From Desulfobacteraceae bacterium (GTDB lineage: Bacteria > Desulfobacterota > Desulfobacteria > Desulfobacterales > Desulfosarcinaceae): DNA of 42,468 bases. The notes beneath the pieces are model-generated. The model searched no databases and was not told the DNA's origin. It saw nothing but the letters and a program-made list of their open reading frames with translations. The translations under genes were made by a program, and so were the position numbers. The stretch spans positions 7,008 to 49,475 of the forward strand of contig JARRKU010000065.1 in the NCBI GenBank assembly GCA_037387725.1, given 5' to 3'. This document shows, piece after piece, positions 1 to 42,468 of this stretch. Positions within the stretch are counted from its first letter, which is position 1; each line of letters opens with the position of its first letter.

Positions 1-345
1 GCCGAATGGCGGGAGGATCAAGGCGTGGAACTGCGGGATGAGGTCAACGCCGAATGGACCGACCTGGTAGTACACAAGCGATCATTTCCACCCAATATCA
101 AGCTGACCCAGAAGGCAAAAGAGATGTTTTTCATGGTGAGCTACAATATCGATGATTTCAGAAAATTCGTCTTTGAAAGCACTTTCCTTCAGAGGATGCC
201 GGTGGACGACAGGACCCGCGAGCAACTGAAAACCGACGATGTCGCACTGCTCAAGTTTGGCGTAAAGTGGCTCAAATCGGTTTTATTCAAACCCAAAGAT
301 CCGGTCACCGGAAAAGATATCGACCTTCCCGAAGAAGAAAAGTAA
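1..345 (+). CDS. 3' end of a hypothetical protein. The ORF is open to the window edge, so the N-terminus is missing.
   Basis: Frame 1 is open from base 1 and stops at 345. No family recognised from the 115 visible residues. Confidence 0.4.
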   Translation, partial: AEWREDQGVELRDEVNAEWTDLVVHKRSFPPNIKLTQKAKEMFFMVSYNIDDFRKFVFESTFLQRMPVDDRTREQLKTDDVALLKFGVKWLKSVLFKPKDPVTGKDIDLPEEEK

Positions 346-385
346 AGTCCCGGGGATCCAGAGCCCCCCGATCCGAAGGTTGGTT

Positions 386-595
386 TTACTCCACCACCCT
401 TGCAACAACGCCGCCACAACGGGTGCATATCCCCTTCAGGGATAATTGTCCTTTTTCGATCCGGCCGCTGGCCTCGCCCATTGATGTGTTTTTCATGCAG
501 CCCACACACCACACGTTGTTCAGGATTCGCAATCGCTGCATAGCCGGAATGGCATTCCATTTTTTAGCCGCCTGGGGTGTAAGCTCCATGGTCAT
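386..595 (-). CDS. Small (69 aa) putative zinc-ribbon protein with a CxxC...CxxC motif
   Basis: ORF carries CVGC...CTRCG cysteine pairs. No clear SD upstream, so coding status is uncertain. Confidence 0.3.
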   Translation of the reverse strand: MTMELTPQAAKKWNAIPAMQRLRILNNVWCVGCMKNTSMGEASGRIEKGQLSLKGICTRCGGVVARVVE

Positions 596-911
596 TCGCC
601 GGTTGGGGTAAATCGCTGCGGGCTAAACCACCTTCGGCCGGGGAGGCCCATCCCGATAACTACATAAACCATTAAATTACAAACAGTTAACAACTTATAA
701 GGGGGTGGGGCGCCTTTGTCAAGGCATTCTCTCCAGTGGGTTCGCCCCCACCTGCAAGACCCGACAAATATGTATTTCCCTATTTAACCCTAAATACCCG
801 GATCTTACCTACATGTTGCACCTTGCATCCGGACAGACGGTGGTGGTATGGTGGTGCCCGACAAATCTTGCTGCACCAAGACCTAGAAGAGGGGACAAAG
901 AGGAGAGTTCC

Positions 912-1976
912 ATGGAGATTCAGATCAAAAAGACCCATCACCCCAAACCAAAACCAGATGAAAAAAATTTGGGGTTCGGCACCCATTTTACCGATCATAT
1001 GTTGAACATGGATTATACTTCGGATCTGGGGTGGCATAATCCGCGCATTGAGCCTTATGGCCCCTTTGTTCTGGACCCTGCAACCATGGTACTGCACTAT
1101 GGTCAAGGCATTTTCGAAGGTTTGAAGGCCTACCGCACCGAAAGCGGCGGTATTCAACTCTTCCGGCCCAGGGAAAATTTCAAACGCATGGCGGAATCCG
1201 CCCAAATGCTGTGCATGCCGCCAGTCGATGCAGACCAGGCAATAGAAGCGCTTAGAGCGCTTTTGCGCGTCGAGCAGGACTGGGTTCCAAGCGAGCCAGG
1301 CACCTCGCTGTACATCCGGCCCACAATGATCGCCACCGATCCGTTCCTGGGCGTCCGCGCTTCCTATACTTATCGGTTCTTTATCATTCTCTCCCCTGTG
1401 GGCGCCTACTATCCGGAAGGGTTCAATCCCGTCAAGATCCTGGTGACCCGAGATCATGTGCGTGCGGTTCGTGGAGGCCTGGGCGGTGCCAAAACCATGG
1501 CCAATTATGCGGCCAGCCTGCTGGCTGGCAAAAAGGCAGCGGAAGAAGGCTATACCCAGGTTTTGTGGCTGGACGGCATTGAACAAAAGTACGTGGAAGA
1601 AGTCGGCTCCATGAACATTTTCTTTGTTATCAACAATGAATTGATCACACCGGCGCTCAACGGGAGTATTTTGCCCGGCATCACCCGGAATTCGGTTCTC
1701 CAGCTGGCACAGCAATGGGGCGTCACTGCAACTGAACGAAGAATCTCCATCAAAGAGATATTTGAGGCCAATCAATCAGGAACGCTTTCTGAGGTCTTCG
1801 GCTCAGGCACCGCCGCCGTCATATCACCAGTAAGCGAATTGAAATGCGAAGATAAGATCATATCCATCGGTGATGGTAAGGTCGGCCCCATGGCACAACG
1901 GCTCTTCGATGCCCTAATGGATATTCAATATGGGCGCGCCCAGGATGAATTGGGCTGGATTGAGCCCGCACTATAA
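912..1976 (+). CDS. ilvE: Branched-chain amino acid aminotransferase (class IV)
   Basis: 354 aa from ATG 912, with RBS AGGAGAG at 901-907. Typical IlvE motifs (GFGTHFTDHM, YGQGIFEGLKAYR, LLAGKKAAEEGY). The longer ORF from 705 is an upstream extension. Confidence 0.9.
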   Translation: MEIQIKKTHHPKPKPDEKNLGFGTHFTDHMLNMDYTSDLGWHNPRIEPYGPFVLDPATMVLHYGQGIFEGLKAYRTESGGIQLFRPRENFKRMAESAQMLCMPPVDADQAIEALRALLRVEQDWVPSEPGTSLYIRPTMIATDPFLGVRASYTYRFFIILSPVGAYYPEGFNPVKILVTRDHVRAVRGGLGGAKTMANYAASLLAGKKAAEEGYTQVLWLDGIEQKYVEEVGSMNIFFVINNELITPALNGSILPGITRNSVLQLAQQWGVTATERRISIKEIFEANQSGTLSEVFGSGTAAVISPVSELKCEDKIISIGDGKVGPMAQRLFDALMDIQYGRAQDELGWIEPAL

Positions 1977-2002
1977 TTTTTACGTAATGTTAAGGAGTTT
2001 CG

Positions 2003-2875
2003 ATGAAGGTTCGTAAAGCCGTTTTTCCTGTTGCCGGATTGGGAACCCGTTTCCTCCCCGCCACCAAGGCCATGCCCAAAGAGATGCTTCCGGTGGTGGA
2101 CAAACCGTTGATCCAATATGCAGTGGAAGAAGCCCTGAAGGCCGGCATCGAAGATATTATTTTTGTCACCGGCAAGGGAAAACAATCCATCGAAGATCAC
2201 TTCGACCACTATTGTGAACTGGAACACACCCTGATGGCCCGCAGCAAAGAGACCCTGTTGCGGGAGATCACGACCCTTGTGCCGGAGTCGGGGACCCTGG
2301 TTTATACCCGTCAGAACGAACCATTGGGTCTCGGCCATGCGATCTGGTGTGCCCGTAATGTAGTGGGAAACGAACCCTTTGCCGTCCTTTTGGCGGATGA
2401 CTTGATCAAAGCGCAAACGCCTGTTTTGAAACAAATGATAGATCGCTTCAACGAGATCCAATGCTCCATGGTCTGCATCGAAGAGGTTAACCGTCAGGCC
2501 ACAGCCAGCTACGGGATTCTGGATGCCGACATGCCAAAAGACAACCTGACCCAAATTCGCGCTTTGGTGGAAAAACCCAATCCGGAGGATGCCCCGAGCA
2601 ATCTGGCTATCATCGGCCGCTATATTCTGACGCCGGAGATTTTTGGTATCCTTGGAAAAAAAGAGACCGGTGCAGGCGGAGAAATTCAGATCACCGATGC
2701 CATGCAAAGGCTCCTTAACATTCAATCCATCTATGGCTTCACCTATGAAGGCACCCGTTTCGATTGCGGCACCAAAGTCGGCTTTCAAATGGCCAATATC
2801 GCTTTCGCCCTGGACCGCAGGGATATGCGCGACCGATTATTACCGTTCCTCCAGGAGATGTGCGCCGTCGGATAG
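2003..2875 (+). CDS. galU: UTP--glucose-1-phosphate uridylyltransferase
   Basis: N-terminus MKVRKAVFPVAGLGTRFLPATKAMPKEMLPVVDKPLIQY is the GalU signature. RBS AAGGAG at 1992-1997. Confidence 0.9.
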   Translation: MKVRKAVFPVAGLGTRFLPATKAMPKEMLPVVDKPLIQYAVEEALKAGIEDIIFVTGKGKQSIEDHFDHYCELEHTLMARSKETLLREITTLVPESGTLVYTRQNEPLGLGHAIWCARNVVGNEPFAVLLADDLIKAQTPVLKQMIDRFNEIQCSMVCIEEVNRQATASYGILDADMPKDNLTQIRALVEKPNPEDAPSNLAIIGRYILTPEIFGILGKKETGAGGEIQITDAMQRLLNIQSIYGFTYEGTRFDCGTKVGFQMANIAFALDRRDMRDRLLPFLQEMCAVG

Positions 2876-2943
2876 TCTCTTTTTGCTCAATGCCCTAAAC
2901 CGGCTGCCGTACCCGGCCGTCGACCTTTCCGGCAGGACGAAAA

Positions 2944-3558
2944 ATGTTGAGTACCGAGTTTCTTTTGACCTCTTTGGTGGTGGTCCTTGCTCCGGGAACT
3001 GGGGTGATCTATACCGTAACGATGGGAATTCTATCCGGGAGGAAGTCGAGCGTCGCGGCGGCGGTGGGTTGCACCGCCGGCATTGTCCCGCACCTTCTGG
3101 CGGCCATTTTTGGATTATCCGCTATTATGCATATGGGATCACTGGCGTTTCAGGTCATTAGATGGACCGGTGCAATCTATCTCCTCTACCTGGCGTGGTC
3201 CATGTGGCGCGAGAGCGGCGTTTTGAAATTCGATGCGGGAGATACGAAAAAAAGCTGCCGGCAAATCGCTGTCAGGGGTGTCCTGATCAACATATTCAAC
3301 CCAAAATTATCGATCTTCTTCCTTGCTTTTCTACCCCTTTTTGTATCTCCATCCGAATCATCGCCTGTGGCGCAGCTGTTGCGGTTGAGCGCCGTTTTCA
3401 TGGGCATGACATTGATCATCTTCATCTTGTACGGCCTTTCGGCCACCGCAGTCCGCAACTGGGTCACCCATTCGCCCAGGCGCATGGTCTGGCTGCAGCG
3501 ATCCATTGCCGCCCTCTTTGCAGCAATGGGCGCCAAGCTGGCACTGAGCCAAAACTGA
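2944..3558 (+). CDS. LysE/RhtB-family amino-acid exporter
   Basis: 204 aa with a 6-TM pattern and the N-terminal motif LAPGTGVIYTV typical of the LysE family. Confidence 0.85.
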   Translation: MLSTEFLLTSLVVVLAPGTGVIYTVTMGILSGRKSSVAAAVGCTAGIVPHLLAAIFGLSAIMHMGSLAFQVIRWTGAIYLLYLAWSMWRESGVLKFDAGDTKKSCRQIAVRGVLINIFNPKLSIFFLAFLPLFVSPSESSPVAQLLRLSAVFMGMTLIIFILYGLSATAVRNWVTHSPRRMVWLQRSIAALFAAMGAKLALSQN

Positions 3559-3852
3559 TTCTTAAACCATTCTTTTGCGCAAGCTTTTAGAAGCTAACTA
3601 CAAAACGGATTTGAGTATTAGGTGCAGGCTGTGCCGGTTTCTAAACCGCAGGCACACGCTTGTAGGTTGAGGATTTGGAACCCGGTCCCAACGTCCAGAT
3701 TGGGCGAAAAACTTTTATGGATCGCTTCTGCAAGGCGAGCTATTTCTGCGGCTATAAAAGGCAGGACGCCTGAGGCCCGATGGTGTGGGGGTTGGGGCCG
3801 CAGGCGTCGCGGTTGTTACCGATTGACATCGGTAAGCGCTTGCAGGGGGGGA

Positions 3853-4173
3853 TCAACTAACGGATGCACCGATCCCTGATCCATTCATCTGTACGACATT
3901 GATTCTAACACGTTGAGCAAAGCTGGGCAGCTGCTGCCAGATCCTCTCACCGACCTTGTGAAATATGTAAGCGACATCCGGACGATTGTTGAGATTGCTC
4001 TCCAGCACGGCGGTTTGATTCATCGCCCATTGGCCGATTTTTTTCACGACAGTGCCGCTGTCCGGCGGATTCTCCGGAAAGAGCACGCCGGCAATTCCAT
4101 CCGGATCCGCCTCTATTTTGGAGCTCAAGTGATAGAGCTCATACAGATCCAACTCTTTCAATTCCTTGGTCAT
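3853..4173 (-). CDS. Hypothetical protein (106 aa)
   Basis: ATG at 4173 preceded by GGAGA. The ORF extends to 3853. No family recognised. Confidence 0.4.
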   Translation of the reverse strand: MTKELKELDLYELYHLSSKIEADPDGIAGVLFPENPPDSGTVVKKIGQWAMNQTAVLESNLNNRPDVAYIFHKVGERIWQQLPSFAQRVRINVVQMNGSGIGASVS

Positions 4174-4431
4174 CGGTCTTTCTCCGTCAGTTGGTAATTT
4201 TGGCTGCATTACCTGTTGTCGAAAAAGATCCTCGATTGCATCAGAACCTTGTTTTTTTATGTTTTTTGGCTATCATGCCGATGATGAAATGATTAGTATG
4301 TGACACACGTCACAAAAAATCATTTTTTCGAATTTGACCGGAATTTTAGACAGGGACAAATCGGGGAACAGAAAGCGTCCCCTTTGGCCGCGACGGATGC
4401 CACACCTACTAAAGGGCAGGAAAGAAGAAAA

Positions 4432-4635
4432 ATGAATTGTACCCAGATGAAAAATCTAGAACGATGCAATTGCACCTACGAGCCTTGTCAGCGAAAGGGG
4501 GCCTGCTGTGAATGCCTCTCATATCACCTGGAGTACCGGCAACTGCCGGCCTGTTGCTTCCCGGATGATGCCGAACGCACCATGGACCGCTCCTTCAAAC
4601 ACTTTGCCGAGCTGGTGGCAAAGGGACGGGTTTAG
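4432..4635 (+). CDS. Small cysteine-rich protein (67 aa, at least 8 Cys: CxC, CxxxxC, CCxC, CC)
   Basis: ATG 4432 preceded by AGGAAAG. The dense Cys pattern MNCTQ..CNCTYEPCQRKGACCEC..CC looks like a conserved metal-binding miniprotein. Confidence 0.45.
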   Translation: MNCTQMKNLERCNCTYEPCQRKGACCECLSYHLEYRQLPACCFPDDAERTMDRSFKHFAELVAKGRV

Positions 4636-4668
4636 GACAAGCCGGACGGCGTATTCTGAAACAACCGC

Positions 4669-5649
4669 TTATGATACGATCAGTATGGTGGACCCCCTGG
4701 TCTTGCGCCCTTCAAGGTCGTTATGGGCCTGAGCGGCGTCTTTCAGGGCATAGGTCTGGCCGATATGGATGCGCACAACACCATTGGTCACCATCTGAAA
4801 TAGATCACGGGCATGGTCCTGCAAGTCTTTCCGTTTCTCTGTGTAGGTCATCAGGCTGGGACGGGTCAGAAACAAGGAACCTTTCTGGCCAAGGATGGAA
4901 AAGTCCATGGGCGCAATAGGTCCAGAAGATTGCCCAAATGAGACCATCATCCCCATAGGCCGCAGACAATCCAGCGACTGCATGAAGGTTGCCTGGCCCA
5001 CCGAGTCATAAACCACATCCACACCCCGGTTGTCTGTAATGTCGCGCACCTGCCGCTCCCAACCGGCATCGGTATACAAAATCGGGTGATCGCAGCCGTT
5101 GGCACTGGCGGCCTCGGCCTTTTCCGGACTACCCACAGTGCCGATGACAGTGGCGCCCAGTGCCTTGGCCCACTGGCAAACCAGGGTCCCCACACCGCCG
5201 GCGGCGGCGTGAATCAGTAAGGTGGTGCTTTTGCCCACCGGGTAACATCCTTTGAGCAGATAACGAGCGGTCATTCCCTGCAGCATCATACCTGCGGCGT
5301 CCCGCAGAGAAATCGCTTCCGGCACTTTCACCAGGCGATGGGCCGGAATGCGGCGTTTTTCCGCATAAGCACCCGGCGGCACACCAGCATACGCCACCCG
5401 GTCGCCGGAAGCCAGACCGCTCACGCCTTCCCCCACCGCCTCTACAATGCCAGCCCCCTCCATTCCAAGGATAGCCGGCAGCTGGGGCAGGGGATACAGA
5501 CCGGTGCGATGGTAGACATCGATGTAGTTGAGCCCTACGGCCTCCTGCCGGATAAGGGCTTCGCCCGGGCCTGGTGCGCCCGGATTGTATTCCTCCCACT
5601 TGAGGACATCGGAACCACCGGTTTTATGGATTCGTATCGCATGGGTCAT
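4669..5649 (-). CDS. qor: NADPH:quinone oxidoreductase (Zn-independent medium-chain dehydrogenase family)
   Basis: 326 aa, MTHAIRIHKTGGSDVLKWEEY... and GAAGGVG nucleotide motif. RBS AAGGAGG upstream of ATG 5649. Confidence 0.9.
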   Translation of the reverse strand: MTHAIRIHKTGGSDVLKWEEYNPGAPGPGEALIRQEAVGLNYIDVYHRTGLYPLPQLPAILGMEGAGIVEAVGEGVSGLASGDRVAYAGVPPGAYAEKRRIPAHRLVKVPEAISLRDAAGMMLQGMTARYLLKGCYPVGKSTTLLIHAAAGGVGTLVCQWAKALGATVIGTVGSPEKAEAASANGCDHPILYTDAGWERQVRDITDNRGVDVVYDSVGQATFMQSLDCLRPMGMMVSFGQSSGPIAPMDFSILGQKGSLFLTRPSLMTYTEKRKDLQDHARDLFQMVTNGVVRIHIGQTYALKDAAQAHNDLEGRKTRGSTILIVS

Positions 5650-6342
5650 GACTGCCTCCTTTCAATGCTTTCCCTCTACATTAATTCACCGCTGCCAAAA
5701 GGACAATGCCACGCCGATAACAAAAACCGGCCGGGCCTTCCTTCAGCCAATGCCAGGCGATCCGGCATTGACTTATTATCAGCCATTTGGCATAGTTGGG
5801 ACCAATAAGATTACACGAAACCCCTGGCTTCCAAAACTACGTTGAGGCCCTATGGTGCTGATGCTGCCGGTTCAATCCATTGTGCTTTGTTTGGATCCTT
5901 CATGAGCTATGTGCCTTCAAGATATAGAACCTATCTCAAAAAAGTCCTTTGTCCCAATCTGGGTGTTGGGACCGAATTCCAAATCCTCGCCATACTACAG
6001 TATGCCTGCGGTTTGAAACCCGGCCCCGCCTACACCTTGGACCAAAATCCGTTTTTTGAGATAGGTTATAGAACGATCATCGGCCAACACCCAGATCTGC
6101 ACCTGTTTCCAGACCACCCAAATAAAAGAATACCGGAGGCATCGGGCCTCCATATACAATATCCCTGTTACCTGCAGAATAGGGCCACGGCCAACCCGGT
6201 TGGAAGTGGCCGTTATTTATGAACCCGCTAATCAATCCCAATCCCTGCCATCGAACAGGCAGGAATCGCCGAATGCGGGTGCACCATGGCGGATGGACCT
6301 TTGATAGCCAGTTGATGCTTATTTGAAAGGAGCTCCGGCAAC

Positions 6343-6873
6343 ATGCAGTTTTTGAAAAGCGCCTGCCAAAAAATCGATTTGGTCAATGAATACGTAGGCC
6401 GGGCGGTGTCGTGGACCACGCTGTTATTGGTGCTGGTCACCTTCACCGATGTGGTCATGCGCTATTTCTTTAACACCTCCTATGTCTTTACCCAGGAGCT
6501 GGAGTGGCATGTCTTCGCCTTCATCTTTCTAATGGGCGCCGGCTACACCCTTAAAATAGACGGCCATGTCCGCGTGGAAGTCTTCTACGGCCGCCTTGGT
6601 ACTAAAGGAAAGGCGTGGATCAATCTGGTCGGCGTGATCTTTTTCCTCATCCCCAGCTGCGCTCTGTTCATTAAAACAGGCATCCCTTTCATGGTAAAAT
6701 CCTTTCAGATCATGGAGGGCTCTCCGGATCCCGGGGGTATTCCTTACCGCTTTCTTCTGAAAGGCTGCATACCCGCCGGCTATGCCCTTATTCTGCTTCA
6801 AGGCATTTCCCTGGGCATCGACAGCCTGCTGGGGGTGCTGGGCCTGAACAATGAGAAGGAAAAGGAGGCCTAG
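6343..6873 (+). CDS. dctQ: TRAP transporter small permease subunit (DctQ family)
   Basis: 176 aa with 4 TM segments. RBS GAAAGGAG at 6325-6332. Immediately followed by dctM. Confidence 0.85.
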   Translation: MQFLKSACQKIDLVNEYVGRAVSWTTLLLVLVTFTDVVMRYFFNTSYVFTQELEWHVFAFIFLMGAGYTLKIDGHVRVEVFYGRLGTKGKAWINLVGVIFFLIPSCALFIKTGIPFMVKSFQIMEGSPDPGGIPYRFLLKGCIPAGYALILLQGISLGIDSLLGVLGLNNEKEKEA

Positions 6874-6878
6874 CACCA

Positions 6879-8207
6879 ATGGAATACCTGGCTGGATATA
6901 TGTTTTTAGCGATGTCGATCCTGATCATGTTCGGGTTTCCGGTCACCTTTACCCTGGGCGGCACGGCCATGGTATTCGGTGTGATCGGATTCGGCTGGGA
7001 CTTCTTCAATCTGCTGCCGCTGCGCGTTTGGGGCCGCATGAGCAATGTCACACTCATGGCGGTGCCCCTGTTTGTCTTCATGGGGGTTATGCTGGAACGC
7101 TCCGGCCTGGCCGATAAACTGCTGGACACCATGGGCATCGTGCTCGGCCGTCTCAGGGGCGGTTTGGCGGCATCGGTGGTCGTTGTCGGCGCCCTGTTGG
7201 GCGCTTCCACCGGCATCGTCGGCGCCACTGTGGTGACCATGGGATTGCTGGCGGTTCCCACCATGCTCCGCAGGGGATATTCCAAAGAGCTGGCGTGCGG
7301 CACGGTGGCCGCATCCGGCACGCTTGGGCAGATCATTCCGCCCAGCATCGTTTTGGTATTGATCGGCGATATCGTCGGCGTCTCTGTGGGGGATCTTTTC
7401 ATTGGAGCCGTACTCCCCGGTTTTTTATTGGTATTCCTTTATATTATCTACATTATCCTCGCGGCCTATCTGAATCCCAAAAGCGCTCCGGCGATCAAAA
7501 AGGAAGACCTGGGAGAGCTGGTCGGCAAAAGACTGGCGCTGGAGGTGTTGATCTCCATGTTTCCGCCGCTGTTCCTGATGGTGGCCGTGCTGGGTTCGAT
7601 CTTCCTCGGTATCGCATCCCCCACAGAGGCCGCTGCCGTGGGCGCCGTGGGGGCCACCATACTGACCGTCGCCAACCGCAAGTTTGATTTGAAAATCCTG
7701 CGCGAAGTAATGCGTTCCACCATGTCCCTTACCTGCATGGTCTTTATCATCCTCTGCGGCGCTGCCCTCTTCGGCCTGGTCTTCAGAGGGTTGGGCGGTG
7801 ACGAGCTGGTCAGGGGATTTCTTAAGAGCGTCGGCCACCAATACAGCCATGGCATGGTACTGGCCATCGTGCTGACGCTCATCTTCTTCATCGGCTTTTT
7901 CCTCGACTTTATCGAAATCATCTTTATCCATGTCCCGGTACTGGCGCCGATCCTGATCGAGGAGTTTCATTTTGACCCGGTCTGGTTATGCATCCTGCTG
8001 GCCGTGAACCTGCAGACCTCTTTCATGACGCCTCCCTTCGGCTTTTCGCTTTTTTACCTGAATTCGGTTACCCCGCCGGAGGTCACTACCAACCATATTT
8101 ACCGGGGTATCATCCCCTTTGTTACGTTGCAGCTCATCGGGCTGCTGATCGTCATATTTTATCCAGAACTGGCCACATGGCTGCCGAAGATCGTTTTCGG
8201 CGGTTAA
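6879..8207 (+). CDS. dctM: TRAP transporter large permease subunit (DctM family)
   Basis: 442 aa polytopic membrane protein. Starts 6 nt after the dctQ stop. Confidence 0.9.
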   Translation: MEYLAGYMFLAMSILIMFGFPVTFTLGGTAMVFGVIGFGWDFFNLLPLRVWGRMSNVTLMAVPLFVFMGVMLERSGLADKLLDTMGIVLGRLRGGLAASVVVVGALLGASTGIVGATVVTMGLLAVPTMLRRGYSKELACGTVAASGTLGQIIPPSIVLVLIGDIVGVSVGDLFIGAVLPGFLLVFLYIIYIILAAYLNPKSAPAIKKEDLGELVGKRLALEVLISMFPPLFLMVAVLGSIFLGIASPTEAAAVGAVGATILTVANRKFDLKILREVMRSTMSLTCMVFIILCGAALFGLVFRGLGGDELVRGFLKSVGHQYSHGMVLAIVLTLIFFIGFFLDFIEIIFIHVPVLAPILIEEFHFDPVWLCILLAVNLQTSFMTPPFGFSLFYLNSVTPPEVTTNHIYRGIIPFVTLQLIGLLIVIFYPELATWLPKIVFGG

Positions 8208-8253
8208 CAAACAATCATCTTCCATCTTTTAACCACATCAAAGGAGGTTGGGT

Positions 8254-9408
8254 ATGAAGAGACGGGAATTTCTGACGAAAACCGGAGTTGTGGCTGCAGG
8301 TGCTGCTGCGGCCGTAGCTGGATTGGCAGGATGCGGAGAGAAAAAAGAAAAAGCCGAGGCGCCGGCCAAAGCGGCTGAGGCCCCGGCTGTCGTAACCAAA
8401 AAAACCTATGATATGAAAATGGTCACCACCTGGCCGGCCAACTTCCCGGTCTTCCAGGTCGGGCTGGACAATTTTGCAAAGCGCCTGGAAATCGCCAGCG
8501 AAGGCCAGATCAAGCTCAAAGTCTACTCTGCCGGTGAGCTGGTGCCGGCCATGGAAACCTTCCAGTCCGTGTCCGATGGCACGGTGGAGATGGGCAGCGG
8601 CGCCGCCTACTACTGGGCGGGCAAGCAGCCCGCGGCCCAATGGTTCGCGGCTGTGCCGTTTGGTCTGAACGCCCAGGGCATGAACGCCTGGTTCTACAGC
8701 GGCGGCGGTTTGGAACTGTGGGAAGAGGCGTATGCCCCCTTCAACCTGATCCCGCGCCCCATTGGCAACACCGGCGTACAGATGGGCGGTTGGTTCAATA
8801 AGAAGCTGGAATCCATGGAGGATTTCAAAGGCCTCAAGATGCGCATCCCCGGTCTGGGCGGCAAAGTTTTCGCCAAAGCCGGCGGCACCGTCACCCTGAC
8901 ACCTGGAGGGGAGATCTTCACCAACCTGGAACGCGGTGTCATCGATGCATCGGAATGGGTGGGACCGTATCATGATTATCGTCTGGGGCTTCCCAAGGCC
9001 GCCAAATACTACTACTATCCCGGATGGCATGAGCCCGGCACCGCGCTGGAGATCATGATCAACAAGAAAGTGTACGACGAGATGCCCGAACATCTCAAGG
9101 TCATTCTGGATGCCTGCGCCGCTCAAACCAACGTATGGCAGCTCTGTGAATTTGAAGCCAACAATGGTGAATATCTGGAAAAAATCCTGGCCGACGGTAA
9201 AACCGAGCTCCTTCAATTCAAACCCGAAATCATGGACAACCTGCGCAAGCTCGCAGCAGAGGTAATCGAAGAAGAAGCCGCCAAAGACGCCTTGTCCACC
9301 AAAGTCAATGAATCCTTCAAGGCGTTCAAAAAACGCATCGGCGCATGGGGGCAGTTTTCAGAAGCGGCCTATTATCAATTGATCGCCGAAAAGATGTCGA
9401 TGAGCTAA
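8254..9408 (+). CDS. dctP: TRAP transporter periplasmic solute-binding protein (DctP family) with twin-arginine signal
   Basis: ATG 8254 (MKRREFLTK...) with RBS AAGGAGG at 8241-8247. RREFL Tat motif, Ala-rich h-region and an AGC lipobox-like cysteine. Typical DctP-family body. Confidence 0.9.
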   Translation: MKRREFLTKTGVVAAGAAAAVAGLAGCGEKKEKAEAPAKAAEAPAVVTKKTYDMKMVTTWPANFPVFQVGLDNFAKRLEIASEGQIKLKVYSAGELVPAMETFQSVSDGTVEMGSGAAYYWAGKQPAAQWFAAVPFGLNAQGMNAWFYSGGGLELWEEAYAPFNLIPRPIGNTGVQMGGWFNKKLESMEDFKGLKMRIPGLGGKVFAKAGGTVTLTPGGEIFTNLERGVIDASEWVGPYHDYRLGLPKAAKYYYYPGWHEPGTALEIMINKKVYDEMPEHLKVILDACAAQTNVWQLCEFEANNGEYLEKILADGKTELLQFKPEIMDNLRKLAAEVIEEEAAKDALSTKVNESFKAFKKRIGAWGQFSEAAYYQLIAEKMSMS

Positions 9409-9714
9409 AGGAAGCGTTCGCATAAGCACCGTTGTATACTTTACAATGAACCACTGCGCCCGGAGGGTACCGATTAAATCGGCCGTTCGGGCGCATCTGC
9501 TTGAGACCATTGCCATCCGGTCAAATAGATTTTCAAAGCTCCATTCGCCGCAGGCATGGAGATATCACAAGCAGCAAACTAATAGAGCACGATATAAATA
9601 CGAATCTATAACCAAATTAAGGCGGACTCGCGTTATCTATGCCAGTTTAAAGTTTAAAGTAGAAAGTTTAAATGGACCCGTTTATCATCCGCAGCCACTA
9701 TGAGGAGATGGCTT

Positions 9715-10770
9715 CTAAATGTTGGCACCATCGATCAAACCCAGCTTGAGCGCCCTTTTGCGCCATTGCTCCCGCGCCATGGCCTGCATGTCTTCGACGG
9801 TATCGATCTCGTCCACGATCTCCAACCCCAGCAGGGTTTCGATAAAATCTTCCATGGTGACAACGCCCTGAGTGCCGCCATATTCATCCACCGCCAGGGC
9901 GATATGGGCTTTTTCATCCATCAGGCGTTCAAACAACCGATGCAGGGGCAGCGCCTCGGGGATCACCACCAAAGGACGGCGCATCTCGGAGAGCAGGGCA
10001 GCGCCTTTCTTTTCCTGTCCGGCCCGTAGAATTTCATTCTTGAGCACAAAGCCGGTGATCTGGTCGAGGTTCTCCCCGTATACCGGTATTCTGGAAAAGG
10101 GCAAGTGGCTGTGCAGGGAAAGGGTTTCGTCCACGGACAGGTTTTCCGACAAGGCGAAGAGAACCGTACGCGGTGTCATGATATCGCTGGTGCGCACCTC
10201 GCGAAAGCAGAAGAGATTGTTGAGAATGCGCGATTCGTATTTGTGAAAGACCCCTTCCCGGGCACCGAGCTGGGCCAGGGCGATAAACTCGTCCCGGTGG
10301 ACCTTGGACCGCTCCCTGCCCTTGGTGAGCCATCGGGTGAGGGTATCGGCCAGTTTCACAAGGGGATACATGATCCAGATCGTGACCTCCAGCAGACGCA
10401 CAACCGAAGGGGTGAGCCGTCGCCAATAGGCTGCCCCCAGGGTTTTGGGGATAATTTCCGAAAAGACCAGAATGAGAAAGGTCAGGACCGCCGATATCAG
10501 ACCGATATAAGCGTCCCCGAAAACAGCGGCCGCCTGGGCGCCGGCGCCGGCCGCTCCCACGGTATGGGCAATGGTATTCAAGCTTAAAATAGCGGCCAGC
10601 GGTTGATCCACATTATCTTTGAATTTTCGCAGCCGGGTCCCCAACCGAAGGCCTTCCTGCTCCTGCCGCGCCACGAAGGATGGCGAAACGCTGAGCAGCA
10701 CCGCCTCCATGATAGAGCAGAGAAAAGAGAAACCCAGGGCCAGTGCCATGTATACCAACAGTAGTGTCAT
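9715..10770 (-). CDS. CNNM/CorC-type transporter-associated protein (DUF21 membrane domain plus CBS pair; no CorC_HlyC C-terminal domain)
   Basis: N-terminal 4-TM DUF21 region followed by two CBS-like segments. Its start overlaps the mscS stop (ATGA), implying translational coupling. Confidence 0.85.
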   Translation of the reverse strand: MTLLLVYMALALGFSFLCSIMEAVLLSVSPSFVARQEQEGLRLGTRLRKFKDNVDQPLAAILSLNTIAHTVGAAGAGAQAAAVFGDAYIGLISAVLTFLILVFSEIIPKTLGAAYWRRLTPSVVRLLEVTIWIMYPLVKLADTLTRWLTKGRERSKVHRDEFIALAQLGAREGVFHKYESRILNNLFCFREVRTSDIMTPRTVLFALSENLSVDETLSLHSHLPFSRIPVYGENLDQITGFVLKNEILRAGQEKKGAALLSEMRRPLVVIPEALPLHRLFERLMDEKAHIALAVDEYGGTQGVVTMEDFIETLLGLEIVDEIDTVEDMQAMAREQWRKRALKLGLIDGANI

Positions 10771-11843
10771 TTCTTTGAAGTCTTCCTCTTTTCGTCATCG
10801 GTTTTGAGCATCTCATCCACCGCTTCAATGCGTTTTTCGATCCTTTCCATGGCCGCTTCGATCTTCTTCACAGCTTCGGCCTGGGATGGGTCCTTGGCTT
10901 TATGCAAGGCACTGCGCTTTTGGGCCAGCGCGTCCAGCTTTTCCTGCAATTGCCGTCGCTCCTGGGCGATCTCCGCCTTGTCGAAAATCAGATCACCGGG
11001 AAGCGCTTCTGATTCTTCACTCGGGCCTTGGAGCGGACCGATGGCCGGTGGAATCATGGCGACATCGTCGGCCAGCACCCGCTGGTTCATAAAATTGGGC
11101 GAAACGATTTCGATCCCGGCGCCGTGGAGCCCATTCAGGACAGCCCGTTTGAGCTTGGACTGCATGGCCAGCAATTGCTTGGACTCGTGTAGAAAGCCGG
11201 ATATTTTATAGGTGATGGAAAAATCTCCCAACTTCAGAATTTGTGAGAACGGCTCTTCCAGCCCCGTCTGTTCAGCCGCCGCAATCAGCAACGGTTCGAC
11301 CTGCTGATGGGGCACATCATAGCCCAGGGAGAGGGTGGCCGACACCACCGTACCCGAGGAACGTACCACCGTCAGCGGGTTGGTAATCAGATAGAGGTTG
11401 GGGAAGGTCGTCAGGTCCCGTTCGGCCGTCTGGATTTCGGTATGGAACAAACCCCGTTCGGTGATTCGGCCGAACATGCTGTTGACGCGAATAAAATCAC
11501 CGGCTTTGTAATTGCGGATCAACCGCAGCATAAATCCGGCAAGGGCGTTGGTGACAAAGGTGGTGGAGGAGAGGGCGATGATACCGGTAAAGACAACCCC
11601 GAACAGGCCCAGCACCTGCCCCCTTGTTTCCGCCTCAATGGGCAGCAACAGCAACAGGATCAGTACACCGACCACGGCGATCGCCACTATCAGAAACTGG
11701 GGTAGCAAGGTGCGCCTGTAGTCGGCGGAGAGCCGCTGCTTGGCGGCTAAGATGCTCATGGATTTGAGCAGGACCAGCAGGACGATCAGAACGCAGGCTG
11801 CCGGCAGATAGCGATACAATTCATCCATCAGGGGATTGGACAT
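10767..11843 (-). CDS. MscS-family mechanosensitive channel with C-terminal coiled-coil tail
   Basis: 3 N-terminal TM helices, an MscS beta-domain signature, and a charged coiled-coil C-terminus. Confidence 0.85.
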   Translation of the reverse strand: MSNPLMDELYRYLPAACVLIVLLVLLKSMSILAAKQRLSADYRRTLLPQFLIVAIAVVGVLILLLLLPIEAETRGQVLGLFGVVFTGIIALSSTTFVTNALAGFMLRLIRNYKAGDFIRVNSMFGRITERGLFHTEIQTAERDLTTFPNLYLITNPLTVVRSSGTVVSATLSLGYDVPHQQVEPLLIAAAEQTGLEEPFSQILKLGDFSITYKISGFLHESKQLLAMQSKLKRAVLNGLHGAGIEIVSPNFMNQRVLADDVAMIPPAIGPLQGPSEESEALPGDLIFDKAEIAQERRQLQEKLDALAQKRSALHKAKDPSQAEAVKKIEAAMERIEKRIEAVDEMLKTDDEKRKTSKK

Positions 11844-12017
11844 GAATCTTCCGCCCTTCTAAGGGGTCAATGCGTGGGATTAGCCATTTTTCTGTAGTGA
11901 TATTGTACACATACCACGGCAATGCAGGCGCCACAAGTCTCATGGTCGGTAGAATTGCCGAAGCATGGCATTCACCCTCTGCCCGTCAAGAAAGGACGAT
12001 CGACACGGAGCGGCAGG

Positions 12018-12857
12018 TCATCGACTCAGATCGACTTGCTGCCCTTCGGCTCTCCCCAGTATGGCCAGTACGCTGTCGATGAGTTGCCGGCGGTTGGCCG
12101 TCACCTCTGAAGCGCCCAGCCCAATAAGTTCGCCTTTTCTGCGCACGGCCCACTGGCTGGCATATACGATCACCGGTGGACCGCCGTGAACGATCGACGG
12201 GTGTTTTAGAAATGAGACGCCGGCCGTTTGAGAGCTGTCCGATGAGTGGGCCCTGCCAAGATCGGTAATCACAAGATCGTAGCTCTCATTTGCAAGCTGA
12301 TCGACGGCTTCGGACGTGGACACAACGTTGTCAAAGACAATACCGTGCGGCCTGAGCGTCTTGCGTTCGATCTCGTTGTTGGCGGGCAGATCATCCACCC
12401 ATAACACACGTGCGGCACGCCTGGGGATGGTCGCAAGAACCGGGATCGCATCGACGAGCGCTGAAACATCGTCTGAAAAAGATTCCCGGCGGAGGAAATA
12501 GGCGTCCCGTTTGGTGAACCACCGCAGCTCGGCCGGCAGGTCTGCATCGGACGGTATCCGGCCCCCGTCCACAAGAACAGGGACCACCGCCACACCATGA
12601 AAGCGGGCACGCCGCCATTCGTATGCCACGACGCAGGTTGCTTCCTTCAGCCGGGCGACGTCAAATGATGGACCGATCATGGACAACATAACGTTGGCCC
12701 TTGAAACCGCATTGCGGATCTCCTGGGGATAAAGGTCGCCGCCGCTTATGCTGCCGGTGTCGACAAATGCATTGTGGCCCGCACCGCTCAGCGCGAATCC
12801 AACGGCATGGGCGGCAAAGAGCGTGTCCGCCCGTTGGTAGGACACAAAAACCTCCAT
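12018..12857 (-). CDS. TIR-domain protein fused to a CheY-like receiver (REC) domain
   Basis: ATG 12857 with RBS AAGGAG 7 nt upstream. N-terminus MEVFVSYQRAD...GDLYPQEIRNAVSRANVML...AYEWRRA is a bacterial TIR_2-like start. C-terminal half (VLWVDDLP...YDLVITDL...VIVYAS...K) has the acidic pocket, phospho-Asp, Ser/Thr and Lys of a receiver. Confidence 0.7.
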   Translation of the reverse strand: MEVFVSYQRADTLFAAHAVGFALSGAGHNAFVDTGSISGGDLYPQEIRNAVSRANVMLSMIGPSFDVARLKEATCVVAYEWRRARFHGVAVVPVLVDGGRIPSDADLPAELRWFTKRDAYFLRRESFSDDVSALVDAIPVLATIPRRAARVLWVDDLPANNEIERKTLRPHGIVFDNVVSTSEAVDQLANESYDLVITDLGRAHSSDSSQTAGVSFLKHPSIVHGGPPVIVYASQWAVRRKGELIGLGASEVTANRRQLIDSVLAILGRAEGQQVDLSR

Positions 12858-13145
12858 GGTGTCACTCCTTCGCATAACTTGGTCCTTTTTCGCCAATCCG
12901 TTACCATCCTTTATAGGAAGCTGACGCGTCTACCCACACCCCATGTCTGCCCAATCGTTGCATGATAAAGTGGTAAATGGCTTGCAAAGCCACATGGCCG
13001 ACCCAACAATTTTGGCCGACACCACAACTTCGAACCGATGTTTTTGTAGGGCGGGGCTCCGTACCCAGCACAACTGTCTGCGATGGCGTACCCTTGCCGC
13101 CGTATTCTGGCGTCCTCCATCGGCAGCGCAGCATCGAACGATGTC

Positions 13146-13541
13146 TTATTCCAAACTAAAGCCAACCACCTTTCCGTGCGAAAGACTCAAGCTCCCCAAT
13201 AATTGATATTTATCCCCTGAGATATGCACCTTCCATAAATGTCTTCGCATGCCGATACTTTTTATATCCCCGAGATATTCGAGTTGATACCCTTTTTCTA
13301 TTTTCGCACTTCGCTGCAGGATCAGAGAATCAAACGTATATTCATCCATAAAGGACTTAAATGCTTCATTTCCATGCTTGATGAACGCTTGGTGATTTTT
13401 GATTCTCAGTGCCTCCATTTGGAAGATCATCAGCTTTTCAACAGTCTCCGCTGATTCATCCTGTGCTGAAACTGTGTTTAGGGACAAGAGCAGGGACAAA
13501 AGAACCAAAATTGATGGCAAAAAGATCTTATCGAACCGCAA
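13146..13541 (-). CDS. Secreted hypothetical protein (signal peptide), AT-rich
   Basis: MRFDKIFLPSILVLLSLLLSLNTVSAQ signal peptide. Composition differs from neighbouring genes. Confidence 0.5.
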   Translation of the reverse strand: MRFDKIFLPSILVLLSLLLSLNTVSAQDESAETVEKLMIFQMEALRIKNHQAFIKHGNEAFKSFMDEYTFDSLILQRSAKIEKGYQLEYLGDIKSIGMRRHLWKVHISGDKYQLLGSLSLSHGKVVGFSLE

Positions 13542-13585
13542 TGCATCACCTCATCAATAAATTGTTATCGTCGATGCAGGCGCTA

Positions 13586-14120
13586 TCACAGGGCAAGGAT
13601 CATGACATTCCTGCGTGTGCCTGCCGTCTTTACAAATTGAAACCCCGCCTTCTCAAATGTTGAGACAAAACCCATAAACGTGTAACTCGGCGAGTCATGT
13701 GCAACAGGATAGGCTTCGATGTATCGGGCGCCGTTGTCCCTGGCATATTGAACGGCCGCATCTATCAGCCGCGATGTAATGCCCCTGTTTCTGAAGGGAC
13801 GTTTGATAAAAAAGCAGACCAAAGACCATACGCGATCTTTAGCTTCGTCTCCACCCAACGATCTGTAAGTATCGCGCGGAGCGATCGAACACCAGCCAAT
13901 CGGTTCATCTTCGAAGTAGGCAAGCAGCCCGATGGGCACACCGCGATGGACAAGGTCGCAAATCGAAGCCTTCCTGCCCGCTTTTCCGGATATCGTTGTT
14001 TTTGTAGGTATTGATCCGCCAAGCCATGCACCAGCAATAATGGGGGCCGCCCCTGCTTTCAAATAGCTGCTCGAAATCACTCCAGCGATCGGGTGTAACG
14101 GGATGGAAGTCGGGGTTCAT
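13586..14120 (-). pseudogene. GNAT-family N-acetyltransferase split by a frameshift
   Basis: N-terminal part (MNPDFHPVTPDRWSDFEQLFESRGGPHYCWCMAWR) is in the frame of ORF 13905-14120. The GNAT core (RNRGITSRLIDAAVQYARDNGARYIEAYP) is in the frame of ORF 13586-14080. The overlap contains a T5 run at about 13993-13997. Confidence 0.55.
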
Positions 14121-14184
14121 TTGAGAAAACGCATTTTGCGCCCTTTAATCTGGATTTGCCAAATTGCAGCGCAACGCAGCGGCA

Positions 14185-14607
14185 TCATTTAATGTAGTAA
14201 CCGGATACCCGCCATTTTCCATCTGCGTCTAACATGGGGGTTACGGTTTCGATGGCTGATTGTTTATTTTCAAAAGCAGTGCTGAACTGAATCACCACAT
14301 ATTGTCCGTCCGGCGCCCCCGGCAAGGATGTTCTGTAGGCGATGCGCTTAGGCACTCTGGACAGGAGCCTGCCAAGGGGCGTTCGCACAGTGCGGAGCAT
14401 CTGCACCCACTGCTCCTTGTTTACGGCATTCTTGAAGTAATCTGCTGCACTGTCCCAACTGTCGGCATAGGCTTCCTCGTCAACCCGCTGCAACCATTCC
14501 AGCGCGCTCGCCTTTGCAGCCTCCTTCTTTCCGGTATCGGCCATCGCGCATGACCACGCAACAAGCAGCATCCCAAGTGAAAGGATATACACGCGCCTAT
14601 TTATCAT
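14185..14607 (-). CDS. DUF4019-like secreted protein
   Basis: ATG 14607 with RBS GGGAGGTG. Signal peptide MINRRVYILSLGMLLVAWSCAMA. Body matches the DUF4019 pattern as recalled (ending ...DGKWRVSGYYIK). Confidence 0.6.
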   Translation of the reverse strand: MINRRVYILSLGMLLVAWSCAMADTGKKEAAKASALEWLQRVDEEAYADSWDSAADYFKNAVNKEQWVQMLRTVRTPLGRLLSRVPKRIAYRTSLPGAPDGQYVVIQFSTAFENKQSAIETVTPMLDADGKWRVSGYYIK

Positions 14608-14650
14608 TGTCACACCTCCCTTTTTGATAGGTCCAGCCGATCCGATCATT

Positions 14651-15466
14651 TCACCCCAAAGCCACGTCAAGGAGCATCATTACGGAAAAACCCGCCATGG
14701 TCATCATGGTAACCGTATCGATGTTTTCCATTTTTCTCTGGGATTCGGGTATGAGTTCCTCAACCACCACAAAAATCATGGCACCCGCCGCAAAGCATAA
14801 CGCATATGGCAGAACACTTTGCATTTTTAACACGAACAAGGCGCCGAAGACACCTGCGATGGGCTCCACGACGCCCGACGCCTGCCCCATGAAAAAGCTC
14901 TTGCCCTTTGACAATCCTTCTCTTCTCAGGGGCATGGAAACGGCTGTGCCTTCAGGAAAGTTTTGTAGACCGATGCCAATGGCCAGCGCTATAGCGCCGC
15001 CAAGCGTTGCAGAGGGAAGGTTGGCGCCAACCGCACCGAAAGCAACGCCGACCGCCAGGCCTTCGGGAATATTATGCATTGTAATGGCAAGCACCAGCAG
15101 CGTGCTCCGCTGCCACGAGGTTTTGATGCCTTCGCTTTTATCGATACTCAGGTTCGGGTGAAGATGGGGAAGAAATTTATCCGTCAGCCGCATGAACAAC
15201 CCGCCGGCCATAAACCCGATAACCGCTGTCAACCATGGTATTTGTCCCAAATTTTCAGCCATCTCGATACCCGGAGCGAGCAGAGACCAGAAACTCGCCG
15301 CAACCATAACGCCCGCTGCAAATCCGAGCATTGAGTCCAAAAGTTTCTGGTTAACGCCGCTGGTCACATAAACGAGCGCAGCGCCGGCCGCCGTTACCGC
15401 CCAAGTGAATAGAGTGGCAACAAACGCCTGACCAACCGGGTTGAATTGTTGGATAAATTCGATCAT
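14651..15466 (-). CDS. zupT: ZIP-family metal transporter
   Basis: 271 aa, 8 TM, with the conserved [10 protein letters not shown] and HxxPEG motifs. Confidence 0.9.
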
Positions 15467-15700
15467 ACGGCTATTTCCTTACGCTAAAGTTCACACGGCC
15501 GCCAGCCAATCCAAACGGCTGAACATCACAAATCCCGCTTCAACGATTGGCGGACACCAGTGGCCCAAAATGCCATCATAAGCCTGTTTGCGACTGCTCC
15601 CGCACCTATGGCATCGGCTTCTTTCCGGTTAAACAAATTTAATGGCAACGAAACTAATATGCTATCATTTGAACGGATTTCAAGTATTTTAAAATGCCTA

Positions 15701-16087
15701 TCATCTGATCAAATTAAGACAGTTAAGGCATTTGTATCGCTTTCTAAAAATAAAGATCGGCAATCCCGATAAAAGCGTCAGGGCCGCCGCTTTTCTTGTC
15801 CAATTGATCAAAACCAAATTCAGGGATCCGCATTTATTGCAACGCTCATCATCTGAAATCTCCGGAAATGGAATCCTCTCTAAAGCACTTGAACAATCCG
15901 TATTAAGAACTTTTTGCGCATCCTCGAAGTCGGATTCCAAGATTCGAAGTTTAACGCCACCTATTGCAAGAGAGATGGTCCATTGCATATTGATATGATG
16001 ATCACCAACGACCCATGAAGGTATGCCCTCATATTCCAACCGTGACTTGGCCAGATAAGCCAATGGCGGGTCGATAAATGACCTCAA
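15701..16087 (-). CDS. DUF2007-like putative signal-transducing protein with C-terminal CxxC...CxxC zinc ribbon
   Basis: LAYLAKSRLEYEGIPSWVV...GGVKLRILESDFEDAQKVL matches DUF2007. The C-terminus has CNKCG...CLNC. Confidence 0.55.
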   Translation of the reverse strand: MRSFIDPPLAYLAKSRLEYEGIPSWVVGDHHINMQWTISLAIGGVKLRILESDFEDAQKVLNTDCSSALERIPFPEISDDERCNKCGSLNLVLINWTRKAAALTLLSGLPIFIFRKRYKCLNCLNLIR

Positions 16088-16227
16088 TGTGATAAGCCGA
16101 TAATGCTTTCTATCGATAGCGCTTTTTCCTTACAAGTTCACTTAATGATTTCAGCAATTGTTTTTTAGGCCGAAATCAATTGAAAACAACAGCATCATTG
16201 CCATTGCACTACTTCGAACCATACAAC

Positions 16228-16731
16228 TTACCGCCCCAGCTTTTCTGCGTCCGTTGACGTTTCTTGTCTGACATTGATTTTCTCCTGGATAGCTTCAACG
16301 AATTTCTTATCCAACCCATTCTCACTGGAAACCGGAAAGCTAATTTCCATTTCTGATGATGTGGTTACCATGACATAGGAATCATCCCAAAACGAATCGT
16401 CATACTGCACGACTAGAGATACGATTTGATCAAAGGGAATGATCGTCTCGGGTTCTTCCCAGCTGCTTGAATATGCGATCAGATTTCTGTCCGTTACGAA
16501 ATAGAGGCCTGTCTTGATATCAAACAAGGCATCAGAATAGAAGTATCTGATTTGCTCATCTTCCTGGAGCAGGTTGAGCGACCTTATCGTCTTCATATAT
16601 TTCTTGGGAATTTGACGGCCCGGATACACCGCCGTATCAGGCCCACTAAATAGAATTGTGACAAATGCAATGAATATCAGCCCGATAATGGAGACACAGC
16701 CTAACCCTGTGTACTTCAGAGTCTTATTCAT
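16228..16731 (-). CDS. Membrane-anchored hypothetical protein
   Basis: N-terminal TM anchor (GLGCVSIIGLIFIAFVTILF). AT-rich. No known family recognised. Confidence 0.5.
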   Translation of the reverse strand: MNKTLKYTGLGCVSIIGLIFIAFVTILFSGPDTAVYPGRQIPKKYMKTIRSLNLLQEDEQIRYFYSDALFDIKTGLYFVTDRNLIAYSSSWEEPETIIPFDQIVSLVVQYDDSFWDDSYVMVTTSSEMEISFPVSSENGLDKKFVEAIQEKINVRQETSTDAEKLGR

Positions 16732-16921
16732 TTATTCCTTTCTTCCTGCCCCCGAAAGCGGACTGTTCACAGAACCATAATTAATAGCGCACAAGGATGC
16801 AAAAGCCCCTCATCCGAGAATTGTAACAAGTTGATCATCTGCATTGATCGATCACCTATTTTTCGAAATATTTTTGAACAGTGTCGATTAGTGGTCCTCG
16901 CTGTCCTTCACCATCGGGTTG

Positions 16922-17320
16922 TTACGCGTCGTTTTTTCCATACACCACAAGGGATCCGACAGCAAAATCGTGAATTGCTCTTTTATTTCTCGAGAATGGA
17001 ATTGTAAAAAATGAAAGCAACCCCAGGACAATTTTTACGATTATTCGCAAATAAGCCTGAACGATGGATATTTTCTCTCCTGTTGAAAATTTCCGGATTC
17101 GGATACCCGTAACTTTTTGACCGAGCGTGCAATAAAAGGCCGTAAAGATCGGTTCGTAAACAAAAAACATAAAGAGTATGATAATGATTCTTACGTTTAT
17201 TGCAGTGGCGTTTTCGCTATCCAAAATATAAGAAGATAGAAAAAGCATACCGATTATGAACAAACCATCAATGAATGTAGATAAATATCTCCTGAGAATA
17301 CCAGGATGTACGATCTCCAT
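16922..17320 (-). CDS. RDD-family membrane protein
   Basis: RRYLSTFIDGLFI... with 3 TM and a C-terminal RAIHDFAVGSLV motif typical of RDD. Confidence 0.6.
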   Translation of the reverse strand: MEIVHPGILRRYLSTFIDGLFIIGMLFLSSYILDSENATAINVRIIIILFMFFVYEPIFTAFYCTLGQKVTGIRIRKFSTGEKISIVQAYLRIIVKIVLGLLSFFTIPFSRNKRAIHDFAVGSLVVYGKNDA

Positions 17321-17419
17321 ATTTGAAAATTCCTTTATTTACGATTAAAAATATAAGGCGAACGAAAGGCGGAGACGCGCGTCTTCTTTGCGTGCTGTGT
17401 CTCAAGCGACATGTGCCAT

Positions 17420-17995
17420 TCATTCATTATTAATTAATTTCAGCTGTTTATAGACATCATCCAAGGTAATAACCTCGTTTTCCCGAGGAGGATCGATTTT
17501 AATTGAATCGCCAGTTGTGAAGACCGTTGTTACATATCCTTCAATTATCTCAATCTGTGATGATAACTTTCTAACTGAAGGATCTAACGAAGACTCCTCC
17601 TTAACAAGTTCAACATCACACCCCATATAATAAACCTGCAATGAAAAAACACCTATGGGTGCCGGAAACCTGAATCCTGTTTCTACAATATACGGAGGAG
17701 AATCACCGTAAGGAAAAATGTCCTCGGATAAAAACTTCTCGCTATTTAAATACACGACCAAATGGCATGATGACGGTGGGGAAGGTTTCCACTTATCTGC
17801 TTCCTCCGGGGGTAAGTCTTTTGGTTTTTCTATTGAGGGTATCTGATCATCGAACAGTTCAACTTCGACCCAACCATGCGGTTGTGAGGTAATATATGCT
17901 TTCCGGCTTTCGCTGATATTGGCAACAACTTTTTTTGCACAGCCCAGCACCGTCAGCATGATGCAGAAAATAATTACGATATGCTCAATCTTCAT
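17420..17995 (-). CDS. Hypothetical lipoprotein
   Basis: Signal peptide with lipobox VLGCAK. No known domain. Confidence 0.55.
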   Translation of the reverse strand: MKIEHIVIIFCIMLTVLGCAKKVVANISESRKAYITSQPHGWVEVELFDDQIPSIEKPKDLPPEEADKWKPSPPSSCHLVVYLNSEKFLSEDIFPYGDSPPYIVETGFRFPAPIGVFSLQVYYMGCDVELVKEESSLDPSVRKLSSQIEIIEGYVTTVFTTGDSIKIDPPRENEVITLDDVYKQLKLINNE

Positions 17996-18049
17996 GCTAT
18001 CTCCATTGTGATTAAAAGGACCTAATAACCGGCGAGTATGCGAATCCGA

Positions 18050-18853
18050 TTAATTTTCTTGTTGGACGGCAACGGATCGACATCTTAGTTTAAACCCATT
18101 TGCTTTTGCGTCTGCAGTTATTGCAGTTGCCACTCTAGTGGCCTTCTCATATGTTGGAGTGGAAATTAGTATGCCACCATTCGTATGAATATCAAGCATC
18201 ATTGAGATTGCATCTTCTTGGGTCATGTTCAGGTGGGTCGTTAAGCTGGATACCACAAATTCCATTGTCGTGTTATTGTCATTTAGAATCTCTATACCTG
18301 TTGTAAAATCTGGCGGCATGAAACCCTGAAGCTGCGTCAGCCGAGTTTTTGAGGAAAACGTAGCTGATGTGTCAGGATAAGAGTAATGCCGTCCACGCAC
18401 TCGGTTAGCCAGTAGCTTCCACAGCAAATAGCCATCTGTCCCGAAATCATCGCCATGGCGTTTATGGGGAATGAGATTCAATACAAGAACTATACCATTC
18501 GCAATAGTGAAAGTTATGACTAAGCATGTACCGAAAATCGAAGTTGGATTTCCAAAGATAATTAGATAGGAAGCGGTACCGAGAAGCAGTAGCGCCTGCG
18601 CCAATATACCTGCAGAAGAAAATGCTATTGCTGTAATGAAATTAGGTGGAGGCTCTGTTATACATAAACCACCTGCACCTGAAATCTCTAAGCTAAAAAC
18701 CTTTAGCCCCAAAATACGAGCTGCAGATGCATGTCCTAGTTCATGAAGAATAATGAGCAGGGTGTACGCGATACAGAAATAGATCGTTTCAGGAATTGCA
18801 AACTTTATAATAATATAGATCAGCAATCCTGCTGCTGGGACCGACCAGAGCAC
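18050..18853 (-). CDS. M50-like (site-2-protease type) membrane metalloprotease fused to a C-terminal ClpS-like domain. Start uncertain.
   Basis: HELGHA in a TM helix plus NLIPHKRHGDDFGTDG (the NxxPxxxxDG motif). The C-terminal ~80 aa (ILNDNNTTMEFVVSSLTTHLNMTQEDAISMMLDIHTNGG...) follows the ClpS adaptor pattern. The long ORF (to 19111) overlaps the upstream SLT gene, so the start is probably the internal GTG at about 18853. Confidence 0.6.
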   Translation of the reverse strand: MLWSVPAAGLLIYIIIKFAIPETIYFCIAYTLLIILHELGHASAARILGLKVFSLEISGAGGLCITEPPPNFITAIAFSSAGILAQALLLLGTASYLIIFGNPTSIFGTCLVITFTIANGIVLVLNLIPHKRHGDDFGTDGYLLWKLLANRVRGRHYSYPDTSATFSSKTRLTQLQGFMPPDFTTGIEILNDNNTTMEFVVSSLTTHLNMTQEDAISMMLDIHTNGGILISTPTYEKATRVATAITADAKANGFKLRCRSVAVQQEN

Positions 18854-18912
18854 ATAAACTGGTATATCTTTTAGAAATGTAATTTTTACCGCAGAATTTG
18901 CAAATCGCCGCG

Positions 18913-19512
18913 TCAGCTTTTGCGGTAGATGCGAAAGGCCCGCATTACTTTTCGGACGTAGCGTTGGGTTTCCGGGTAGGGGGGAATATCGTTGTACTTT
19001 TCCACGGCCGTGGGGCCGGCATTGTAAGCGGCCAGTGCCAGGTCGACCTGCCCGCTGAAGCGTTCCAACATGGTCTTGAAATAGAAGGCGCCGCCCATGA
19101 TGTTCTCCCACGGGTCGAAAGGATCGTTGATATTAAGCTTATCCAGATTCTCCGGCATGATCTGCATCAGGCCCAGGGCCCCTTTTTTGGAGACGGCTCT
19201 GGGATTGAAGTAGGATTCCACATGGATGACGGCTTTAAGCAGGGAGGAGGAGAGGCCGTTGCGCGCGGCCGCCTCTGATATGACGTCGTCGTAGTTTTTG
19301 ATGTTGTAAAGGGCGCTGCGGTATTTGGAAGGTTCCGGCATATACACTTTGTACTTGCTGGAGGTGGGTGTGTTGGTGAAATGCAGCACTCCCTGGCTGT
19401 CCACGTATAGATAGATATCCGCTTGTGCGGCGGAAGTGACAAAAAGCGTCACCCCGATGACAATAAGCTTAAGCGTCCATTTGATCCGTTTGTTTGCAGA
19501 ATGCTTTTCCAT
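18913..19512 (-). CDS. Lytic transglycosylase (SLT domain), secreted
   Basis: Signal peptide. SLT motifs ES...GLMQIMP and AAYNAGP. Confidence 0.85.
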   Translation of the reverse strand: MEKHSANKRIKWTLKLIVIGVTLFVTSAAQADIYLYVDSQGVLHFTNTPTSSKYKVYMPEPSKYRSALYNIKNYDDVISEAAARNGLSSSLLKAVIHVESYFNPRAVSKKGALGLMQIMPENLDKLNINDPFDPWENIMGGAFYFKTMLERFSGQVDLALAAYNAGPTAVEKYNDIPPYPETQRYVRKVMRAFRIYRKS

Positions 19513-19671
19513 TTGAACTTATTGTTTTTAAATTGTATGAAATTTCAGCTTTTTAAGTTACAGCGTCCTCATGTGCCGGCGCTATGCGATTCAATATGAT
19601 AATCGGACGATTGCGCCAAACCTTAAGTTAATGTTTTCTATATATAATCGATAGCAAGAAGCGTACCTGTT

Positions 19672-20091
19672 TCACTGCTCTTCATCGGATGCTGTGATTT
19701 CAAACTCGGTGGTGATATCCGCCACACCGCGCACCGTGGCGGCCACCGAACAATATTTTTCCTGGGACAATTCTATGGCCTGGGCTAAAGCCTTTTCCGT
19801 CAAATTCCTGCCGCTGACCACAAATTTCAAGTGGATATGGTGATAGGCCCACGGCGGATCTTCGTTTCGTTCTCCGGTGGCGATCACTTCCAGAGACGTC
19901 AGGGGTTTTCGCTTTTTTTCCATGATGGAGAGGACATCGTAAGCCGTGCAGGCCGAAAGACCGATGAGCAGCACCTGCGATGGGCTCACCCCTTTGCCCG
20001 GGTCGCCTGCGGAGAGCACGATGGAGTGGTCTCTCGCGTCTGTTCCAACAAATTCTTTGTCGCTCACCCAATGTACGGTGGTGACAGGCAT
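19672..20091 (-). CDS. OsmC/Ohr-family peroxiredoxin-like protein
   Basis: ATG 20091 with RBS AGGAG. Two conserved Cys (LSACTAYD, KYCSVA) of the OsmC fold. Confidence 0.8.
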   Translation of the reverse strand: MPVTTVHWVSDKEFVGTDARDHSIVLSAGDPGKGVSPSQVLLIGLSACTAYDVLSIMEKKRKPLTSLEVIATGERNEDPPWAYHHIHLKFVVSGRNLTEKALAQAIELSQEKYCSVAATVRGVADITTEFEITASDEEQ

Positions 20092-20301
20092 GCGCCGGCT
20101 CCTATTTTTATCGGTATCATATAAGAAAGGTTTGGGCAACCATATAGAATTATTTCATAATCTGCAAGGTTTTCCTTTAGCGGAAGCGCTTGCTTCAGGA
20201 TTCTGCCTGAACCCCCAACCTTGACAGCCGCATCAAATTGGCGCATATGCATGCCAGATCAGGCGCAAGAACCCTATGTTTAGGAGAGGTCGCTGGCGGC
20301 C

Positions 20302-21027
20302 ATGACCAGAGACAAGATATACCAGGCCCCGCAGGATCCGGTTGCCCCCTTTGAGTTTAACGACCAGGTGGCGCGGGTATTCGACGACATGCTCAACCGC
20401 TCCATTCCCTTTTACCGGGAGATCATCCGCAGACAGGCCCAATTGATCCAACGCCACTACCAGCCCGATACGGTTATCTTCGACCTGGGGTGCTCCAACG
20501 GCAACCTCAGCCTGGAGATCTGCCGCCTAATGGGGGACGCGCCTTTCCGGATCAGGGCGGTGGACAACTCCGCTCACATGCTGAAGGTGTTTGCGGAAAG
20601 GTTGGAGGCAACGCCTTGTGCCGACCGGGTCTCCCTCCGATGTGAGGACATCGGCCGGACCAGGATCGACAACGCCTCGGTGGTGGTGTTGAATTTTACC
20701 CTGCAGTTCCTGGTCCCTGAACAGCGATCCGGCCTGATCTCCAGGATCTACAAAGGAATGACCGACGGCGGCGTCTTGCTCTTCAGCGAAAAGGTCACCC
20801 ATGACCATCCAGCCATGGCCGGACTTCAGCAGGAACTTTATCATTCTTTCAAGCGCGAAAACGGGTATTCTGACCTTGAAATCAGCCAGAAACGCGAGGC
20901 CCTTGAAAAGGTGCTGATCCCCGAAACCATGGAGCGCCACCTGGAGCGGCTGCGGCAGGCGGGCTTCGGCGCCATCGATCTGTGGCAGAAGTGGTTCAAT
21001 TTTGCAGCCTGGGTCGCAATCAAATGA
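20302..21027 (+). CDS. cmoA: Carboxy-S-adenosyl-L-methionine synthase
   Basis: 241 aa with SAM-MTase-like fold motifs (DLGCSNG). Its stop overlaps the cmoB start (ATGA at 21024-21027). Confidence 0.9.
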   Translation: MTRDKIYQAPQDPVAPFEFNDQVARVFDDMLNRSIPFYREIIRRQAQLIQRHYQPDTVIFDLGCSNGNLSLEICRLMGDAPFRIRAVDNSAHMLKVFAERLEATPCADRVSLRCEDIGRTRIDNASVVVLNFTLQFLVPEQRSGLISRIYKGMTDGGVLLFSEKVTHDHPAMAGLQQELYHSFKRENGYSDLEISQKREALEKVLIPETMERHLERLRQAGFGAIDLWQKWFNFAAWVAIK

Positions 21028-22001
21028 TCGACCGCCAGCGTTTCCTTGCAGACCTGGGCCCATATGGCGAGGTGCTGTATGATGCCGCCCGGAATGCCTT
21101 GAATAGGCCTGATGGCAGGAGCGCCGCCCTGGAGCAGCTTCTGACGGAGCTGCCCGATGCCGATCCCTCCTTGTTCGCGCTCGACCGGGACAGCGTCACC
21201 ATCGGCCGAAAAGCGGATCTAAACCCGGACCAGGCCGGCCGGCTGGAAGGGGTGCTCAAAGGGCTCAAGCCATGGCGCAAAGGCCCGTTCACCCTTTTCG
21301 GCATCGACATCGACAGCGAGTGGAACTCGGCCCTCAAATGGCGACGGGTGGCGCCGAATATCGATCCGCTGCACAACCGCAAAGTGCTTGATGTGGGCTG
21401 CAGCAACGGGTATTATCTTTTTCGAATGGCGGCAGCGCAACCGCGCCTTTTGCTCGGCATCGAACCCTACAAGGCCTACTACCACCAGTTTCTGGCCCTG
21501 CAGCACTATCTCCACCTGCCCGGCACCTACTGCCTGCCGCTCCGATTGGAAGATCTGCCCGAGATGAACGCATGGTTCGACGCTGTTTTTTGCATGGGCA
21601 TTCTCTACCATCGGCGGTCCCCATTGGACACCTTGACCCGATTGAGGCAGATGCTGACCGACAACGGCCAACTCATTCTGGAGACCCTGATTCTTCCCGG
21701 CGAAGGGGAGACGGCGCTTTGCCCCCGGGACCGTTATGCCCGCATGCGAAACGTCTTTTTCATCCCTACTGTGAAATGTCTGCAAACCTGGTTGGAACGG
21801 TGCGGATTCGACCGCATCCGATGCGTGGACGTCACGCCCACCACCTTTGAAGAACAGCGCAAGACGGCATGGATCGATTCCAACTCGCTGGAGACGTATC
21901 TTGATCCCCGCGACGGCACCCGCACGGTGGAAGGCTATCCGGCCCCCGTTCGTGCCGTGGTGATTGCCTCACCTAATCAGACAAGGATTTCGCGGACGTG
22001 A
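21024..22001 (+). CDS. cmoB: tRNA U34 carboxymethyltransferase
   Basis: 325 aa from ATG 21024, with VLDVGCSNGYY and CmoB-specific N-terminal region. Confidence 0.9.
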   Translation: MIDRQRFLADLGPYGEVLYDAARNALNRPDGRSAALEQLLTELPDADPSLFALDRDSVTIGRKADLNPDQAGRLEGVLKGLKPWRKGPFTLFGIDIDSEWNSALKWRRVAPNIDPLHNRKVLDVGCSNGYYLFRMAAAQPRLLLGIEPYKAYYHQFLALQHYLHLPGTYCLPLRLEDLPEMNAWFDAVFCMGILYHRRSPLDTLTRLRQMLTDNGQLILETLILPGEGETALCPRDRYARMRNVFFIPTVKCLQTWLERCGFDRIRCVDVTPTTFEEQRKTAWIDSNSLETYLDPRDGTRTVEGYPAPVRAVVIASPNQTRISRT

Positions 22002-22906
22002 CCTTCTCATTCTGGATGTTGCTGCTGATCTTTCTAGGTGCGGGCATCTGGGGCCTTCGCCGGTTCCATAATCAGGCGCGAAGCGTTCAGCGGCTCAAAG
22101 TATCGCTGGAGAAGACCAACCGCCGCCTCCATGCTGCAGAGGAAGAGTACCAGAAAGCCTACGAAAAATGGGAGAACGATCAATCCAAATTGCGCAACTA
22201 CCTGCAGCTGATGGATACGCTATTCAACACCATCCCTAATCCCATTTATTTCAAGGACGAAGATGGCGTTTATCATGGCTGCAACCGGGTATTCTCCAAA
22301 CGGATACTAGGGTTGACCCGGGACCGCATCATCGGCCGTCGCCCTCAGGAGCTGTCCGAACAAATCCCTGCGGACCTGGCGGCGGTCTATCAACGGGAAG
22401 AGGCCAGGATGATTGAAAAAGCAGGCCCCCACGCATTCGAGGCGCCGGTCCAGCAGGCGGATGGACTTCGGCGTGACTATCTCTTCAGTCTGGCGCCGGT
22501 CACCGATGATGAGGGAAAATTCTACGGCAGTGTCGCCGTCCTCTACGACCTCACCGAAAAGAACCGCGCCACACGGGATCGGCTGGAAAAAGAAAAATTG
22601 GAGAGCGTTTTGGAAACAGCCGGGGGCGTCTGCCATGAATTGAATCAGCCCCTGCAAGCCGCTTCCGGCTATGCGGAGATCATGGCGGCCCATCTAACCG
22701 ATACCAAGGCTGCCGGATATGTTGAAAAACTCACCGACCAGCTCGACCGCATGCGCGATATCACCGACAAGCTTCAGGGCATTACCCGGGTGGAGGTGAC
22801 CGAATACGCCGGCGACACCAGGATTATCGATATTCACAAGTCATCGGAAAAGTCCAATGACGCCGAAAGAAGGACAAAGGCCAAAGATGTCGAGCAAAAA
22901 ACGTAA
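21998..22906 (+). CDS. Membrane-anchored PAS-domain protein with a HisKA-like dimerisation/phospho-acceptor region but no HATPase domain
   Basis: N-terminal TM, coiled coil, then a PAS fold (IYFKDEDGVYHGCNRVFSK). H-box CHELNQPLQAASGY. The C-terminal remainder is only about 70 aa, too short for an ATPase. GTG 21998 overlaps the cmoB stop (an alternative ATG is at 22016). Confidence 0.65.
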   Translation: MTFSFWMLLLIFLGAGIWGLRRFHNQARSVQRLKVSLEKTNRRLHAAEEEYQKAYEKWENDQSKLRNYLQLMDTLFNTIPNPIYFKDEDGVYHGCNRVFSKRILGLTRDRIIGRRPQELSEQIPADLAAVYQREEARMIEKAGPHAFEAPVQQADGLRRDYLFSLAPVTDDEGKFYGSVAVLYDLTEKNRATRDRLEKEKLESVLETAGGVCHELNQPLQAASGYAEIMAAHLTDTKAAGYVEKLTDQLDRMRDITDKLQGITRVEVTEYAGDTRIIDIHKSSEKSNDAERRTKAKDVEQKT

Positions 22907-23231
22907 AGCGCGGGAAGCATTGCAGCGCCGCATTGCACGCATCAGGGCCATGGAACATATCGACACGCGGGATAGCAGTGTAACACCGCCGTTCGGGTCT
23001 GTGATGGCGGATCAAAAAGCCCTGGCCCACAACAACACCTACGACCGCCTGCCGGTTTTTTATATGGACCGGGTCTTTGTCTGCCGGGATTGCGGCAGGG
23101 AGGAAATCTGGACCGCCGAACAGCAAAAATGGTGGTATGAGCAGGCCAAAGGCAACATCAACGCCACTGCGGTGCGGTGCAGGCCGTGCCGAACAAAAAG
23201 AAAGAAAAGCGGACAAGGGGAGCAGCCGTAA
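22887..23231 (+). CDS. Zinc-ribbon domain protein (CxxC...CxxC)
   Basis: ATG 22887. CRDCGREEIWTAEQQKWWYE...CRPCR. Its stop overlaps the next start (TAATG). Confidence 0.55.
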   Translation: MSSKKRKAREALQRRIARIRAMEHIDTRDSSVTPPFGSVMADQKALAHNNTYDRLPVFYMDRVFVCRDCGREEIWTAEQQKWWYEQAKGNINATAVRCRPCRTKRKKSGQGEQP

Positions 23232-23500
23232 TGGAAAAATCCATCCAGCCGGGTGTATCACCGATCACCCGCATGGTCCGCATCGCCGTGGTCTGGGCCG
23301 CCTGGATCGTCGCCGGCGCCGTCACCTTTGACCTTCCTCGCCTGCTGCACGAAAAATCGGATCCAATGGCCGCCTTTGCCGCGGCGCCCCAGGAAGCAAA
23401 AATTTATATTACGATATGGATTTTGGGATCGGTCATTCTCTGTGCGCTGTTCATCCTGACCCTCCGCCAAGCCGTCGGCCAAAATCAGAAAAAGCCTTAA
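23231..23500 (+). CDS. Small 2-TM membrane protein
   Basis: 89 aa, two hydrophobic helices, translationally coupled to the upstream gene. Confidence 0.45.
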   Translation: MEKSIQPGVSPITRMVRIAVVWAAWIVAGAVTFDLPRLLHEKSDPMAAFAAAPQEAKIYITIWILGSVILCALFILTLRQAVGQNQKKP

Positions 23501-23676
23501 AGACCATGGCCGGCACAGAGGCCGGCCCTACGATTTCATCGATTATTATCTCAATATAAAGCTTTTCGAAGGGCAGGGCTCCGTACCCGCCTGCCCGGGT
23601 GTCATCTGCATCCCAGCCACCGGCCGGCACAAAGGTCGACCCTGCGACCGCTTTCTCCACACTGTGTGTGATAAGA

Positions 23677-23776
23677 GTTGAAAAAGCCTAAGGGCTTCAT
23701 AGCCAAGGCGGAGAGGGTGAAGCCGTAGTTAATCTACTGCGAACCCTCAACAGCGCAGGATATGAAGTCCTTACTG
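23677..23776. repeat. Copy 1 of a ~100-bp palindromic element (partial right arm)
   Basis: GTTGAAAAAGCCTAAGGGCTTCATAGCCAAGGCGGAGAGGGTGAAGCCGTAGT... is near-identical to copy 2, which lies 159 bp downstream. Confidence 0.7.
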
Positions 23777-23833
23777 ACCGGCAAAGAGGTCCCCCATCCT
23801 GCACTCGTCCTCTCCACTCCCTGAGCATTTAAA

Positions 23834-23937
23834 GTTGAAAAAGCCTAAGGGCTTCATAGCCAAGGCGGAGAGGGTGAAGCCGTAGTAATACTACTGCGAA
23901 CCCTCGACAACACAGGATATGAAGTCCTTAGGCTTTT

Positions 23938-23942
<5 letters not shown>
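23834..23942. terminator. Copy 2 of the palindromic element. Acts as a bidirectional intrinsic terminator that includes the nadB stop codon.
   Basis: 24-bp terminal inverted repeats (GTTGAAAAAGCCTAAGG[G/A]CTTCAT) flank a 60-nt core. Both strands end in GGCTTTTTC. The nadB TGA (23938-23940) lies in the T-run. Confidence 0.65.
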
Positions 23943-25584
<1,642 letters not shown>

Positions 25585-25679
25585 GGTCCGAATCCAATAG
25601 CAATCAGTTCAGAATTCCCTATCGTTGCAGATGCTTATAAGGCCTTACAACCATTTTGCCATCTTTATTTATGCAACGT

Positions 25680-26342
25680 CTACAAGAGTGGGGACTTGCG
25701 CTTGGGCCGTTTTACGATAAAGCCGGTGATAAATCCCAGCACGATCAGCCCGCCGCCGTAAAGCAGGCCGGTGTTCAATTGGCTGCTGTAAAGCTGGCTC
25801 AGCTCCTTGTCCACCTTGTCCGCCCTGGCCCGGGCCCCGGCCGCGTCCTTGACGGTTTTTTCATATTTGGCCTTGAGTTGTAGGAATTGCTTGCTCTCTT
25901 TCTTCAGCGCCTCATGCTCTGCGGTGAGCTTCTCAAGGGCCTTCTGGGTAGACGACAGTTCGCCGCTCAGCCCCTTGCTTTCCGTATTGAGGCTGGAAGT
26001 TTTTTCTTTGAGGTCCTCGTAGCGCTGGACCAGTGCGGCATGTCTCTTTTCAAGCTGGGCCAGTCGGATATCCGCGGGCACCTGTCCGGTGAGAAAACGG
26101 GTCAGCACGAATCCCTGCTTGCCATTGGGCAATTGGACTTCGGTATATTCGTCCCCGGAGTTGATAACCTGCATCGGTGTTCCGGATTTGGGGAAGGCGA
26201 TAATCTTGCGATCCTTGGCCGGACCGGTTCTCAGCGTTATGGTCAGATCATCCGTAACGTATCGGGTCTCCGCTGCGCCGGAAGCGACTGTCAGCGCAAG
26301 GCCCATAAAAACTAACATACCGATCTTAATGGATAACTTCAT
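25680..26342 (-). CDS. SH3b-domain protein with coiled coil and C-terminal TM anchor (TIGR04211-like)
   Basis: ATG 26342 with RBS GGAGGGAG. Signal peptide, SH3-like segment, long coiled coil, and a terminal hydrophobic helix followed by KRPKRK. Confidence 0.7.
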   Translation of the reverse strand: MKLSIKIGMLVFMGLALTVASGAAETRYVTDDLTITLRTGPAKDRKIIAFPKSGTPMQVINSGDEYTEVQLPNGKQGFVLTRFLTGQVPADIRLAQLEKRHAALVQRYEDLKEKTSSLNTESKGLSGELSSTQKALEKLTAEHEALKKESKQFLQLKAKYEKTVKDAAGARARADKVDKELSQLYSSQLNTGLLYGGGLIVLGFITGFIVKRPKRKSPLL

Positions 26343-26608
26343 ACTCGGGACTCCCTCCAAGCTCGTATGGATGTATCGTTTCGGCGCCATAACGCTCCAT
26401 CCGGGACGATACAGCACAGGCATGCATCTGTTTTTCCGGCAGGCCGCCGGAAATCCCCGCCGCCCGCAATGCGGGCGTGTTTGCCCCCCAGCGTCGGAAT
26501 GTGGCGTATTCTTTGACAAAATCCGTCGTCTGTCAATAATTTCTTTTACATCAACAGGTATTATGTTAATTAAATTTAGAGTCCCGATGAAAAGGATATT
26601 GCACAAAG

Positions 26609-27043
26609 ATGATCGCCTACGATCTCAAATGCCAAAACGGCCACACCTTTGAAGGGTGGTTCAAAGACGCCAAGGCGTTTAAGAAACAACTCAAATCCTG
26701 CCTGATCGGTTGCCCGGTGTGCGACGATACGCAGGTCACCCGCGTTCCGTCGACCTTTGCCATCAAAGGATCACCCACCCAGTCCTCTGACGCACCGCCC
26801 CAGCTCAACCCAGAGGCCATGGCGCAGGCCATTGCTCATTACGTGGATAAGAATTTTGATAATGTCGGGGCGGATTTTGCCGAGGAGGCACTCAAAATCC
26901 ACTACGGCGTTAACGAGCCGCGCAATATCCGCGGGGTGAGCACCCCCCAGGAGGAGGAGACCCTTCGAAAAGAAGGGGTGGCGTTCGTCAAATTCCCCGT
27001 CCCTGCCGAAAATACGCCGTCGGATTCCGGCACCGAAAACTGA
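26609..27043 (+). CDS. DUF1178-family protein
   Basis: MIAYDLKCQNGHTFEGWFKDAKAFKKQ...CPVCDD is the characteristic DUF1178 N-terminus. Confidence 0.7.
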   Translation: MIAYDLKCQNGHTFEGWFKDAKAFKKQLKSCLIGCPVCDDTQVTRVPSTFAIKGSPTQSSDAPPQLNPEAMAQAIAHYVDKNFDNVGADFAEEALKIHYGVNEPRNIRGVSTPQEEETLRKEGVAFVKFPVPAENTPSDSGTEN

Positions 27044-27227
27044 ACCCGCCAACCTTGCAAAGCGGACCGACGCATCCGACCGCGCACGATAATGCTTTGA
27101 ATTATCATTTCATACGGTGCTGAGATCGCTCTCAGGCTTGTGGGATGCCCCTCAAATAAAAAAAGCCGGCGGGATGTATTGATTCACCCCTTCCGGCTTA
27201 TTGATTCTGTAGCTATAAAAAGGGGCG

Positions 27228-27262
27228 ATTCGATACGAACGCCCCTTTGATGCTCAGTTTTA
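27228..27262 (-). terminator. Intrinsic terminator (minus-strand sense)
   Basis: On the minus strand: AGGGGCG-loop-CGCCCCT followed by TTTTATAGC. Confidence 0.5.
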
Positions 27263-27456
27263 AAACGAGTGCGAACTATCGATCTGCGTACCGGCCTCCA
27301 AATTGACCTGTACCCTCAGGATATGGGCTGATGTCTTGGTATATCGGTTTCATTGCGCGATCCTAGCAATCTCTGACACTTTGGCGCTTAATCTATAGCG
27401 CTGATTGAAAAGAGCCTGGTCCATACCAGGAATCTAAATCGAGATCAAATACGAAT

Positions 27457-27495
27457 CAGCGGATTCCGGCAAAGCTAGTACCGGAATCCGCCGGT
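27457..27495 (-). terminator. Perfect 11-bp hairpin directly after the SPFH gene stop
   Basis: GCGGATTCCGG-N11-CCGGAATCCGC. The minus-strand downstream sequence is moderately T-rich. Confidence 0.5.
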
Positions 27496-27508
27496 TGAGG
27501 GTTACCGT

Positions 27509-28615
27509 TTACAGCAGGTTGACCATGCGGTCGGCCAGGCCCTTTTCTCCCAAAACGACGTTGAGCTTGGACTTTTGAGCGATCTTCTCCAATACATCCA
27601 GCTCACGCAGCCGCATCAGGGTCGGGTTGTTCTCCAGGATGCGGGCGGTGTTGGCCTGGGAGCGCATGGCTGCAGTCTCCTCCCGCCGGGTGATGAGGTT
27701 GGCGTCGGCGGCCTTTCGCGCTTCGATCACCTTGTTCATCAACTCCCTCATCTCACCGGGCAGAATCACGTCCCGGATGCCCAGATCGATGACGTCCAGG
27801 CCCAGCTCAGCGGCCCGCCCCTTGAGCATCTTCTCCAGAGCCCCGGCCACGGTCTCCTTGTCGCCGAGCAGATCGTCCAGTGCATAGGCGCCGATGACGG
27901 CCCGCAGGGCCAGCTGGGCTTCACGATAGAGGGCCTGGCGGGCGTCTTCGGACGCCATGATGGAAGCCTTGGCGTCGACCACCCGGTAGGTCACCACTGC
28001 ATTGATCCGCAGGGTCACCTTATCGGCGGTCATGATCTCCTGCCCGGAGATATCCACAATGGCCTCGCGCATGTCGACATGATAGAACTTGATCTTGCCG
28101 ACGTCCTTCCAGAAGAGATACTGACCCGGCATGAAGGTGTCAACGTACTTCCCGTCCTGAAAGAGGACACCCACATAGCCCTGCTCTACGAAAGATAGAT
28201 CCAGCAGCGCAACGGCCCCGGGCGCCTTCCGGATAACGTGGACGTCGGCGTGCTCGAAGCGCACCTTGCGGGCATCCACGATCTCATAGCGGATATCGCG
28301 CACAGTCTTCCACAGCGCGTACTGACCGGGTCCCAGGAGACAATTGAACCGGTTGTCGATCCAGACCAGCGCCCGCTCGTTGTCCCTGAGGTCCAGGACC
28401 ACCGCGTCCTTGGCCAGTGCTCCGGACTTGATCAACATGTCCAGATCATCGTGGATCAGCCAGGGGTCCCGCATGGAGACCACATCCACCCGGATCTTCT
28501 TCAGCGGATCGACGAACCAGTGGGTACCCGCGTCCAGAACCTTCTTGAATTCCCGATCCCGGAAGAGCAGGCCCTTTTCGTAAGAACGGATGAGAATTCG
28601 CTTGATGCGCTTCAT
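27509..28615 (-). CDS. SPFH/band-7 (slipin-type) protein with an N-terminal extension of about 170 aa
   Basis: RBS AAGGAG. Band-7 core (MTADKVTLRINAVVTYRVVD...) followed by a coiled coil. Confidence 0.85.
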   Translation of the reverse strand: MKRIKRILIRSYEKGLLFRDREFKKVLDAGTHWFVDPLKKIRVDVVSMRDPWLIHDDLDMLIKSGALAKDAVVLDLRDNERALVWIDNRFNCLLGPGQYALWKTVRDIRYEIVDARKVRFEHADVHVIRKAPGAVALLDLSFVEQGYVGVLFQDGKYVDTFMPGQYLFWKDVGKIKFYHVDMREAIVDISGQEIMTADKVTLRINAVVTYRVVDAKASIMASEDARQALYREAQLALRAVIGAYALDDLLGDKETVAGALEKMLKGRAAELGLDVIDLGIRDVILPGEMRELMNKVIEARKAADANLITRREETAAMRSQANTARILENNPTLMRLRELDVLEKIAQKSKLNVVLGEKGLADRMVNLL

Positions 28616-29075
28616 TTTACTTCTCCTTTTTTACCCATTTCATTGTCTACTGCTGATTTAATTGCTTTACGATCTTGAAAGTTGTTTCAAATCCTTCAGC
28701 CGGTATTAATGCGTCCGGAAGACCGGCGCCGTCCAAACCGTTCGCCAAACGCGGAGCGCTGCTTAGTTGCGGCGTGTGCGGCTCGGGGAAGTCAGCTCGT
28801 GGGGCCACTCCCAGTGATCCATGTCACCGGGTCGAAGACCGCACGGCATCATCCCGTTGCCCCATGCCTGCGGCAACGGTATCCGCGCGCTGCAGGGCGT
28901 TTCGCTGGAACGTGTCGCCGGATACCGGCTTTGGCTTCTCTCCCATGGCTCGCCTTGGAGCGCATGGAAGAACCGGCCGCGGCCGATCATGCCGTCGACG
29001 TGTTCGTCGGGTGCCGGTCCTCCTTCGGCATTGTTTGGAGACCTTAACAGGGTCGTTGTGGGGGATTACCCCGGG

Positions 29076-29148
29076 TGTCTGGTACAGGATTCGAACCTGT
29101 TACACCTGCAGTAAAAGTGCAGTGCTCTACCCATTGAGCTAACCAAGC
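29076..29148 (-). tRNA. tRNA-Lys (anticodon UUU)
   Basis: Minus-strand sequence GCTTGGT-TA-GCTC-AATGGGTA-GAGC-A-CTGCA-CTTTTAC-TGCAG-GTGTA-ACAGG-TTCGAAT-CCTGT-ACCAGAC-A. Cloverleaf is intact except for a C2:A71 mismatch in the acceptor stem. 3' CCA is not encoded. Confidence 0.8.
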
Positions 29149-29438
29149 CCTGATATGTGCCGCCGTCAGAACCCATGTCCGGTACACACGCTGCTGACTG
29201 AAACGCTCATCGCTGCGATGAGTGGGTTGCAGAGCGGCGCGCGCCGCTGGAGCCGACAGATACCAGCTGATGTGAAAGAACAGGATGCGGCCTTCAGACT
29301 TTCGATGACGCCTCATCCATTGGCCTTCCCATACTTCAATGGGCGTGCCAAACTGGGAGACATGGAGGAAAAACAAACTAAAGGATTGTAAATATTTATT
29401 ATAATAACATCAACAGGCACATTCGAAGAAAGGGCAAG

Positions 29439-29467
29439 TTGACATAGTCAAGCGTTCAATATATAAA
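29439..29467 (+). promoter_or_regulatory. Sigma70-like promoter upstream of the rtcR-like gene
   Basis: TTGACA (29439-29444), 17 nt spacer, TATAAA (29462-29467), in an AT-rich divergent region. Confidence 0.4.
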
Positions 29468-29497
29468 ATTATATAATTATTTATACGAATTAATAAT

Positions 29498-31132
29498 ATG
29501 AAAACAACCGCCATCGGGCTTCTGGGCCCCACCTTGGATACCGGCAAACGCGAATCCCGCTGGGAGCGATGGCGCCCCACCGTCGGGTTGTGCCAGCAGA
29601 AGGATCTGACCATCCACCGCTTCGACCTGCTCTACCAGACCCGTTTCAAGGGCCTGATGCAGCGGGTGTCGGAAGATATCCGCATGGTGTCGCCGGAGAC
29701 CGAAGTGGTGCCGCATCCCATCACCTTCCGCGATCCGTGGGACTTTGAAGAGGTCTTCGGCGTGCTGCACGACTTTGCCTCGGCCTACGCCTTCGACCCG
29801 GAAAATGAAAAATACCTGGTGCACATCTCCACCGGCAGCCATGTGGCGCAGATCTGCCTCTTTCTCCTCACCGAAGCGCGCTACTTTCCGGCCCGCCTGG
29901 TGCAGACCGGCCCGGTTAAAAAGGTTCGGGGTGCCGATCCGGCGGGCACCCATACCATCATCGATCTCGATCTTTCGCGTTACGACCAGCTGTCCGGACG
30001 GTTTCAAAATGAGCTGGACGACGATCTCTCTTTTTTGAAATCAGGCATCGCCACCCGCAACCCCGGCTTCAACCGTCTGATCGAAAAAATCGAGCGGGTG
30101 GCCATGCAGTCGGTGGACCCCATCCTGCTCACCGGCCCCACCGGCGCCGGCAAATCGCGACTGGCCCGGCGCGTGTATGATTTGAAAAAGGCGCGCCACC
30201 AGCTGGCAGGGGAATTCGTCGAGGTCAACTGCGCCACCTTGCGCGGGGATGCGGCCATGTCCGCCCTGTTCGGGCATAAGAAAGGGGCCTTCACCGGCGC
30301 ACTTCAGGACCGGCCGGGGTTGCTGCGGGCCGCCGACGGCGGCATGCTCTTTCTGGATGAGATCGGCGAGCTGGGGCTCGACGAGCAGTCCATGCTGCTG
30401 CGGGCCATCGAGGAGAAGACCTTTCTGCCCATGGGATCGGACCGGGAGGTCCGCAGCGACTTTCAATTGATCTGCGGCACCAACCACGAACTCGAGCGGG
30501 ATGTGCAAAAGGCAAGGTTCAGGGAGGACCTGCTGGCCCGAATCAACCTGTGGACCTTTCGCATGCCGGGGCTGCGGGACCGCAGCGAAGACATCGAGCC
30601 CAACCTCGATTACGAACTGGATCAGTTTGCCCGCAGGACCGGGCGGCGGGTGACCTTCAACAAAGAGGCCCGCCGTCGCTTTCTCGACTTTGCCGTCGCT
30701 CCTGCCGCCGCATGGCGGGCCAACTTCCGCGACCTCAACGGTGCGGTCACCCGCATGGCCACCCTGGCCCCGGGCGGGCGCATCACCCTTGCCGAGGTGG
30801 AAGAGGAAAAAGTCCGATTGCGCACCGACTGGAGCACTATCGCCCGTCCCATTGAGCGGCGGCGATCCTACCTGGCAGCTATCCTGACAGAAGAACAGCA
30901 GGCGGCCATCGATCCCTTCGACCGGGTCCAGCTGGAAGAGGTGCTGCGGATCTGCCGTGCATCGCGCAATCTGTCCGAAGCGGGGCGCCGCCTGTTTGCC
31001 GTATCGCGGCTGGCCAAGAAAAAGCCCAACGACGCCGACCGGTTGAGAAAGTACCTGGCCAGATTCGGCTTGAAGTGGGATGACATTACGGCGCCTGCCG
31101 TTGATCAGGCCACCCCTTTGAAACAGGCTTAG
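29498..31132 (+). CDS. rtcR: RtcR-like sigma54-dependent transcriptional activator (N-terminal CARF-type domain, AAA+ sigma54 module with GAFTGA, C-terminal HTH)
   Basis: N-terminus MKTTAIGLLGPTLDTGKRESRWERWRPTVGLCQ parallels the RtcR CARF domain. Walker A GPTGAGKS, GAFTGA loop, and C-terminal HTH (NLSEAGRRLF). Confidence 0.85.
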   Translation: MKTTAIGLLGPTLDTGKRESRWERWRPTVGLCQQKDLTIHRFDLLYQTRFKGLMQRVSEDIRMVSPETEVVPHPITFRDPWDFEEVFGVLHDFASAYAFDPENEKYLVHISTGSHVAQICLFLLTEARYFPARLVQTGPVKKVRGADPAGTHTIIDLDLSRYDQLSGRFQNELDDDLSFLKSGIATRNPGFNRLIEKIERVAMQSVDPILLTGPTGAGKSRLARRVYDLKKARHQLAGEFVEVNCATLRGDAAMSALFGHKKGAFTGALQDRPGLLRAADGGMLFLDEIGELGLDEQSMLLRAIEEKTFLPMGSDREVRSDFQLICGTNHELERDVQKARFREDLLARINLWTFRMPGLRDRSEDIEPNLDYELDQFARRTGRRVTFNKEARRRFLDFAVAPAAAWRANFRDLNGAVTRMATLAPGGRITLAEVEEEKVRLRTDWSTIARPIERRRSYLAAILTEEQQAAIDPFDRVQLEEVLRICRASRNLSEAGRRLFAVSRLAKKKPNDADRLRKYLARFGLKWDDITAPAVDQATPLKQA

Positions 31133-31528
31133 AGCAGCAGGAAAGCCCAATGCCGCTCCTGATGCAGCCATGGTTTTTGTCGTATTGACAAGCCGTATCG
31201 GCTATGATTTTCTAGATAAACAGCAGACGGTCCGCTCCTTCGATCTCCTTCGACACCGGCAGCCGTTGCTTTTCCCTGCTCACCGGAGCAAGTGCAGCCG
31301 TTCTCTGCAAAACGGGGGGGTCTCGCCTGCCGCAGCATCGGAACTGCTGCAATCCCATATCGAGAAAATCGACCCGGCAAGGGCTGTTACGGCCTTGCCG
31401 TAGCATCCATATTCATAACGCCGCGCGCGACCGGGAGCCCTTTGCTTTTCTGCGAACCGCTGCCGGCCGGCGGATCGGTAATGGTTTGCCTTTGGTGCGT
31501 CGGCATGGAGAAAAGGGAGGTATCGGAA

Positions 31529-33408
31529 ATGGCAGAGAACCAAGCGGCGATGGACAAGAGTCTGGACCCGGCCGTACGGCAGATGATCGCCAAGGCGCAG
31601 GACCAGGAGGTGAGCACGGTGTGGGACCGCTATGCGGCCATGACCCCCCAATGCAGTTTCGGCGACACGGGCTTGTGCTGTCGCCACTGCCTGCAGGGGC
31701 CCTGCCGCATCGATCCCTTTGGTGAAGGCCCCCAAACCGGCATCTGCGGCGCCAACGCCGACGTGATGGTGGCCAGGGGGCTCGACCGGGCCATTGCGGC
31801 CGGCACGGCGGCCCACTCGGGACATGCCCGCCATCTGGCCCACACCCTGAAAAAGATGGCCCAGGGAAAGACCGAAGCCTATACGATCAAAGATGGCGAC
31901 AAACTAAGGGCTGTGGCCGCACGGCTCAACATTGACGTGGAGGGCCGCCAGGAGAGCGAGATCGCCCTGGATGTGGCCGATGCGGCCCTGGCCGATTTCC
32001 ACGAAAAGGAGACCCCTGTGCTCTGGGCAGCCACAGTGGTCAACGAGGAACGGGCCAAGGTGCTCACCGACCTCAACCTGGTGCCCGTGGGCATCGACCA
32101 CGAAGTCTCCGAAATCATGCACCGCACCCTCTACGGCGTGGACGCGGATCCGGTCAACCTGCTCATCGGCGGGCTGCGATGCGGGGTGGCCGATCTGGCC
32201 GGTTGTTACATGGGCACCGACCTGGCCGATATCCTCTTCGGCGTTCCCCAGCCCACCATGACCGCCGCCAATCTGGGCACCCTGAAGGCCGATGCGGTCA
32301 ACATCGCCCTGCACGGCCACAATCCGGTGCTCTCCGATCTGCTGGTCACCTCCGCCGAAGCCAAGCAGGATGCGGCGCGCGCGGCCGGCGCCTCCGGCAT
32401 CAACCTGGTGGGGATCTGCTGCACGGGCAACGAGGTGATGATGCGCCACGGCATCCCGGCCTGCACCCATTCGGTGAGCCAGGAGATGGCCATCATGACC
32501 GGCGCCCTGGACGCCATGGTGGTGGACTACCAGCCGGCACCGAGATCATCACCACCATGGATATCGCCAAGATCAGCGGCGCCACCCATGTGGACTTCAG
32601 CGAAGAGCTGGCCGGTCCCAAGGCGTATGAGATCTTCGACAGGGCCATCGACAACTTCAAACGGCGGCGAAACAAAGCCGTGGACATACCGGATGTCAAG
32701 ACCCCGGTGATGGCCGGCTTCTCGGTAGAGGCCATCGTAGCGGCGCTCTCCAAACTGGACGCCAACGAGCCCCTCAAACCGGTGGTGGACCACCTCAAGG
32801 CGGGCAATATCCGCGGGGTCTGCCTCTTTGCCGGCTGCAACAACGTGAAGGTGGCCCAGGACAGGAACTTCATCCATATCGCCAGAAAACTGCTCAAAGA
32901 GAACGTGCTGGTGGTGGCCACCGGGTGCGGCGCCGGCGCATTGATGCGCCACGGCTTCATGGACCCGGCCAACACGGACGCGCTTTGCGGCGACGGCATC
33001 AAAGCGGTGCTCACCGCCATCGGCGAAGCCAACGGCTTGGGCGGACCGCTGCCGCCGGTGATCCACATGGGTTCCTGCGTGGACAATTCCCGGGCCGTGG
33101 CCCTCACCGTGGCCCTGGCCCAGTATGTGGGCGTCGACACCCAGCAACTGCCGGTGGTGGCTTCGGCCGCCGAAGCGGTTTCGGAAAAGGCGGTCTCCAT
33201 CGGCGCCTATGCCGTGGCGGCCGGACTGCCCACCCATGTGGGGGTGATGCTCCCGGTGCTGGGCAGCCAGCTGGTGGCCCAGGTGCTCACCGAAAAAGTC
33301 AAGGACCTGACCGGCGGCTACTTCATCGTGGACCTCGATCCGGACAGCGCCGCAGACAAGCTGCTGGCCGCCATTGACGAACGGCGGAAAGGGCTGGGAC
33401 TTGAATAA
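31529..33408 (+). pseudogene. cooS: Anaerobic carbon-monoxide dehydrogenase catalytic subunit, interrupted by a frameshift or internal deletion near 32534
   Basis: ATG 31529 with RBS AAGGGAGG. N-terminal Cys motifs (CSFGDTGLCCRHCLQGPCRI) and C-cluster region (INLVGICCTGNE). The reading frame switches between ...AMVVDYQ (frame 2) and GTEIITTMDIAK... (frame 1). The expected DYQC cysteine segment is absent. Confidence 0.75.
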
Positions 33409-33429
33409 AGCTTCGCTTTATGAACCGAA

Positions 33430-33550
33430 GAATATCGAACATGGAATTTCGAATGTCGAAGTGTGGCGTCGCTGCGCTCCATCAATTTATATGAATGATA
33501 AAATACCTTACTTCGAAATTCTGCGGTTCCTTGTTCGAAATTCGATATTC
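33430..33550. repeat. Palindromic repeat element A (about 120 bp) in the cooS-cooF spacer
   Basis: GAATATCGAACATGGAATTTCGAATGTCGAAGTGTGG ... CTTCGAAATTCTGCGGTTCCTTGTTCGAAATTCGATATTC. Its reverse complement matches element B at 35409-35543 (37/38 nt in the best block). Confidence 0.7.
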
Positions 33551-33566
33551 TTACGAGGAGTCGGAA

Positions 33567-34076
33567 ATGAAACAACCCAAAGAAATCTTCGTGCGGCTGG
33601 ACCGCTGCATGGGATGCCATAGCTGCGAGATGGCCTGCGCCGTGGCCCACTCCCAGAGCAAGCGCCTGTATGGCGCACTGGCGGAAACCACCCTGCCCAA
33701 GCCGAGGCTCTATGTGGAGGCCGTGACCGCCGATAACAAGGCGGTGCCCATCCTTTGCCGCCATTGCGAAGACGCCCCGTGCATGCACGCCTGTATCGCC
33801 GGCGCCATCAGCCGGAGCGATGCCGGCGTGGTGGCCACGGACAAGGACAAGTGCATCGGTTGCTGGACCTGCGTTATGGTCTGCCCCTACGGCGTCATCG
33901 GCCGGCACATGCAGGAACTCAAAGCCTACCGCTGCGACCGCTGCCCCGACCTGGAGACCCCGGCCTGCGTGAGCGCCTGCCCCTCAAAGGCGCTGCTCTA
34001 CCAGAGCGCCGACGATTACTCCCGCGGCGTCCGACAGACGGCAGCCGGTGAACTGCTGACAGGCGAAGGGGGGTAG
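33567..34076 (+). CDS. cooF: CooF-like 4Fe-4S ferredoxin-type iron-sulfur protein
   Basis: RBS GAGGAG. Four CxxCxxCxxxCP-like clusters (CMGCHSCEMAC, CRHCEDAPCMHAC, CIGCWTCVMVCP, CDRC...CVSACP). Confidence 0.85.
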   Translation: MKQPKEIFVRLDRCMGCHSCEMACAVAHSQSKRLYGALAETTLPKPRLYVEAVTADNKAVPILCRHCEDAPCMHACIAGAISRSDAGVVATDKDKCIGCWTCVMVCPYGVIGRHMQELKAYRCDRCPDLETPACVSACPSKALLYQSADDYSRGVRQTAAGELLTGEGG

Positions 34077-34081
34077 GCGCC

Positions 34082-35356
34082 ATGGCACAAAAACAATATC
34101 TGATCGTGGGCGGCAGCGCCGCCGGCATGGCCGCCGCCGAAACCATCGCCTGCCTGGACCCGGAAGGCAAGGTGCAGGTGCTGAGCGAGGAAGCCGACGC
34201 CCCTTACTTCCGCCCCCTGATCCCCTTTATCATCAGCCGGAAGAAAAACGACCGGCAGATCTTCCTGCAGGGGCAGGGGCCCTATGGTTCCGGAAAAGCC
34301 GAAATCCGGCTGCAGACCCGGGCCCGGCACATCGACCCCGATGCCCGGGCCGTGGTCGCCGACACCGGCGAATCCTTTGCCTACGACCGGCTGCTCATCG
34401 CAACGGGCAGCCGGCCGTACATTCCCGAAGAGATCGCAGGTACGGATCTGGAAGGGGTCTTTGCACTGAGAACCCTGGCCGATGCCCGGAAAGCCGAACA
34501 ACGGGCGGAGGTCACCCGGCATGCGGTGATGCTGGGCGGCGGCCTGCTCAACCTCAAGGCGGCCTTTGCTCTGCTGGAGCGCGGCATCGCCGTCACCCTG
34601 GTGGTTTTCTCGCCGGAAGTGCTCAGCCAGCTCATGGAGCCTGAAGACGCTCTGCTGATCCGCCGTGCCCTGGACCAGGCCGGGCTGCGCATCGTCACCG
34701 GCGCAGCCGCCACCTACATCACGGGCAATGGCAGCGGCGTCACCGGTGTGGTGCTGGACAACGGGGAGGAGATGGCGTGTGAGATGGTCTGTATCGGCAA
34801 GGGGGTGCGCCCCAATACCCGATGGATCGCAGAGAGCGGCATCGATATCCAAACGGGTGTGGTGGCGGACAAGTTCACCCGCACCACGTCTCCCGATGTT
34901 TATACCGCCGGCGACGCGGCCGTGACCTTCGATCCCATCACCGGAGAACCGATGGTCACCGGGCTATGGACCAATGCAGTGGAGATGGGACGCTGCGCCG
35001 GCGCCAACATGGCCGGCCGCCCCACTGCCTACGGCGGCACCTTCGGCATCCTCAACGCCACACAGGTGGCCCGCATGCCTTTTGTCGCCATGGGTGTGGT
35101 GCACACCAGCGGAACCGACTGCGAAGTGCATCGCCGGCAGACGACCAACGCCTATCGCAAACTGGTCTTCTCCCCCGAGGGCGACCGGTTGATCGGGGCC
35201 GTCCTGGTCGGCGACATCGGCAATGCCGGCCTCTACCGGGCGTTGATAAGGGATCGCATGCCGCTCGACGGCATCAAAGGGCAGGTGATCGACCACACCC
35301 TGCACTACGGCCATTTGCTGCTGGCCACAAGGACGATGACACCGATTAGTGCTTAA
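34082..35356 (+). CDS. FAD-dependent pyridine nucleotide-disulfide oxidoreductase (NADH-oxidase/CoA-disulfide-reductase-like)
   Basis: IVGGSAAGMAAA FAD dinucleotide-binding motif, second Rossmann fold (VMLGGGLLNLKAA) and C-terminal dimerisation domain. Co-directional with and adjacent to cooF. Confidence 0.85.
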   Translation: MAQKQYLIVGGSAAGMAAAETIACLDPEGKVQVLSEEADAPYFRPLIPFIISRKKNDRQIFLQGQGPYGSGKAEIRLQTRARHIDPDARAVVADTGESFAYDRLLIATGSRPYIPEEIAGTDLEGVFALRTLADARKAEQRAEVTRHAVMLGGGLLNLKAAFALLERGIAVTLVVFSPEVLSQLMEPEDALLIRRALDQAGLRIVTGAAATYITGNGSGVTGVVLDNGEEMACEMVCIGKGVRPNTRWIAESGIDIQTGVVADKFTRTTSPDVYTAGDAAVTFDPITGEPMVTGLWTNAVEMGRCAGANMAGRPTAYGGTFGILNATQVARMPFVAMGVVHTSGTDCEVHRRQTTNAYRKLVFSPEGDRLIGAVLVGDIGNAGLYRALIRDRMPLDGIKGQVIDHTLHYGHLLLATRTMTPISA

Positions 35357-35408
35357 GGGCCAATTACTCTGGTATCGGCTTTAAGAGGGACGAAGCGCCG
35401 GAATTTCG

Positions 35409-35543
35409 AATATCGAACAAGGAACCGCAGAATGTCGAAATTAAGCATTCTGTCATTTATATATATAAGAATGGCAGAGCGAAGCGATTCCACACTTCGA
35501 CATTCGAAATTCCTTGTTCGATATTCTGCGGTTCTATCCCGCC
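35409..35543. repeat. Palindromic repeat element B, inverted relative to element A, overlapping the recD2 stop
   Basis: GGAATTTCGAATATCGAACAAGGAACCGCAGAATGTCGAA ... CCACACTTCGACATTCGAAATTCCTTGTTCGATATTCTGCGGTTC. Confidence 0.7.
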
Positions 35544-37711
35544 AGGTCCGGGTTTAACCGCCACCCCAGCAAGGATCGGCGCTGGTTGGGCGCGTCGGCC
35601 TGGACCGCCACGCGCACGGCCTTGGCCGAGCCGACCAGGATCACCATCCGCCTGGCGCGGGTCAGGGCGGTATATAACAGATTCCGCTGCAGCATGATGT
35701 AGTGCTGGGTGACCATGGGCAGGATAATCACCGGGTACTCGGAGCCCTGGGACTTGTGCACGGAGATGGCGTAGGCCAGGGTCAGCTCGTCCAGGTCGGC
35801 CTCGTCGTAGGCGACCTCCCGGCCGTCGTAGCTCACCCAGAGGCGCGCCGCCTCCCGGTCCAGCCGCGCCACCGTGCCGATCTCGCCGTTGAAGACCTCC
35901 TTTTGATAGTTGTTGCGCAGGTGCATTACCTTGTCGCCCAGGCTGAAGGCGTCCCCCTTTTTCACCTGGGGGTTGAGGGCGGTCTGCAGCAGGCCGTTCA
36001 GGGCCATGGTGCCCAGATTGCCTTTGTGCATGGGCGTGAGCACCTGCACATCGGTGACGCCGTCCAATCCCAACTGACCGGGAATCTTCTCTTTGCAAAG
36101 GGAGAGGATGATGCCGGGTATGTTGTCGGGCCGCAGTTCTTCGATGAAGGTGAACTCGGCCAAAGTTGCATCTTTCGGCGCCGGCGCCATCTCTGGCAAT
36201 TCCCCCTGCCGGACGCGATGGGCATTGGCGATGATGGGACTCATGGCTGCCTGGCGGAAGACCTCGGTGAGGGCAAAAGCGGGAATCATCCCGGTCGCCA
36301 TCAGATCCCCCAGCACCGTCCCCGGCCCCACAGAGGGCAGCTGGAAGACATCGCCCACCAGGATCAGACGGGCGCCGTGGGGCAGGGCCCGCACCAGATG
36401 GCCCATGAGGGCCAGGTCCACCATGGAGGCCTCGTCCACCACCACCGCCTCGGTATCCAGGGGATTGTCCTGGTCATGCTCGAAATGGCCTTCGGCGAGA
36501 TTGAACCCCAGCAGCTTGTGCAGGGTGGCCGCCGGACGGTGAGCCACCTCGGAGATTCGCCGGGCGGCCCGGCCGGTGGGCGCGGCCAGCAGATAGGCGA
36601 TGCCCGACGCTTCGAACATGGCCGCAACGGCCCGTATGATGGTGGTCTTGCCGGTACCCGGACCGCCGGTGATGATCACCAGTCGCTGGTTCAGCACGCT
36701 CTGCAGCACGGTCAACTGGGTCCGGGAGAGCTGAATGGCCAAACGCCGCACAACGGCCTCGGCAATCTGCCCGGCGTCCACATCCGCATGCGCCACAGGA
36801 ATGGTCAGCATGGCCTGGAGCCGCTGGGCGATCCCGGTCTCGGCAGCATAAAGCGCCTGCCGGTAGACCGGCTCACCGGGCGCCTGACGGTCGATGACGA
36901 TCTCCCGGTCCTCGACGAGTTGATCCAGAGCATCCTGCACCGCATCGTAACTGAGATGGAAGGCCTGATCGCAACTCGCCTCCACCTCGGCCCTGCCAAC
37001 GAACAGATGCCCCTTTTCCCCGGCCTCGTAAAGCAGGTGACACACACAGGCCCTGGCCCGATCTGTTTCGTCGATGGGCCGATCGGATTTCCGTACGATG
37101 GCATCGGCGATATAGAACCCGATATGGGGGATGTCCGACGCCACTTTATAGGGATCGTTTTTCAGGATCTCCAGGGCGTCCGGGCCGTATGTCTTGTAGA
37201 TGCGCGCGCCATAGGCCGGTTTGACGTCATTATCCTGCAAAAACTGCATCAGGGCTCGCACGGCGTGATGCTCCTGCCAGGCCTGGGCTATTCGCCCGGC
37301 CCGGTCCCGGCCGATGCCTTTGACCTCGGTCAGCCGGTGCGGGGCGCTTTCAATGACCGACAAAGTCTCCTTCTTGAAGTGCGCAATCAGCCGCTCCGCC
37401 GTCTTGGGGCCCACCCCCTTGATCAGGCCGGAGAAGAGATAGTGCCGGATCTCTTCGATCCCGGAGGGCAGCAGCACTTCAAAGGCGGCCACCTTGAACT
37501 GCTGGCCGTAGCGGGGATGGGTCTCCCAGCGCCCTTTCAGGCGCAGGGTCTCGCCGGGCCGCGGCTCGGGAAAGTGGCCCAGCACCGTCACCAGGCCGCG
37601 CGCCTCGGCCACCCGCAGCTTGGCGATCATGAAATGATTCTTCTTACTGCGGAAGGTGATGCGCTCGATCTGGCCTTCGATGGTGTTGGGAGAGGATACA
37701 GCCATGGTCAT
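35534..37711 (-). CDS. recD2: RecD2-type ATP-dependent DNA helicase (SF1)
   Basis: 725 aa from ATG 37711. HhH region and Walker A GGPGTGKTT. Its start abuts and overlaps the gmhB stop. Confidence 0.9.
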   Translation of the reverse strand: MTMAVSSPNTIEGQIERITFRSKKNHFMIAKLRVAEARGLVTVLGHFPEPRPGETLRLKGRWETHPRYGQQFKVAAFEVLLPSGIEEIRHYLFSGLIKGVGPKTAERLIAHFKKETLSVIESAPHRLTEVKGIGRDRAGRIAQAWQEHHAVRALMQFLQDNDVKPAYGARIYKTYGPDALEILKNDPYKVASDIPHIGFYIADAIVRKSDRPIDETDRARACVCHLLYEAGEKGHLFVGRAEVEASCDQAFHLSYDAVQDALDQLVEDREIVIDRQAPGEPVYRQALYAAETGIAQRLQAMLTIPVAHADVDAGQIAEAVVRRLAIQLSRTQLTVLQSVLNQRLVIITGGPGTGKTTIIRAVAAMFEASGIAYLLAAPTGRAARRISEVAHRPAATLHKLLGFNLAEGHFEHDQDNPLDTEAVVVDEASMVDLALMGHLVRALPHGARLILVGDVFQLPSVGPGTVLGDLMATGMIPAFALTEVFRQAAMSPIIANAHRVRQGELPEMAPAPKDATLAEFTFIEELRPDNIPGIILSLCKEKIPGQLGLDGVTDVQVLTPMHKGNLGTMALNGLLQTALNPQVKKGDAFSLGDKVMHLRNNYQKEVFNGEIGTVARLDREAARLWVSYDGREVAYDEADLDELTLAYAISVHKSQGSEYPVIILPMVTQHYIMLQRNLLYTALTRARRMVILVGSAKAVRVAVQADAPNQRRSLLGWRLNPDLAG

Positions 37712-38289
37712 CCGCAACAGAGAGGTGGCAGCGGCGGTTCGGACAAAATCAAGTCGGCCGCAGCAGCGAGATCGTCCACCACCAGGGTGGGCGATACCTG
37801 CTTGGCGGCCAGCTCCTTCTCAGCCTGGCGCCCGCAACCGGTGCGCACCAGCATGGTGGCCCCGCAACCGGCATTCTGGCCGCAAAGCACATCCTTGATA
37901 TTGTCGCCGATCATCACCGTACATGGCAGATCAATGGCGTGGGCGGTCTTGGCCTGAAAGATCATGCCGGGCTCCGGCTTGCGGCAGTCGCACTGCTCAT
38001 CGGGGTGGTGGGGGCAGTAGTAAATATCGAAGATCTTCCCCCCGGCCGCTTCAACCGCCCGGCGCATGCGGTGAAACATATCTTCCAGCACCGACAGCGG
38101 CACCATGCCCCGCCCGATAATGGACTGATTGGTAATAACGATCAAATGATATCCGGCCCTGGTCAGGGCCGCCAAAGCCTCCAGGCTGCCGGGAAGAAAT
38201 TCAAATTCCTCCCAGCTCTTGATATAATCGGGTGAGTCCCGGTTGATCACCCCGTCCCGATCCAGAAAGATTACATTTTGCAGTATCAT
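37708..38289 (-). CDS. gmhB: D-glycero-beta-D-manno-heptose-1,7-bisphosphate 7-phosphatase (HAD-IIIA)
   Basis: FLDRDGVIN HAD motif I, CxC zinc site (CDCRKPEPGM), and the GDxxxD motif. RBS GGGAG. Confidence 0.85.
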   Translation of the reverse strand: MILQNVIFLDRDGVINRDSPDYIKSWEEFEFLPGSLEALAALTRAGYHLIVITNQSIIGRGMVPLSVLEDMFHRMRRAVEAAGGKIFDIYYCPHHPDEQCDCRKPEPGMIFQAKTAHAIDLPCTVMIGDNIKDVLCGQNAGCGATMLVRTGCGRQAEKELAAKQVSPTLVVDDLAAAADLILSEPPLPPLCCG

Positions 38290-38549
38290 GGCTCCCGCAT
38301 TTCCGATTACAGCTTAAACCGTCCGGCAAAAGGCAACAGCGGCAATGATCAAGATCAGCCCATACCGCATGAAGCCTAAATCATTAACCCATCGAATGCA
38401 ATTATTCATCACCGTGATGGGGACACGCATAAAATCAAATAAATCGCCACCCGACCCATATGACCATCCTGTTGTGGCCCAACACCATAACCGTTAGATA
38501 ACAAATAGTTACAAATTTAACAAGATTCATGGCATAATTCTCCAACATA

Positions 38550-38570
38550 CTTATGTGTCAGACACATAAG
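38550..38570. promoter_or_regulatory. Perfect 10-1-10 palindrome (candidate operator)
   Basis: CTTATGTGTC-A-GACACATAAG in the AT-rich region between gmhB and the first cassette ORF. Confidence 0.4.
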
Positions 38571-38797
38571 TGCGTAATTTAAACATATTGTTGCACTCAA
38601 ACGGATTATCAAAAGGCATAGCAGGGCTATGGAGTGGGACTTTAGATCGATTGAACCACTCGATTATTCAGAGAATATATGATGTAGGCGTGAATCAACC
38701 TTACCGATCTTGGCCTTATAGCGATAAAAAGCAAAATTTTTCCATAATATTGTTGTATATTCCGCAAGAATATCACACAATCATAACAAATACAGAC

Positions 38798-38876
38798 AAT
38801 TAACAAAAAATTGCACTCAATTGCGATTCAGCCGTCTTATCAAAAAGCAGCTGCGGCAGAATCTATAATGTTAAGT
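38798..38876 (+). repeat. attC/attI-like recombination site preceding the first cassette ORF
   Basis: Inverse-core-like AATTAAC (38798-38804), then 65 bp, then core GTTAAGT (38870-38876) 8 nt before ATG 38885. The reverse complement of the core (ACTTAAC) equals the inverse core of the next site. Confidence 0.4.
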
Positions 38877-38884
38877 TTCAAAGT

Positions 38885-39565
38885 ATGAATATACCTTTGA
38901 CATATTATTTTGAATACTGGTTTAAGAATTCTTTGCTGGCTTTGTTAACCGGCTTTTTAATTACTTTTCTAATTCCGCCTTTGTTAGCGGCATTGCCATT
39001 GTTTGGCCTAATTCTGTTTTTAATGTATCAGATGATTATATATCGACATTTTTGGGGAAAAAGGAGAGGAGATTTTGAGTTCTCTTCTAAGGAAAATCTT
39101 ATAAAGAGGAAGATTAATTCCTTTATAAAACAGCAGCTTGGAATAGGGGAATTGATACGTTATAAATTAGACCACCTAAACAGCATTATTACCTATGGAT
39201 GGGATATGTATCATAAGCTTGCGCGACGGTCAGAAAATCAAGATGAAATTTTTCATTATTTCTTAAATTTAATTGGAGCTGATCTTTCTCGAAAGGAAGG
39301 TGACTTTAAAAAGGAACGGGAATATCTAATAAACGCAGTATTAGCGTCCCCAGATGATACAGTATCTAATTTTCGACTTGCAGTTACATTTGAGCAAGAG
39401 GGACGATCTGACGAGTCAGTAAATTATTATAGAAAGGCTTTAGAGGCTTCCTCAATTGATACGCCTGAGCTCAAAGAGTTTATAATGGGTCAAATTACCC
39501 GTGTAATTGAAAAAGGCCCAGCCAAAAGCCCGCCAGTCCCGGGGTTGAGGTTTATGTCATGGTAA
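38885..39565 (+). CDS. Cassette ORF 1: 2-TM protein with TPR-like C-terminal region
   Basis: 226 aa, AT-rich. A hydrophobic hairpin (LLALLTGFLITFLIPPLLAALPLFGLILFLM) followed by a soluble helical domain. Confidence 0.5.
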   Translation: MNIPLTYYFEYWFKNSLLALLTGFLITFLIPPLLAALPLFGLILFLMYQMIIYRHFWGKRRGDFEFSSKENLIKRKINSFIKQQLGIGELIRYKLDHLNSIITYGWDMYHKLARRSENQDEIFHYFLNLIGADLSRKEGDFKKEREYLINAVLASPDDTVSNFRLAVTFEQEGRSDESVNYYRKALEASSIDTPELKEFIMGQITRVIEKGPAKSPPVPGLRFMSW

Positions 39566-39578
39566 TGGGAAAAAGGAA

Positions 39579-39650
39579 ACTTAACCATGCCTTTCACTCG
39601 GATGGCAATTCCGCTGCGCTACATTGCCACCGGTGAAGGCGGCGTTATCT
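39579..39650 (+). repeat. attC-like site 1
   Basis: ACTTAAC...imperfect palindrome with bulges (GCCTTTCACTCGGATGGCAAT / ATTGCCACCGGTGAAGGCGG)...GTTATCT. Starts 14 nt after the ORF1 stop. Next ORF starts at 39669. Confidence 0.5.
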
Positions 39651-39668
39651 TCGTAAGGTGGAGGAACT

Positions 39669-39977
39669 TTGGGAAAGATTCTATTTAAAGTATCTGGAGC
39701 ATATGATCTATCCGAGTATCGATGGTGGCACGATTCTGAAGATGGGAAAAGTTATCTTTACCTCGAATTTAAAGGTGGAGATGGCGAATGCGCTATCAAA
39801 TTTACAAATCCTTATTCAATTGATTCAACTTTTGAGCTTTTCGAGGATTTTCATGAACTCGTTGTGTATGATTCGAAGGAAGATCAGTGGGAAAAACATA
39901 CGGTTAAGGCTGAATATTTCGTTGAATCATTTCATGAGTTTTGGGCAGAGGCATTTGATATAATATCGGGCAGATAA
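39669..39977 (+). CDS. Cassette ORF 2: small acidic cytosolic protein (102 aa)
   Basis: TTG start with strong SD AGGTGGAGGA 5 nt upstream. No family recognised. Confidence 0.45.
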   Translation: MGKILFKVSGAYDLSEYRWWHDSEDGKSYLYLEFKGGDGECAIKFTNPYSIDSTFELFEDFHELVVYDSKEDQWEKHTVKAEYFVESFHEFWAEAFDIISGR

Positions 39978-40097
39978 CCTTGCTGTCCAGAGGGACAGCA
40001 AAGGCCGGGCCACTATGAAAGATATTGCTTTATCAAATTTAAAACCGTTTACAAAGGTCAGTGGAAGCCCTTGCTGCCCCTGACCGCAGCGTTAGGG
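39972..40097 (+). repeat. attC-like site 2
   Basis: AGATAAC (contains the ORF2 TAA), CTTGCTGTCC-AGAG-GGACAGCAAG hairpin ... CTTGCTGCCCCTGACCGCAGC GTTAGGG (40091-40097). Next ATG at 40105. Confidence 0.5.
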
Positions 40098-40104
40098 GGG
40101 GCTC

Positions 40105-40554
40105 ATGGCAGATGATTTGTTTGATAAGCAACACGATGAACCACTTGTAATAGCGCTAAAAAAGGATGATCCTGAGTTGTTAAAGTGTACGAAGAAGGCT
40201 CAAGAGACACTTCAGGTTTTTCTTGATCTTTATGAACAGTATCATAAGGATATTTCGATATACTTCGCCATTAAGGTACCAATAGAGACCGATGATGATC
40301 CAGTTCATCTTTGGTATTCATTTAATGGTATAGAAAAAGGTTTGCTGGTAGGAGAGCATTTTCAAATTCCACAGGGGTTTGAACACTTAAAGAATATTAA
40401 GGTTAAGCCTGAAATCATCGAAGACTGGATGATAAATGACCATGAGATATTGTATGGCGGTTTTTCATTAAGGTATCAACGATCATTGCTCCCTGAGGGA
40501 CGAAGACCAAAATATGATGAGTATATGGGGGTTAGGGAATATAAAGATATTTAG
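40105..40554 (+). CDS. Cassette ORF 3: hypothetical protein (149 aa)
   Basis: RBS AGGGGGGG. Hydrophilic protein, no confident family assignment. Confidence 0.5.
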   Translation: MADDLFDKQHDEPLVIALKKDDPELLKCTKKAQETLQVFLDLYEQYHKDISIYFAIKVPIETDDDPVHLWYSFNGIEKGLLVGEHFQIPQGFEHLKNIKVKPEIIEDWMINDHEILYGGFSLRYQRSLLPEGRRPKYDEYMGVREYKDI

Positions 40555-40555
40555 C

Positions 40556-40613
40556 CCCTAACAATCGGCTGTTGGCGAACTCGCTTTGCTCGCCGCAAAG
40601 CCGCACGTTCGGC
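40556..40613 (+). repeat. attC-like site 3
   Basis: CCCTAAC 2 nt after the TAG, AATCGGCTG ... GCTTTGC-TCGCC-GCAAAGC hairpin ... CCGCAC GTTCGGC. Next ATG at 40631. Confidence 0.5.
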
Positions 40614-40630
40614 GTCTAAAGGGACAACAT

Positions 40631-41281
40631 ATGGCTATGCAACTCTCTCATGCTTTACTGGAAATGCATGACATTCGGATTTTTCGAGTCGAAGATTCAG
40701 AGGAATTTGATTCTGACAACTTCATAAAATGGGACGTGACTCCCATTGAAACAGATGTCCTTTTGGAACAGGATGGTTTATTTATTTTACGCGCATTTCA
40801 GATTAAGGGACCCAACGAAAAAATTGACTGCTTCATTGATCTGACAATGCCCGAAAGAATAGCTGATTATGCTTATTTCATAGGTTCTGGCAATGTGGAA
40901 CGTAAGTATCTTCACGAATGTGATGGTAATGTTATCTGTGCTATACCGATTGATGGTCACGGCGTATATGATCTATTTTATTCAAAAATTAATCCTGACC
41001 TCGGGCTGTCAGTCCTCCGACGAGGGCTTGAGCTTGCTACTCGGAAAGTTTTCATAGCAGAGGATCTTGGATATATTTTACGCGATGAAGGCCGTATTGA
41101 AGAGGCGATAGAAGCGTTTAGTATATCAGCCTCTGAAGAACCATCGTCATACTTCATATATCACGAACTTGCAGAACTTTACGATCAGCTGGGTCAGACC
41201 GAGCTTTCAAAACAGTACCGCGACAAGTGCCCAAAACAGGATACTCAAATGAAAAGAAAACCGTGGTGGAAGCTATGGTAA
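40631..41281 (+). CDS. Cassette ORF 4: hypothetical protein with TPR-like C-terminus (216 aa)
   Basis: ATG 40631 preceded by AAAGGGA. No known family. Confidence 0.5.
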   Translation: MAMQLSHALLEMHDIRIFRVEDSEEFDSDNFIKWDVTPIETDVLLEQDGLFILRAFQIKGPNEKIDCFIDLTMPERIADYAYFIGSGNVERKYLHECDGNVICAIPIDGHGVYDLFYSKINPDLGLSVLRRGLELATRKVFIAEDLGYILRDEGRIEEAIEAFSISASEEPSSYFIYHELAELYDQLGQTELSKQYRDKCPKQDTQMKRKPWWKLW

Positions 41282-41283
41282 AT

Positions 41284-41344
41284 GCCGAACCTCTCGCTGG
41301 TGAGGACGGCGAGGACCATGCCGCCTCACAGCTTGGCGTTGTGC
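41284..41344 (+). repeat. attC-like site 4
   Basis: GCCGAAC 3 nt after the TAA (the exact reverse complement of site 3's GTTCGGC core). GCTGGTGAGG ... CCTCACAGC with one bulged base. Ends GTTGTGC. Next ATG at 41361. Confidence 0.5.
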
Positions 41345-41360
41345 GCCTCGATATTGAGCT

Positions 41361-41747
41361 ATGAACGAGAATAATCTAAAATACAGCCCCCTCCCGCATT
41401 ACACGTCAAAAGAGCAAATTGAACGTGTTCTTGAAGGAGATGATGTTGAGGAATTGATTAGGTTGCCGCTGGCGATAGGCTCCTCATATCATGATTGGAA
41501 ATATGCGCAAGACACTTGCATAAAGCTATCAGAGTATGAGGATGCTAGAATAAGCTCTAATGCGTGCTTGGGATTAGCATATGTCGCAAGAAATCATTTG
41601 AAGCTTGAAAAGCATTTGATAAAGCCAGTCCTGATTAAAGAATTAAGAAAAAATCACAAATATAATTGGCGTGTAATTGATTCAATTGAGGATATAAATA
41701 GGTTCATGAAATGGAATATTGCTATTAAACACTTTCAAAATAAATGA
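41361..41747 (+). CDS. Cassette ORF 5: hypothetical protein (128 aa)
   Basis: AT-rich ORF, no known family. Confidence 0.5.
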   Translation: MNENNLKYSPLPHYTSKEQIERVLEGDDVEELIRLPLAIGSSYHDWKYAQDTCIKLSEYEDARISSNACLGLAYVARNHLKLEKHLIKPVLIKELRKNHKYNWRVIDSIEDINRFMKWNIAIKHFQNK

Positions 41748-41754
41748 GAAGATC

Positions 41755-41824
41755 GCACAACATTTGTGTTCAGCGGATCGCGAGGACCATGCGCCCGCTG
41801 AAAAAACGGTATTGTGGGTTTGAT
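41755..41824 (+). repeat. attC-like site 5
   Basis: GCACAAC (the reverse complement of site 4's GTTGTGC core). TTCAGCGG ... CCGCTGAA 8-bp arms. Ends ATTGTGG/GTTTGAT. Shares the 13-mer GCGAGGACCATGC with site 4. Confidence 0.5.
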
Positions 41825-41834
41825 CGAAATTGGT

Positions 41835-42275
41835 ATGAGTCTATCTGAATTACAAAAGAAGGGACTCGACATAAAAAAATCGAAAAATGTAGCGAATCTT
41901 CCTAATCCGGAGCATTATCAAATCGACTCTTTAGGAATCGATTTTGAAATATACGATAGTAAAATAATTCGTATTTGGTTTTTTACCGAAAAAAATAAAT
42001 CATTTCAGCTTTGGCTACCAAATGAGTCCTCAGAAAGGCTGCTATATAAAATTTCGGCTTCTGACATTATTCGAAACTTTGGGGTAGTAAGAAAATATGT
42101 TGATGAGAATCCTCCAAAAGATAAAGATGAAGCGCAGTGGGCAAAATACAAACCATTTGGAATAAAGATAAACACGATTTATTATCCGAAATTGCCCTTT
42201 CATTTTGGATTAAATGATGAGGATAATGTTTCTTATCTAACCGTATCTAAATGTAAAACAGAAACTGCGCAATAG
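41835..42275 (+). CDS. Cassette ORF 6: hypothetical protein (about 147 aa; alternative GTG start at 41814)
   Basis: AT-rich ORF, no known family. Confidence 0.45.
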   Translation: MSLSELQKKGLDIKKSKNVANLPNPEHYQIDSLGIDFEIYDSKIIRIWFFTEKNKSFQLWLPNESSERLLYKISASDIIRNFGVVRKYVDENPPKDKDEAQWAKYKPFGIKINTIYYPKLPFHFGLNDEDNVSYLTVSKCKTETAQ

Positions 42276-42281
42276 GGTTTC

Positions 42282-42384
42282 ACATAACATCTATATGGCC
42301 TTCCGTTGTCAAGGAATAAACCACCCCACGGGATCGGAAGAAGTGAAAAGTCCAAAATCCGGTAAAACTCTGAAGAGTTGACAA
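42282..42384 (+). repeat. attC-like site 6
   Basis: ACATAAC 7 nt after the TAG. Inverted repeats CTTCCG/CGGAAG and GTTGTCAA/TTGACAAC. GTTGACA core at 42378-42384. Confidence 0.4.
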
Positions 42385-42468
42385 CGCGTTTGGTAACTCC
42401 GACTTTGGCTTTCAACAGCAGGCATCAGACAGCTTTCCAGCGTCTGCACCAAACATCTATCGAAATTT

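Follow-up and report, generated by a model that had tools for sequence, protein, structure and literature searches.

TIR NADases play central parts in the immunity of bacteria, plants and animals, and for each of them the open question is what turns the TIR domain on. Immune effectors under receiver control, and receivers that act without a kinase in conflict systems, have been reported before. Detocs is a three-gene operon of a kinase (DtcA), a buffer receiver (DtcB) and DtcC, which carries an N-terminal canonical receiver (Rousset et al. 2023, bioRxiv 10.1101/2023.01.24.525353). Cam2, an effector from type III CRISPR loci, joins a transmembrane (TM) segment to a C-terminal REC domain that has been proposed to sense cA3 (Hoikkala et al. 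2024, PMC11229360). Moreover, receivers of conflict systems that lack a kinase have been predicted to act as nucleotide-responsive switches (Kaur et al. 2021, PMC8195603). No description of a family in which a TIR domain is fused to a receiver was found in the literature searched, and a survey paper on TIR domains does not mention receivers.

Such a fusion is encoded in a 42,468-nucleotide stretch of DNA, hereafter the window. The gene is a single ORF (Table 1) and its product is identical to NCBI MEJ2156882.1, annotated as 'TIR domain-containing protein [Desulfobacteraceae bacterium]' and derived from a MAG. The motifs on which a sequence-only reading of the window had based its call of a TIR domain and a receiver (VFVSYQRAD, AYEWRRA, VLWVDD, YDLVITDL and VIVYAS) were all found in the translation. 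An AAGGAG motif 7 nt in front of the ATG at 12857 supports the 279-aa start, which makes initiation of a longer product from a TTG at 12896 unlikely. There are at least 379 same-length homologues of the fusion, with relatives of ~279 aa. A scan for a consensus promoter and terminator around the gene gave no match. Genes for MscS (10767-11843) and a CNNM/CBS protein (9715-10770) lie downstream on the same strand, in agreement with the mscS-corC pair reported earlier. The description of the gene as sitting at the edge of an AT-rich island was looser, since the gene itself is 59% GC and the stretch of 39-43% GC starts ~2.6 kb upstream, at ~15.5 kb.

Table 1. Features of the TIR/receiver-like fusion gene, in window coordinates.
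Feature	Position	Strand	Basis
Complete CDS, TIR/receiver-like fusion, 279 aa + stop	12018..12857	minus	ORF list, sequence, exact-sequence look-up
Shine-Dalgarno AAGGAG, 7 nt 5′ of the ATG at 12857	12865..12870	minus	read from sequence
TIR domain, aa 1-142; final helix 124-141 leads into the receiver-like domain	12432..12857	minus	
G40 codon, BB-loop Gly (in FVDTGSISGG)	12738..12740	minus	alignment with TIR-1/SARM1
E80 codon, predicted catalytic Glu (in AYEW)	12618..12620	minus	alignment with TIR-1/SARM1
Divergent receiver-like domain, aa 149-268, (beta-alpha)5 topology	12054..12413	minus	
D155-D156 codons, acidic pair, equivalents of CheY D12/D13	12390..12395	minus	invariant 120/120 each
D199 codon, equivalent of phospho-acceptor CheY D57	12261..12263	minus	invariant 120/120
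A233 codon, at the position of the conserved Thr/Ser (CheY T87, end of beta4)	12159..12161	minus	
N255 codon, at the position of the conserved Lys (CheY K109, beta5-alpha5 loop)	12093..12095	minus	

The N-terminal domain is a TIR domain and not a second receiver, as it has the TIR fold and its match to the TIR_2 profile exceeds the curated threshold. In alignments with C. elegans TIR-1/SARM1, E80 falls on the Glu of the HKE motif (the SARM1 E642-equivalent position) and G40 on the Gly of the A-G-K-F loop. Both residues are invariant (120/120) in the set of 120 family sequences on which all residue counts given here are based. SARM1 is the nearest TIR by both sequence and structure. Identity between the window TIR and SARM1/TIR-1 is nevertheless ~18%, and where SARM1 has a Trp four residues ahead of the Glu (DWVHKE), the window protein has Val. 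Moreover, regulation of SARM1 falls to its ARM and SAM domains, in whose place the window protein has the receiver-like domain. From the aligned residues, the TIR domain probably cleaves NAD+. An adaptor role is common among TIR domains (PMC7075850), and a TIR that serves only for interaction would make the protein a signalling scaffold. However, with the catalytic Glu and the BB-loop Gly both invariant and aligned with SARM1/TIR-1, we consider a non-enzymatic TIR extremely unlikely.

The C-terminal domain shares the (beta-alpha)5 fold of the classical receivers CheY, Spo0F and PhoB, and alignment places D155, D156 and D199 in register with their aspartates. D199 is followed by an invariant G201-R202 (R202 120/120) and then by an SSDxS loop. 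Thus the acidic pair and the acceptor Asp listed among the receiver hallmarks by the sequence-only reading both stand. The conserved Lys does not, as its position is occupied by N in 57, D in 33, S in 22 and K in one of the 120 sequences, next to a 3-residue deletion that shortens the K-P-F loop. At the position of CheY T87, placed by HMMER alignments to FleR and 7qz2 and by MAFFT with CheY, 117/120 sequences have Ala, and across the wider clade the residue is A, S, T or G. In classical receivers T/S87 and K109 link phosphorylation to the conformational switch. Judged from these alignments, two of the five receiver signature residues are gone family-wide. The domain further differs from the classical receivers in being C-terminal and orphan and in additional conserved motifs: a W before the DD, PxNNxxER on alpha1 and GR after the acceptor Asp.

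Profile searches are in keeping with this divergence. TIR_2 and Response_reg were the only Pfam families matched by the window protein, and the proposed check of both domains recovered both folds, although Response_reg reached 22.9 bits against a gathering score of 30.2. Relatives match this profile with E-values down to 8e-8 and some distant clade members score 44-65 bits. Elements of the Response_reg_2/HEF_HK type (PF19192/PF19191) were ruled out, with no Pfam match. In an 18-sequence alignment, 36/65 positions (55%) are invariant over aa 149-213, which comprise the pocket face, alpha1 and the beta3-alpha3 loop, compared with 14/57 (25%) over aa 214-270 and ~26% in the TIR domain. Across the entire protein, constraint is strongest on the pocket face, made up of the beta1-alpha1 segment 'DDxPxNNxxER' and the beta3-alpha3 loop 'DLGRxxSSDxS'.

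Loss of the Thr and the Lys is typical of atypical, phosphorylation-independent receivers. Together with the failure to find a partner gene in the neighbourhood census (below), it would fit a pseudo-receiver that senses nothing and acts as a constitutive di- or oligomerisation module for the TIR, control being transcriptional or exerted by an inhibitor encoded elsewhere. However, the three Asp, R202 and the NN/ER motif of alpha1 are invariant (120/120), and no part of the protein is more conserved than the pocket face. A pocket without function is for these reasons hard to accept, and we regard such a scaffold as distinctly unlikely.

A survey of homologue neighbourhoods for conserved partners had been proposed from the sequence. 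We examined 98 loci, which correspond to 54 independent neighbourhoods and 350 kb of non-redundant flank, and no partner gene recurs beside the TIR fusion among them. HK-like ORFs occur in 2-3 of the 54 neighbourhoods, at a distance of 1-3 kb and never adjacent, which is approximately the background rate. Within the window no linked kinase was found and, as the sequence-only reading had stated, no kinase, Thoeris or CBASS gene adjoins the fusion gene. The same reading had pointed to a PAS-HisKA protein lacking an ATPase domain at 21998-22906, and this ORF does encode PAS and HisKA without HATPase. The ORF that follows it encodes a treble-clef zinc finger (zf_Tbcl) and is not a frameshifted ATPase. 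The PAS-HisKA protein was rejected as a cognate kinase, being truly ATPase-less, 9 kb away and on the opposite strand.

These observations bear on whether the protein is a canonical orphan response regulator, in which D199 receives its phosphoryl group from an unlinked histidine kinase or Hpt protein and the phosphorylated receiver activates the TIR. The intact Asp triad, invariant as it is, would also allow a kinase encoded elsewhere to transfer phosphate to the domain in the ordinary way. Response_reg is the sole Pfam family matched by the receiver-like domain, the nearest PDB sequences are receivers of hybrid kinases, and orphan regulators are common. Moreover, alpha1, the kinase-docking surface in classical two-component systems, is highly conserved. 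Detocs also demonstrates that His-Asp phosphotransfer is able to drive an immune effector (bioRxiv 10.1101/2023.01.24.525353). Against this stand the replaced Thr and Lys with the deletion in the K-P-F loop, the absence of an adjacent HK-like ORF from every neighbourhood, the reversed domain order, and the fact that the only kinase-like gene nearby is the PAS-HisKA ORF described above. Weighing both sides, we think a canonical regulator unlikely. Because two of the five signature residues are lost and a kinase is never adjacent, the receiver-like domain is more likely a sensor in its own right than a component of a phosphorylation switch of the classical two-component type. The earlier suggestion that phosphorylation of a receiver controls the TIR was thus right about the architecture, whilst its logic is weakened by the lost Thr and Lys, by the lack of a linked kinase in 54 neighbourhoods and by the domain's place in a divergent clade found C-terminal to TIR or transmembrane modules.

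The neighbourhoods consist mainly of ordinary metabolic and transport genes and are not defence islands. Some are conflict-like, with BrnT/A, a giant CHAT/TPR-S/TIR protein or a second TIR gene, and PADLOC returned generic TIR matches only. The neighbourhoods showed no cas genes where these were examined, no cyclase lies near the window gene, and no signal-producing enzyme is linked to the TIR fusion family or its TM relatives in the neighbourhoods examined. The second TIR gene or TIR-containing giant found nearby in some lineages would suit a signal generator, in which the TIR, like ThsB of Thoeris, produces a messenger from NAD for an effector encoded elsewhere and the receiver-like domain controls production of this messenger. 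Weak ThsB-type similarity, to NCBIfam ThcB4 (E=1e-4) and PADLOC ThsB1 (E=3e-4), points the same way. However, the scores are far under the family cutoffs (21 bits versus 220 for ThcB4), neither a ThsA-like, SLOG or Macro effector nor any other recurs in the 54 neighbourhoods, and the nearest TIR, SARM1, is a consumer of NAD+. A role in signal generation is in our judgement very unlikely. Membership of Thoeris itself was rejected on the same ThcB4 score, on a ThsB1 match that covers only 70 aa, and on the lack of ThsA.

The TIR fusion family is chromosomal and is found in several phyla. Its members are 60-80% identical, yet synonymous sites are saturated, and dN/dS is 0.05-0.3 in both domains; purifying selection on both is strong. 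The GC content of the gene follows that of its host, from 0.51 to 0.73. A tblastn search of 50,697 phage genomes with the receiver part gave no match, 72,556 plasmids held no full-length copy, and a pattern scan of 2.9 M viral contigs did not find the family. Carriage by mobile elements was rejected on these three results. A scan of contigs with a single protein returned one locus, in a Verrucomicrobiae MAG, in which a 93-aa 5′ remnant runs into a P-type ATPase. Identity of 60-80% across phyla is unusually slow for a defence gene and could instead reflect a housekeeping signalling role. There are thus two misfits with a simple defence-gene picture, namely that the sequence is unusually well conserved between distant phyla and that no partner gene was found, and for both reasons the family deserves biochemical attention.

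The phage search also bears on a possible catalytic role of the receiver-like domain. In the cRec concept (PF20274; Iyer et al. 2021, 2022; PMC7824862, PMC9503650), a receiver-like fold retains its aspartates, is linked to NAD+/ADPR enzymes and is never seen alongside kinases. By analogy, the window domain could be a phosphoesterase that processes a cyclic-phosphate or ADPR-derived product of the TIR, and the TIR to which it is fused is itself predicted to process NAD+. However, cREC_REC (PF20274) matched neither the window protein nor 17 relatives, while the positive control, phage rV5 ORF83, scored 52.3 bits. The hhalign probability was 4.6%. Moreover, cRec is mainly phage-borne and reportedly common in phage genomes, whereas the window family is absent from the phage and viral collections. 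Membership of cRec was rejected, and we give a catalytic receiver scarcely any weight.

The receiver-like domain falls within a divergent clade marked by the signature LWVDDxPxNNxxER…DxGR. Members of the same clade are also fused to N-termini with one or three TM helices and to TIR+FHA, and occur in tandem within WD40/TPR giants. The clade domain lies C-terminal to TIR or transmembrane modules and not N-terminal to an output domain. TIR or TM modules on a common C-terminal sensor are the layout of signal-activated immune effectors such as those of Pycsar and CBASS. A broader proposal, which we advance with considerable doubt, is that the clade is a previously unrecognised kinase-independent sensor. 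It would bind a phosphate-bearing small molecule (a nucleotide, an NAD derivative or a phosphodonor) in the Asp pocket and so trigger N-terminally fused death or dormancy effectors, the TIR NADase here and transmembrane helices elsewhere. If this were true, a single gene, that of the 279-aa fusion, would make up an entire switch for immunity or NAD homeostasis. The switch would answer to a metabolite that is universal or made by an invader and not to the product of a dedicated cyclase, which could explain the 60-80% identity across phyla.

For the window protein itself we favour, tentatively and short of calling it probable, a self-contained, chromosomal, one-protein sensor-effector whose Asp-pocket face would control TIR self-association and, with it, the cleavage of NAD+. 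The effector would be the N-terminal SARM1-like TIR, most likely an NAD+ glycohydrolase/cyclase. The input module would be the C-terminal domain, a divergent and kinase-independent member of the receiver superfamily that keeps the three-aspartate metal/phosphoryl pocket without the Thr and Lys of the canonical phospho-switch. Input would be read at the pocket face, and candidates include small phosphodonors, metabolites or nucleotides that carry phosphate, and an unlinked protein docking there. Such an input would alter self-association, so that the TIR domains reach the assembled state needed for catalysis. The output may be NAD+ depletion or an NAD-derived product, leading to growth arrest, and the biological setting may be either abortive infection or a stress response.

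Lastly, we compared this protein with the systems described at the outset. Like DtcC of Detocs, it fuses a receiver to an effector that destroys a metabolite, and Detocs sets the precedent of an abortive-infection enzyme that a receiver controls. Unlike Detocs, it has no kinase and no buffer receiver, and its receiver is C-terminal and without the Thr and Lys. Membership of Detocs was rejected, as PADLOC gave no Detocs match at E<=10, no DtcA- or DtcB-type genes flank the gene and the domain order is reversed. The resemblance to Cam2, compared by layout alone, is that an effector module precedes a REC-fold domain and there is no histidine kinase; the TM relatives of the window receiver clade share the TM+REC layout of Cam2. 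Cam2, however, is found beside a cyclase-bearing Cas10 in CRISPR loci, whereas the signal producer has no linked counterpart in the window family or its TM relatives. Likeness to PycTIR and TIR-SAVED is limited to the layout of an effector with a C-terminal sensor, and membership of Pycsar PycTIR or CBASS TIR-SAVED was rejected in view of the lack of a cNMP-binding or SAVED sensor and of a nearby cyclase. Kinase-less receivers associated with TIR, FHA, CHAT, TPR and WD40 have been reported (Kaur et al. 2020, 2021; PMC7159879, PMC8195603), and the wider relatives of the window protein share such architectures. These receivers are mentioned there in passing as parts of multi-gene vWA-MoxR/STAND systems, and the stand-alone 279-aa TIR fusion does not appear.

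Taken together, the regulatory logic that the sequence-only reading had called unusual is less unprecedented than supposed, given Detocs and the kinase-independent receivers (Kaur et al. 2021; Cam2, Hoikkala et al. 2024). The family is not a new kind of system, as its components and general logic have precedents. Within a compact 279 aa, it joins a TIR that has its catalytic residues to a receiver fold that is apparently kinase-free. Finding its input would define a new mode of gating NAD+ destruction, and would test the still-unproven idea, raised for Cam2 and by the Aravind group, that receivers serve as small-molecule sensors in immune effectors.

A single long ORF occupies this part of the minus strand in the ORF list (see table). 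Because AAGGAG precedes the ATG at 12857 by a 7-nt spacer, and almost all homologues are 278-283 aa long, we take the product to be the 279-aa protein proposed in the sequence-only reading, all of whose quoted motifs are found in it. The exact sequence is NCBI entry MEJ2156882.1, titled 'MAG: TIR domain-containing protein [Desulfobacteraceae bacterium]'; therefore, the TIR half is already publicly annotated. Relatives carry the JGI label 'CheY-like chemotaxis protein'.

Pfam TIR_2 matches aa 3-117 (E=1.6e-10, 41.9 bits, cutoff 28) and all 18 of 18 sampled relatives, whilst a PDB search with the family profile recovered SARM1 / TIR-1 TIR chains at E=3e-5. When aligned to C. elegans TIR-1 by HMMER, E80 (AYEW) lies opposite the Glu of HKE, the catalytic Glu (human E642), and G40 opposite the BB-loop Gly, the residue changed in the crystallised G601P mutant. 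S6, Y7, D11, D33, G40 and E80 are each present in 120/120 aligned family members. The N-terminal domain is thus, as first proposed, a TIR, with a predicted catalytic apparatus that appears intact; the same matches and the invariant E80 and G40 rule out a second degenerate receiver. With these residues invariant, we consider a TIR acting solely as an adaptor very improbable. Relatives of the TIR half occur joined to modules of the EAD1, TPR, FGE-sulfatase and trypsin-NACHT types, architectures typical of conflict systems.

The C-terminal domain is divergent. Response_reg scores 22.9 bits against a threshold of 30.2, over the first half of the profile only; it is detected in 18/18 relatives (best E=8e-8), and the family profile finds PDB receivers at E=1e-6. 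MAFFT alignment with CheY, Spo0F and PhoB places D155/D156 at CheY D12/D13 and D199 at D57, with A233 and N255 at the T87 and K109 positions and a K-P-F loop three residues shorter; HMMER alignments to FleR and 7qz2 concur. Each Asp is present in 120/120 members, and position 233 is Ala in 117/120. The receiver fold, acidic pair and acceptor Asp are therefore as originally described. The 'conserved Lys' of that description is not, because position 255 is N, D or S, with Lys once in 120. The domain thus has a receiver fold, with just three of the five signature residues.

An exhaustive profile search over 1.84 billion representatives gave ~10 full-length clusters (50% identity) of the 279-aa family, with 47 matches <1e-30, beyond which lies a cloud of proteins sharing either the TIR or the receiver domain. 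The receiver half carries a recurring signature (LWVDDxPxNNxxER, [ST]DxGR, AG, PxIIY[ASTG], GAxGxTxxPxEL) and, judged on this, belongs to a distinct receiver clade, in whose alignment no member with the Lys was found. Clade architectures comprise TIR-REC (316 aa), TIR-REC-FHA (446-476 aa), one N-terminal transmembrane helix (200-240 aa, among them entries named 'response regulator' in Actinoplanes, Umezawaea and Streptomyces), three transmembrane helices (~350 aa) and tandem copies in WD40 or TPR giants (1100-2000 aa).

Pairwise pS is saturated (0.6-0.9) in most comparisons, with non-synonymous differences of 0.1-0.27 and dN/dS of 0.05-0.3 for the two domains taken separately. Moreover, gene GC tracks host GC (0.51 to 0.73), and those members that carry a label derive from MAGs of Desulfobacteraceae and Cyanobacteriota. 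Therefore, this single-gene family is old, widely dispersed and under strong constraint. Its location is chromosomal: no full-length copy was found on the plasmids searched, no TIR-REC in the viral contigs searched and no match to the receiver half in the phage collection searched. One truncated copy, in a Verrucomicrobiae MAG (L001), is what remains of a gene or else the product of chimeric assembly; in L009-L011 an intact homologue comes after P-type ATPase genes.

Invariant positions are densest in aa 149-213 (36/65, against 14/57 for aa 214-270), a segment spanning beta1, alpha1, beta2-alpha2, beta3 and the following loop. In classical receivers the output surface is the alpha4-beta5-alpha5 face; thus, constraint sits on the acceptor-pocket face instead. 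An inert scaffold would suit a receiver lacking its switch residues, but sits poorly with such constraint and is improbable. The SSDxS loop (aa 203-209), directly after D199-L-G-R, is invariant yet modelled at pLDDT <50, suggesting that it may be flexible and functionally important. Given this low confidence, the TIR-REC-FHA relatives and a kinase-like neighbour at one locus (L007), its Ser/Thr phosphorylation is a possibility.

Twelve homologue neighbourhoods examined first had nothing in common, even at 80% protein identity. In L005, a relative with 96% identity, gene order matches that of the window (ZIP, DUF4019, TIR-REC, MscS, CNNM, TRAP). Some contexts are conflict-like (BrnT/A; a second TIR gene with MoxR-like AAA and DUF2201; IS66 transposase; a 2127-aa neighbour of conflict-system type at L012), and others plainly metabolic. 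At L008 the homologue may share an operon with three giant ORFs, whose uncharacterised products have no match in Pfam or PADLOC. A metagenome scan found 252 relatives (80 loci retained), and the pooled census held 98 loci in 54 synteny groups, 31 with at least 3 kb of flank, and 350 kb of non-redundant flank. When all ORFs of at least 90 aa were compared with one another, a generic ABC-transporter family was the sole one to recur in at least three independent groups. Histidine-kinase H-box/G1/G2 ORFs occurred in 2-3/54 groups, 1.2-3 kb distant and never adjacent, about chance expectation. PADLOC returned generic TIR and kinase-like matches and nothing further, and neighbourhoods of the TM-REC relatives (transmembrane helices fused to the same receiver clade) were equally orphan, with no partner seen.

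The sole kinase-like gene in the window encodes a PAS_4+HisKA protein without HATPase_c, ATPase-less as the sequence-only reading had it, the next ORF being a treble-clef zinc-finger protein. The PAS_4+HisKA product may be a DHp protein that serves in phosphotransfer or acts as a phosphatase only. An unlinked kinase donating phosphate in the classical way would use the intact Asp pocket; with the T/K switch gone and no kinase linked, this is unlikely. The architecture first proposed therefore stands, whilst its phosphorylation-control mechanism is doubtful.

Elsewhere in the window, the segment upstream of TIR-REC is missing from L005 (~95%-identical), and the junction abuts the TIR-REC Shine-Dalgarno, so the two strains must have different promoters. 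The first low-GC region is variable, being a mosaic of replaced or missing blocks relative to L005, and its M50-ClpS fusion is itself unusual. The second looks like another island.

Features of the window and of compared loci
Location	Coordinates	Feature
Window	12018-12896 (-)	Single long ORF
Window	12018-12857 (-)	TIR-REC gene
Window	12231-12251	SSDxS loop
Window	12871-13939	1,070-bp segment directly upstream of TIR-REC
Window	13146-13541	131-aa ORF, signal-peptide-like N-terminus
Window	13586-14080	GNAT acetyltransferase ORF, most of it within the segment
Window	15500-19000	Low GC (39-43%, background ~55%); DUF2007, bPH_3, RDD, unknown 191-aa protein
Window	18050-19111	Peptidase_M50B-ClpS fusion ORF, in same region
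Window	21998-22906	PAS_4+HisKA, 302 aa
Window	21998-23231	The same with following 124-aa zf_Tbcl ORF (50-nt overlap)
Window	29498-32710	RtcR-type sigma-54 activator (RtcR N-terminal domain + Sigma54_activat) adjoining Prismane/hybrid-cluster-family gene, not rtcBA
Window	38000-42468 (window end)	Low GC (35-44%), strongly positive GC skew; several plus-strand ORFs of 130-230 aa
L001	10001-10900	First 93 codons of homologue (81% identical); frame breaks, then P-type ATPase (CSDQTGTLT) in another frame
L008 (also L042)	1-7996	Homologue 4 nt past three successive ORFs (>1109, 1830, 619 aa)
L012 (also L013-L015)	6629-15500	Homologue flanked by clostripain-like C11 peptidase and 2127-aa DUF7379 + LCAT/DUF676 lipase-like + CHAT + TPR-S + TIR_2 protein

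Taken together, the data describe a TIR with catalytic residues and a receiver fold whose Asp pocket is intact and T/K switch gone, both domains under purifying selection. No kinase, cyclase or effector is linked, and the receiver clade is elsewhere joined to membrane-spanning N-termini. With no effector linked, we think a Thoeris-like signal generator rather improbable. TIR NADases require TIR-TIR assembly, receivers commonly signal via altered oligomeric state, and signal-activated immune effectors typically pair a TIR or TM module with a C-terminal sensor. For these reasons we tentatively favour, at slightly under even confidence, a receiver-like domain acting as an input module, which would read its input at the pocket face and govern self-association and so the predicted TIR NADase activity. 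Candidates for that input range from a small phosphodonor or phosphate-bearing ligand to an unlinked partner. The protein may serve in abortive infection against phage, or it may be a stress/NAD-homeostasis switch; slow evolution and mostly non-defence neighbourhoods urge caution over 'defence'.

Our literature search found no paper describing the TIR-REC fusion family. In Detocs a receiver gates an immune effector and needs the DtcA kinase and DtcB buffer (bioRxiv 10.1101/2023.01.24.525353), neither of which is present at the TIR-REC gene. Kaur et al. place kinase-less receivers among conflict-system effectors and predict nucleotide-responsive switching (PMC7159879, PMC8195603). The cRec of Iyer et al., a kinase-independent receiver-like phosphoesterase, is tied to NAD/ADPR enzymes (PMC7824862, PMC9503650). 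A catalytic receiver of this kind is quite improbable here. The window protein is not a cRec: neither it nor its relatives match Pfam cREC_REC (hhalign 4.6%), whilst a positive control, phage rV5 ORF83 (between RnlA and Sir2), does at 52 bits. Among published proteins, Cam2 (Hoikkala et al., PMC11229360) comes closest by description to the TM-REC relatives; it is a kinase-less effector with a TM+REC layout, found in type III CRISPR loci and proposed to sense cA3. TIR-REC follows a known sort of layout, a TIR effector joined to a putative sensor, which here is an unusual receiver without a kinase.

Follow-up and report, generated by a model that had tools for sequence, protein, structure and literature searches.

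Canonical ClpS, as known from E. coli and Caulobacter (PF02617), is a free protein of ~100 aa that serves ClpAP or ClpCP as an N-degron adaptor. To our knowledge, bacterial ClpS is otherwise known only in this small, free form. An ORF on the minus strand of the window (the whole 42,468-nt stretch of Desulfobacteraceae DNA analysed here) appears to depart from this pattern. A first-pass annotation described it as an M50 membrane metalloprotease with a ClpS-like adaptor domain fused to its C-terminus. This raises the question of whether such a fusion is real and, if so, what an N-degron adaptor might be doing on an intramembrane protease. The best explanation is that the gene is a member of a rare, uncharacterised family in which a minimal four-helix site-2 protease (S2P) core is followed by a cytoplasmic, C-terminal ClpS-type domain. 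A full-text literature search found no description of a ClpS-M50 fusion.

A site-2-protease core and a ClpS-type domain

The ORF listing and direct translation agree on a minus-strand frame that ends with a stop codon at 18050-18052, contains an in-frame GTG at 18853 and, in its longest form, reaches 19111, inside the upstream SLT gene (18913-19512, minus). The NCBI product for this gene is shorter, at 258 aa (P0001). The main parts of the 267-aa product that starts at the GTG are:

18050..18853, minus strand: remaining M50-ClpS fusion ORF (267 codons and stop; GTG 18853 is the first canonical in-frame start left after a deletion described below)
18398..18853, minus strand: S2P (M50) core with four TM helices (AF2 helices 4-16, 20-47, 72-100 and 106-127)
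18731..18745, minus strand: HELGH zinc-binding/catalytic motif at the cytoplasmic end of TM2 (H, E and H in 88-90/90 homologues)
18656..18700, minus strand: predicted β-hairpin between TM2 and TM3 (strands 52-57 and 62-66), containing a conserved GGLC
18431..18499, minus strand: second S2P motif in TM4, N119...N126-L-I-P129-x10-D140-G141 (direct translation gives NGIVLVLNLIPHKRHGDDFGTDG)
18302..18397, minus strand: conserved interdomain linker (..PDTSATFSSKTRL..GFMPPDF..), modelled with high pLDDT (~90 in AF2)
18068..18301, minus strand: ClpS-like domain, from profile match and fold

The HExxH motif that had been reported in a TM helix is indeed found, as HELGH, inside AF2 helix 20-47, and its residues are close to invariant in the 90 near-full-length fusions (H37 in 89/90, E38 in 88/90, H41 in 90/90). 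The second motif had been given as NxxPxxxxDG. Both NxxP and DG are present, but the spacer between them is 10 residues long (NLIPHKRHGDDFGTDG). In 90 homologues, the conserved positions of this motif are N119, P129, D140 and G141, the last three of which occur in 88/90, 89/90 and 90/90 of the fusions. D140 is presumed to be the third zinc ligand.

The match to known M50 profiles is borderline. The N-terminal half of the window protein scores 25.5 bits with Peptidase_M50B and 18.7 bits with Peptidase_M50, at or just below the respective Pfam gathering thresholds of 26 and 27.2. Several homologues carry precomputed PF13398 or PF02163 matches. The S2P core fold, with its TM helices and re-entrant β-hairpin, is present in the predicted structure; S2Ps have a membrane-reentrant hairpin, to which the β-hairpin between TM2 and TM3 corresponds (PMC11486902). 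AlphaFold2 models were made with the family alignment both for the window product (pLDDT 91.4, pTM 0.79) and for the intact homologue P0184 (pLDDT 92.1, pTM 0.82).

In P0184, Lys and Arg are absent from the predicted periplasmic loops (residues 41-43 and 120-125) and abundant in the N-terminus, in the segment between TM2 and TM3 and in the segment following TM4, a pattern that by the positive-inside rule places both of the predicted termini in the cytoplasm. HExxH and Asp-Gly are placed at the C-terminal ends of TM2 and TM4. Water enters the active site of S2Ps from the cytoplasmic side (PMC11486902). The charge pattern and the position of the motifs in TM2 and TM4 therefore point to a cytoplasmic ClpS domain, on the same side as the entrance to the active site.

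S2Ps have been divided into groups whose accessory domain is a PDZ domain, a CBS domain or none (PMC10202637, a 2023 review). The fusion shares with the group III enzymes, SpoIVFB and the M. jannaschii S2P, an HExxH at the cytoplasmic end of a TM helix, a re-entrant β-hairpin and an Asp-Gly in a later TM helix (PMC11486902), as well as an N-terminal 'G-I-P-V-x-V-H-W-S' strand and an accessory domain that is C-terminal, cytoplasmic and attached via a conserved linker. It differs from them in having four TM helices rather than six, a longer spacer between NxxP and DG, Pfam M50 similarity at or just below threshold, and a ClpS-type accessory domain where they have CBS.

The ClpS-like character of the C-terminal region had been proposed from the strings ILNDNNTTMEFVVSSL...MMLDIHTNGG, which direct translation locates within 18068-18301, and is borne out by both profile and model. 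The C-terminal ~70 residues match PF02617 in Pfam with 60.5 bits against a gathering threshold of 23 (E=1.4e-16; profile positions 10-79 of 80), and the predicted structure has the ClpS core fold. With the NCBIfam ClpS equivalogs, the protein reaches at most 39.8 bits, far short of the cut-off of 149 (NF000669). Mapping of individual residues by HMMER alignment to E. coli and Caulobacter ClpS gives the following correspondences:

18263..18283, minus strand: NDNNTTM, equivalent to E. coli ClpS N34-D35-D36-Y37-T38-P39-M40 (N, D, T and M conserved; D36 and Y37 positions not)
18185..18199, minus strand: M219...H223, equivalent to the E. coli ClpS pocket residues M62 and H66 (81/90 and 89/90 homologues)
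18131..18148, minus strand: helix α-3, with the equivalents of E. coli ClpS E79, E82 and K84 (here E, T and V)

All of the pocket residues are present in the window protein (N191, D192, T195, M197, M219 and H223), and they are retained across the 90 fusions, with the equivalent of N34 in 89/90, D35 in 90/90, T38 in 89/90, M40 in 84/90, M62 in 81/90 and H66 in 89/90. Met40 is the gatekeeper against β-branched residues, and the other pocket positions contact the N-degron, including its α-amino group (10.1101/2024.06.12.598358). Since the pocket is conserved along with HExxH and Asp-Gly, metalloprotease catalysis and binding of N-terminal residues are probably both under selection.

The face that docks on the unfoldase tells a different story. 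The ClpA N-domain is contacted in E. coli ClpS by E82 and K84 through salt bridges and by E79 through hydrogen bonds (PMC12493166). The canonical comparison set consisted of the 78 ClpS among the matches listed from a genome-contig scan with the family alignment; the matches listed were canonical ClpS genes only, aligned to residues ~180-258, and the peptide patterns chosen for the scan also fit ordinary ClpS. At the E79 position, 53% of the fusion clade is acidic, compared to 99% of the 78 canonical ClpS listed; Glu at the E82 position drops from 82% in the latter to 32%; and K84, which is K or R in 78/78 of the canonical ClpS listed, is never basic in the fusions (0%; V, I, A or L instead). 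D36 and Y37, with 96% Asp and 99% aromatic residues in the same 78 proteins, are variable in the fusion clade. The docking residues are also lost in the ClpS modules of other architectures, including P0154, which lacks E79, E82 and K84.

A second feature of the adaptor is missing as well. For substrate delivery, the ClpA pore must take in the free N-terminal extension of ClpS (PMC9663308). The ClpS core of the fusion has no free N-terminal extension, its N-terminal side being covalently joined to TM4 via the conserved, confidently modelled linker. Unlike canonical ClpS, then, the domain is not free but sits with its N-terminal side on a membrane protease, and has kept neither E79/E82/K84 nor D36/Y37. 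Source databases label the fusion proteins 'ATP-dependent Clp protease adaptor ClpS'. This is an over-annotation because the equivalog cut-offs are missed and both the docking residues and the free N-terminal extension of an adaptor are wanting, and it exposes a systematic mis-annotation in which fusion proteins pass as plain 'ClpS'.

The family and its architectures

A search of 5.8 billion proteins returned 34 clusters at 90% identity, nearly all of them spanning the whole query and all from metagenomes or MAGs. An exhaustive profile search of 1.84 billion representatives returned 164 at 50% identity with E<=1e-30. When the 183 collected proteins were rescanned with the profile split into an M50 part and a ClpS part, the M50-ClpS order was found in 118/183, 89 of which are near full length. 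Stand-alone M50 cores of ~175-185 aa made up 29/183, and the same ClpS module followed something else in 34/183. A single protein, P0154, has the reverse order, ClpS-M50, and represents an independent fusion.

The same ClpS clade has other fusion partners as well: a large canonical M50 in P0146, an alpha/beta hydrolase in P0178 and, on its N-terminal side, non-protease membrane anchors in P0155, P0158, P0174 and others. The linker motif that precedes the core in the M50-ClpS proteins also precedes this ClpS module in other domain architectures. The M50 core, for its part, occurs with a different C-terminal domain, DUF3859, in P0119.

The fusion is real, rare and conserved, and recurs in many lineages and in both domain orders; homologues carry it as one protein. 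This and the clear ClpS profile match of the C-terminal region answer both of the objections that the first-pass annotation had named as refuting. The probability that two adjacent genes were joined here by a sequencing or assembly error is close to nil. Nothing was found in favour of it, and the sole assembly anomaly is at the 5' end of the gene, not at the domain junction. Against it stand more than 100 independent metagenomic or MAG proteins with a continuous architecture and a conserved linker, and the pLDDT of ~90 that AF2 assigns to this linker. In addition, P0112 is a complete stand-alone M50 core gene followed by a gene for an unrelated membrane protein, with no split-off ClpS gene. 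The same continuous architecture in so many homologues, together with the context of P0112, excludes a sequencing error as the source of the fusion. The family is rare and has been seen in metagenomes only.

A possible role for the ClpS-type domain

The reading favoured here is that the ClpS domain would be a built-in cytoplasmic N-terminus reader and substrate selector for the protease to which it is fused, and not a ClpAP adaptor; its probability is put at about 0.5. In this scheme, the domain would act without ClpA or ClpC. Its ligand would be a hydrophobic N-terminus (Leu, Phe, Tyr or Trp), free and unblocked, at the cytoplasmic side of the membrane, for example that of a membrane-anchored stub left after a first cytoplasmic cut in a membrane protein. 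Once bound, the chain would be held beside the opening that leads from the cytoplasm to the intramembrane active site, and would be cleaved there. Its role might thus be the counterpart of that of the PDZ domains of RseP, or of the CBS domain and linker of SpoIVFB. The idea of N-degron-type recognition feeding a membrane protease rather than ClpAP, already put forward in the first pass, is favoured by the conservation of the pocket, the degeneration of the docking residues and the tethering of the ClpS core.

An unfoldase may nevertheless be involved. The ClpS domain could be a membrane-tethered Clp adaptor, which catches the new hydrophobic N-terminus produced when the M50 core cuts and hands the fragment over to ClpAP or ClpCP. 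In favour of this, the domain is truly homologous to ClpS, its N-degron pocket is intact, and cuts within TM helices would often expose Leu or Phe. There is also a precedent for S2Ps feeding a Clp protease, in which cleavage of RseA by RseP is followed by SspB and ClpXP (PMC10202637), and canonical ClpS genes are present in the related Desulfobacterales MAGs L022 and L064, so the Clp machinery is probably available in such hosts. A poor docking surface does not prevent some ClpS from using an unfoldase: Leptospira ClpS1 acts on ClpA through its N-domain even though its residue at the K84 position is Val (PMC12493166), and actinobacterial ClpS, in which the docking surface is poorly conserved, still works with ClpC1 (10.1101/2024.06.12.598358). 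Because of these two examples, independence from an unfoldase is favoured but not proven. However, the K84 equivalent is never basic in the fusions and those of E79 and E82 are degenerate relative to canonical ClpS, the N-terminal extension needed by ClpA is not a free end, and neither the window ORFs scanned, which also contain no canonical clpS, nor the genes next to homologues include clpA, clpC or clpP. A hand-off to ClpAP or ClpCP is thus considered unlikely.

Nor does the domain have to select substrates at all. It could be regulatory, with small peptides, amino acids or the N-terminus of another protein (a partner or an inhibitor) as the ligand that works the switch, or it could be structural and stabilise the four-TM core. 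In group III S2Ps, the cytoplasmic CBS domains serve mostly for regulation or positioning and are not the main contact with the substrate (PMC11486902), ClpS cores are known to bind dipeptides (PDB 9ayo, 9b1p), and the M50 core also exists alone (P0112) or with DUF3859 (P0119). A purely structural role, on the other hand, would not call for 90-100% conservation of the residues that contact the α-amino group and the side chain, and the neighbourhoods of the carriers revealed no conserved partner gene. This explanation is rated as improbable.

RseP, a group I S2P, likewise combines an S2P core with a domain whose family either recognises the ends of polypeptides or controls the access of pre-cut substrates. 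The RseP/RseA-SspB-ClpXP pathway shows that regulated intramembrane proteolysis can be functionally tied to Clp proteolysis (PMC10202637). The PDZ domains of RseP, however, are periplasmic and lie between TM helices, whereas the predicted reader of the fusion is cytoplasmic, C-terminal and of the N-terminus type, and the Clp link of RseP is made by separate proteins. If N-terminus-gated S2P cleavage is true, it would be the N-terminal, cytoplasmic counterpart of the PDZ-based gating seen in RseP and DegS.

A ClpS fold at work outside the Clp system would have a eukaryotic parallel. UBR-type N-recognins are reported to have a built-in ClpS-like domain that reads type-2 (bulky hydrophobic) N-termini without ClpA (PMC4447728). 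There, the host enzyme is a ubiquitin ligase, eukaryotic and soluble, in contrast to the protease here. The fusions suggest that bacteria, too, may use recognition of N-terminal residues outside the Clp system, which, if true, would parallel the reuse of the ClpS fold in UBR ligases. Selection by N-terminus would also provide the poorly understood 'minimal' S2Ps with a testable rule for substrate choice.

The repeated fusion of this ClpS clade to hydrolases, namely the minimal M50 in both orders, the large M50 of P0146 and the alpha/beta hydrolase of P0178, fits a portable N-terminus reader. Feeding a fused protease cannot be the function in P0155, P0158, P0174 and others, since these proteins carry only an anchor. 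The more general theme may therefore be the attachment of an N-terminus reader to the membrane. More tentatively, and with rather less confidence than is given to the reader function itself, the clade could constitute a ClpA/ClpC-independent branch of N-degron recognition, in which a ClpS-type domain senses a prior cut and licenses cleavage by an S2P, its members serving as portable readers for anchors and hydrolases.

The window copy and its neighbourhood

A look-up of clusters identified P0184, an intact relative of 287 aa encoded on a contig (L087) that is 99.9% identical to window positions 12050-20489 and has the same gene order: OsmC, SLT, the fusion, lipoprotein, RDD and on. Relative to this contig, the window is without 181 nt (L087 1602-1782). 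The lost stretch comprises the whole intergenic region between SLT and the fusion, including the promoter and RBS region, and extends over the ATG and the first nine codons. The traces left in the window are:

18885..18888, minus strand: deletion junction with a 3-nt AAA microhomology, from alignment to L087
18854..18888, minus strand: in-frame N-terminal remnant ..KITFLKDIPVY, identical to codons 10-20 of the intact L087 gene
18841..18849, minus strand: two non-synonymous differences from L087 (18849 CAC->CTC, His->Leu; 18841 TTC->GTC, Phe->Val)

The start of the gene had been called ambiguous on account of the overlap with SLT. It is because of the 181-nt deletion, which took the true start, that none is found upstream of ..KITFLKDIPVY and that the ORF runs into SLT. 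The window copy is damaged, to judge from this alignment, with its start lost by a deletion of either biological or assembly origin.

There is a chance, put at slightly under even, that the locus is a decaying pseudogene, or that the deletion is an assembly artefact, and that the assembled sequence 18050-18853 yields no functional product. Compared to a contig that is 99.9% identical, the gene has lost its upstream region, its start codon and 9 codons; the stretch from the SLT stop to GTG 18853 contains no canonical start (ATG, GTG or TTG), and this GTG has no clear Shine-Dalgarno sequence in front of it. A product started there would miss a confidently predicted N-terminal β-hairpin (P0184 strands 8-14 and 17-22). 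The His->Leu change at 18849, beside the junction, hits the nearly invariant HWS motif, and both non-synonymous changes are within 47 nt of the junction, although only 5 substitutions are found in 8.4 kb. On the other side, the rest of the gene is identical to the intact copy at the protein level, and its frame is open, with no frameshift or stop. Read-through from SLT with a start at GTG 18853 or at a non-canonical codon is also possible (CTG 18916, which forms CTGA with the SLT stop). This account is limited to the window copy and is silent on the identity of the family. As the window copy is damaged and truncated, the intact P0184 is the better object of study. Scans for promoters and terminators, covering the window and the stretch of L087 that was deleted, gave matches at chance level.

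The neighbouring genes had been taken to be envelope-related. An 'envelope operon' as a feature of the family was rejected: no gene neighbours are shared among the five fusion carriers examined, tblastn of the window neighbours likewise gave no match there, and the same neighbours are found only in the near-identical contig L087. The envelope context is therefore local and not a property of the family. No candidate substrate emerges from the gene neighbourhoods of the carriers.

Two other functional candidates were set aside. Defence was rejected for the fusion protein after the PADLOC defence models gave no match to intact P0184, their only matches being weak ones to the RDD and TIR neighbours. 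A leader protease of the RiPP/daptide type was rejected because its match to NF041824 is poor (E=0.022; 13.9 bits against 300) and there are no biosynthetic neighbours.

The neighbours had also been described as AT-rich throughout. This holds for the fusion gene and the four genes downstream of it, which encode a 191-aa lipoprotein with no Pfam match, an RDD protein, a bPH_3-like protein and a DUF2007-like protein and together form a block of 37-43% GC between flanks of 53-59% GC. The SLT gene, at 53% GC, lies outside this block.

A possible linked change at the fusion gene

Compared with L087, an otherwise 99.9% identical contig on which the M50-ClpS fusion gene is intact, the window has five substitutions over 8.4 kb. 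Two of the five, at 18841 and 18849, lie no more than 47 nt from the junction of the deletion that takes the start codon (window 18885-18888; L087 1602-1782), and this clustering suggests that the deletion and the two nearby substitutions are one linked event, be it repair, recombination or mis-assembly, rather than independent mutations.

The fusion gene resides in a low-GC block (15700-18916; GC 37-43%, flanks 53-59%) that looks horizontally acquired and is made up of five small genes. The upstream SLT gene is not part of it.

Genes of the low-GC block
Minus strand, M50-ClpS fusion gene
Minus strand, lipoprotein of 191 aa without a family match
Minus strand, RDD protein, weak PADLOC match to the PD-T4-6 C-terminus
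Minus strand, bPH_3-like membrane protein
Minus strand, DUF2007-like protein

On two other carrier contigs, L001 (6655-7626 and 15285-16882) and L002 (10800-11381), the fusion gene is found amid small ORFs without family matches. In L001 these ORFs lie beside an integrase of phage type and a GmrSD-like gene; in L002 they are close to SUKH_6 and ankyrin proteins. These surroundings hint that the fusion gene is often located in variable or mobile regions.

Domain partners of the ClpS module

The ClpS clade of the fusion is also found in further architectures, represented by the homologous proteins P0155, P0158, P0165, P0174, P0183, P0137, P0145, P0178, P0146 and P0166.

Further architectures of the ClpS clade
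Uncharacterised multi-TM domain, then ClpS
TM and TPR, then ClpS
Large canonical M50, then ClpS
ClpS, then a C-terminal TM region
ClpS, then an alpha/beta hydrolase (S33-like)

These architectures retain the marks of the clade: an intact N-degron pocket, a hydrophobic residue at the K84 equivalent and the conserved pre-core motif ..FPPETsLL..GF.P.GF..GIEILND.

About one-fifth of the M50-ClpS fusion proteins (P0021, P0023, P0028, P0035 and similar) have an additional N-terminal multi-TM domain of ~130-180 aa with the motif GYRL..NRPNRY.S.LPP.GW. This domain, which matches no Pfam family, is also joined directly to the ClpS module, with the protease absent.

Other features of the window

12018-12896, minus strand, TIR_2-domain protein of 292 aa
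35534-37957 (within), minus strand, RecD2-type helicase of 727 aa
35534-37957 (within), plus strand, ORF of 751 aa without a family match
38885-39565 and 40586-41281, TPR-repeat proteins
41814-42275, ORF without a family match

The 292-aa protein carries its TIR_2 domain at the N-terminus and, after it, part of a response-regulator receiver domain; PADLOC gives a weak ThsB-like match. The helicase gene and the 751-aa ORF overlap on opposite strands, the latter probably being a shadow ORF in high-GC DNA. The TPR-repeat proteins and the last ORF belong to another low-GC stretch (38000-42468; 39-43% GC, positive GC skew), which is preceded by a region of 61-65% GC.

Follow-up and report, generated by a model that had tools for sequence, protein, structure and literature searches.

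Does the cooS gene at this locus still encode the catalytic subunit of a working Ni-CODH, and if it does not, does the break belong to the sequenced cells or to their assembly? The window (the whole stretch of DNA that was analysed, 42,468 nucleotides) was compared with 80 related cooS loci drawn from species-representative genomes, with solved CODH structures and with protein and RNA family models. The best explanation, which we consider probable, is that, in a Desulfobacteraceae-like organism, cooS of a CooS-CooF-FNOR CO-oxidation cluster has very recently lost 37 nt, by a deletion that is real in the sequenced DNA.

Translation of the plus strand follows the N-terminal cooS frame from the ATG at 31529, preceded by AGGGAGG, through 335 native codons to the CAG at 32531-32533 (…GALDAMVVDYQ). 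The same frame then continues in aberrant codons (PAPRSSPPW…SRPR) to a stop at 32708-32710, and the product predicted as written has 393 aa, 335 native and 58 out-of-frame residues. The homologous C-terminal reading starts in another frame at GGC 32536 (GTEIITTMDIAKISGATHVDF…) and reaches its stop at 33406-33408. The assembled junction is CAGCCGGC, that is CAG/CCGGC, with the codons GAC-TAC-CAG-CC-GGC-ACC. The four segments are as follows.

31529..32533, plus strand: cooS N-terminal part, with the D- and B-cluster Cys, His264 and Cys298 (translation; TIGR01702 and PF03063 matches)
32534..32535, plus strand: deletion junction CC, with 37 nt absent just before it (DNA alignment with six relatives)
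32534..32710, plus strand: out-of-frame tail of 58 codons and premature stop (translation)
32536..33408, plus strand: cooS C-terminal part, 290 codons and stop, beginning GTEIITTMDI… (translation; TIGR01702 match)

A tblastn search with the intact CooS of the related locus L001, the nearest relative, as query gave two HSPs, residues 1-336 in frame 2 (92.6% identity) and residues 349-639 in frame 1 (93.8% identity). The preliminary description had placed the first frame from ATG 31529 to about 32533 and the second up to 33408 with only 2 nt between them, and the translations and tblastn results agree with it exactly, the 2 nt being the CC at 32534-32535.

The identity of the encoded protein was examined with profiles and structures. 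On the TIGR01702 model (anaerobic CODH catalytic subunit, cut-off 478 bits) the N part matched positions 2-333 with 364 bits and the C part positions 345-621 with 322 bits; each half by itself is below the cut-off, and both together span the model except for positions 334-344, the only ones left unmatched. Positions 1-282 of the Pfam Prismane family (PF03063) were matched by the N part. When the two parts were spliced, the best match among solved structures was CODH-II of Carboxydothermus hydrogenoformans, at 984 bits from end to end (979-985 bits over the CODH-II entries), against 641 bits for CODH-IV (6elq). By similarity, the protein is a CODH-II-like (clade F) CooS and not one of CODH-IV type.

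All six D- and B-cluster cysteines are encoded (Cys42, 50, 51, 54, 59 and 73 of the window, equal to CODH-II Cys39, 47, 48, 51, 56 and 70), as is the equivalent of CODH-II His93. Two C-cluster ligands lie in the N part, His264 (CODH-II His261) and Cys298 (CODH-II Cys295). The C part encodes the equivalents of CODH-II Cys446, Cys476, Cys526 and Lys563, out of frame with the start codon. The complete C-cluster set (His261, Cys295, Cys333, Cys446, Cys476, Cys526) is thus not encoded in one polypeptide, the Cys333 codon being deleted.

The size of the gap was determined from a MAFFT DNA alignment with six relatives, in which window cooS shows a single clean gap of exactly 37 nt, as the preliminary description had estimated approximately. 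The absent stretch corresponds to TGCATCATGCCCGCGGTGGTCAACGCCGCCGAGTGCG in L001, and the 37 bases that an intact version of the window would carry are approximately TGCATCATGCC…GAGTGCG. In the relatives an Ala/Thr codon stands before GGC, and the CC retained in the window is its final two bases. Intact homologues had been described as having about 13 residues here, starting DYQC. This spacing was borne out, as in 78 of the 80 related loci DYQ and G(T/S) are separated by exactly 13 residues (consensus CIMPxVxxVAECx). Aligned to C. hydrogenoformans CODH-II, the absent residues are 333-345, among them Cys333 and another Cys that is invariant. The C-cluster is held by five cysteines, of which Cys333 is one, and the neighbouring Gln332 belongs to its second shell (PMC6005268); the Cys of DYQC, taken earlier for a C-cluster ligand, aligns with Cys333 and is one.

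Both exceptions to the 13-residue spacing are lesions of other kinds. In L034 (PFIF01000155.1, ~4960-4975) a 1-nt insertion (GGGGCGCCTGG) shifts the cooS frame ~30 nt upstream of DYQC, and in L075 (CP070697.1, 4890-4989) a scaffold gap of 100 N lies within cooS. A further related contig, L082, finishes at 2720-2958 with the 3' end of cooS duplicated in inverted orientation, a typical assembly artefact.

Loss of 13 codons after DYQ (CODH-II 333-345, with Cys333 and the second invariant Cys) and the accompanying shift of frame would lead translation from ATG 31529 to yield 335 native and 58 nonsense residues, ending at the stop at 32710, and the C-terminal 290 codons, with the other three C-cluster Cys ligands and Lys563, would not be translated in register. 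Such a truncated product would have the B- and D-cluster sites, yet just two of the six ligands of the C-cluster, and because of this no Ni,Fe C-cluster would be expected to form and no CO to be oxidised by this locus. We infer, in line with the preliminary description, that CODH activity from this gene is lost and that cooS as written cannot encode an active Ni-CODH, its Cys333 codon being absent and the remaining Cys ligands out of frame. The premature stop, followed by ~700 nt of untranslated mRNA, would probably also lower expression of cooF and FNOR. As it stands in the assembly, the locus is a predicted cooS pseudogene or a mis-assembled cooS, and not a functional member of the family.

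The surroundings of cooS were annotated with Pfam and NCBIfam models and compared with the related loci. The genes that define the cluster type are listed here.

29498..31132, plus strand: rtcR, a sigma-54 activator directly upstream of cooS (NCBIfam RtcR equivalog, 805 bits, cut-off 650)
33567..34076, plus strand: cooF-like 4Fe-4S ferredoxin, 169 aa, intact (Pfam Fer4_11 and related families)
34082..35356, plus strand: FAD/NAD(P) oxidoreductase (FNOR), 424 aa, intact (Pfam Pyr_redox_2 over the full length)

CooF is equal in length to that of L001 and L081, and FNOR, a flavoprotein of the pyridine-nucleotide-disulphide family, has 421-422 aa in the relatives; the earlier reading of both partners as intact is upheld by their full length against these relatives. 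Since cooF and FNOR adjoin cooS on the same strand, the locus belongs to the CooS-CooF-FNOR clusters. The order cooS-cooF-FNOR also occurs in L001, L002 and L081, and cooS is intact in L001 and L081. Together with rtcR upstream and recD2 downstream on the opposite strand, the genes form the order rtcR-cooS-cooF-FNOR-recD2, which L081 shares; L001 shares it too, apart from a 3.3-kb insertion after rtcR. That insertion in the rtcR/cooS interval (L001 581-3975, ~3.3 kb) is absent from the window and L081 and includes an ORF for a 539-aa membrane protein on the opposite strand. No CooA, RcoM or CooC gene was found in the window's CooS-CooF-FNOR cluster, and no second cooS paralogue within the 42-kb window. 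A search of 31133-31528, upstream of cooS, for a sigma-54 promoter with at most one mismatch gave no match; control of cooS by RtcR was rejected on this ground, and the linkage of rtcR and cooS appears to be local synteny only.

One element of the preliminary description did not hold, namely its assignment of the locus to a CODH-IV-type stress cluster. The CODH-IV operon of C. hydrogenoformans (CHY0735-8) comprises rubrerythrin, CooS-IV, CooF and an NAD/FAD oxidoreductase, and its role in oxidative stress was proposed by Wu et al. 2005 from the rubrerythrin gene (PMC1287953). Both loci have CooF and an NAD/FAD oxidoreductase gene next to cooS. The window differs in that its CooS is far closer to CODH-II and in that no rubrerythrin gene lies between rtcR and recD2, where there are three genes; for these two reasons it is not of CODH-IV type. 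CooS-CooF-FNOR cluster, a context reviewed by Inoue et al. (PMC6344411), is the neutral name for it.

Two repeat elements were located around cooF and FNOR.

33422..33552, no strand assigned: palindromic MITE/REP-like element of ~130 nt in the cooS-cooF spacer, absent there in L001, L002 and L081
35400..35534, no strand assigned: second MITE/REP-like copy, inverted relative to the first, with a copy at the same position in L001 and L081

The element consists of TTCGAA(T/A)(A/T)TTC-type repeats, and its two inverted copies bracket cooF-FNOR; no further copies were found in the window. Copies in the relatives lie at 7812-7944 in L001 and 6700-6926 in L081. The cooS-cooF spacer measures 158 nt in the window versus 63 nt in L001 and 96 nt in L081, lengthened by the lineage-specific element.

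On the other side of rtcR, a conserved sigma-54-type promoter (TTGGCACGCCCATTGA, 29336-29350, minus strand) diverges from the gene. The divergent transcript region covers 28980-29350 of the minus strand in the window and 150-690 in L081, and the ~170-nt leader after the promoter is near-identical in L081, where the surrounding DNA is ~80% identical. It contains a tRNA-like gene at 29074-29148 (tRNA-Lys UUU by ARAGORN; 62.9 bits on the Rfam tRNA model), followed by conserved hairpins; the module in L081 has an Asn (GUU) anticodon loop. In a consensus fold of the two sequences a long 5'/3' stem closes the whole transcript around the tRNA-like module. The predicted transcript resembles the YrlA/Y-RNA-like RNAs of RNA-repair operons under RtcR control. 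It has no rtcB, rtcA or rsr gene beside it, and the next gene on the same strand encodes an SPFH/Band-7 protein.

GC content is 62-63% over the rtcR-cooS-cooF-FNOR-recD2 block (30000-38000), 41% in 38000-42468 (TPR and DUF2314 proteins), 41-47% in 16000-20000 (including a ClpS-domain protein) and 50-59% in the remaining window; these sharp changes may mark islands of foreign origin.

The age of the lesion was assessed from the state of cooS on either side of the gap. With the method of Nei-Gojobori, dN/dS between the window and L001 was 0.096 for the N half and 0.073 for the C half of cooS, below the values for the intact pair L001 and L002 (0.158 and 0.113) and below those of the neighbouring cooF (0.126) and FNOR (0.150) in the same comparison of window and L001. 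Among 76 intact homologues, 283 columns are conserved at 97% or more. The window departs from these at six (C, I, M, P, A, C), all inside the gap, and at none of the 277 outside it, where intact controls differ at 1-3. The out-of-frame C half runs for 873 nt without a stop or indel, and the 1,875 nt of cooS carry no additional stop or indel and no substitution at a conserved site. On these substitution patterns, purifying selection kept its full hold on cooS essentially up to the present. As there is no decay outside the gap, the lesion either arose very recently or is an artefact. At 92-93% identity in protein and ~85-87% in DNA, the best relatives belong to different species.

Genuine inactivation and assembly error had both been left open in the preliminary description, and with reason, as the two are not separable by sequence alone. 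We regard it as probable that the deletion was present in the cells and not merely in the assembly. The competing view, which we judge unlikely, is that the true gene is an intact cooS of ~638 aa, from which assembly, consensus polishing or library preparation dropped the 37 bases. The absence of secondary decay is equally expected of an artefact, and both cooS halves are as pristine as in an intact gene, with 0/277 conserved columns outside the gap differing. That cooS lesions occur in draft bins, such as the L034 frameshift and the L075 scaffold gap, also speaks for such a loss. Set against it, a 37-nt loss is unlike the homopolymer type of read error, microhomology between the deletion ends amounts to 1 nt at most, and the site is flanked by no direct repeat of a length that could collapse a de Bruijn or overlap graph. 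About 40 other ORFs of the 42-kb window cover their Pfam models fully and no second frameshift was seen, which argues against a generally error-prone assembly.

A possible route to an artefact is a polymerase jump over the hairpin of an inverted repeat that brackets the site.

32514-32524 (CCATGGTGGTG) and 32550-32560 (CACCACCATGG), no strand assigned: 11-nt perfect inverted repeat around the junction, also present in relatives

The intact L001 sequence folds more stably than its shuffled versions (z = -2.6), but the signal is missing in L002 and L081 (z about 0). The repeat comes about as a by-product of coding for AMVV and ITTM; it is not established as the cause of the deletion.

Several specific origins of the lesion were considered and rejected or set aside. 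Hairpin-driven deletion was set aside on the grounds that the deletion lies inside the loop and not at the stem base, and that a fold more stable than shuffled sequence is seen in only one of three relatives. Repeat-mediated deletion or assembly collapse was rejected: between the AGTGC copies that relatives have at both ends of the missing segment, slippage would take out 33 nt in frame, and the CAGTGCGCC expected from it is not observed, while slippage between GGTGGT copies would remove 30 nt versus the 37 found. Generally poor assembly was likewise rejected, the Pfam scans of about 40 ORFs having revealed no second split gene. One short protein in the window, a PAS-HisKA protein of 302 aa at 21998-22906 without HATPase_c, has a natural end, is followed by no ATPase remnant in any frame and appears to be a naturally short sensor, not a second broken gene.

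Conspecific sequence was sought with the FNOR, RtcR and CooF proteins and the 393-aa N fragment, none of which had an exact match; 48-nt left-flank and degenerate junction patterns had no match in metagenome contigs, nor the junction in viral contigs. As no conspecific assembly was found, the deletion is seen in one sequence only. If the assembly is a metagenome bin, its consensus may stand for part of the population only.

There is a small chance that the deletion is real and represents a loss-of-function allele, segregating or adaptive, in which CO oxidation has just been switched off, CooF-FNOR is kept and the MITE-like insertion uncouples both for another electron-transfer role. Even less probable is an old pseudogene, left by a lineage that abandoned CO oxidation and retained cooF and FNOR for another role. 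The intact state of these two genes and the lineage-specific MITE-like element between cooS and cooF would be in keeping with such a history. An old lesion would, however, have let some further lesions accumulate in the 1,875 nt of cooS, which has none, and the sole sigma-70-like match in the spacer element points away from cooF.

Least credible of all, and rejected, is that the split gene is still functional by recoding, whether by a programmed -1 frameshift or by a ribosomal hop at the junction, which would yield the junction peptide …VVDYQAGTEIITT…: the C-terminal half is still open and conserved, but a recent deletion accounts for this, and recoding cannot rescue cooS because sequence itself is missing, in place of an in-frame stop, and the junction (C-TAC-CAG-CCG-GCA) has no X-XXY-YYZ slippery heptamer, so that any product would lack 12-13 residues of invariant length including Cys333, the ligand codon being gone in any case. 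For Clostridium autoethanogenum, read-through of its split acsA has been reported (2016, as cited in the review PMC6344411); this gene resembles window cooS in being a CODH gene annotated as two ORFs. The acsA gene has one in-frame stop, its ORFs share a frame and nothing is missing, whereas in window cooS 37 nt are gone and the frame changes. With differing frames and 13 residues absent, the window gene is not of the stop-codon read-through type.

The reading we prefer, a very recent and real 37-nt deletion, can be set beside known systems. Relative to C. hydrogenoformans CODH-II (PDB 1su6, 2yiv, 5fle), window CooS has the same D-, B- and C-cluster ligand positions and no alignment indel besides the gap; it differs in the loss of residues 333-345 with a frameshift after Gln332, and its gene context of cooS, cooF and FNOR is not that of CODH-II. 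The same three-gene content is found in the CooS-CooF-FNOR clusters of Geobacter sulfurreducens, Clostridium ljungdahlii and C. autoethanogenum (Geelhoed 2016, Whitham 2015 and Liew 2016, as summarised in the review PMC6344411). The enzymes studied from such clusters belong to clade C or E, whereas window CooS is of clade F (CODH-II-like) and its catalytic gene is broken.

Family, cluster type and kind of lesion are thus all already known, and the break is an ordinary event or error and no new biological system. Its relevance is confined to the physiology of one organism and raises no new question on CODH mechanism or recoding. In annotation, the window locus should not be credited with CO oxidation, and its cooS calls for a pseudogene label or a flag for verification against reads. 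The closest precedent is cooS-III (CHY1221) of C. hydrogenoformans Z-2901, which is frameshifted by a deletion that was confirmed on sequence traces and that its authors judged to be recent and possibly laboratory-acquired (PMC1287953). In both cases a deletion frameshifts the gene for a CODH catalytic subunit in an otherwise complete operon, although cooS-III is a different, ACS-associated paralogue in a different organism, with an intact allele known from another strain. If the deletion in the window is real, it would be a further case, like that of C. hydrogenoformans Z-2901, of the very recent loss of a CODH paralogue.

Follow-up and report, generated by a model that had tools for sequence, protein, structure and literature searches.

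Two oppositely oriented ORF-less copies of a widespread heptad-armed palindromic cassette flank cooF and an oxidoreductase gene

The elements described here lie in a coo locus within a 42,468-nt stretch of DNA that was analyzed as a whole (hereafter, the window). Their neighbours are the cooS, cooF, oxidoreductase, recD2, and HAD hydrolase genes. Element A (33422..33550, plus strand, 129 nt) occupies the cooS–cooF spacer and has the same sense orientation as the coo operon, and element B (35401..35534, minus strand, 134 nt) is located between the convergent oxidoreductase and recD2 genes in the sense orientation of recD2. Both are complete heptad hairpins devoid of an ORF. The two genes that they bracket, themselves outside the elements, encode the Fe-S protein CooF (33568..34076, plus strand; Pfam Fer4 families were found on its orthologs) and a FAD/NAD(P) pyridine-nucleotide-disulfide oxidoreductase (34082..35356, plus strand).

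The initial annotation described A and B as related in reverse-complement orientation, and a repeat search of the window confirmed this with two inverted pairs, namely, 33422-33479 with 35477-35534 (58 nt, 91%) and 33485-33550 with 35401-35466 (66 nt, 83%). In addition, A (plus strand) and B (minus strand) align over their full length with 87% column identity and a single 5-nt indel in the AT-rich centre. The two elements, each of ~130 nt, are 1.85 kb apart and share perfect blocks of 24 and 21 nt, both of which occur twice in the window, compared with 0.00–0.01 occurrences in shuffled sequences. The coordinates assigned at first required correction: both starts lie 8 nt to the left of where they had been placed, and the end of B is at position 35534, not 35543. 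Near-identity of a shared block was also correctly noticed, with revised figures of 36/37 (37 nt, one mismatch) instead of 37/38. B adjoins the recD2 stop codon (35534-35536, minus strand) and overlaps it by 1 nt, in agreement with the earlier description.

The arms of both elements are arrays of 7-nt units, GAA-N4 in the left arm and N4-TTC in the right arm. The left arm of A (33422..33466, plus strand) reads GAACCGAA GAATATC GAACATG GAATTTC GAATGTC GAAGTGTGG, and that of B (35490..35534, minus strand), whose first base is the final base of the recD2 stop codon, reads GAACCGCA GAATATC GAACAAG GAATTTC GAATGTC GAAGTGTGG. The right arm is CTTCGAAATTC TGCGGTTC CTTGTTC GAAATTC GATATTC in A (33511..33550, plus strand), where it ends 5 nt from the cooF ribosome-binding site GAGGAG, and TTTCGACATTC TGCGGTTC CTTGTTC GATATTC GAAATTC in B (35401..35441, minus strand). 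The centre of A (33467..33510, plus strand) comprises a CGTCGCTGCGCTC block, unpaired for the most part, and after it an AT-rich apical loop. Within one element the two arms have their units in different order, which gives substance to the previous description of shuffled modules. Exactly four heptad runs were found in the 42-kb window (0.02 in shuffled sequences); all four are arms of A and B, and the window contains two copies of the element. The palindromic character ascribed to each element was likewise evident, as both A and B fold into a long imperfect hairpin in which terminal complementary sequences form a long stem enclosing the remainder, with energies of −36 to −53 kcal/mol and z-scores of −3.1/−4.1 for A and −7.4/−6.3 for B.

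A search for the exact arm 20-mer GAATTTCGAATGTCGAAGTG revealed 54 genome loci, against approximately one expected by chance in 596 Gb. These loci belong to Bacteroidota, Planctomycetota, Verrucomicrobiota, Desulfobacterota, Acidobacteriota, Rhodothermales, and Fibrobacter, spanning at least seven phyla, and the carriers include one isolate (Algoriphagus antarcticus DSM 15986, locus L026). A 21-mer from the junction of the centre and the arm was detected in at least 120 metagenome stretches. These correspond to ~94 distinct places, and a single metagenome contributed 15 contigs. Since both sequences match in many other genomes and metagenomes, the possibility that A and B are a local duplication unique to two sites was refuted. 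The family is multi-copy, hairpin-forming, and mainly intergenic, and related metagenomes of the Desulfobacteraceae type contain it in tens of copies per genome. No match of A or B to Rfam families was obtained at gathering or permissive thresholds; the sole Rfam hit in the window was a tRNA, and the permissive search produced only chance hairpin matches to miRNA models (22 bits versus a gathering score of 90).

The family delimited in the present analysis is a GAA/TTC-heptad cassette with a gene encoding a four-helix-bundle (4HB) protein. The cassette consists of a 5′ arm of GAA-N4 heptads in which AAGGA serves as ribosome-binding site and ATG TCG AAG as the start, a ~125-aa four-helix-bundle gene of PF05635/TIGR02436 (23S rRNA intervening-sequence protein), and a 3′ arm of N4-TTC heptads located immediately after the stop codon. 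All eight PF05635-like ORFs in the retrieved loci (designated L with a number) lie between heptad arms, identified by a pattern match on at least one side for seven of them and by eye for L053. When contexts were picked by protein similarity alone, arms were present in five out of five (L179, L193, L185/L196, L197/L201, and L205). In these contexts, as well as in L042, which was obtained by the arm scan, the arms have the form ...GAACCGCAGAATATCGAACAAGGAAT...GA-ATG TCG AAG and TAA-TTCGAAATTCCTTGTTCGATATTCGATATTC. The arm of L185 is identical to that of B across GAACAAGGAATTTCGAATGTCGAAG. Cassettes with the 4HB gene are found within operons and are co-oriented with their neighbours, as in the opp operon (L205) and next to B12-binding/HGD-D genes (L179). 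Outside the searched 20-mer, the arms are 76–90% identical across phyla, versus 30–60% for the cargo proteins. The genes found between heptad arms encode only 4HB proteins and never a transposase. PADLOC defence models gave no match to the 4HB proteins.

Both A and B fit the definition of the family, a left arm of GAA-N4 heptads with the ending AAGGAAT-N4-5-ATG TCG AAG and a right arm with TTCGAAATTC..CTTGTTCGATATTCGATATTC. The left arm of A is homologous to the 5′ arm of the 4HB cassette, with the ribosome-binding site position degenerate as ATGGA and with ATG TCG AAG, and the left arm of B contains both the AAGGA ribosome-binding site and ATG TCG AAG. The right arm of A is homologous to the 3′ arm downstream of the stop codon of the 4HB gene. 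The place of this gene is taken by a centre of ~45 nt. According to the jackhmmer analysis of all ORFs, no PF05635/S23p ORF is present in A, in B, or elsewhere in the window, and only the first three codons remain. Because A and B keep both arms and ATG TCG AAG without the gene, they are, judging from their sequences, internal-deletion, MITE-like derivatives of the 4HB cassette. Their terminal inverted repeats, size under ~300–500 bp, and absence of coding capacity are those of MITEs. The start codon opens a remnant mini-ORF in each element: ATG TCG AAG TGT ... TGA in A (33453..33494, plus strand; MSKCGVAALHQFI before the stop) and MSKCGIASLCHSYIYK before the stop in B (35453..35503, minus strand). 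The match between the A mini-ORF and the start of the 4HB gene (L185, L196, and L205) is limited to the first three codons. The mini-ORFs were rejected as real peptides since they vary non-synonymously among copies and are interrupted by nested insertions; they are probably not a gene.

Comparison with four orthologous loci, L055, L056, L057, and L058 (94%, 87%, and 82% protein identity), showed unchanged gene order and orientation. L055 has both elements, and L056 has B but not A. In L057/L058, A is reduced to a half, with the right half missing, and B is lacking altogether, the stop codons of the oxidoreductase and recD2 genes being 3 nt apart there. The orthologous coo loci thus differ by gain and loss of the elements, and none of them shows an inversion. 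No direct repeat was visible at filled and empty orthologous coo sites, the site pairs differing by more than the element, and the AAAGC...GCTTT sequences at the edges of metagenome copies are inverted, not direct. The metagenome copies form mosaic clusters with other modules and contain nested insertions. Similarity in their shared flanks is due to more heptad mosaic units and a GATCAGACTGGCC..GGCCAGAGGC hairpin, not to an IS, and no transposase or larger mobile element was found in these flanks. A scan of viral contigs and a BLAST search of plasmids gave zero matches for the element and, therefore, no evidence for a phage or plasmid vector.

Taken together, A and B are probably two independent, oppositely oriented ORF-less copies of a widespread palindromic cassette that have an effect at the transcript level. 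This effect would be exerted through co-transcription with host genes: the operon mRNA would contain A between cooS and cooF, and the oxidoreductase and recD2 transcripts, which converge, would carry B at their 3′ ends. The element RNA is predicted to form a 40–50-bp imperfect hairpin, the kind of RNase III substrate that is cut in gene-carrying 23S rRNA intervening sequences (IVS). Based on this resemblance, the mRNA may be cut or stabilised at A and B, which would uncouple cooS from the cooF–oxidoreductase mRNA and form protected 3′ ends. Action of the transcribed hairpins as RNase III or stability sites is, by analogy, their most likely effect. Among the functions proposed earlier, a role in RNA stability or processing is kept as the best functional guess, and that of a terminator is not, the terminator scan having found no site. 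The elements themselves appear to be selfish or neutral passengers.

As for strand preference, among 82 dereplicated copies the folding energy favours the sense over the antisense strand by 3.7 kcal/mol (Wilcoxon p = 2e-5), and the sense strand also contains more G-U pairs (p = 0.02). The copies behind this difference are related to one another, and mutation bias could be its cause; the window's own copies, A and B, exhibit no difference between sense and antisense energies. With respect to flanking ORFs, neither strand is preferred by the ORF-less copies (++24, −−33, +−29, and −+13, with rough ORF calling).

Covariation between the arms was analyzed by comparing cognate and non-cognate pairs using ungapped score and duplex energy, and no arm-specific signal was detected. 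Pairing of a left arm with the right arms of other copies is as good as with its own one (−32.7 versus −32.0 kcal/mol, the median rank being 42.5/90). What is conserved is therefore the sequence vocabulary and not arm-specific complementarity. This conservation agrees with a sequence-specific (protein- or DNA-level) constraint no less well than with one on RNA structure, and such a conserved arm points to a partner that recognises it specifically, perhaps the four-helix-bundle protein. It may be proposed, tentatively, that the heptad-armed cassette is an uncharacterised kind of mobile or self-propagating element with the 4HB protein as the sequence-specific partner of its arms, A and B being non-autonomous. 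This would explain why the arms are conserved more than the cargo across phyla, why they are interchangeable between copies, and why thousands of near-identical 4HB genes are found on short contigs. The roles envisaged for the protein are mobility, copying, or RNA handling, and it would serve A, B, and other ORF-less copies in trans.

A rather unlikely alternative is that the heptads flanking the centre are protein-binding sites and that the element acts as double-stranded DNA or a cruciform, not as RNA. A nucleoid protein, a global regulator, or the four-helix-bundle protein could be the binder. This possibility agrees with the conservation of arm sequence in place of arm-specific complementarity, with the higher identity of arms than of cargo proteins across phyla, and with the heptad order that differs from arm to arm within one element. 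Inverted pairs of five tandem heptanucleotide repeats in Geobacter metallireducens have been annotated as putative global-regulator sites (PMC2700814). However, no protein is known to bind the heptads, the ribosome-binding site and start codon of the 4HB gene account for some of the arm conservation, and the better folding and higher G-U content of the sense strand favour RNA. Moreover, the elements are located after stop codons and within operons, not in promoter regions, and divergent gene pairs are under-represented. Among promoters, a sigma-54 candidate in the conserved TGGAATCGCTTCGC block was rejected by eye, its GG-to-GC spacing being one base short; weak 9/12 matches in a sigma-70 scan, located within the arms, outward-pointing and antisense, were not counted as evidence.

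The proposal that A and B are MITE or REP-like intergenic elements was correct as to their kind (multi-copy, hairpin-forming, mostly intergenic). A MITE of the classical kind, spread by a transposase, or a REP element dependent on a REP-associated tyrosine transposase (RAYT) for its mobility, would likewise be small, intergenic, and present in high copy number with terminal inverted arms, and it could account for BIME-like mosaic clusters with nested insertions and for presence/absence polymorphism at orthologous sites. Nevertheless, such an origin is very unlikely given the 4HB gene as the sole gene type between the arms, flanks similar in further heptad mosaic and not in an IS, orthologous coo sites with no visible target-site duplication, and no matches in phage contigs or plasmids. 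REP and MITE families are usually lineage-specific, and sequence identity across phyla is unlike them. In addition, ~130 nt with 40–45-nt heptad arms exceeds the 20–40-nt palindrome of a REP/BIME unit.

Rho-independent (bidirectional) termination is highly improbable for these elements. B does form a stable hairpin between convergent genes, and the centre of Bacteroidota copies (L005 and L033) can hold a terminator-like hairpin with T runs. However, the stems of A and B are AT-rich, GC-poor, and 40–50 bp long with no T run after them, and the consensus-based scan finds no site at either element, where a GC-rich stem-loop followed by a T/U run would be expected; their flanks read TTACGAGG, TATCCCGC, and CGGCGCTT. 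Termination at A, an intra-operon element only 5 nt away from the ribosome-binding site of cooF, would silence this gene. Finally, inversion of the cooF–oxidoreductase segment mediated by A and B, which the initial annotation had suggested, is extremely improbable: inverted repeats of ~130 nt with 87% identity and perfect blocks of 24 and 21 nt make a rare RecA-dependent event physically possible, but all four orthologous loci have a single orientation, even where only one or no complete element is present, no recombinase gene is adjacent, the inverted genes would lose cooS and any upstream promoter, and, in a family present many times per genome, two copies of independent origin account for the inverted layout. 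The cooS frameshift, previously taken as a sign of recombinational activity, is a 37-nt deletion ~900 nt upstream of A; no repeat of the A/B family is present at its edges, and it is uninformative about recombination at A and B. The practical message is a modest one: the repeats around cooF and the oxidoreductase gene appear to be passengers, not a switch.

At the level of the locus, the elements probably shape mRNA processing of the coo operon. More broadly, a ~40-nt non-coding arm composed of 7-nt units is almost unchanged across Bacteroidota, Planctomycetota, Verrucomicrobiota, Desulfobacterota, Acidobacteriota, and others; it frames a 4HB “IVS protein” gene wherever examined here and occurs in many gene-less copies too. 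To our knowledge, neither a function nor a mode of spread has been established in three decades for rRNA intervening sequences and their S23p ORF, the PF05635 protein having been without known function since 1993. With an IVS-type architecture present outside rRNA, many times over and accompanied by miniature derivatives, this old mobile-element question becomes testable. The elements also yield spurious small ORFs and, as many 4HB genes are found on 0.5–2 kb contigs, probably break metagenome assemblies.

A literature search with the arm sequences as literal strings gave no relevant match, and the search on PF05635/TIGR02436/S23 and heptamer repeats yielded only the Coxiella IVS and Geobacter genome papers as useful. 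Among well-described elements, MITEs resemble A and B in several respects: they are short, non-coding, and derived by internal deletion from a longer element with a gene, whose termini they retain, and they are multi-copy, mostly intergenic, hairpin-capable, and polymorphic in presence/absence among relatives. In contrast to MITEs, the parent of A and B carries a 4HB protein instead of a transposase, no target-site duplication was seen, and the arms are heptad arrays with a sequence common across phyla, not simple terminal inverted repeats. REP/BIME elements of Enterobacteria and Pseudomonas, which act as mRNA stabilisers or processing sites, are likewise extragenic palindromes located after stop codons and between operon genes, and they form mosaic clusters with other modules. 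However, REP units are 20–40 nt long, lineage-specific, and tied to RAYT transposases, whereas the present family is ~130 nt long, built of heptads, cross-phylum, and tied to 4HB genes.

Tandem 7-nt repeats in non-coding DNA are also known as the STRR heptanucleotide repeats dispersed in the genomes of heterocystous cyanobacteria; this likeness is a lead only, both the sequences and the phylum being different. In Geobacter metallireducens, four GGGACCG repeats occur at 49 sites, and inverted pairs of five MTYCTGA repeats are annotated as “class 3 global regulator sites” (PMC2700814). As in A and B, tandem 7-nt units form inverted pairs in many copies in a deltaproteobacterial lineage, between and even within genes (PMC2700814). 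The likeness is one of description; the heptamers have other sequences, no link to 4HB genes was reported, and the repeats were read as regulator-binding sites.

The rRNA IVS with an S23p/PF05635 ORF, described in Leptospira, Coxiella burnetii, and Brucella, differ from A and B in their location in helix 25 or 45 of 23S rRNA, compared with an mRNA spacer for A and a site between convergent genes for B. They also differ in having an ORF, in the heptad (GACAGAT in Coxiella versus GAA-N4), and in number (one per rRNA operon versus tens of copies per genome). RNase III excises IVS from the host transcript in Coxiella, Leptospira, and Salmonella (PMC4990558), while such cleavage of A and B is proposed by analogy. 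In the S23p-encoding Coxiella IVS, whose protein belongs to the PF05635 family, RNase III cuts within a 28-bp terminal stem, and tandem heptameric repeats precede the ORF (PMC4990558). The architecture in common thus includes terminal inverted repeats forming a long stem around the cargo, tandem heptameric repeats of strain-variable number in the 5′ arm just before the ORF (PMC4990558), and the same cargo family, PF05635/TIGR02436, as in full-length relatives of A and B. Like A and B in the proposed reading, IVS are transcribed within a host transcript, and ORF-less forms of them exist too.

Repeat search of the whole window confirmed the pair of related elements in inverted orientation that the initial annotation had described. 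Two inverted matches were found, 33422–33479 with 35477–35534 (58 nt, 91%) and 33485–33550 with 35401–35466 (66 nt, 83%), and alignment of element A (+ strand) with element B (- strand) showed 87% column identity end to end, with a sole indel of 5 nt in the AT-rich centre. Based on these matches and the full-length alignment, A occupies 33422–33550 (129 nt, cooS-cooF spacer) and B 35401–35534 (134 nt, between the oxidoreductase and recD2); the sites had been placed correctly, with slightly inexact limits, and a block reported as identical at 37 of 38 positions is indeed nearly identical, although the measured count is 36 of 37. The longest perfect blocks of A and B (24 and 21 nt) occur in the window only in these elements (0.00–0.01 in shuffled sequences). 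The cooS stop codon (33406–33408) lies upstream of A, and the GAGGAG ribosome-binding site of cooF (33568–34076, + strand) is located 5 nt past it. The FAD oxidoreductase gene (34082–35356, + strand) is followed by a 44-nt spacer and then by B, which overlaps by one base the stop codon of the recD2-type helicase gene (35534–35536, - strand).

In agreement with their description as imperfect palindromes, both elements are predicted to fold into long, imperfect hairpins on either strand (-36.5 and -37.1 kcal/mol for A, -53.3 and -51.3 kcal/mol for B; z-scores from -3.1 to -7.4); the duplex segments of B are 17, 6 and 10 bp. The "shuffled modules" of the initial annotation proved to be 7-nt units (heptads). 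The left arm contains the units GAACCGCA GAATATC GAACAAG GAATTTC GAATGTC GAAGTG, and the right arm consists of units ending in TTC (GACATTC, TGCGGTTC, CTTGTTC, GATATTC, GAAATTC); their order is unlike in the two arms of one element, resulting in internal loops in the hairpin. The pattern of at least three GAA-N4-5 units followed by GAA gave four runs in the 42-kb window, exactly the four arms of A and B (0.02 in shuffles).

Other repeats were also present in the window. A second, unrelated inverted pair (3602–3709 and 5948–6055; 108 nt, 78% complementary; ...GGTGCAGGCTGTGCCGGTTTCTAAACCGCAGGCA...) is unlike the heptad family and encloses ~2.2 kb with a quinone-oxidoreductase-like ORF (4669–5649, - strand). 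A third repeat (GTTGAAAAAGCCTAAGGGCTTCATAGCC...GGATATGAAGTCCTTA) forms two tandem-spaced copies (23641–23773 and 23798–23930; 133 nt, 84% identity, 157 nt apart) with a 28-nt inverted copy at the end (23915–23942); no Rfam match at gathering score was found for it.

As for the spread of the elements, the exact 20-mer GAATTTCGAATGTCGAAGTG from the arm was scanned across one genome per species (596 Gb) and matched 54 loci, with approximately one expected by chance. The matches belonged to Bacteroidota (Saprospiraceae, Sediminibacterium, Flavobacteriales and the isolate Algoriphagus antarcticus), Planctomycetota, Verrucomicrobiota (including Akkermansia), Desulfobacterota, Acidobacteriota, Rhodothermales and Fibrobacter. 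The heptads adjoining the 20-mer, outside the query, were also common to the loci (typical arm, GAATATCGAATATCGAACAAGGAATTTCGAATGTCGAAGTG), with 76–90% identity between phyla. The 21-mer CGATTCCACACTTCGACATTC, taken where the centre joins the arm, matched at least 120 metagenome stretches; the matches listed represent ~94 distinct places after dereplication, with 15 contigs from a single metagenome, which indicates tens of copies in related organisms. Thus, the elements are neither unique to two sites nor a local duplication, and A and B belong by sequence to a very widespread family. No Rfam family matches them (the sole Rfam match in the window is a tRNA gene, 29076–29148, - strand), and no matches were found in viral contigs and plasmids. 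In related metagenome organisms, the units are clustered in mosaics that also include heptad arrays of other types (TTCGATG/TTGGACG, AAATCCA/AAATCCG) and another small hairpin, and the element centre contains nested insertions of 30–40 nt. The Ga0209454 contigs of one metagenome (L066, L076, L077, L129 and others) carry BIME-like mosaics, in which GAATGAC/GATTGAC units and both these arrays alternate with a GATCAGACTGGCC-T-run-GGCCAGAGGC hairpin; their insertions are located between AATCGCT and TCGCTCAG.

Several loci have a gene between the arms, which are there separated by 250–600 nt. These ORFs (~125 aa) match Pfam PF05635 (23S rRNA-intervening sequence protein; E from 1e-11 to 1e-15) and NCBIfam TIGR02436 (four helix bundle protein, 4HB). 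HMM search of all ORFs of the fetched loci revealed eight PF05635-like genes, all between heptad arms. One of them, in the deltaproteobacterial MAG locus L042, was not the match that brought in this locus, and ORF-less members of the hairpin family lie 1–2 kb from it. Selection bias was removed by searching with the L042 protein (at least 7996 clusters, many on contigs of 0.5–2 kb) and fetching loci by exact protein alone; the best 120 clusters were 74–100% identical, or 74–85% without the query's own cluster. The same arms were found in five of five independent contexts selected in this way (L179, L193, L185/L196, L197/L201 and L205), for example GAACCGCAGAATATCGAACAAGGAATAACGA-ATG TCG AAG ... 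TAA-TTCGAAATTTCTTGTTCGATATTCGATATT in L196 and the left arm ACCGCAGAATGTCGAACAAGGAATTTCGA-ATG TCG AAG in L185. In these cassettes, AAGGA of the arm is the ribosome-binding site, translation starts (MSK...) at the ATG within the unit GAATGTC, and the stop codon is followed directly by the right arm. The 4HB gene is co-oriented with the upstream gene in 5/6 contexts and may lie inside an operon (between oppC and oppD in L205, between B12-binding and HGD-D genes in L179), which is consistent with expression by read-through.

Heptad hairpins and one 4HB cassette were also observed within the type I restriction-modification hsdM frame (L001, ~900–3850, - strand; L035; L015, Akkermansia muciniphila MAG). 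The hsdM frame of L001 continues through the element with no stop codon (RRALIKAD[REMPSGEIRTTNRVSPTSTFEIHLSNFAS]LPGQLFY), and L001 and L015 have a common hsdM break point after FLKYISD. GAA heptads of the A/B type are stop-free in all six frames; these could be decaying genes or tolerated in-frame insertions.

Formal alignment with the arms of the 4HB cassettes showed that A (+) and B (-) retain the left arm in full, ATG TCG AAG included, followed by a divergent centre of ~45 nt and the standard right arm. A and B are therefore best described, from this alignment, as internal-deletion derivatives of the cassette with the gene, related to it as MITEs are to an IS. The residual reading frames (MSKCGVAALHQFI and MSKCGIASLCHSYIYK) are unlikely to be genes, since the block varies non-synonymously among copies and is interrupted by nested insertions.

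The consequence of A and B would most likely be at the RNA level, by analogy with Coxiella and given their transcription with the neighbouring genes. In the S23p-encoding intervening sequence of Coxiella 23S rRNA, RNase III cuts inside a 28-bp terminal stem (PMC4990558). A would be transcribed within the coo operon and B in the 3' region of each convergent transcript; the almost continuous 40–50-bp duplex would be cut by RNase III or block exonucleases, so that the cooS mRNA would be separated from that of cooF and the oxidoreductase, and stable 3' ends would be formed. Comparison of the strands in a dereplicated set of 82 hairpins favoured the sense strand, on which ATG and the ribosome-binding site lie: its folding is better by 3.7 kcal/mol than that of the complement (p = 2e-5), and G-U pairs are commoner in it (p = 0.02). 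Such asymmetry is a classical sign of constraint on the RNA, although the copies are related to one another and mutation bias may contribute. The pairing of arms points in the opposite direction: a left arm does equally well with the right arms of other copies and with its own (duplex -32.7 vs. -32.0 kcal/mol, median rank 42.5/90; ungapped scores 10.75 vs. 10.24), and the conserved feature is the vocabulary of heptads itself. The arms are also far more conserved than the cargo protein (30–60% identity across phyla). Since the arms are interchangeable and better conserved than the cargo, one may speculate about a sequence-specific partner, the obvious candidate being the four-helix-bundle protein. 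Around ORF-less copies, rough ORF calls gave no strand bias relative to flanking ORFs, the sole orientation effect being under-representation of divergent gene pairs.

A serious, if rather improbable, alternative is a protein-binding array acting at the DNA level, as suggested for analogous inverted heptanucleotide arrays of Geobacter metallireducens (PMC2700814). The earlier "MITE or REP-like" label fits in so far as the elements are multi-copy internal-deletion derivatives. Mobility driven by a transposase fares less well: neither a transposase inside or next to the arms nor a target duplication was observed. Intrinsic termination, also proposed initially, is made improbable by the lack of a T run and a GC-rich stem at A and B and by a negative terminator scan.

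The history of the coo locus was assessed using contigs of four close oxidoreductase relatives, in all of which cooS, cooF and the oxidoreductase gene have one direction, and recD2 and a HAD hydrolase gene the opposite one. The suggested flipping of the bracketed segment by A and B is thus disfavoured, as no inversion was found in any of the four. Both elements are present in L055 (94% protein identity). L056 (87%; same MAG as L031) contains B without A, its cooS-cooF spacer being 63 nt and unrelated to A. In L057 and L058 (82%), A is reduced to its left arm, with an unchanged left junction, and a 7-nt remnant; B is absent, and the convergent stop codons are 3 nt apart. Gain, loss and erosion of the elements have thus taken place within the time of genus-level divergence. 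Sites with and without an element also differ outside it, so a target-site duplication is not readable from these loci. The L056 spacer holds a different small hairpin (5422–5486, CACTACC...GGTAGTG) in place of A, so that the operon may recurrently have an intercistronic stem-loop at this position. In the window cooS (31292–33408), 37 nt (TGCATCATGCCCGCGGTGGTCAACGTTGCCGAGTGCG) present in both L055 and L056 are missing at 32533/32534, so that the reading frame is shifted and the part coding for the conserved YQCIMP motif is lost; either the gene is a pseudogene or the assembly is in error here. The frameshift had earlier been taken as a mark of recombination activity, but no heptad repeat is found at the deletion edges.

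Palindromic intergenic repeats are ordinary, and rRNA intervening sequences that encode 4HB proteins were already known in the 1990s. In Rfam and the part of the literature searched, no description was found of a heptad-armed cassette outside rRNA, of its cross-phylum conservation, or of its abundant ORF-less derivatives. The coo locus itself is mundane, whereas the family it revealed bears on an old open question. The documented relative is the S23p-encoding intervening sequence of 23S rRNA; in Coxiella, its tandem heptameric repeats (GACAGAT, 2–3 copies depending on the strain) are located just upstream of the ORF (PMC4990558).

Follow-up and report, generated by a model that had tools for sequence, protein, structure and literature searches.

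A conserved non-coding element with a perfect palindrome adjoins the first cassette of an integron array upstream of gmhB in a Desulfobacteraceae chromosome

The window analyzed here is a 42,468-nt stretch of a Desulfobacteraceae chromosome, near Desulfatitalea. Towards its right end, a 595-nt spacer (38290-38884) with 39% GC, inside a chromosome of about 60% GC, separates gmhB from a series of small, AT-rich plus-strand ORFs with imperfect hairpins between them. The interval flagged in the initial annotation (38550-38884) is the distal part of a longer module within this spacer, designated element X, which lies between the gmhB promoter region and the first cassette of an integron array. The features of the locus are as follows.

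35534-37717, minus strand: recD2, in core synteny with gmhB
37708-38289, minus strand: gmhB (D,D-heptose 1,7-bisphosphate phosphatase, HAD family; Pfam HAD matches), overlapping recD2
38373-38401, minus strand: putative gmhB promoter, TTGCAT-17-TAGGCT (consensus TAGGNT), predicted from the consensus
38471-38870, plus strand: element X, conserved non-coding leader or platform, about 400 nt
38471-38499, plus strand: left-end 28-nt block of X, GTTGTGG-CCCAAC-A-CCATAAC-C-GTTAGAT, with core-like and inverse-core-like heptamers
38530-38538, plus strand: putative outward promoter P-a, predicted extended -10 TGGCATAAT, just upstream of the palindrome
38550-38570: palindrome CTTATGTGTC-A-GACACATAAG, perfect
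38549-38571: extended palindrome ACTTATGTGTC-A-GACACATAAGT, perfect 11+1+11
38591-38618, plus strand: repeat copy 1, TTGCACTCAA-N5-TTATCAAAAGGCA (TTGCACTCAA at 38591-38600, TTATCAAAAGGCA at 38606-38618)
38811-38849, plus strand: repeat copy 2, TTGCACTCAA-N16-TTATCAAAAAGCA (TTGCACTCAA at 38811-38820, TTATCAAAAAGCA at 38837-38849, in the loop of hairpin 2)
38825-38863: hairpin 2, GATTCAGCCG ... CGGCAGAATC, from folding, 6 nt 5' of the crossover
38870-38876, plus strand: crossover core GTTAAGT, with the left boundary of cassette 1 at G38870|T38871, 8 nt 5' of the ATG at 38885
38871-39644, plus strand: cassette 1, with ORF 38885-39565 (TM plus TPR protein) and attC1 at 39579-39650
39645-41811, plus strand: cassettes 2-5, with boundaries G39644, G40091, G40607, G41338 and A41811; attC2 at 39972-40097, attC3 at 40556-40613, attC4 at 41284-41344 and attC5 at 41755-41817
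41812-42468, plus strand: cassette 6 (ORF 41814-42275), then the start of further array up to the window end

The homologues of gmhB in the fetched loci (given L numbers here) are named D-glycero-D-manno-heptose 1,7-bisphosphate phosphatase in their sources, and the synteny of gmhB with recD2 recurs at about 30 Desulfobacteraceae loci. The promoter-like block in front of gmhB is the sole intergenic block that is strongly conserved in the window, L047/48, L002, L049/50, L051, L056, L067 and L068. Judged by this conservation, gmhB-recD2 with its promoter is the ancestral core of the locus; because the core synteny is kept across the Desulfobacteraceae, gmhB does not stand in a former intI slot, as the initial annotation had supposed. 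The DNA upstream of gmhB is a hot spot of variability, and other relatives carry unrelated genes there. A sign change in GC skew near 38.5 kb and a DnaA-box-like TTATCAAAA led us to consider an origin of replication (oriC), which was rejected when the region proved unconserved among relatives. Resemblance to a dif/Xer-like site, as judged by eye, extends to parts of the arms only.

The 5' end of an integron cassette (TTRRRY of R') is complementary to the R'' of its own attC. We searched both strands of the whole 42-kb window for chains of exact 7/7 complementarity of this kind and found only one, which starts at 38870 and runs through five consecutive cassettes. In 5/5 of these the R' core is the exact reverse complement of the R'' of the cassette's own attC, and each R'' follows directly after the stop codon.

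Cassette 1: R' GTTAAGT at 38870, R'' ACTTAAC at 39579
Cassette 2: R' GTTATCT at 39644, R'' AGATAAC at 39972
Cassette 3: R' GTTAGGG at 40091, R'' CCCTAAC at 40556
Cassette 4: R' GTTCGGC at 40607, R'' GCCGAAC at 41284
Cassette 5: R' GTTGTGC at 41338, R'' GCACAAC at 41755

Since the only exact R'/R'' chain in the window starts there, G38870|TT is a true integrase crossover: G38870, the last base of X, is the point at which cassette 1 was joined by an integron integrase. The region flagged in the initial annotation does, then, adjoin an integron crossover, with GTTAAGT at 38870 exactly complementing the R'' of attC1. The exact chain test was used instead of a crude AAC/GTT hairpin scanner for attC, which was unspecific (about 65 background matches per strand). 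No attC covariance model was built; a MAFFT alignment of the five sites was structurally inconsistent, with 5 consensus pairs only. On folding, attC1, attC3, attC4 and attC5 each form a single hairpin, and the long attC2 does not close into one. The R'' expected for cassette 6, CCACAAT, has no exact match within the window, and cassette 1 has no obvious Shine-Dalgarno sequence. Copies of cassette 5 that are 100% identical occur in two metagenome contigs (L069 and L070), with different neighbors there and with the identity beginning exactly at the core. Thus, the cassettes are mobile in the population, now or recently, at least one of them demonstrably circulates in this environment, and this identity likewise points to an active integron integrase in the community.

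No integrase gene was found near the array, in agreement with the initial annotation. Pfam scans of all large ORFs of the window gave no Phage_integrase match and no tyrosine recombinase, and a six-frame Pfam scan of the spacer, with E values up to 10, gave nothing relevant that could be an intI remnant. The initial annotation had proposed that tblastn with IntI might uncover an intI pseudogene; the search, with an IntI1 query, had no match in the window or in the 69 fetched loci. The islands upstream of gmhB in L002 and L047 are likewise free of integrase genes. The array runs past the right end of the window (42468), and the absence of an integrase or a remnant of one holds for the window's 38.9 kb to the left of the array.

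Element X recurs at the same position upstream of gmhB in L047, whose gmhB is 88% identical to that of the window. The two copies (window 38473-38872, L047 9778-9378) are 69% identical over 403 columns, and their MAFFT alignment has a single 1-nt indel. Their mismatches are spread evenly over the codon phases (37/41/40) and the reading frames are broken by stops in L047, so X is non-coding; a protein-coding X was rejected on this lack of codon periodicity and on these stops. X has no Pfam domain in six frames and belongs to no Rfam family, its Rfam matches being chance ones below threshold (E at least 0.58). No X-like DNA was found in plasmid or phage collections, and pattern scans of viral contigs gave either nothing or chance matches to the seed only. 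The consensus fold of X is weak on either strand apart from two hairpins (-28 kcal/mol over 342 nt).

The edges of X are sharp. To its left, 47 nt in the window and 188 nt in L047 are unrelated to each other, and everything to its right differs. Because the flanks on both sides are unrelated, X is, on the comparison of these two loci, a discrete module. The similarity ends at TATAATG|TT in the window and at TATGATA|TT in L047, which is the crossover of cassette 1, and the last 47 nt or so before this point are the best-conserved part of the 3' half of X. The junction triplet in L047 is ATT, not GTT, and the "cassettes" downstream of it do not obey the R'/R'' rule. Ten look-ups through gmhB homologues yielded further copies of X in L047/L048 only, the other relatives having different neighbors or contigs that were too short; conservation and covariation are accordingly scored on two independent copies (the window and L047), and the statistics are thin. 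The closest relative at the species level, L002 (recD2 89% identical), has cassettes upstream of gmhB and shares only 28 nt of X (38472-38499, 86% identity by BLAST), after which the divergence is complete. Beyond these 28 nt, X is thus common to the window and L047 and not to L002, and it was found only in lineages that bear cassettes.

The shared 28 nt make up the left-end block. Its CAACAMCATAACCGTTRGAT core is exact in L002, and the block is partly conserved in L047 and absent from the other loci. The simple site of an attI consists of a core and an inverse-core heptamer (PMC3146285), and CCATAAC-C-GTTAGAT (38485-38499), 375 nt upstream of the crossover, resembles such a site. At the crossover itself the corresponding DNA reads CTATAAT|GTTAAGT, with a weak inverse core ending in AAT. 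Of the two stretches, it is the block, and not the DNA at the real crossover, that comes closer to a classical attI simple site.

The palindrome, the direct repeats, the GTTAAGT core and the spacer are all present as the initial annotation had described them, and shuffles place their combination beyond chance. Palindrome arms of at least 11 nt arose in 2/2000 dinucleotide shuffles of the spacer. When the spacer is aligned with the related loci, as that annotation had advised, the palindrome is seen to be kept perfect in L047, whereas the repeats are absent there. The L047 palindrome, (C)ACTTATATGGA-A-TCCATATAAGT(G), is a perfect 11+1+11, or 12+1+12 with the flanking C-G pair, and at three inner positions both partners of a pair differ between the two copies (window GTGTC/GACAC, L047 ATGGA/TCCAT). 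By our own arithmetic, the chance that all 11 pairs stay complementary at 31% divergence is roughly 6 x 10^-4. The palindrome may therefore be maintained at the level of nucleic-acid structure, either as a 5' stem-loop of the leader transcript or as a DNA hairpin. At the twelfth pair the window has T.G where L047 has C-G; a U.G pair is allowed only on plus-strand RNA, a faint hint that the palindrome might be a 5' structure of the leader transcript. Perfect palindromes can also stay perfect through template-switch mutation, without selection. Two assemblies break at the palindrome. A role as the operator of a repressor, which had been proposed earlier, is possible, with the qualification that the inner arms covary rather than stay constant and that no regulator gene is adjacent.

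Two further features of X persist in L047. Hairpin 2 is kept there as a perfect 10-bp stem (TTCTGCCGAC/GTCGGCAGAA) at the same position. The CAT(G/C)GCATAATTC block of the putative promoter P-a is also conserved, and a -35/-10 scan finds GCGACA-17-CATAAT there; in the window, the -35 of P-a is too weak to pass the same scan.

The direct repeats behave differently from the palindrome. The 10-mer by itself recurs in 27% of spacer shuffles, which is not significant, and across the window 3 sites match TTGCACTCAA when one mismatch is tolerated, where 2.8 would be expected. The second motif shared by the copies, TTATCAAAARGCA, lies 5 nt after the first TTGCACTCAA and 16 nt after the second, and a 10-mer repeat with a second shared 9-mer within 25 nt in collinear order arose in only 2/5000 shuffles. 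The duplication reaches further through a third collinear block, ATAACAAATA... (38498 and 38783), so that 38498-38618 and 38783-38849 are partial duplicates, of which the first has about 57 extra nt that include the palindrome. No direct repeat was found in the L047 copy of X, where copy 1 has the counterpart TGGAACTCAATCGGATCGACTAAATGCA and copy 2 the counterpart AACCATTTTT...CTTACCAAAAAGCC. An exact scan of the metagenome collection for the repeat pattern returned three matches, all in unrelated AT-rich DNA. The repeats contain no GTT-type core, unlike DR1 and DR2, the IntI-binding repeats of attI1 (PMC3146285). The proposal that they are IntI-binding sites is thus not supported, in view of their absence from L047, their lack of a GTT core and the unrelated nature of the metagenome matches. 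More plausibly, they would reflect duplication or homogenization specific to the lineage of the window, rather than ancestral integrase-binding repeats.

Taken with the crossover, these comparisons lead us tentatively to read X as the leader of a CALIN and its attI-equivalent platform, orphaned in that the integrase acting on it would be encoded elsewhere, a reading to which we give somewhat less than an even chance. X would be the docking site for cassettes, recombined as duplex DNA by an integrase in the genome or the community, and with an outward promoter at 38530-38538 it would also be the transcribed leader of the array. Conservation that stops at GTT is the positional signature of an attI. 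As in the attI/Pc region of, for example, attI1, X lies immediately left of the first cassette, the crossover falls in the GTT of a core of the type 5'-GTTRRRY-3', conservation ends at the crossover, hairpin energy is low and an outward promoter is plausible. Unlike attI1, X has no intI gene or remnant adjacent to it in the window, is conserved over about 400 nt rather than about 65 bp, and has no clear inverse-core partner at the crossover, where CTATAAT ends in AAT and not AAC. It also lacks core-like direct repeats, which are an optional feature of attI and variable in other classes, and it holds a perfect covarying palindrome that is not part of the described attI1 architecture (PMC3146285). 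Of the attI-like leader proposed earlier, then, the conserved platform and the end of similarity exactly at GTT stand, and the repeats, not being conserved, do not.

The 3' end of X is also unlike an attC. Its last 60-100 nt fold at -0.10 kcal/mol/nt, as compared with about -0.21 for four true attCs, and for none of the candidate 5' ends of X was a complementary R'' found at attC distance (best 5/7). An attC at this end was rejected on that best R'' of 5/7, on the halved fold energy and on an R'' box that ends in AAT rather than AAC. Because it stands outside the R'/R'' chain and folds poorly, the right end of X resembles a duplex-type site, attI-like or attG-like, rather than one of the hairpin type.

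The array to the right of X has the makings of a CALIN, a class recognized by at least two clustered attC sites; here there are five with exact R'/R'' pairing. Like the CALINs of Cury et al. 2016 (PMC4889954), it has at least five attC sites in canonical orientation and cassettes of unknown function, with no intI and no pseudogene within 38.9 kb to the left, and CALINs without recognizable intI pseudogenes are common (PMC4889954). It differs from them in having a conserved non-coding leader, which the CALIN-defining paper (PMC4889954) does not describe, and in that the same leader sits at the same chromosomal locus in lineages with different content. Several points weigh against the platform reading of X. 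Its persistence in L047, where the junction is ATT and no array is obviously active, hints at a role that does not depend on recombination; L002 carries cassettes at this locus with no more of X than its first 28 nt; the left-end block has the more classical simple site; and the promoter in the window fails the scan. The small number of copies of X, template-switch mutation as another cause of a perfect palindrome, the lack of an obvious Shine-Dalgarno sequence in cassette 1 and the position of the array's right end beyond the window also count against it.

The left-end block offers another place for the attI. In this reading, which we hold to be unlikely, the true attI is the 28-nt block at 38471-38499 (simple site CCATAAC-C-GTTAGAT with upstream core GTTGTGG), and X was inserted there as a fixed first unit that lacks an ORF, be it a degenerate cassette or a unit of the delta-attI type, with its second site at CTATAAT|GTTAAGT (38863-38876). 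The block is the sole part of the leader common to all three cassette-bearing lineages, L002 diverges right after GTTRGAT, and in its core type GTTGTGG agrees with the starts of cassettes 5 and 6. Like attI simple sites, the block is built of core and inverse-core heptamers (PMC3146285), and functional cassettes with attI or delta-attI flanks have been described (PMC12901181). X does resemble these delta-attI-type cassettes in being bounded by two direct attI-like simple sites (38485-38499 and 38863-38876); it differs in having no ORF and in that its two sites match at 10/14 positions with a different spacer, and the known examples of such cassettes all come from mobile integrons of classes 1 and 2 (PMC12901181). 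The missing R'' and the poor folding of the 3' end of X count against its being such a unit. One would moreover expect the unit in first position to be the youngest of the array, and X, at 31% divergence and near indel-free, is old; the GTT of the block is CTT in L047; and in L002 the first cassette that obeys the rule starts 120-150 nt beyond the block, at GTTGACT. Also improbable, to a like degree, is that X is an independent host element, such as a regulatory region or an unstructured small-RNA or promoter module, on whose edge a cassette landed at a GWT attG site, the array then growing or turning over by attC x attC exchange. Its retention in L047 next to a decayed-looking array and an ATT junction would fit such an origin, as would the general variability upstream of gmhB, and integron integrases use genomic GWT sites for cassette insertion with high frequency (bioRxiv 10.1101/2022.09.11.507474). 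As in the attG/SALIN arrangement of Loot et al. (bioRxiv 10.1101/2022.09.11.507474), cassettes are joined here at G|TT to non-integron chromosomal DNA, no integrase is adjacent, and expression would depend on a nearby host promoter; the right-hand attG motif is CRGM, and the right side of X is now cassette DNA. What sets the locus apart from that arrangement is that two lineages with different downstream DNA have their junction at the identical nucleotide of a conserved element, which is unlikely under unspecific GWT targeting unless it was inherited. The lack of an Rfam family, the weak consensus fold and the restriction of X to cassette-bearing lineages speak against a host element as well.

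The remaining two explanations are far less probable. One is the model of the initial annotation taken as a whole, with TTGCACTCAA...TTATCAAAARGCA as the IntI-binding repeats of an attI, the palindrome as an operator and gmhB where intI was lost. The collinear repeat is indeed non-random in the window, its copies there are shifted toward each other relative to L047, which could reflect selection for two equal sites, and the palindrome sits just downstream of a -10-like element, a typical operator position. This model is at odds with repeats that do not recur in L047 or in homologous metagenome DNA and that lack the core of DR1/DR2, with the absence of an intI remnant, with the covarying inner arms and the lack of an adjacent regulator gene, and with the place of gmhB-recD2 and its promoter in the ancestral core. 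The other, at least as doubtful, makes X the end or site of a different mobile element: a nick region resembling oriT, a promoter segment that can invert or a MITE with inverted repeats at its ends. Like a MOBQ oriT of the RSF1010 type, X has an inverted repeat followed by TAAGTGCG; its core overlaps the repeat arm, whereas the RSF1010-type core lies 8 nt away, and the distance from repeat to nick differs from that of RSF1010. The match, CATAAGTGCG directly after the palindrome, is the 5' half of the MOBQ oriT core NWACCNNTAAGTGCGCCCTYNN (PMC3832669), but the CCCT half after the nick position is missing and L047 reads TAAGTGCA. The full combination of an inverted repeat, the consensus core TAAGTGCGCCCT (PMC3832669) and a relaxase nearby was not found. 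The break of two assemblies at the palindrome would suit a mobile element, as would an inverted copy of the block in L002 (AATCTAACGTTTATG, about 460 nt away, p = 0.046). No relaxase, transposase or invertase was found in the window, L002 or L047, and the plasmid and phage collections gave no match. We rejected a MITE or inverton with the 28-nt block in inverted copies at its ends, the inverted-repeat flank having p = 0.34 in the window, being absent from L047 and borderline in L002.

CALINs, attI sites, attG sites and delta-attI units are all known kinds. What is unusual here is a 400-nt non-coding module, near indel-free (one 1-nt indel) and with a covarying perfect palindrome, that two lineages share at one hot spot, where it is the fixed end of integrase-less arrays. 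Such arrays are common, their origin and activity are unclear, and in this case one boundary is fixed to the nucleotide. If X is not an attI-equivalent, the locus still exemplifies a clean CALIN in a chromosomal hot spot, and an unexplained conserved palindrome. If X is a working attI-equivalent served in trans, it would explain cassette exchange in integrase-less arrays. A stronger form of this reading, which the sequence comparisons make conceivable though we consider it improbable, is that X is a portable module that by itself provides cassettes with a docking site and a promoter at a fixed hot spot of the chromosome, with its integrase wholly in trans and the palindrome as a new functional component that would, for example, control leader transcription or recombinase access. 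Were this true, a portable attI-like module could seed and keep arrays at a distance from intI, and these would be more than the debris of broken integrons.

The second low-GC stretch of the window, at 12000-19500 (39-48% GC), carries the following genes:

12000-19500, minus strand: genes for a TIR-domain protein, a GNAT protein, a DUF4019 protein, a ZIP transporter and an M50B-like/ClpS fusion.

Two further proteins encoded on the minus strand of this stretch have no Pfam match, and a whole-window search for chains of consecutive cassettes with complementary R' and R'' cores found none within it. The stretch may be another acquired island. Further along, the hybrid-cluster protein (Prismane) gene at 31292-33408 consists of two overlapping ORFs in different frames, which cover positions 1-282 and 296-512 of the Pfam profile and join near 32535. 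The orthologue at locus L046 is a single gene encoding 746 aa; the split gene is either a frameshift pseudogene or the product of a sequencing error.

Within 38000-42468, the GC skew is weakly negative up to ~38.5 kb and clearly positive beyond, a switch that falls where the genes change orientation and where the foreign cassette DNA lies. A replication origin at this switch was considered and rejected because relatives do not conserve the region. Close by lies a promoter-like element, ~77 nt from the gmhB start codon, that is likely to serve this gene:

38373-38401, minus strand: putative gmhB promoter, TTGCAT-17-TAGGNT, kept in close relatives whose contigs extend there.

The palindrome at 38549-38571 is a breakpoint in two independent assemblies, both of which cover the gmhB side and stop at its far edge: L001 ends at window position 38577, and L048, from a relative, ends at the position equivalent to 9680 of the related locus L047. 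A fold-back or hairpin artefact is probably behind both breaks, although they may instead reflect population heterogeneity that begins at the palindrome edge. In the direct repeats described in the initial annotation, each of two motifs has, relative to L047, shifted toward its counterpart in the other copy: motif 1 in copy 2 (38811-38849) and motif 2 in copy 1 (38591-38618). This reciprocal homogenisation on the window lineage could represent gene conversion, or it could reflect selection for two equal sites.

Immediately beyond its homologue of the non-coding leader that precedes cassette 1, L047 carries a long, near-perfect hairpin (9355-9296) terminating in GAGCTTGGC-GTTCATA, which is similar to the 3' half of attC4 in the window, although it lacks R''. 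A fragment resembling an IS200-type transposase gene, judged by eye from its translation, lies at 6730-6500 of the same locus. At L002, another relative's gmhB locus, the first cassette encodes an NYN/OST-HTH protein and has its own AT-rich 5' leader of ~320 nt. It has two candidate starts (9101-9065), copies of CGTTGACT 30 nt apart, both of which exactly complement the attC R'' of that cassette, AGTCAAC at 8042.

In the window, attC5 (41755-41817) diverges from positions 440-500 of metagenome contig L069 from 41802 on (CCGCTGA|AAAAACGGTATTGTGG in the window versus CCGCTGA|CACAAGGCGTTAACT in L069), the remainder being 100% identical, and its R' is ATTGTGG, which is not GTT-type. The junction between cassettes 5 and 6 thus appears aberrant; a normal G|TT exchange is probably not what produced it. 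Cassette 5 itself (41338-41801), which encodes a 128-aa protein, is 100% identical in L069 and in a second metagenome contig, L070 (JGI 3300077100 and 3300077118), where both its upstream and downstream cassettes differ from those of the window. Such identity amid different neighbours provides direct evidence that cassettes have been shuffled recently.

Follow-up and report, generated by a model that had tools for sequence, protein, structure and literature searches.

Described cassette arrays and the gmhB locus

Integron-type cassette arrays without an adjacent integrase (CALINs) were defined with IntegronFinder in 2016 as two or more same-strand attC sites spaced by less than 4 kb and with no intI nearby (PMC4889954). 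CALINs average five sites, carry cassettes whose functions are unknown, have no resistance genes, and in 95% of cases lack a recognisable intI pseudogene (PMC4889954). The locus described here, an integron cassette array at 38871-42292 on the + strand of the window (the whole stretch of DNA analysed, 42,468 nucleotides), lies next to gmhB in an NCBI metagenome-assembled genome (MAG) of a Desulfobacteraceae bacterium (locus tags P8X96_16345-16370) and resembles those arrays in each of these respects, down to its five sites. Nothing essential distinguishes it from them, except that it is shown to be partly decayed (half an attC, one cassette cut at both ends) and that four of its cassettes were directly seen in other metagenome arrangements. 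A preliminary description had proposed such an integrase-less array, and the covariance models, folds, non-synteny and alternative cassette contexts reported below support it; we are highly confident that 38871-42292 is a genuine CALIN, with no integrase in cis, on a Desulfobacteraceae chromosome beside gmhB. Its novelty was overrated, because integrons and CALINs in Desulfobacterota, which had been called poorly characterised, were documented earlier (PMC8618304, PMC9668308).

Sedentary chromosomal integrons, such as the Vibrio cholerae superintegron, likewise hold small same-strand ORFs of unknown function between attC sites on a chromosome and, as in those arrays, the attCs here are of recurring sequence types common to other arrays of the same environmental pool. 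However, the present array is without intI and without a recognisable attI or Pc, has five attC sites where the sedentary criterion is more than 19, and is heterogeneous in its attCs (58-126 nt, several types) whereas sedentary attCs are near-identical. Class 1 arrays, represented by pSTM6-275, share the layout of ORF, attC and, a few nucleotides on, the next ORF; one covariance model aligned both sets of sites with the same R box and internal loop, and both have two single-base bulges on the R''-L'' arm. Unlike class 1 arrays, this locus has no intI1, attI1, 3' conserved segment, transposon or plasmid backbone or resistance genes, and its host is a Desulfobacteraceae chromosome.

Insertions at attG sites, SALINs and small CALINs (Loot et al., bioRxiv 10.1101/2022.09.11.507474) also lie outside an integron platform and, as in attG insertions, the first junction here is a simple GTT with no adjacent integrase. 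attG insertions, however, comprise one or two units as against six here, and the flank of the first junction is here AT-rich and cassette-like rather than native core. Among phage cassette arrays (PMC9892861), the IMG/VR contig IMGVR_UViG_3300027690_000123, on which 10 or more attC sites adjoin terminase genes, carries attC families 82-90% identical to those of the window. No cassette ORFs were common to that contig and the window, no phage genes were seen among the window ORFs scanned and, unlike phage arrays, the window array is flanked by the chromosomal housekeeping genes recD2 and gmhB.

attC sites and cassettes

We searched the window with two attC covariance models, as had been suggested as a check, and obtained significant same-strand matches in five spacers. 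For model R1 we used five attC sites taken from metagenome contigs, none of them from the window; it held no copy of any window attC, though one training site, d2, and attC5 are about 80% identical. An unfiltered R1 search of both strands over the complete 42.5 kb gave four matches at E<0.002, each of them + strand and located in an inter-ORF spacer: attC1 (3.3e-6), attC5 (3e-5), attC4 (7.2e-4) and attC3 (1.2e-3). Model R2 was broader (13 attC sites) and included metagenome copies of attC3, attC4 and attC5, so that only its matches to attC1 (2.7e-7) and attC2, which it added at 6.4e-3, were independent; it gave no match below E = 4 outside the array in the whole window. The attC-model E-values across the array ranged from 6e-3 down to 2e-11. 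On the class 1 integron of pSTM6-275, R2 recovered five of the five classical attCs of estX-psp-aadA2-cmlA1-aadA1 and an extra match at 6824-6883, downstream of an IS1203-like insertion, all six at E<=4e-5 and on the + strand, and it can therefore be regarded as a bona fide attC model. In a covariation analysis of the attCs, 87% of cells paired versus 67% in shuffles (0 of 500 shuffles reached 87%), two-sided changes occurred in 9 of 16 pairs, and slid controls paired at 31-43%.

All six same-strand ORFs of the preliminary description were located on the + strand. Its claim that each is followed by a palindrome held for ORFs 1-4, where imperfect palindromes of 58-126 nt start between 6 nt before and 13 nt after the stop, open with a heptamer ending in AAC and close with one beginning GTT; site 5 retains only its 5' half and site 6 has no attC. 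There are five attC sites, four of them intact, rather than six, and the next ORF starts 7-18 nt past each intact attC. Folding of the bottom strands, another proposed check, yielded bulged hairpins. The attC1 hairpin, at -15.9 kcal/mol (z = -3.6), was bulged on its R''-L'' arm, attC2 formed a long bulged hairpin of -20.0 kcal/mol when its R boxes were forced (MFE -21.8), and the MFE structure of attC3 was the canonical fold; the MFE z-scores of attC3 (-0.8) and attC4 (-1.1) were unremarkable. Long attCs related to attC2 were present on the metagenome contigs L003, L004, L007, L052 and L067.

At five consecutive junctions the R'' core was an exact reverse complement of the R' core before it, as had been noticed for adjacent sites; among the five is the junction of the core GTTAAGT ahead of cassette 1 (Table 1), which the earlier account lacked, and the rule also held for an intact metagenome copy of cassette 6. 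The chance of five exact 4-base core matches is about (1/256)^5 if positions are fixed. All six cargo proteins had been described as of unknown function; ORF3 matched DUF2314, and ORF1 and ORF4 contain TPR motifs.

Table 1. Coordinates of the cassette array and its flanks in the window
Feature	Position	Strand	Description
gmhB, D-glycero-beta-D-manno-heptose 1,7-bisphosphate 7-phosphatase	37708..38289	-	NCBIfam NF006506; NCBI product MEJ2156908.1
Head	38290..38869		AT-rich, non-coding, GC 0.39; between gmhB and first crossover core
R'-type core GTTAAGT	38870..38876	+	Exact reverse complement of attC1 R'' ACTTAAC; crossover G|TT starting cassette 1
Cassette 1	38871..39644	+	ORF1 38885-39565 (226 aa, hydrophobic N-terminal segment plus TPR, matches TPR_8; MEJ2156909.1 / P8X96_16350); attC1 39579-39650 (72 nt, ACTTAAC...GTTATCT)
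Cassette 2	39645..40091	+	ORF2 39669-39977 (102 aa, TTG start behind GGAGG, no family); attC2 39972-40097 (126 nt, long variable loop, AGATAAC...GTTAGGG)
Cassette 3	40092..40607	+	ORF3 40105-40554 (149 aa, Pfam DUF2314 at 1.4e-11); attC3 40556-40613 (58 nt, CCCTAAC...GTTCGGC)
Cassette 4	40608..41338	+	ORF4 40631-41281 (216 aa, TPR at C-terminus); attC4 41284-41344 (61 nt, GCCGAAC...GTTGTGC)
Cassette 5, truncated	41339..41801	+	ORF5 41361-41747 (128 aa, no family); half attC5 41755-41801
Cassette 6 remnant	41802..42292	+	5'-truncated ORF6 (open frame 41835-42275; homology from 41802, stop at 42275); R'' core of attC6
Tail	42293..42468		GC 0.46; last 176 nt, unrelated; stands where the rest of attC6 would be

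Comparison with metagenome sets, also proposed beforehand, placed cassettes 3, 4, 5 and 6 in other contexts, with copies 98-100% identical on contigs with different neighbours. Cassette 3 occurred in three contexts (the window, L003 and L004; 98%, other neighbours), cassette 4 in two (the window and L007; 98.5%, flanked by different cassettes and diverging after G|TT), and cassette 5 in three (the window, L001, which was 100% identical across 41338-41801, and L002, which gave a third left context); cassette 6 was intact on L052-L054 (87-88% identity for L052). The context breaks fell at G|TT wherever the cassette end was intact. Long-range order on the metagenome contigs is less certain than single junctions, because mis-pairing across repeats is possible. 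The cassettes are drawn from an actively shuffled environmental pool.

Borders and decay of the array

The upstream neighbour had been named as gmhB, and its product scored 205.7 bits against the NCBIfam equivalog NF006506 (cutoff 178). It is a core-genome gene that borders the array, diverges from the cassettes and overlaps recD2 (35534-37717) at the start of the latter. L005, an independent contig from Logan, was 100% identical to the window across 37605-38577, gmhB included. The GC content falls from 0.595 (20.0-38.3 kb) to 0.39, as had been described, but the drop begins at 38290 and not at 38.9 kb. The cassette ORFs, which would count against an integron if they were syntenic core genes in related genomes, are not: the locus of the closest gmhB relative (L008, 85%) has a GC-rich ORF upstream of gmhB and lacks them, and no attC matches were found at 44 gmhB loci (about 310 kb searched).

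The 579 bp upstream of cassette 1 resemble AT-rich cassette DNA in composition, unlike the GC-rich core. This head contains no ORF of more than 77 aa and gave no Pfam match at E<=10, and its best match to the attC models was only E = 5 (38477-38499). Within it a motif pair, TTGCACTCAA ... TTATCAAAARGCA, is present in two diverged copies that begin at 38591 and 38811 (repeats D1, D6 and D9); these motifs were absent from all other loci compared. A weak hairpin lies at 38799-38876 (fold z = -1.8). The head may represent either an attI-like platform or cassette material that has decayed. A perfect TATAAT (-10 hexamer) at 38864-38869 abuts the first crossover core, and expression of the array would rely on read-through from the head, where this hexamer lies. 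The absence of intI upstream, already noted, was borne out: neither the gene nor a remnant was found in the 38.9 kb upstream of the array, Pfam on all major window ORFs gave no integrase, the best tblastn match to IntI1 had an E-value of only 0.59, and no intI remnant was seen in head or tail.

The array had been thought to reach as far as the window edge, but no cassette sequence was recognisable beyond 42292, and the far end carries two illegitimate deletions. At the first, only the R'' core GCACAAC, L'' and the loop of attC5 are left, the 3' arm and R' core being deleted, and both models matched this site with broken 3' pairs. Past 41801, L001 continues into an intact attC (...CCGCTGACACAAGGCGTTAACT), whereas in the window the sequence is replaced from 41802 and the attC5 loop is joined directly to the interior of ORF6. 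The intact ORF6 protein (P0001, 188 aa), which has a hydrophobic N-terminal segment resembling a signal peptide, was 100% identical over the retained part. From 41802 onward the window matched L053 as far as 42288 and L054 as far as 42292, both at 100% identity. At its start the intact cassette 6 reads GTTATGTG, and its end is formed by a 61-nt attC (L052 1200-1260, R2 E=7e-10). In the window, attC6 survives as its R'' core ACATAAC (42282-42288) plus 4 nt, up to 42292, after which the sequence departs from L054 and L052. The site 6 first put forward as an attC (42281-42388, ACATAAC...GTTGACA) was rejected, having no model match and a forced fold of -1.9 versus an MFE of -8.5 kcal/mol (z = 0). 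The tail contains a 9-bp inverted repeat, in which CGTTGTCAA (42304-42312) pairs with TTGACAACG (42379-42387), and searches of it with the attC models, against Rfam and plasmids, and with Pfam on its open frames gave no matches; the tail may represent either an inserted element or the array's far flank.

Mechanism and origin of the array

Each unit of the array is one ORF plus its attC. If the established integron mechanism applies, the attC bottom strand would fold as a bulged hairpin and be bound by IntI, which would cut the R box between its A and C, the bases complementary to the core G|TT; recombination between two attCs would excise a cassette as a circle, and recombination of the circle with attI or a secondary site would insert it. 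On this mechanism, cassettes 2, 3 and 4, which lie between intact attCs, should still be excisable by an integrase acting in trans, whether encoded at another place in the genome or newly arriving. Cassette 1 is bounded by an intact attC on the right only, and cassettes 5 (half attC) and 6 (cut at both ends) are fixed relics. With intact cassettes 2-4 beside relic cassettes 5-6, the array is therefore a partly decaying cassette reservoir.

The most likely origin, to which we give about an even chance, is that the array is a fragment of a larger one that was parted from its integrase, or lost it, by deletion or rearrangement. In keeping with this are the AT-rich 579-bp head, the two distal deletions and a fossil half-attC of the same family, found on the opposite strand at a distance of 22 kb, within the core portion of the contig. 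It is also possible, though we lean somewhat against it, that the array is a separated part of a complete integron whose functional intI, together with attI and Pc, is located at another site in the genome or in the remaining ~7 kb of the 49,475-bp contig and still serves the cassettes; the locus would then be a CALIN by distance only, and the organism would have a live integron. The 98-100% identity of cassettes 3-6 in other arrangements implies recent integrase activity in the population, and a second cluster of cassettes on the contig, a fossil one, suggests that integrons have had a long history there. About half of CALINs lie in IntI-encoding replicons, and rearrangement is one of their listed origins (Cury et al., PMC4889954). 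However, there is no intI in the 38.9 kb upstream, its canonical place, an intI downstream would not match known architecture, and the two distal deletions show that the array has ceased to be maintained, at least in part.

We consider it unlikely that the array was built up in place, with an integrase in trans inserting the first cassette at an attG-type site (5'-GWT-3') upstream of gmhB and the others at the resulting hybrid site. This route has been shown experimentally and proposed for small CALINs (bioRxiv 10.1101/2022.09.11.507474), and it fits both the first crossover, a bare GTT (aatG|TTaagt) with no attC-like partner by R1 or R2, and the lack of an intI pseudogene nearby. Yet the DNA before the crossover is AT-rich (0.39) and cassette-like rather than 0.60-GC core, the insertion point is unlike native sequence because the nearest relative is GC-rich upstream of gmhB, and six cassettes at a secondary site are less usual than one or two.

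Very improbable is an assembly or binning artefact by which a foreign cassette array was fused to a core contig of a Desulfobacteraceae bacterium. Arrays of this kind are rich in repeats and difficult to assemble, the composition shifts sharply at 38290, and L005 ends at 38577, within the head, so that independent support stops short of the join to cassette 1 (38577-38870); but L005 independently links gmhB to 288 bp of the head at 100% identity, no shared k-mer able to cause a false join is present at 41801/41802 or 42292/42293, the fossil half-attC lies in the core part of the contig, and ORF1 homologues are annotated in other Deltaproteobacteria MAGs. That the hairpins are intergenic terminators or REP-like repeats of an ordinary, horizontally acquired operon or island, as the closely spaced one-strand ORFs, the GC-rich hairpins on an AT-rich background and the modest z-scores of attC3 and attC4 might suggest, is refuted by the attC models (which also recover classical attCs), by the junction rule at every boundary, by the absence of T-tract terminators at the attC sites and by the reordering of ORF-plus-hairpin units elsewhere, with breaks exactly at G|TT.

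Layout of the array and identity of its attC sites

The GC content of the window is ~0.60 over 20-38.3 kb and 0.39 from 38290 onward, so that the turn to AT-rich sequence, which had been placed at 38.9 kb, is present but begins earlier. The six small same-strand ORFs of the preliminary description were also present, with a single ORF per cassette and every one on the plus strand. Each spacer 3' of ORFs 1-4 forms an imperfect palindrome (72, 126, 58 and 61 nt, in that order) that starts, from 6 nt before to 13 nt after the stop codon, with a heptamer ending in AAC and finishes with a heptamer beginning with GTT, the next ORF following 7-18 nt downstream. The alternation of ORFs and palindromes claimed for all six genes therefore holds for ORFs 1-4, but the fifth spacer contains only the left half of a palindrome and the sixth does not fold as one. 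The features and the cassette copies found on other contigs are listed in the Table.

Table. ORFs and attC sites of the array, and window intervals matched by cassette copies on other contigs. R1 and R2 are covariance models built from metagenome attC sites.
Feature	Window position	Strand	Cores (R''/R')	Match
ORF1	38885-39565	+		
ORF2	39669-39977	+		
ORF3	40105-40554	+		
ORF4	40631-41281	+		
ORF5	41361-41747	+		
ORF6	41835-42275	+		
attC1	39579-39650	+	ACTTAAC/GTTATCT	R1 E=3.3e-6
attC2 (long)	39972-40097	+	AGATAAC/GTTAGGG	added by R2, E=6.4e-3
attC3	40556-40613	+	CCCTAAC/GTTCGGC	R1 E=1.2e-3
attC4	41284-41344	+	GCCGAAC/GTTGTGC	R1 E=7.2e-4
attC5		+	R'' alone	R1 E=2.7e-5, 3' pairs broken
Cassette 3 copy, L003	40058-40613			98%
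Cassette 3 copy, L004	40058-40609			98%
Cassette 4 copy, L007 (seven-cassette contig)	40559-41340			98.5%
Cassette 5 copy, L001	41338-41801			100%
Cassette 5 copy, L002	41337-41775			99.8%

An attC site has an R'' core (RYYYAAC) as its 5' terminus and an R' core (GTTRRRY) as its 3' terminus, and the two cores are partly complementary. The AAC and GTT were invariant in 13 of 13 related sites, and the degenerate RYYY/RRRY part was obeyed loosely only. The palindrome that had been proposed after ORF6 ("site 6", ACATAAC...GTTGACA, 42281-42388) does not conform to this terminal-core pattern. As stated in the preliminary description, each R' core and the R'' core of the cassette that follows are exact reverse complements (GTTATCT/AGATAAC, GTTAGGG/CCCTAAC, GTTCGGC/GCCGAAC and GTTGTGC/GCACAAC), and this extends to a junction that had been missed, where GTTAAGT (38870-38876) is the exact reverse complement of the attC1 R'' core. 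Five junctions in a row (38870, 39644, 40091, 40607 and 41338) show an exact match, and the rule is also obeyed by the intact cassette 6 of other contigs (GTTATGTG/CACATAAC). This complementarity is the footprint of cassette circularisation and re-insertion between the G and the TT of GTT, and it delimits cassettes 1-4 to 38871-39644, 39645-40091, 40092-40607 and 40608-41338. Cassettes generally are promoterless and carry a single ORF in the same orientation. A consensus scan returned 15 promoter-like matches versus 12.4 expected, which is neither enrichment nor depletion and cannot prove promoter absence.

We used two covariance models in place of IntegronFinder's attC model as the detection criterion: R1, from a five-sequence seed alignment of attC-like sites of metagenome contigs without any window sequence, and R2, from a model-guided alignment of 13 metagenome sites. 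The RNAalifold consensus of the R1 sites paired 4 bp in the R box and 12 bp in the stem, the two being separated by a 2x3 internal loop; the 5' (top-strand) arm of the stem carried two 1-nt bulges, and 10 of the 16 pairs showed compensatory changes. An unfiltered R1 run over the entire window, both strands included, gave four matches at E<0.002, all on the plus strand and all in spacers. In the R2 alignment 87% of cells pair, versus 67% in shuffles (0/500 of which reach the observed value) and 31-43% in slid controls. Across the whole window, R2 had no match at site 6 and none below E=4 outside the array, its sole match upstream of cassette 1 being 38477-38499 at E = 5. As a control, R2 recovered every classical attC of estX-psp-aadA2-cmlA1-aadA1, a class 1 array on pSTM6-275 that was found via the aadA1 attC sequence (E<=4e-5), with the matches directly 3' of their genes, and R1 had no match in ~310 kb of unrelated gmhB loci. 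Given the spacer matches of both models and the outcome of these controls, we conclude that the sites of the array are attC sites in the ordinary structural sense.

The bottom strand of an attC site folds into an imperfect hairpin with an R box, an unpaired central spacer, a stem whose R''-L'' arm bears extrahelical bases, and a variable loop at the tip. This canonical structure was the minimum free energy (MFE) fold of attC1 and attC3 and, with the R box forced, lay within 0.5-1.8 kcal/mol of the MFE for attC2 and attC4; a crude palindrome scan, which was too strict, recovered attC1 alone. The six sites first proposed thus comprise five spacers with significant model matches, and attC1-attC4 give or approach the canonical bulged hairpin, but the sixth does neither. 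Site 6 was rejected as an attC, as it matched no model, its fold with R boxes forced reached -1.9 kcal/mol versus an MFE of -8.5 (z-score 0), and intact cassette 6 on two other contigs (L052 and L054) bears a different, canonical attC. A hairpin at 38799-38876 was considered as a candidate "attC0"; neither model detects it, and its spacers are asymmetric (20 versus 6 nt).

Cassette copies elsewhere, the decayed far end and the cargo

Other copies of the cassettes were found by exact-protein look-ups on short JGI and ENA metagenome contigs. Cassettes 3, 4, 5 and 6 recur there with different flanking cassettes at 98-100% identity (87-88% for the copy on L052), the breaks lying between the G and the TT of GTT, and neither cassette 1 nor cassette 2 was seen in another cassette context on the metagenome contigs examined. 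Cassette 5 was preceded by three different attC 3' ends, each joining immediately before GTTGTGC; divergence of the cassette 3 copies began directly after GTT; and cassette 4 on L007 had different cassettes on either side, with divergence between the G and the TT. Assemblers may mis-pair contig order across repeats, but each single junction is contiguous sequence, and the multiple contexts of these cassettes are therefore real.

The closest homologues of ORF6 are 188-aa proteins whose hydrophobic N-terminal segment resembles a signal peptide. Intact cassette 6, found on L053 and L054 (100% identity) and on L052 (88%), begins with GTTATGTG and encodes the full ORF, and on L052 and L054 it ends in a canonical 61-nt attC (L052 1200-1260, R2 E=7e-10). 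The ORFs of L053 and L054 are 100% identical and are followed, after the common R'' core CACATAAC, by different attC sites (L053 606-677 versus L054 606-651), a difference that suggests either attC replacement, or recombination inside or beside the R'' box, or an artefact of assembly. The window aligns with L052-L054 over 41802-42292 only, and with L001 up to 41801 only. These limits imply two events: a deletion joined the attC5 loop to about codon 33 of ORF6, so that attC5 lost its 3' half and cassette 6 its start, and the cassette 6 attC was cut 4 nt past its R'' core.

The tail beyond this cut, the last 176 nt of the window, has a GC content of 0.46, is unrelated sequence, and gave no attC, Rfam, plasmid (blastn) or Pfam match. 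Since recognisable cassette sequence ends at 42292 and the tail had none of these matches, the earlier statement that the array runs to the window edge cannot be supported. A group II intron or known RNA was rejected as an identity for the tail with no Rfam match, as was an IS or plasmid-borne element with no plasmid blastn match and no Pfam match on open frames.

Proteins identical to gmhB, ORF1, ORF3, ORF4 and ORF5 are found within MEJ2156908.1-MEJ2156913.1 (P8X96_16345 to P8X96_16370), where PGAP labels most of the array's genes hypothetical and ORF3 a DUF2314 protein. The cargo is indeed uncharacterised, but the description of all six proteins as being of unknown function needs qualification, as ORF3 is a DUF2314 protein and ORF1 and ORF4, which are unrelated to each other, bear TPR motifs. 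PADLOC and NCBIfam gave no significant assignment for any cassette ORF, and sub-threshold matches to AbiEii (on P0001, an intact 188-aa ORF6 homologue) and to MamA (on ORF1, via the TPR repeat) were at chance level. In the closest gmhB relative in JGI metagenomes (L008, 85% identity), a GC-rich ORF lies upstream of gmhB in place of the array, which is absent; the cassette ORFs are therefore not syntenic core genes, an alternative that had been raised against the cassette interpretation.

Integrase, head region and origin of the array

In a complete integron, intI adjoins the array within ~4 kb, normally upstream of attI, and Pc drives the cassettes; IntI is a tyrosine recombinase with an IntI-specific additional domain. 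Among the major ORFs of the window, Pfam detected neither a tyrosine recombinase nor a Phage_integrase domain, tblastn of IntI1 against the window returned nothing (best E 0.59), and no integrase remnant was found in the head (gmhB to cassette 1) or the tail. A weak tblastn match at the window's left end (326-607), considered as a remnant of intI, was dismissed as noise because its frame is full of stops. The reported lack of an upstream intI was thus confirmed by Pfam and tblastn over 38.9 kb, the downstream view covering 176 nt only, and gmhB proved to be the upstream neighbour (NCBIfam equivalog above cutoff), with recD2 next.

The head comprises 579 bp (38290-38869), is as AT-rich as the cassettes, and has no ORF >77 aa and no Pfam match at E<=10. 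It carries a bipartite motif (AAC-A-rich-TTGCACTCAA ... TTATCAAAARGCA, with a short hairpin after it) in two diverged direct copies, 38582-38650 and 38802-38876 (220-231 bp apart); across 487 kb of loci compared, the motif occurs in the window alone. A Logan contig (L005, SRR13768067) independently confirms gmhB and 288 bp of the head, and stops at 38577, just ahead of the first motif copy. A perfect TATAAT (38864-38869), which has a poor -35 and was unreported by the promoter consensus scan, abuts the crossover G; upstream of the GTT crossover core at 38870 there are direct repeats and no recognisable simple site. Comparison with the heads of other arrays, including that of L007, revealed no significant similarity. 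Sequences of attI are integrase-specific, and none is known for this lineage. The head could be either an attI-like platform or decayed cassette DNA.

A CALIN is defined as at least two same-strand clustered attC sites with no integron integrase nearby (Cury et al. 2016, PMC4889954). With five attC matches (attC5 being a half site) within 2.3 kb on the plus strand, no intI in the 38.9 kb upstream, and no adjacent intI such as a complete integron has, the array is a CALIN, as first suggested. It differs from a sedentary chromosomal integron, whose array has >19 attC sites or is conserved across the species, and whose attC sites are highly similar and accompanied by a cognate intI: the array here is small, its five attC (58-126 nt) fall into three or more sequence types, and it has no intI. 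CALINs with cassettes of unknown function are common. Integrons have been documented in Desulfobacterota (PMC8618304, PMC9668308), so that the view of integrons and CALINs as poorly characterised in such deltaproteobacteria is accurate in that they are little described, but not in that they had already been recorded.

By the established mechanism, applied here by inference, an integron integrase would bind and cleave the folded attC bottom strands, recombination of two attC sites would yield an excised circle, and circles would re-insert at attI or at secondary sites. Cassettes 2-4, which lie between intact attC sites, could be mobilisable in trans; cassette 1 has an intact attC on its right side alone, and cassettes 5 and 6 are fixed.

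Proposed origins of CALINs are secondary-site insertion, intI loss and rearrangement (Cury et al., PMC4889954), and the secondary-site (attG) route has been demonstrated by Loot et al. (bioRxiv 10.1101/2022.09.11.507474). We favour, at about even chances, an origin of the array as a fragment or remnant, because the first junction is flanked by cassette-like and not native sequence, because the far end bears two illegitimate deletions, and because a fossil half-attC of the same family is present at 16890-16926 on the other strand. A wider joint reading, which we consider improbable, would make the array one of at least two integrase-less clusters on the contig, still fed and emptied by an integrase in trans, with the head, its paired repeats and TATAAT included, as a non-canonical insertion/expression platform that needs no adjacent intI, and a cassette pool common with phage-borne arrays; if true, the array would be more than a dead remnant, and phages would be cassette carriers among sulfate-reducer populations.

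The locus adds another example of a CALIN and leaves knowledge of integrons unchanged. It represents a well-delimited integrase-less array in the chromosome of a Desulfobacteraceae member, a lineage whose integrons are known and little described, and is unusual in that direct evidence ties four cassettes to an environmental pool that is live and shuffling, whereas the present copy is already decaying. It offers a concrete small case of CALIN origins and of the possible mobilisation of CALIN cassettes in trans, and its re-annotation as a cassette array would be useful.

Related sequences in the window and on other contigs

A low-GC (0.39-0.48) run of small, unrelated same-strand ORFs at 15500-19100 on the minus strand, which include an RDD-family ORF, a ClpS/M50B-like ORF and ORFs without assigned function, looks like another cassette cluster, a fossil one oriented opposite to the array. 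The small RDD-family ORF (16925-17320, minus) ends with GCGTAAC, and the half-attC, a type-B 5' half (GATGGTGAAGGACAGCGAGGACCA), follows right at its stop codon; its Smith-Waterman score against attC4 was 19 versus 13.9 +/- 1.1 (maximum 17) in 100 shuffles. A decayed attC-like site was seen at 18011-18067 (minus). The ORFs at 12-15.5 kb (TIR_2, GNAT, DUF4019 and ZIP) may or may not belong to this cluster. The gene at 12021-12896 (minus), at the edge of the low-GC region, encodes a protein of 292 aa that bears a TIR_2 domain at its N-terminus and gave a weak ThsB-like PADLOC match (8.6e-5), and is possibly defence-related.

A 119.7-kb IMG/VR contig (L067, IMGVR_UViG_3300027690_000123, contig 50345-71235; see also L066) carries an array with 10 or more attC sites (matches 5443-14960), directly 3' of ParB_N, Terminase_5 and GpA_ATPase (terminase) genes and with a GmrSD-like gene next on its 3' side. 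These attC sites are of the same sequence families as those of the window (82-90% identity), and no cassette ORF is common to the two. This array is phage-borne and integrase-less and draws on the same attC pool as the window.

A 65%-identical ORF1 homologue was located just after ftsK in a Deltaproteobacteria-type MAG (L055 9900-10760; GCA_963986735.1, CAXCYM010000009.1). The homologue's start codon is joined to a truncated half of a long-type attC, and the downstream R'' is mutated (AACTTATT). The copy looks like a domesticated or fossil member of the ORF1 cassette family. With this truncated half site and no intact attC, the 34.6-kb contig was rejected as an informative complete integron.

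Two further elements of the window were observed. In the ADH-DctQ intergenic region, a strongly structured palindromic element of 146 nt (5925-6070) has perfect 16-bp terminal inverted repeats (AACCTATCTCAAAAAA and TTTTTTGAGATAGGTT) and a DNA fold of -29 kcal/mol (z = -5.5), and looks like a MITE or REP-type element. The sole Rfam gathering-threshold match in the window was a tRNA gene (29076-29148, minus) that adjoins an RtcR-type sigma-54 activator gene (29498-31129).
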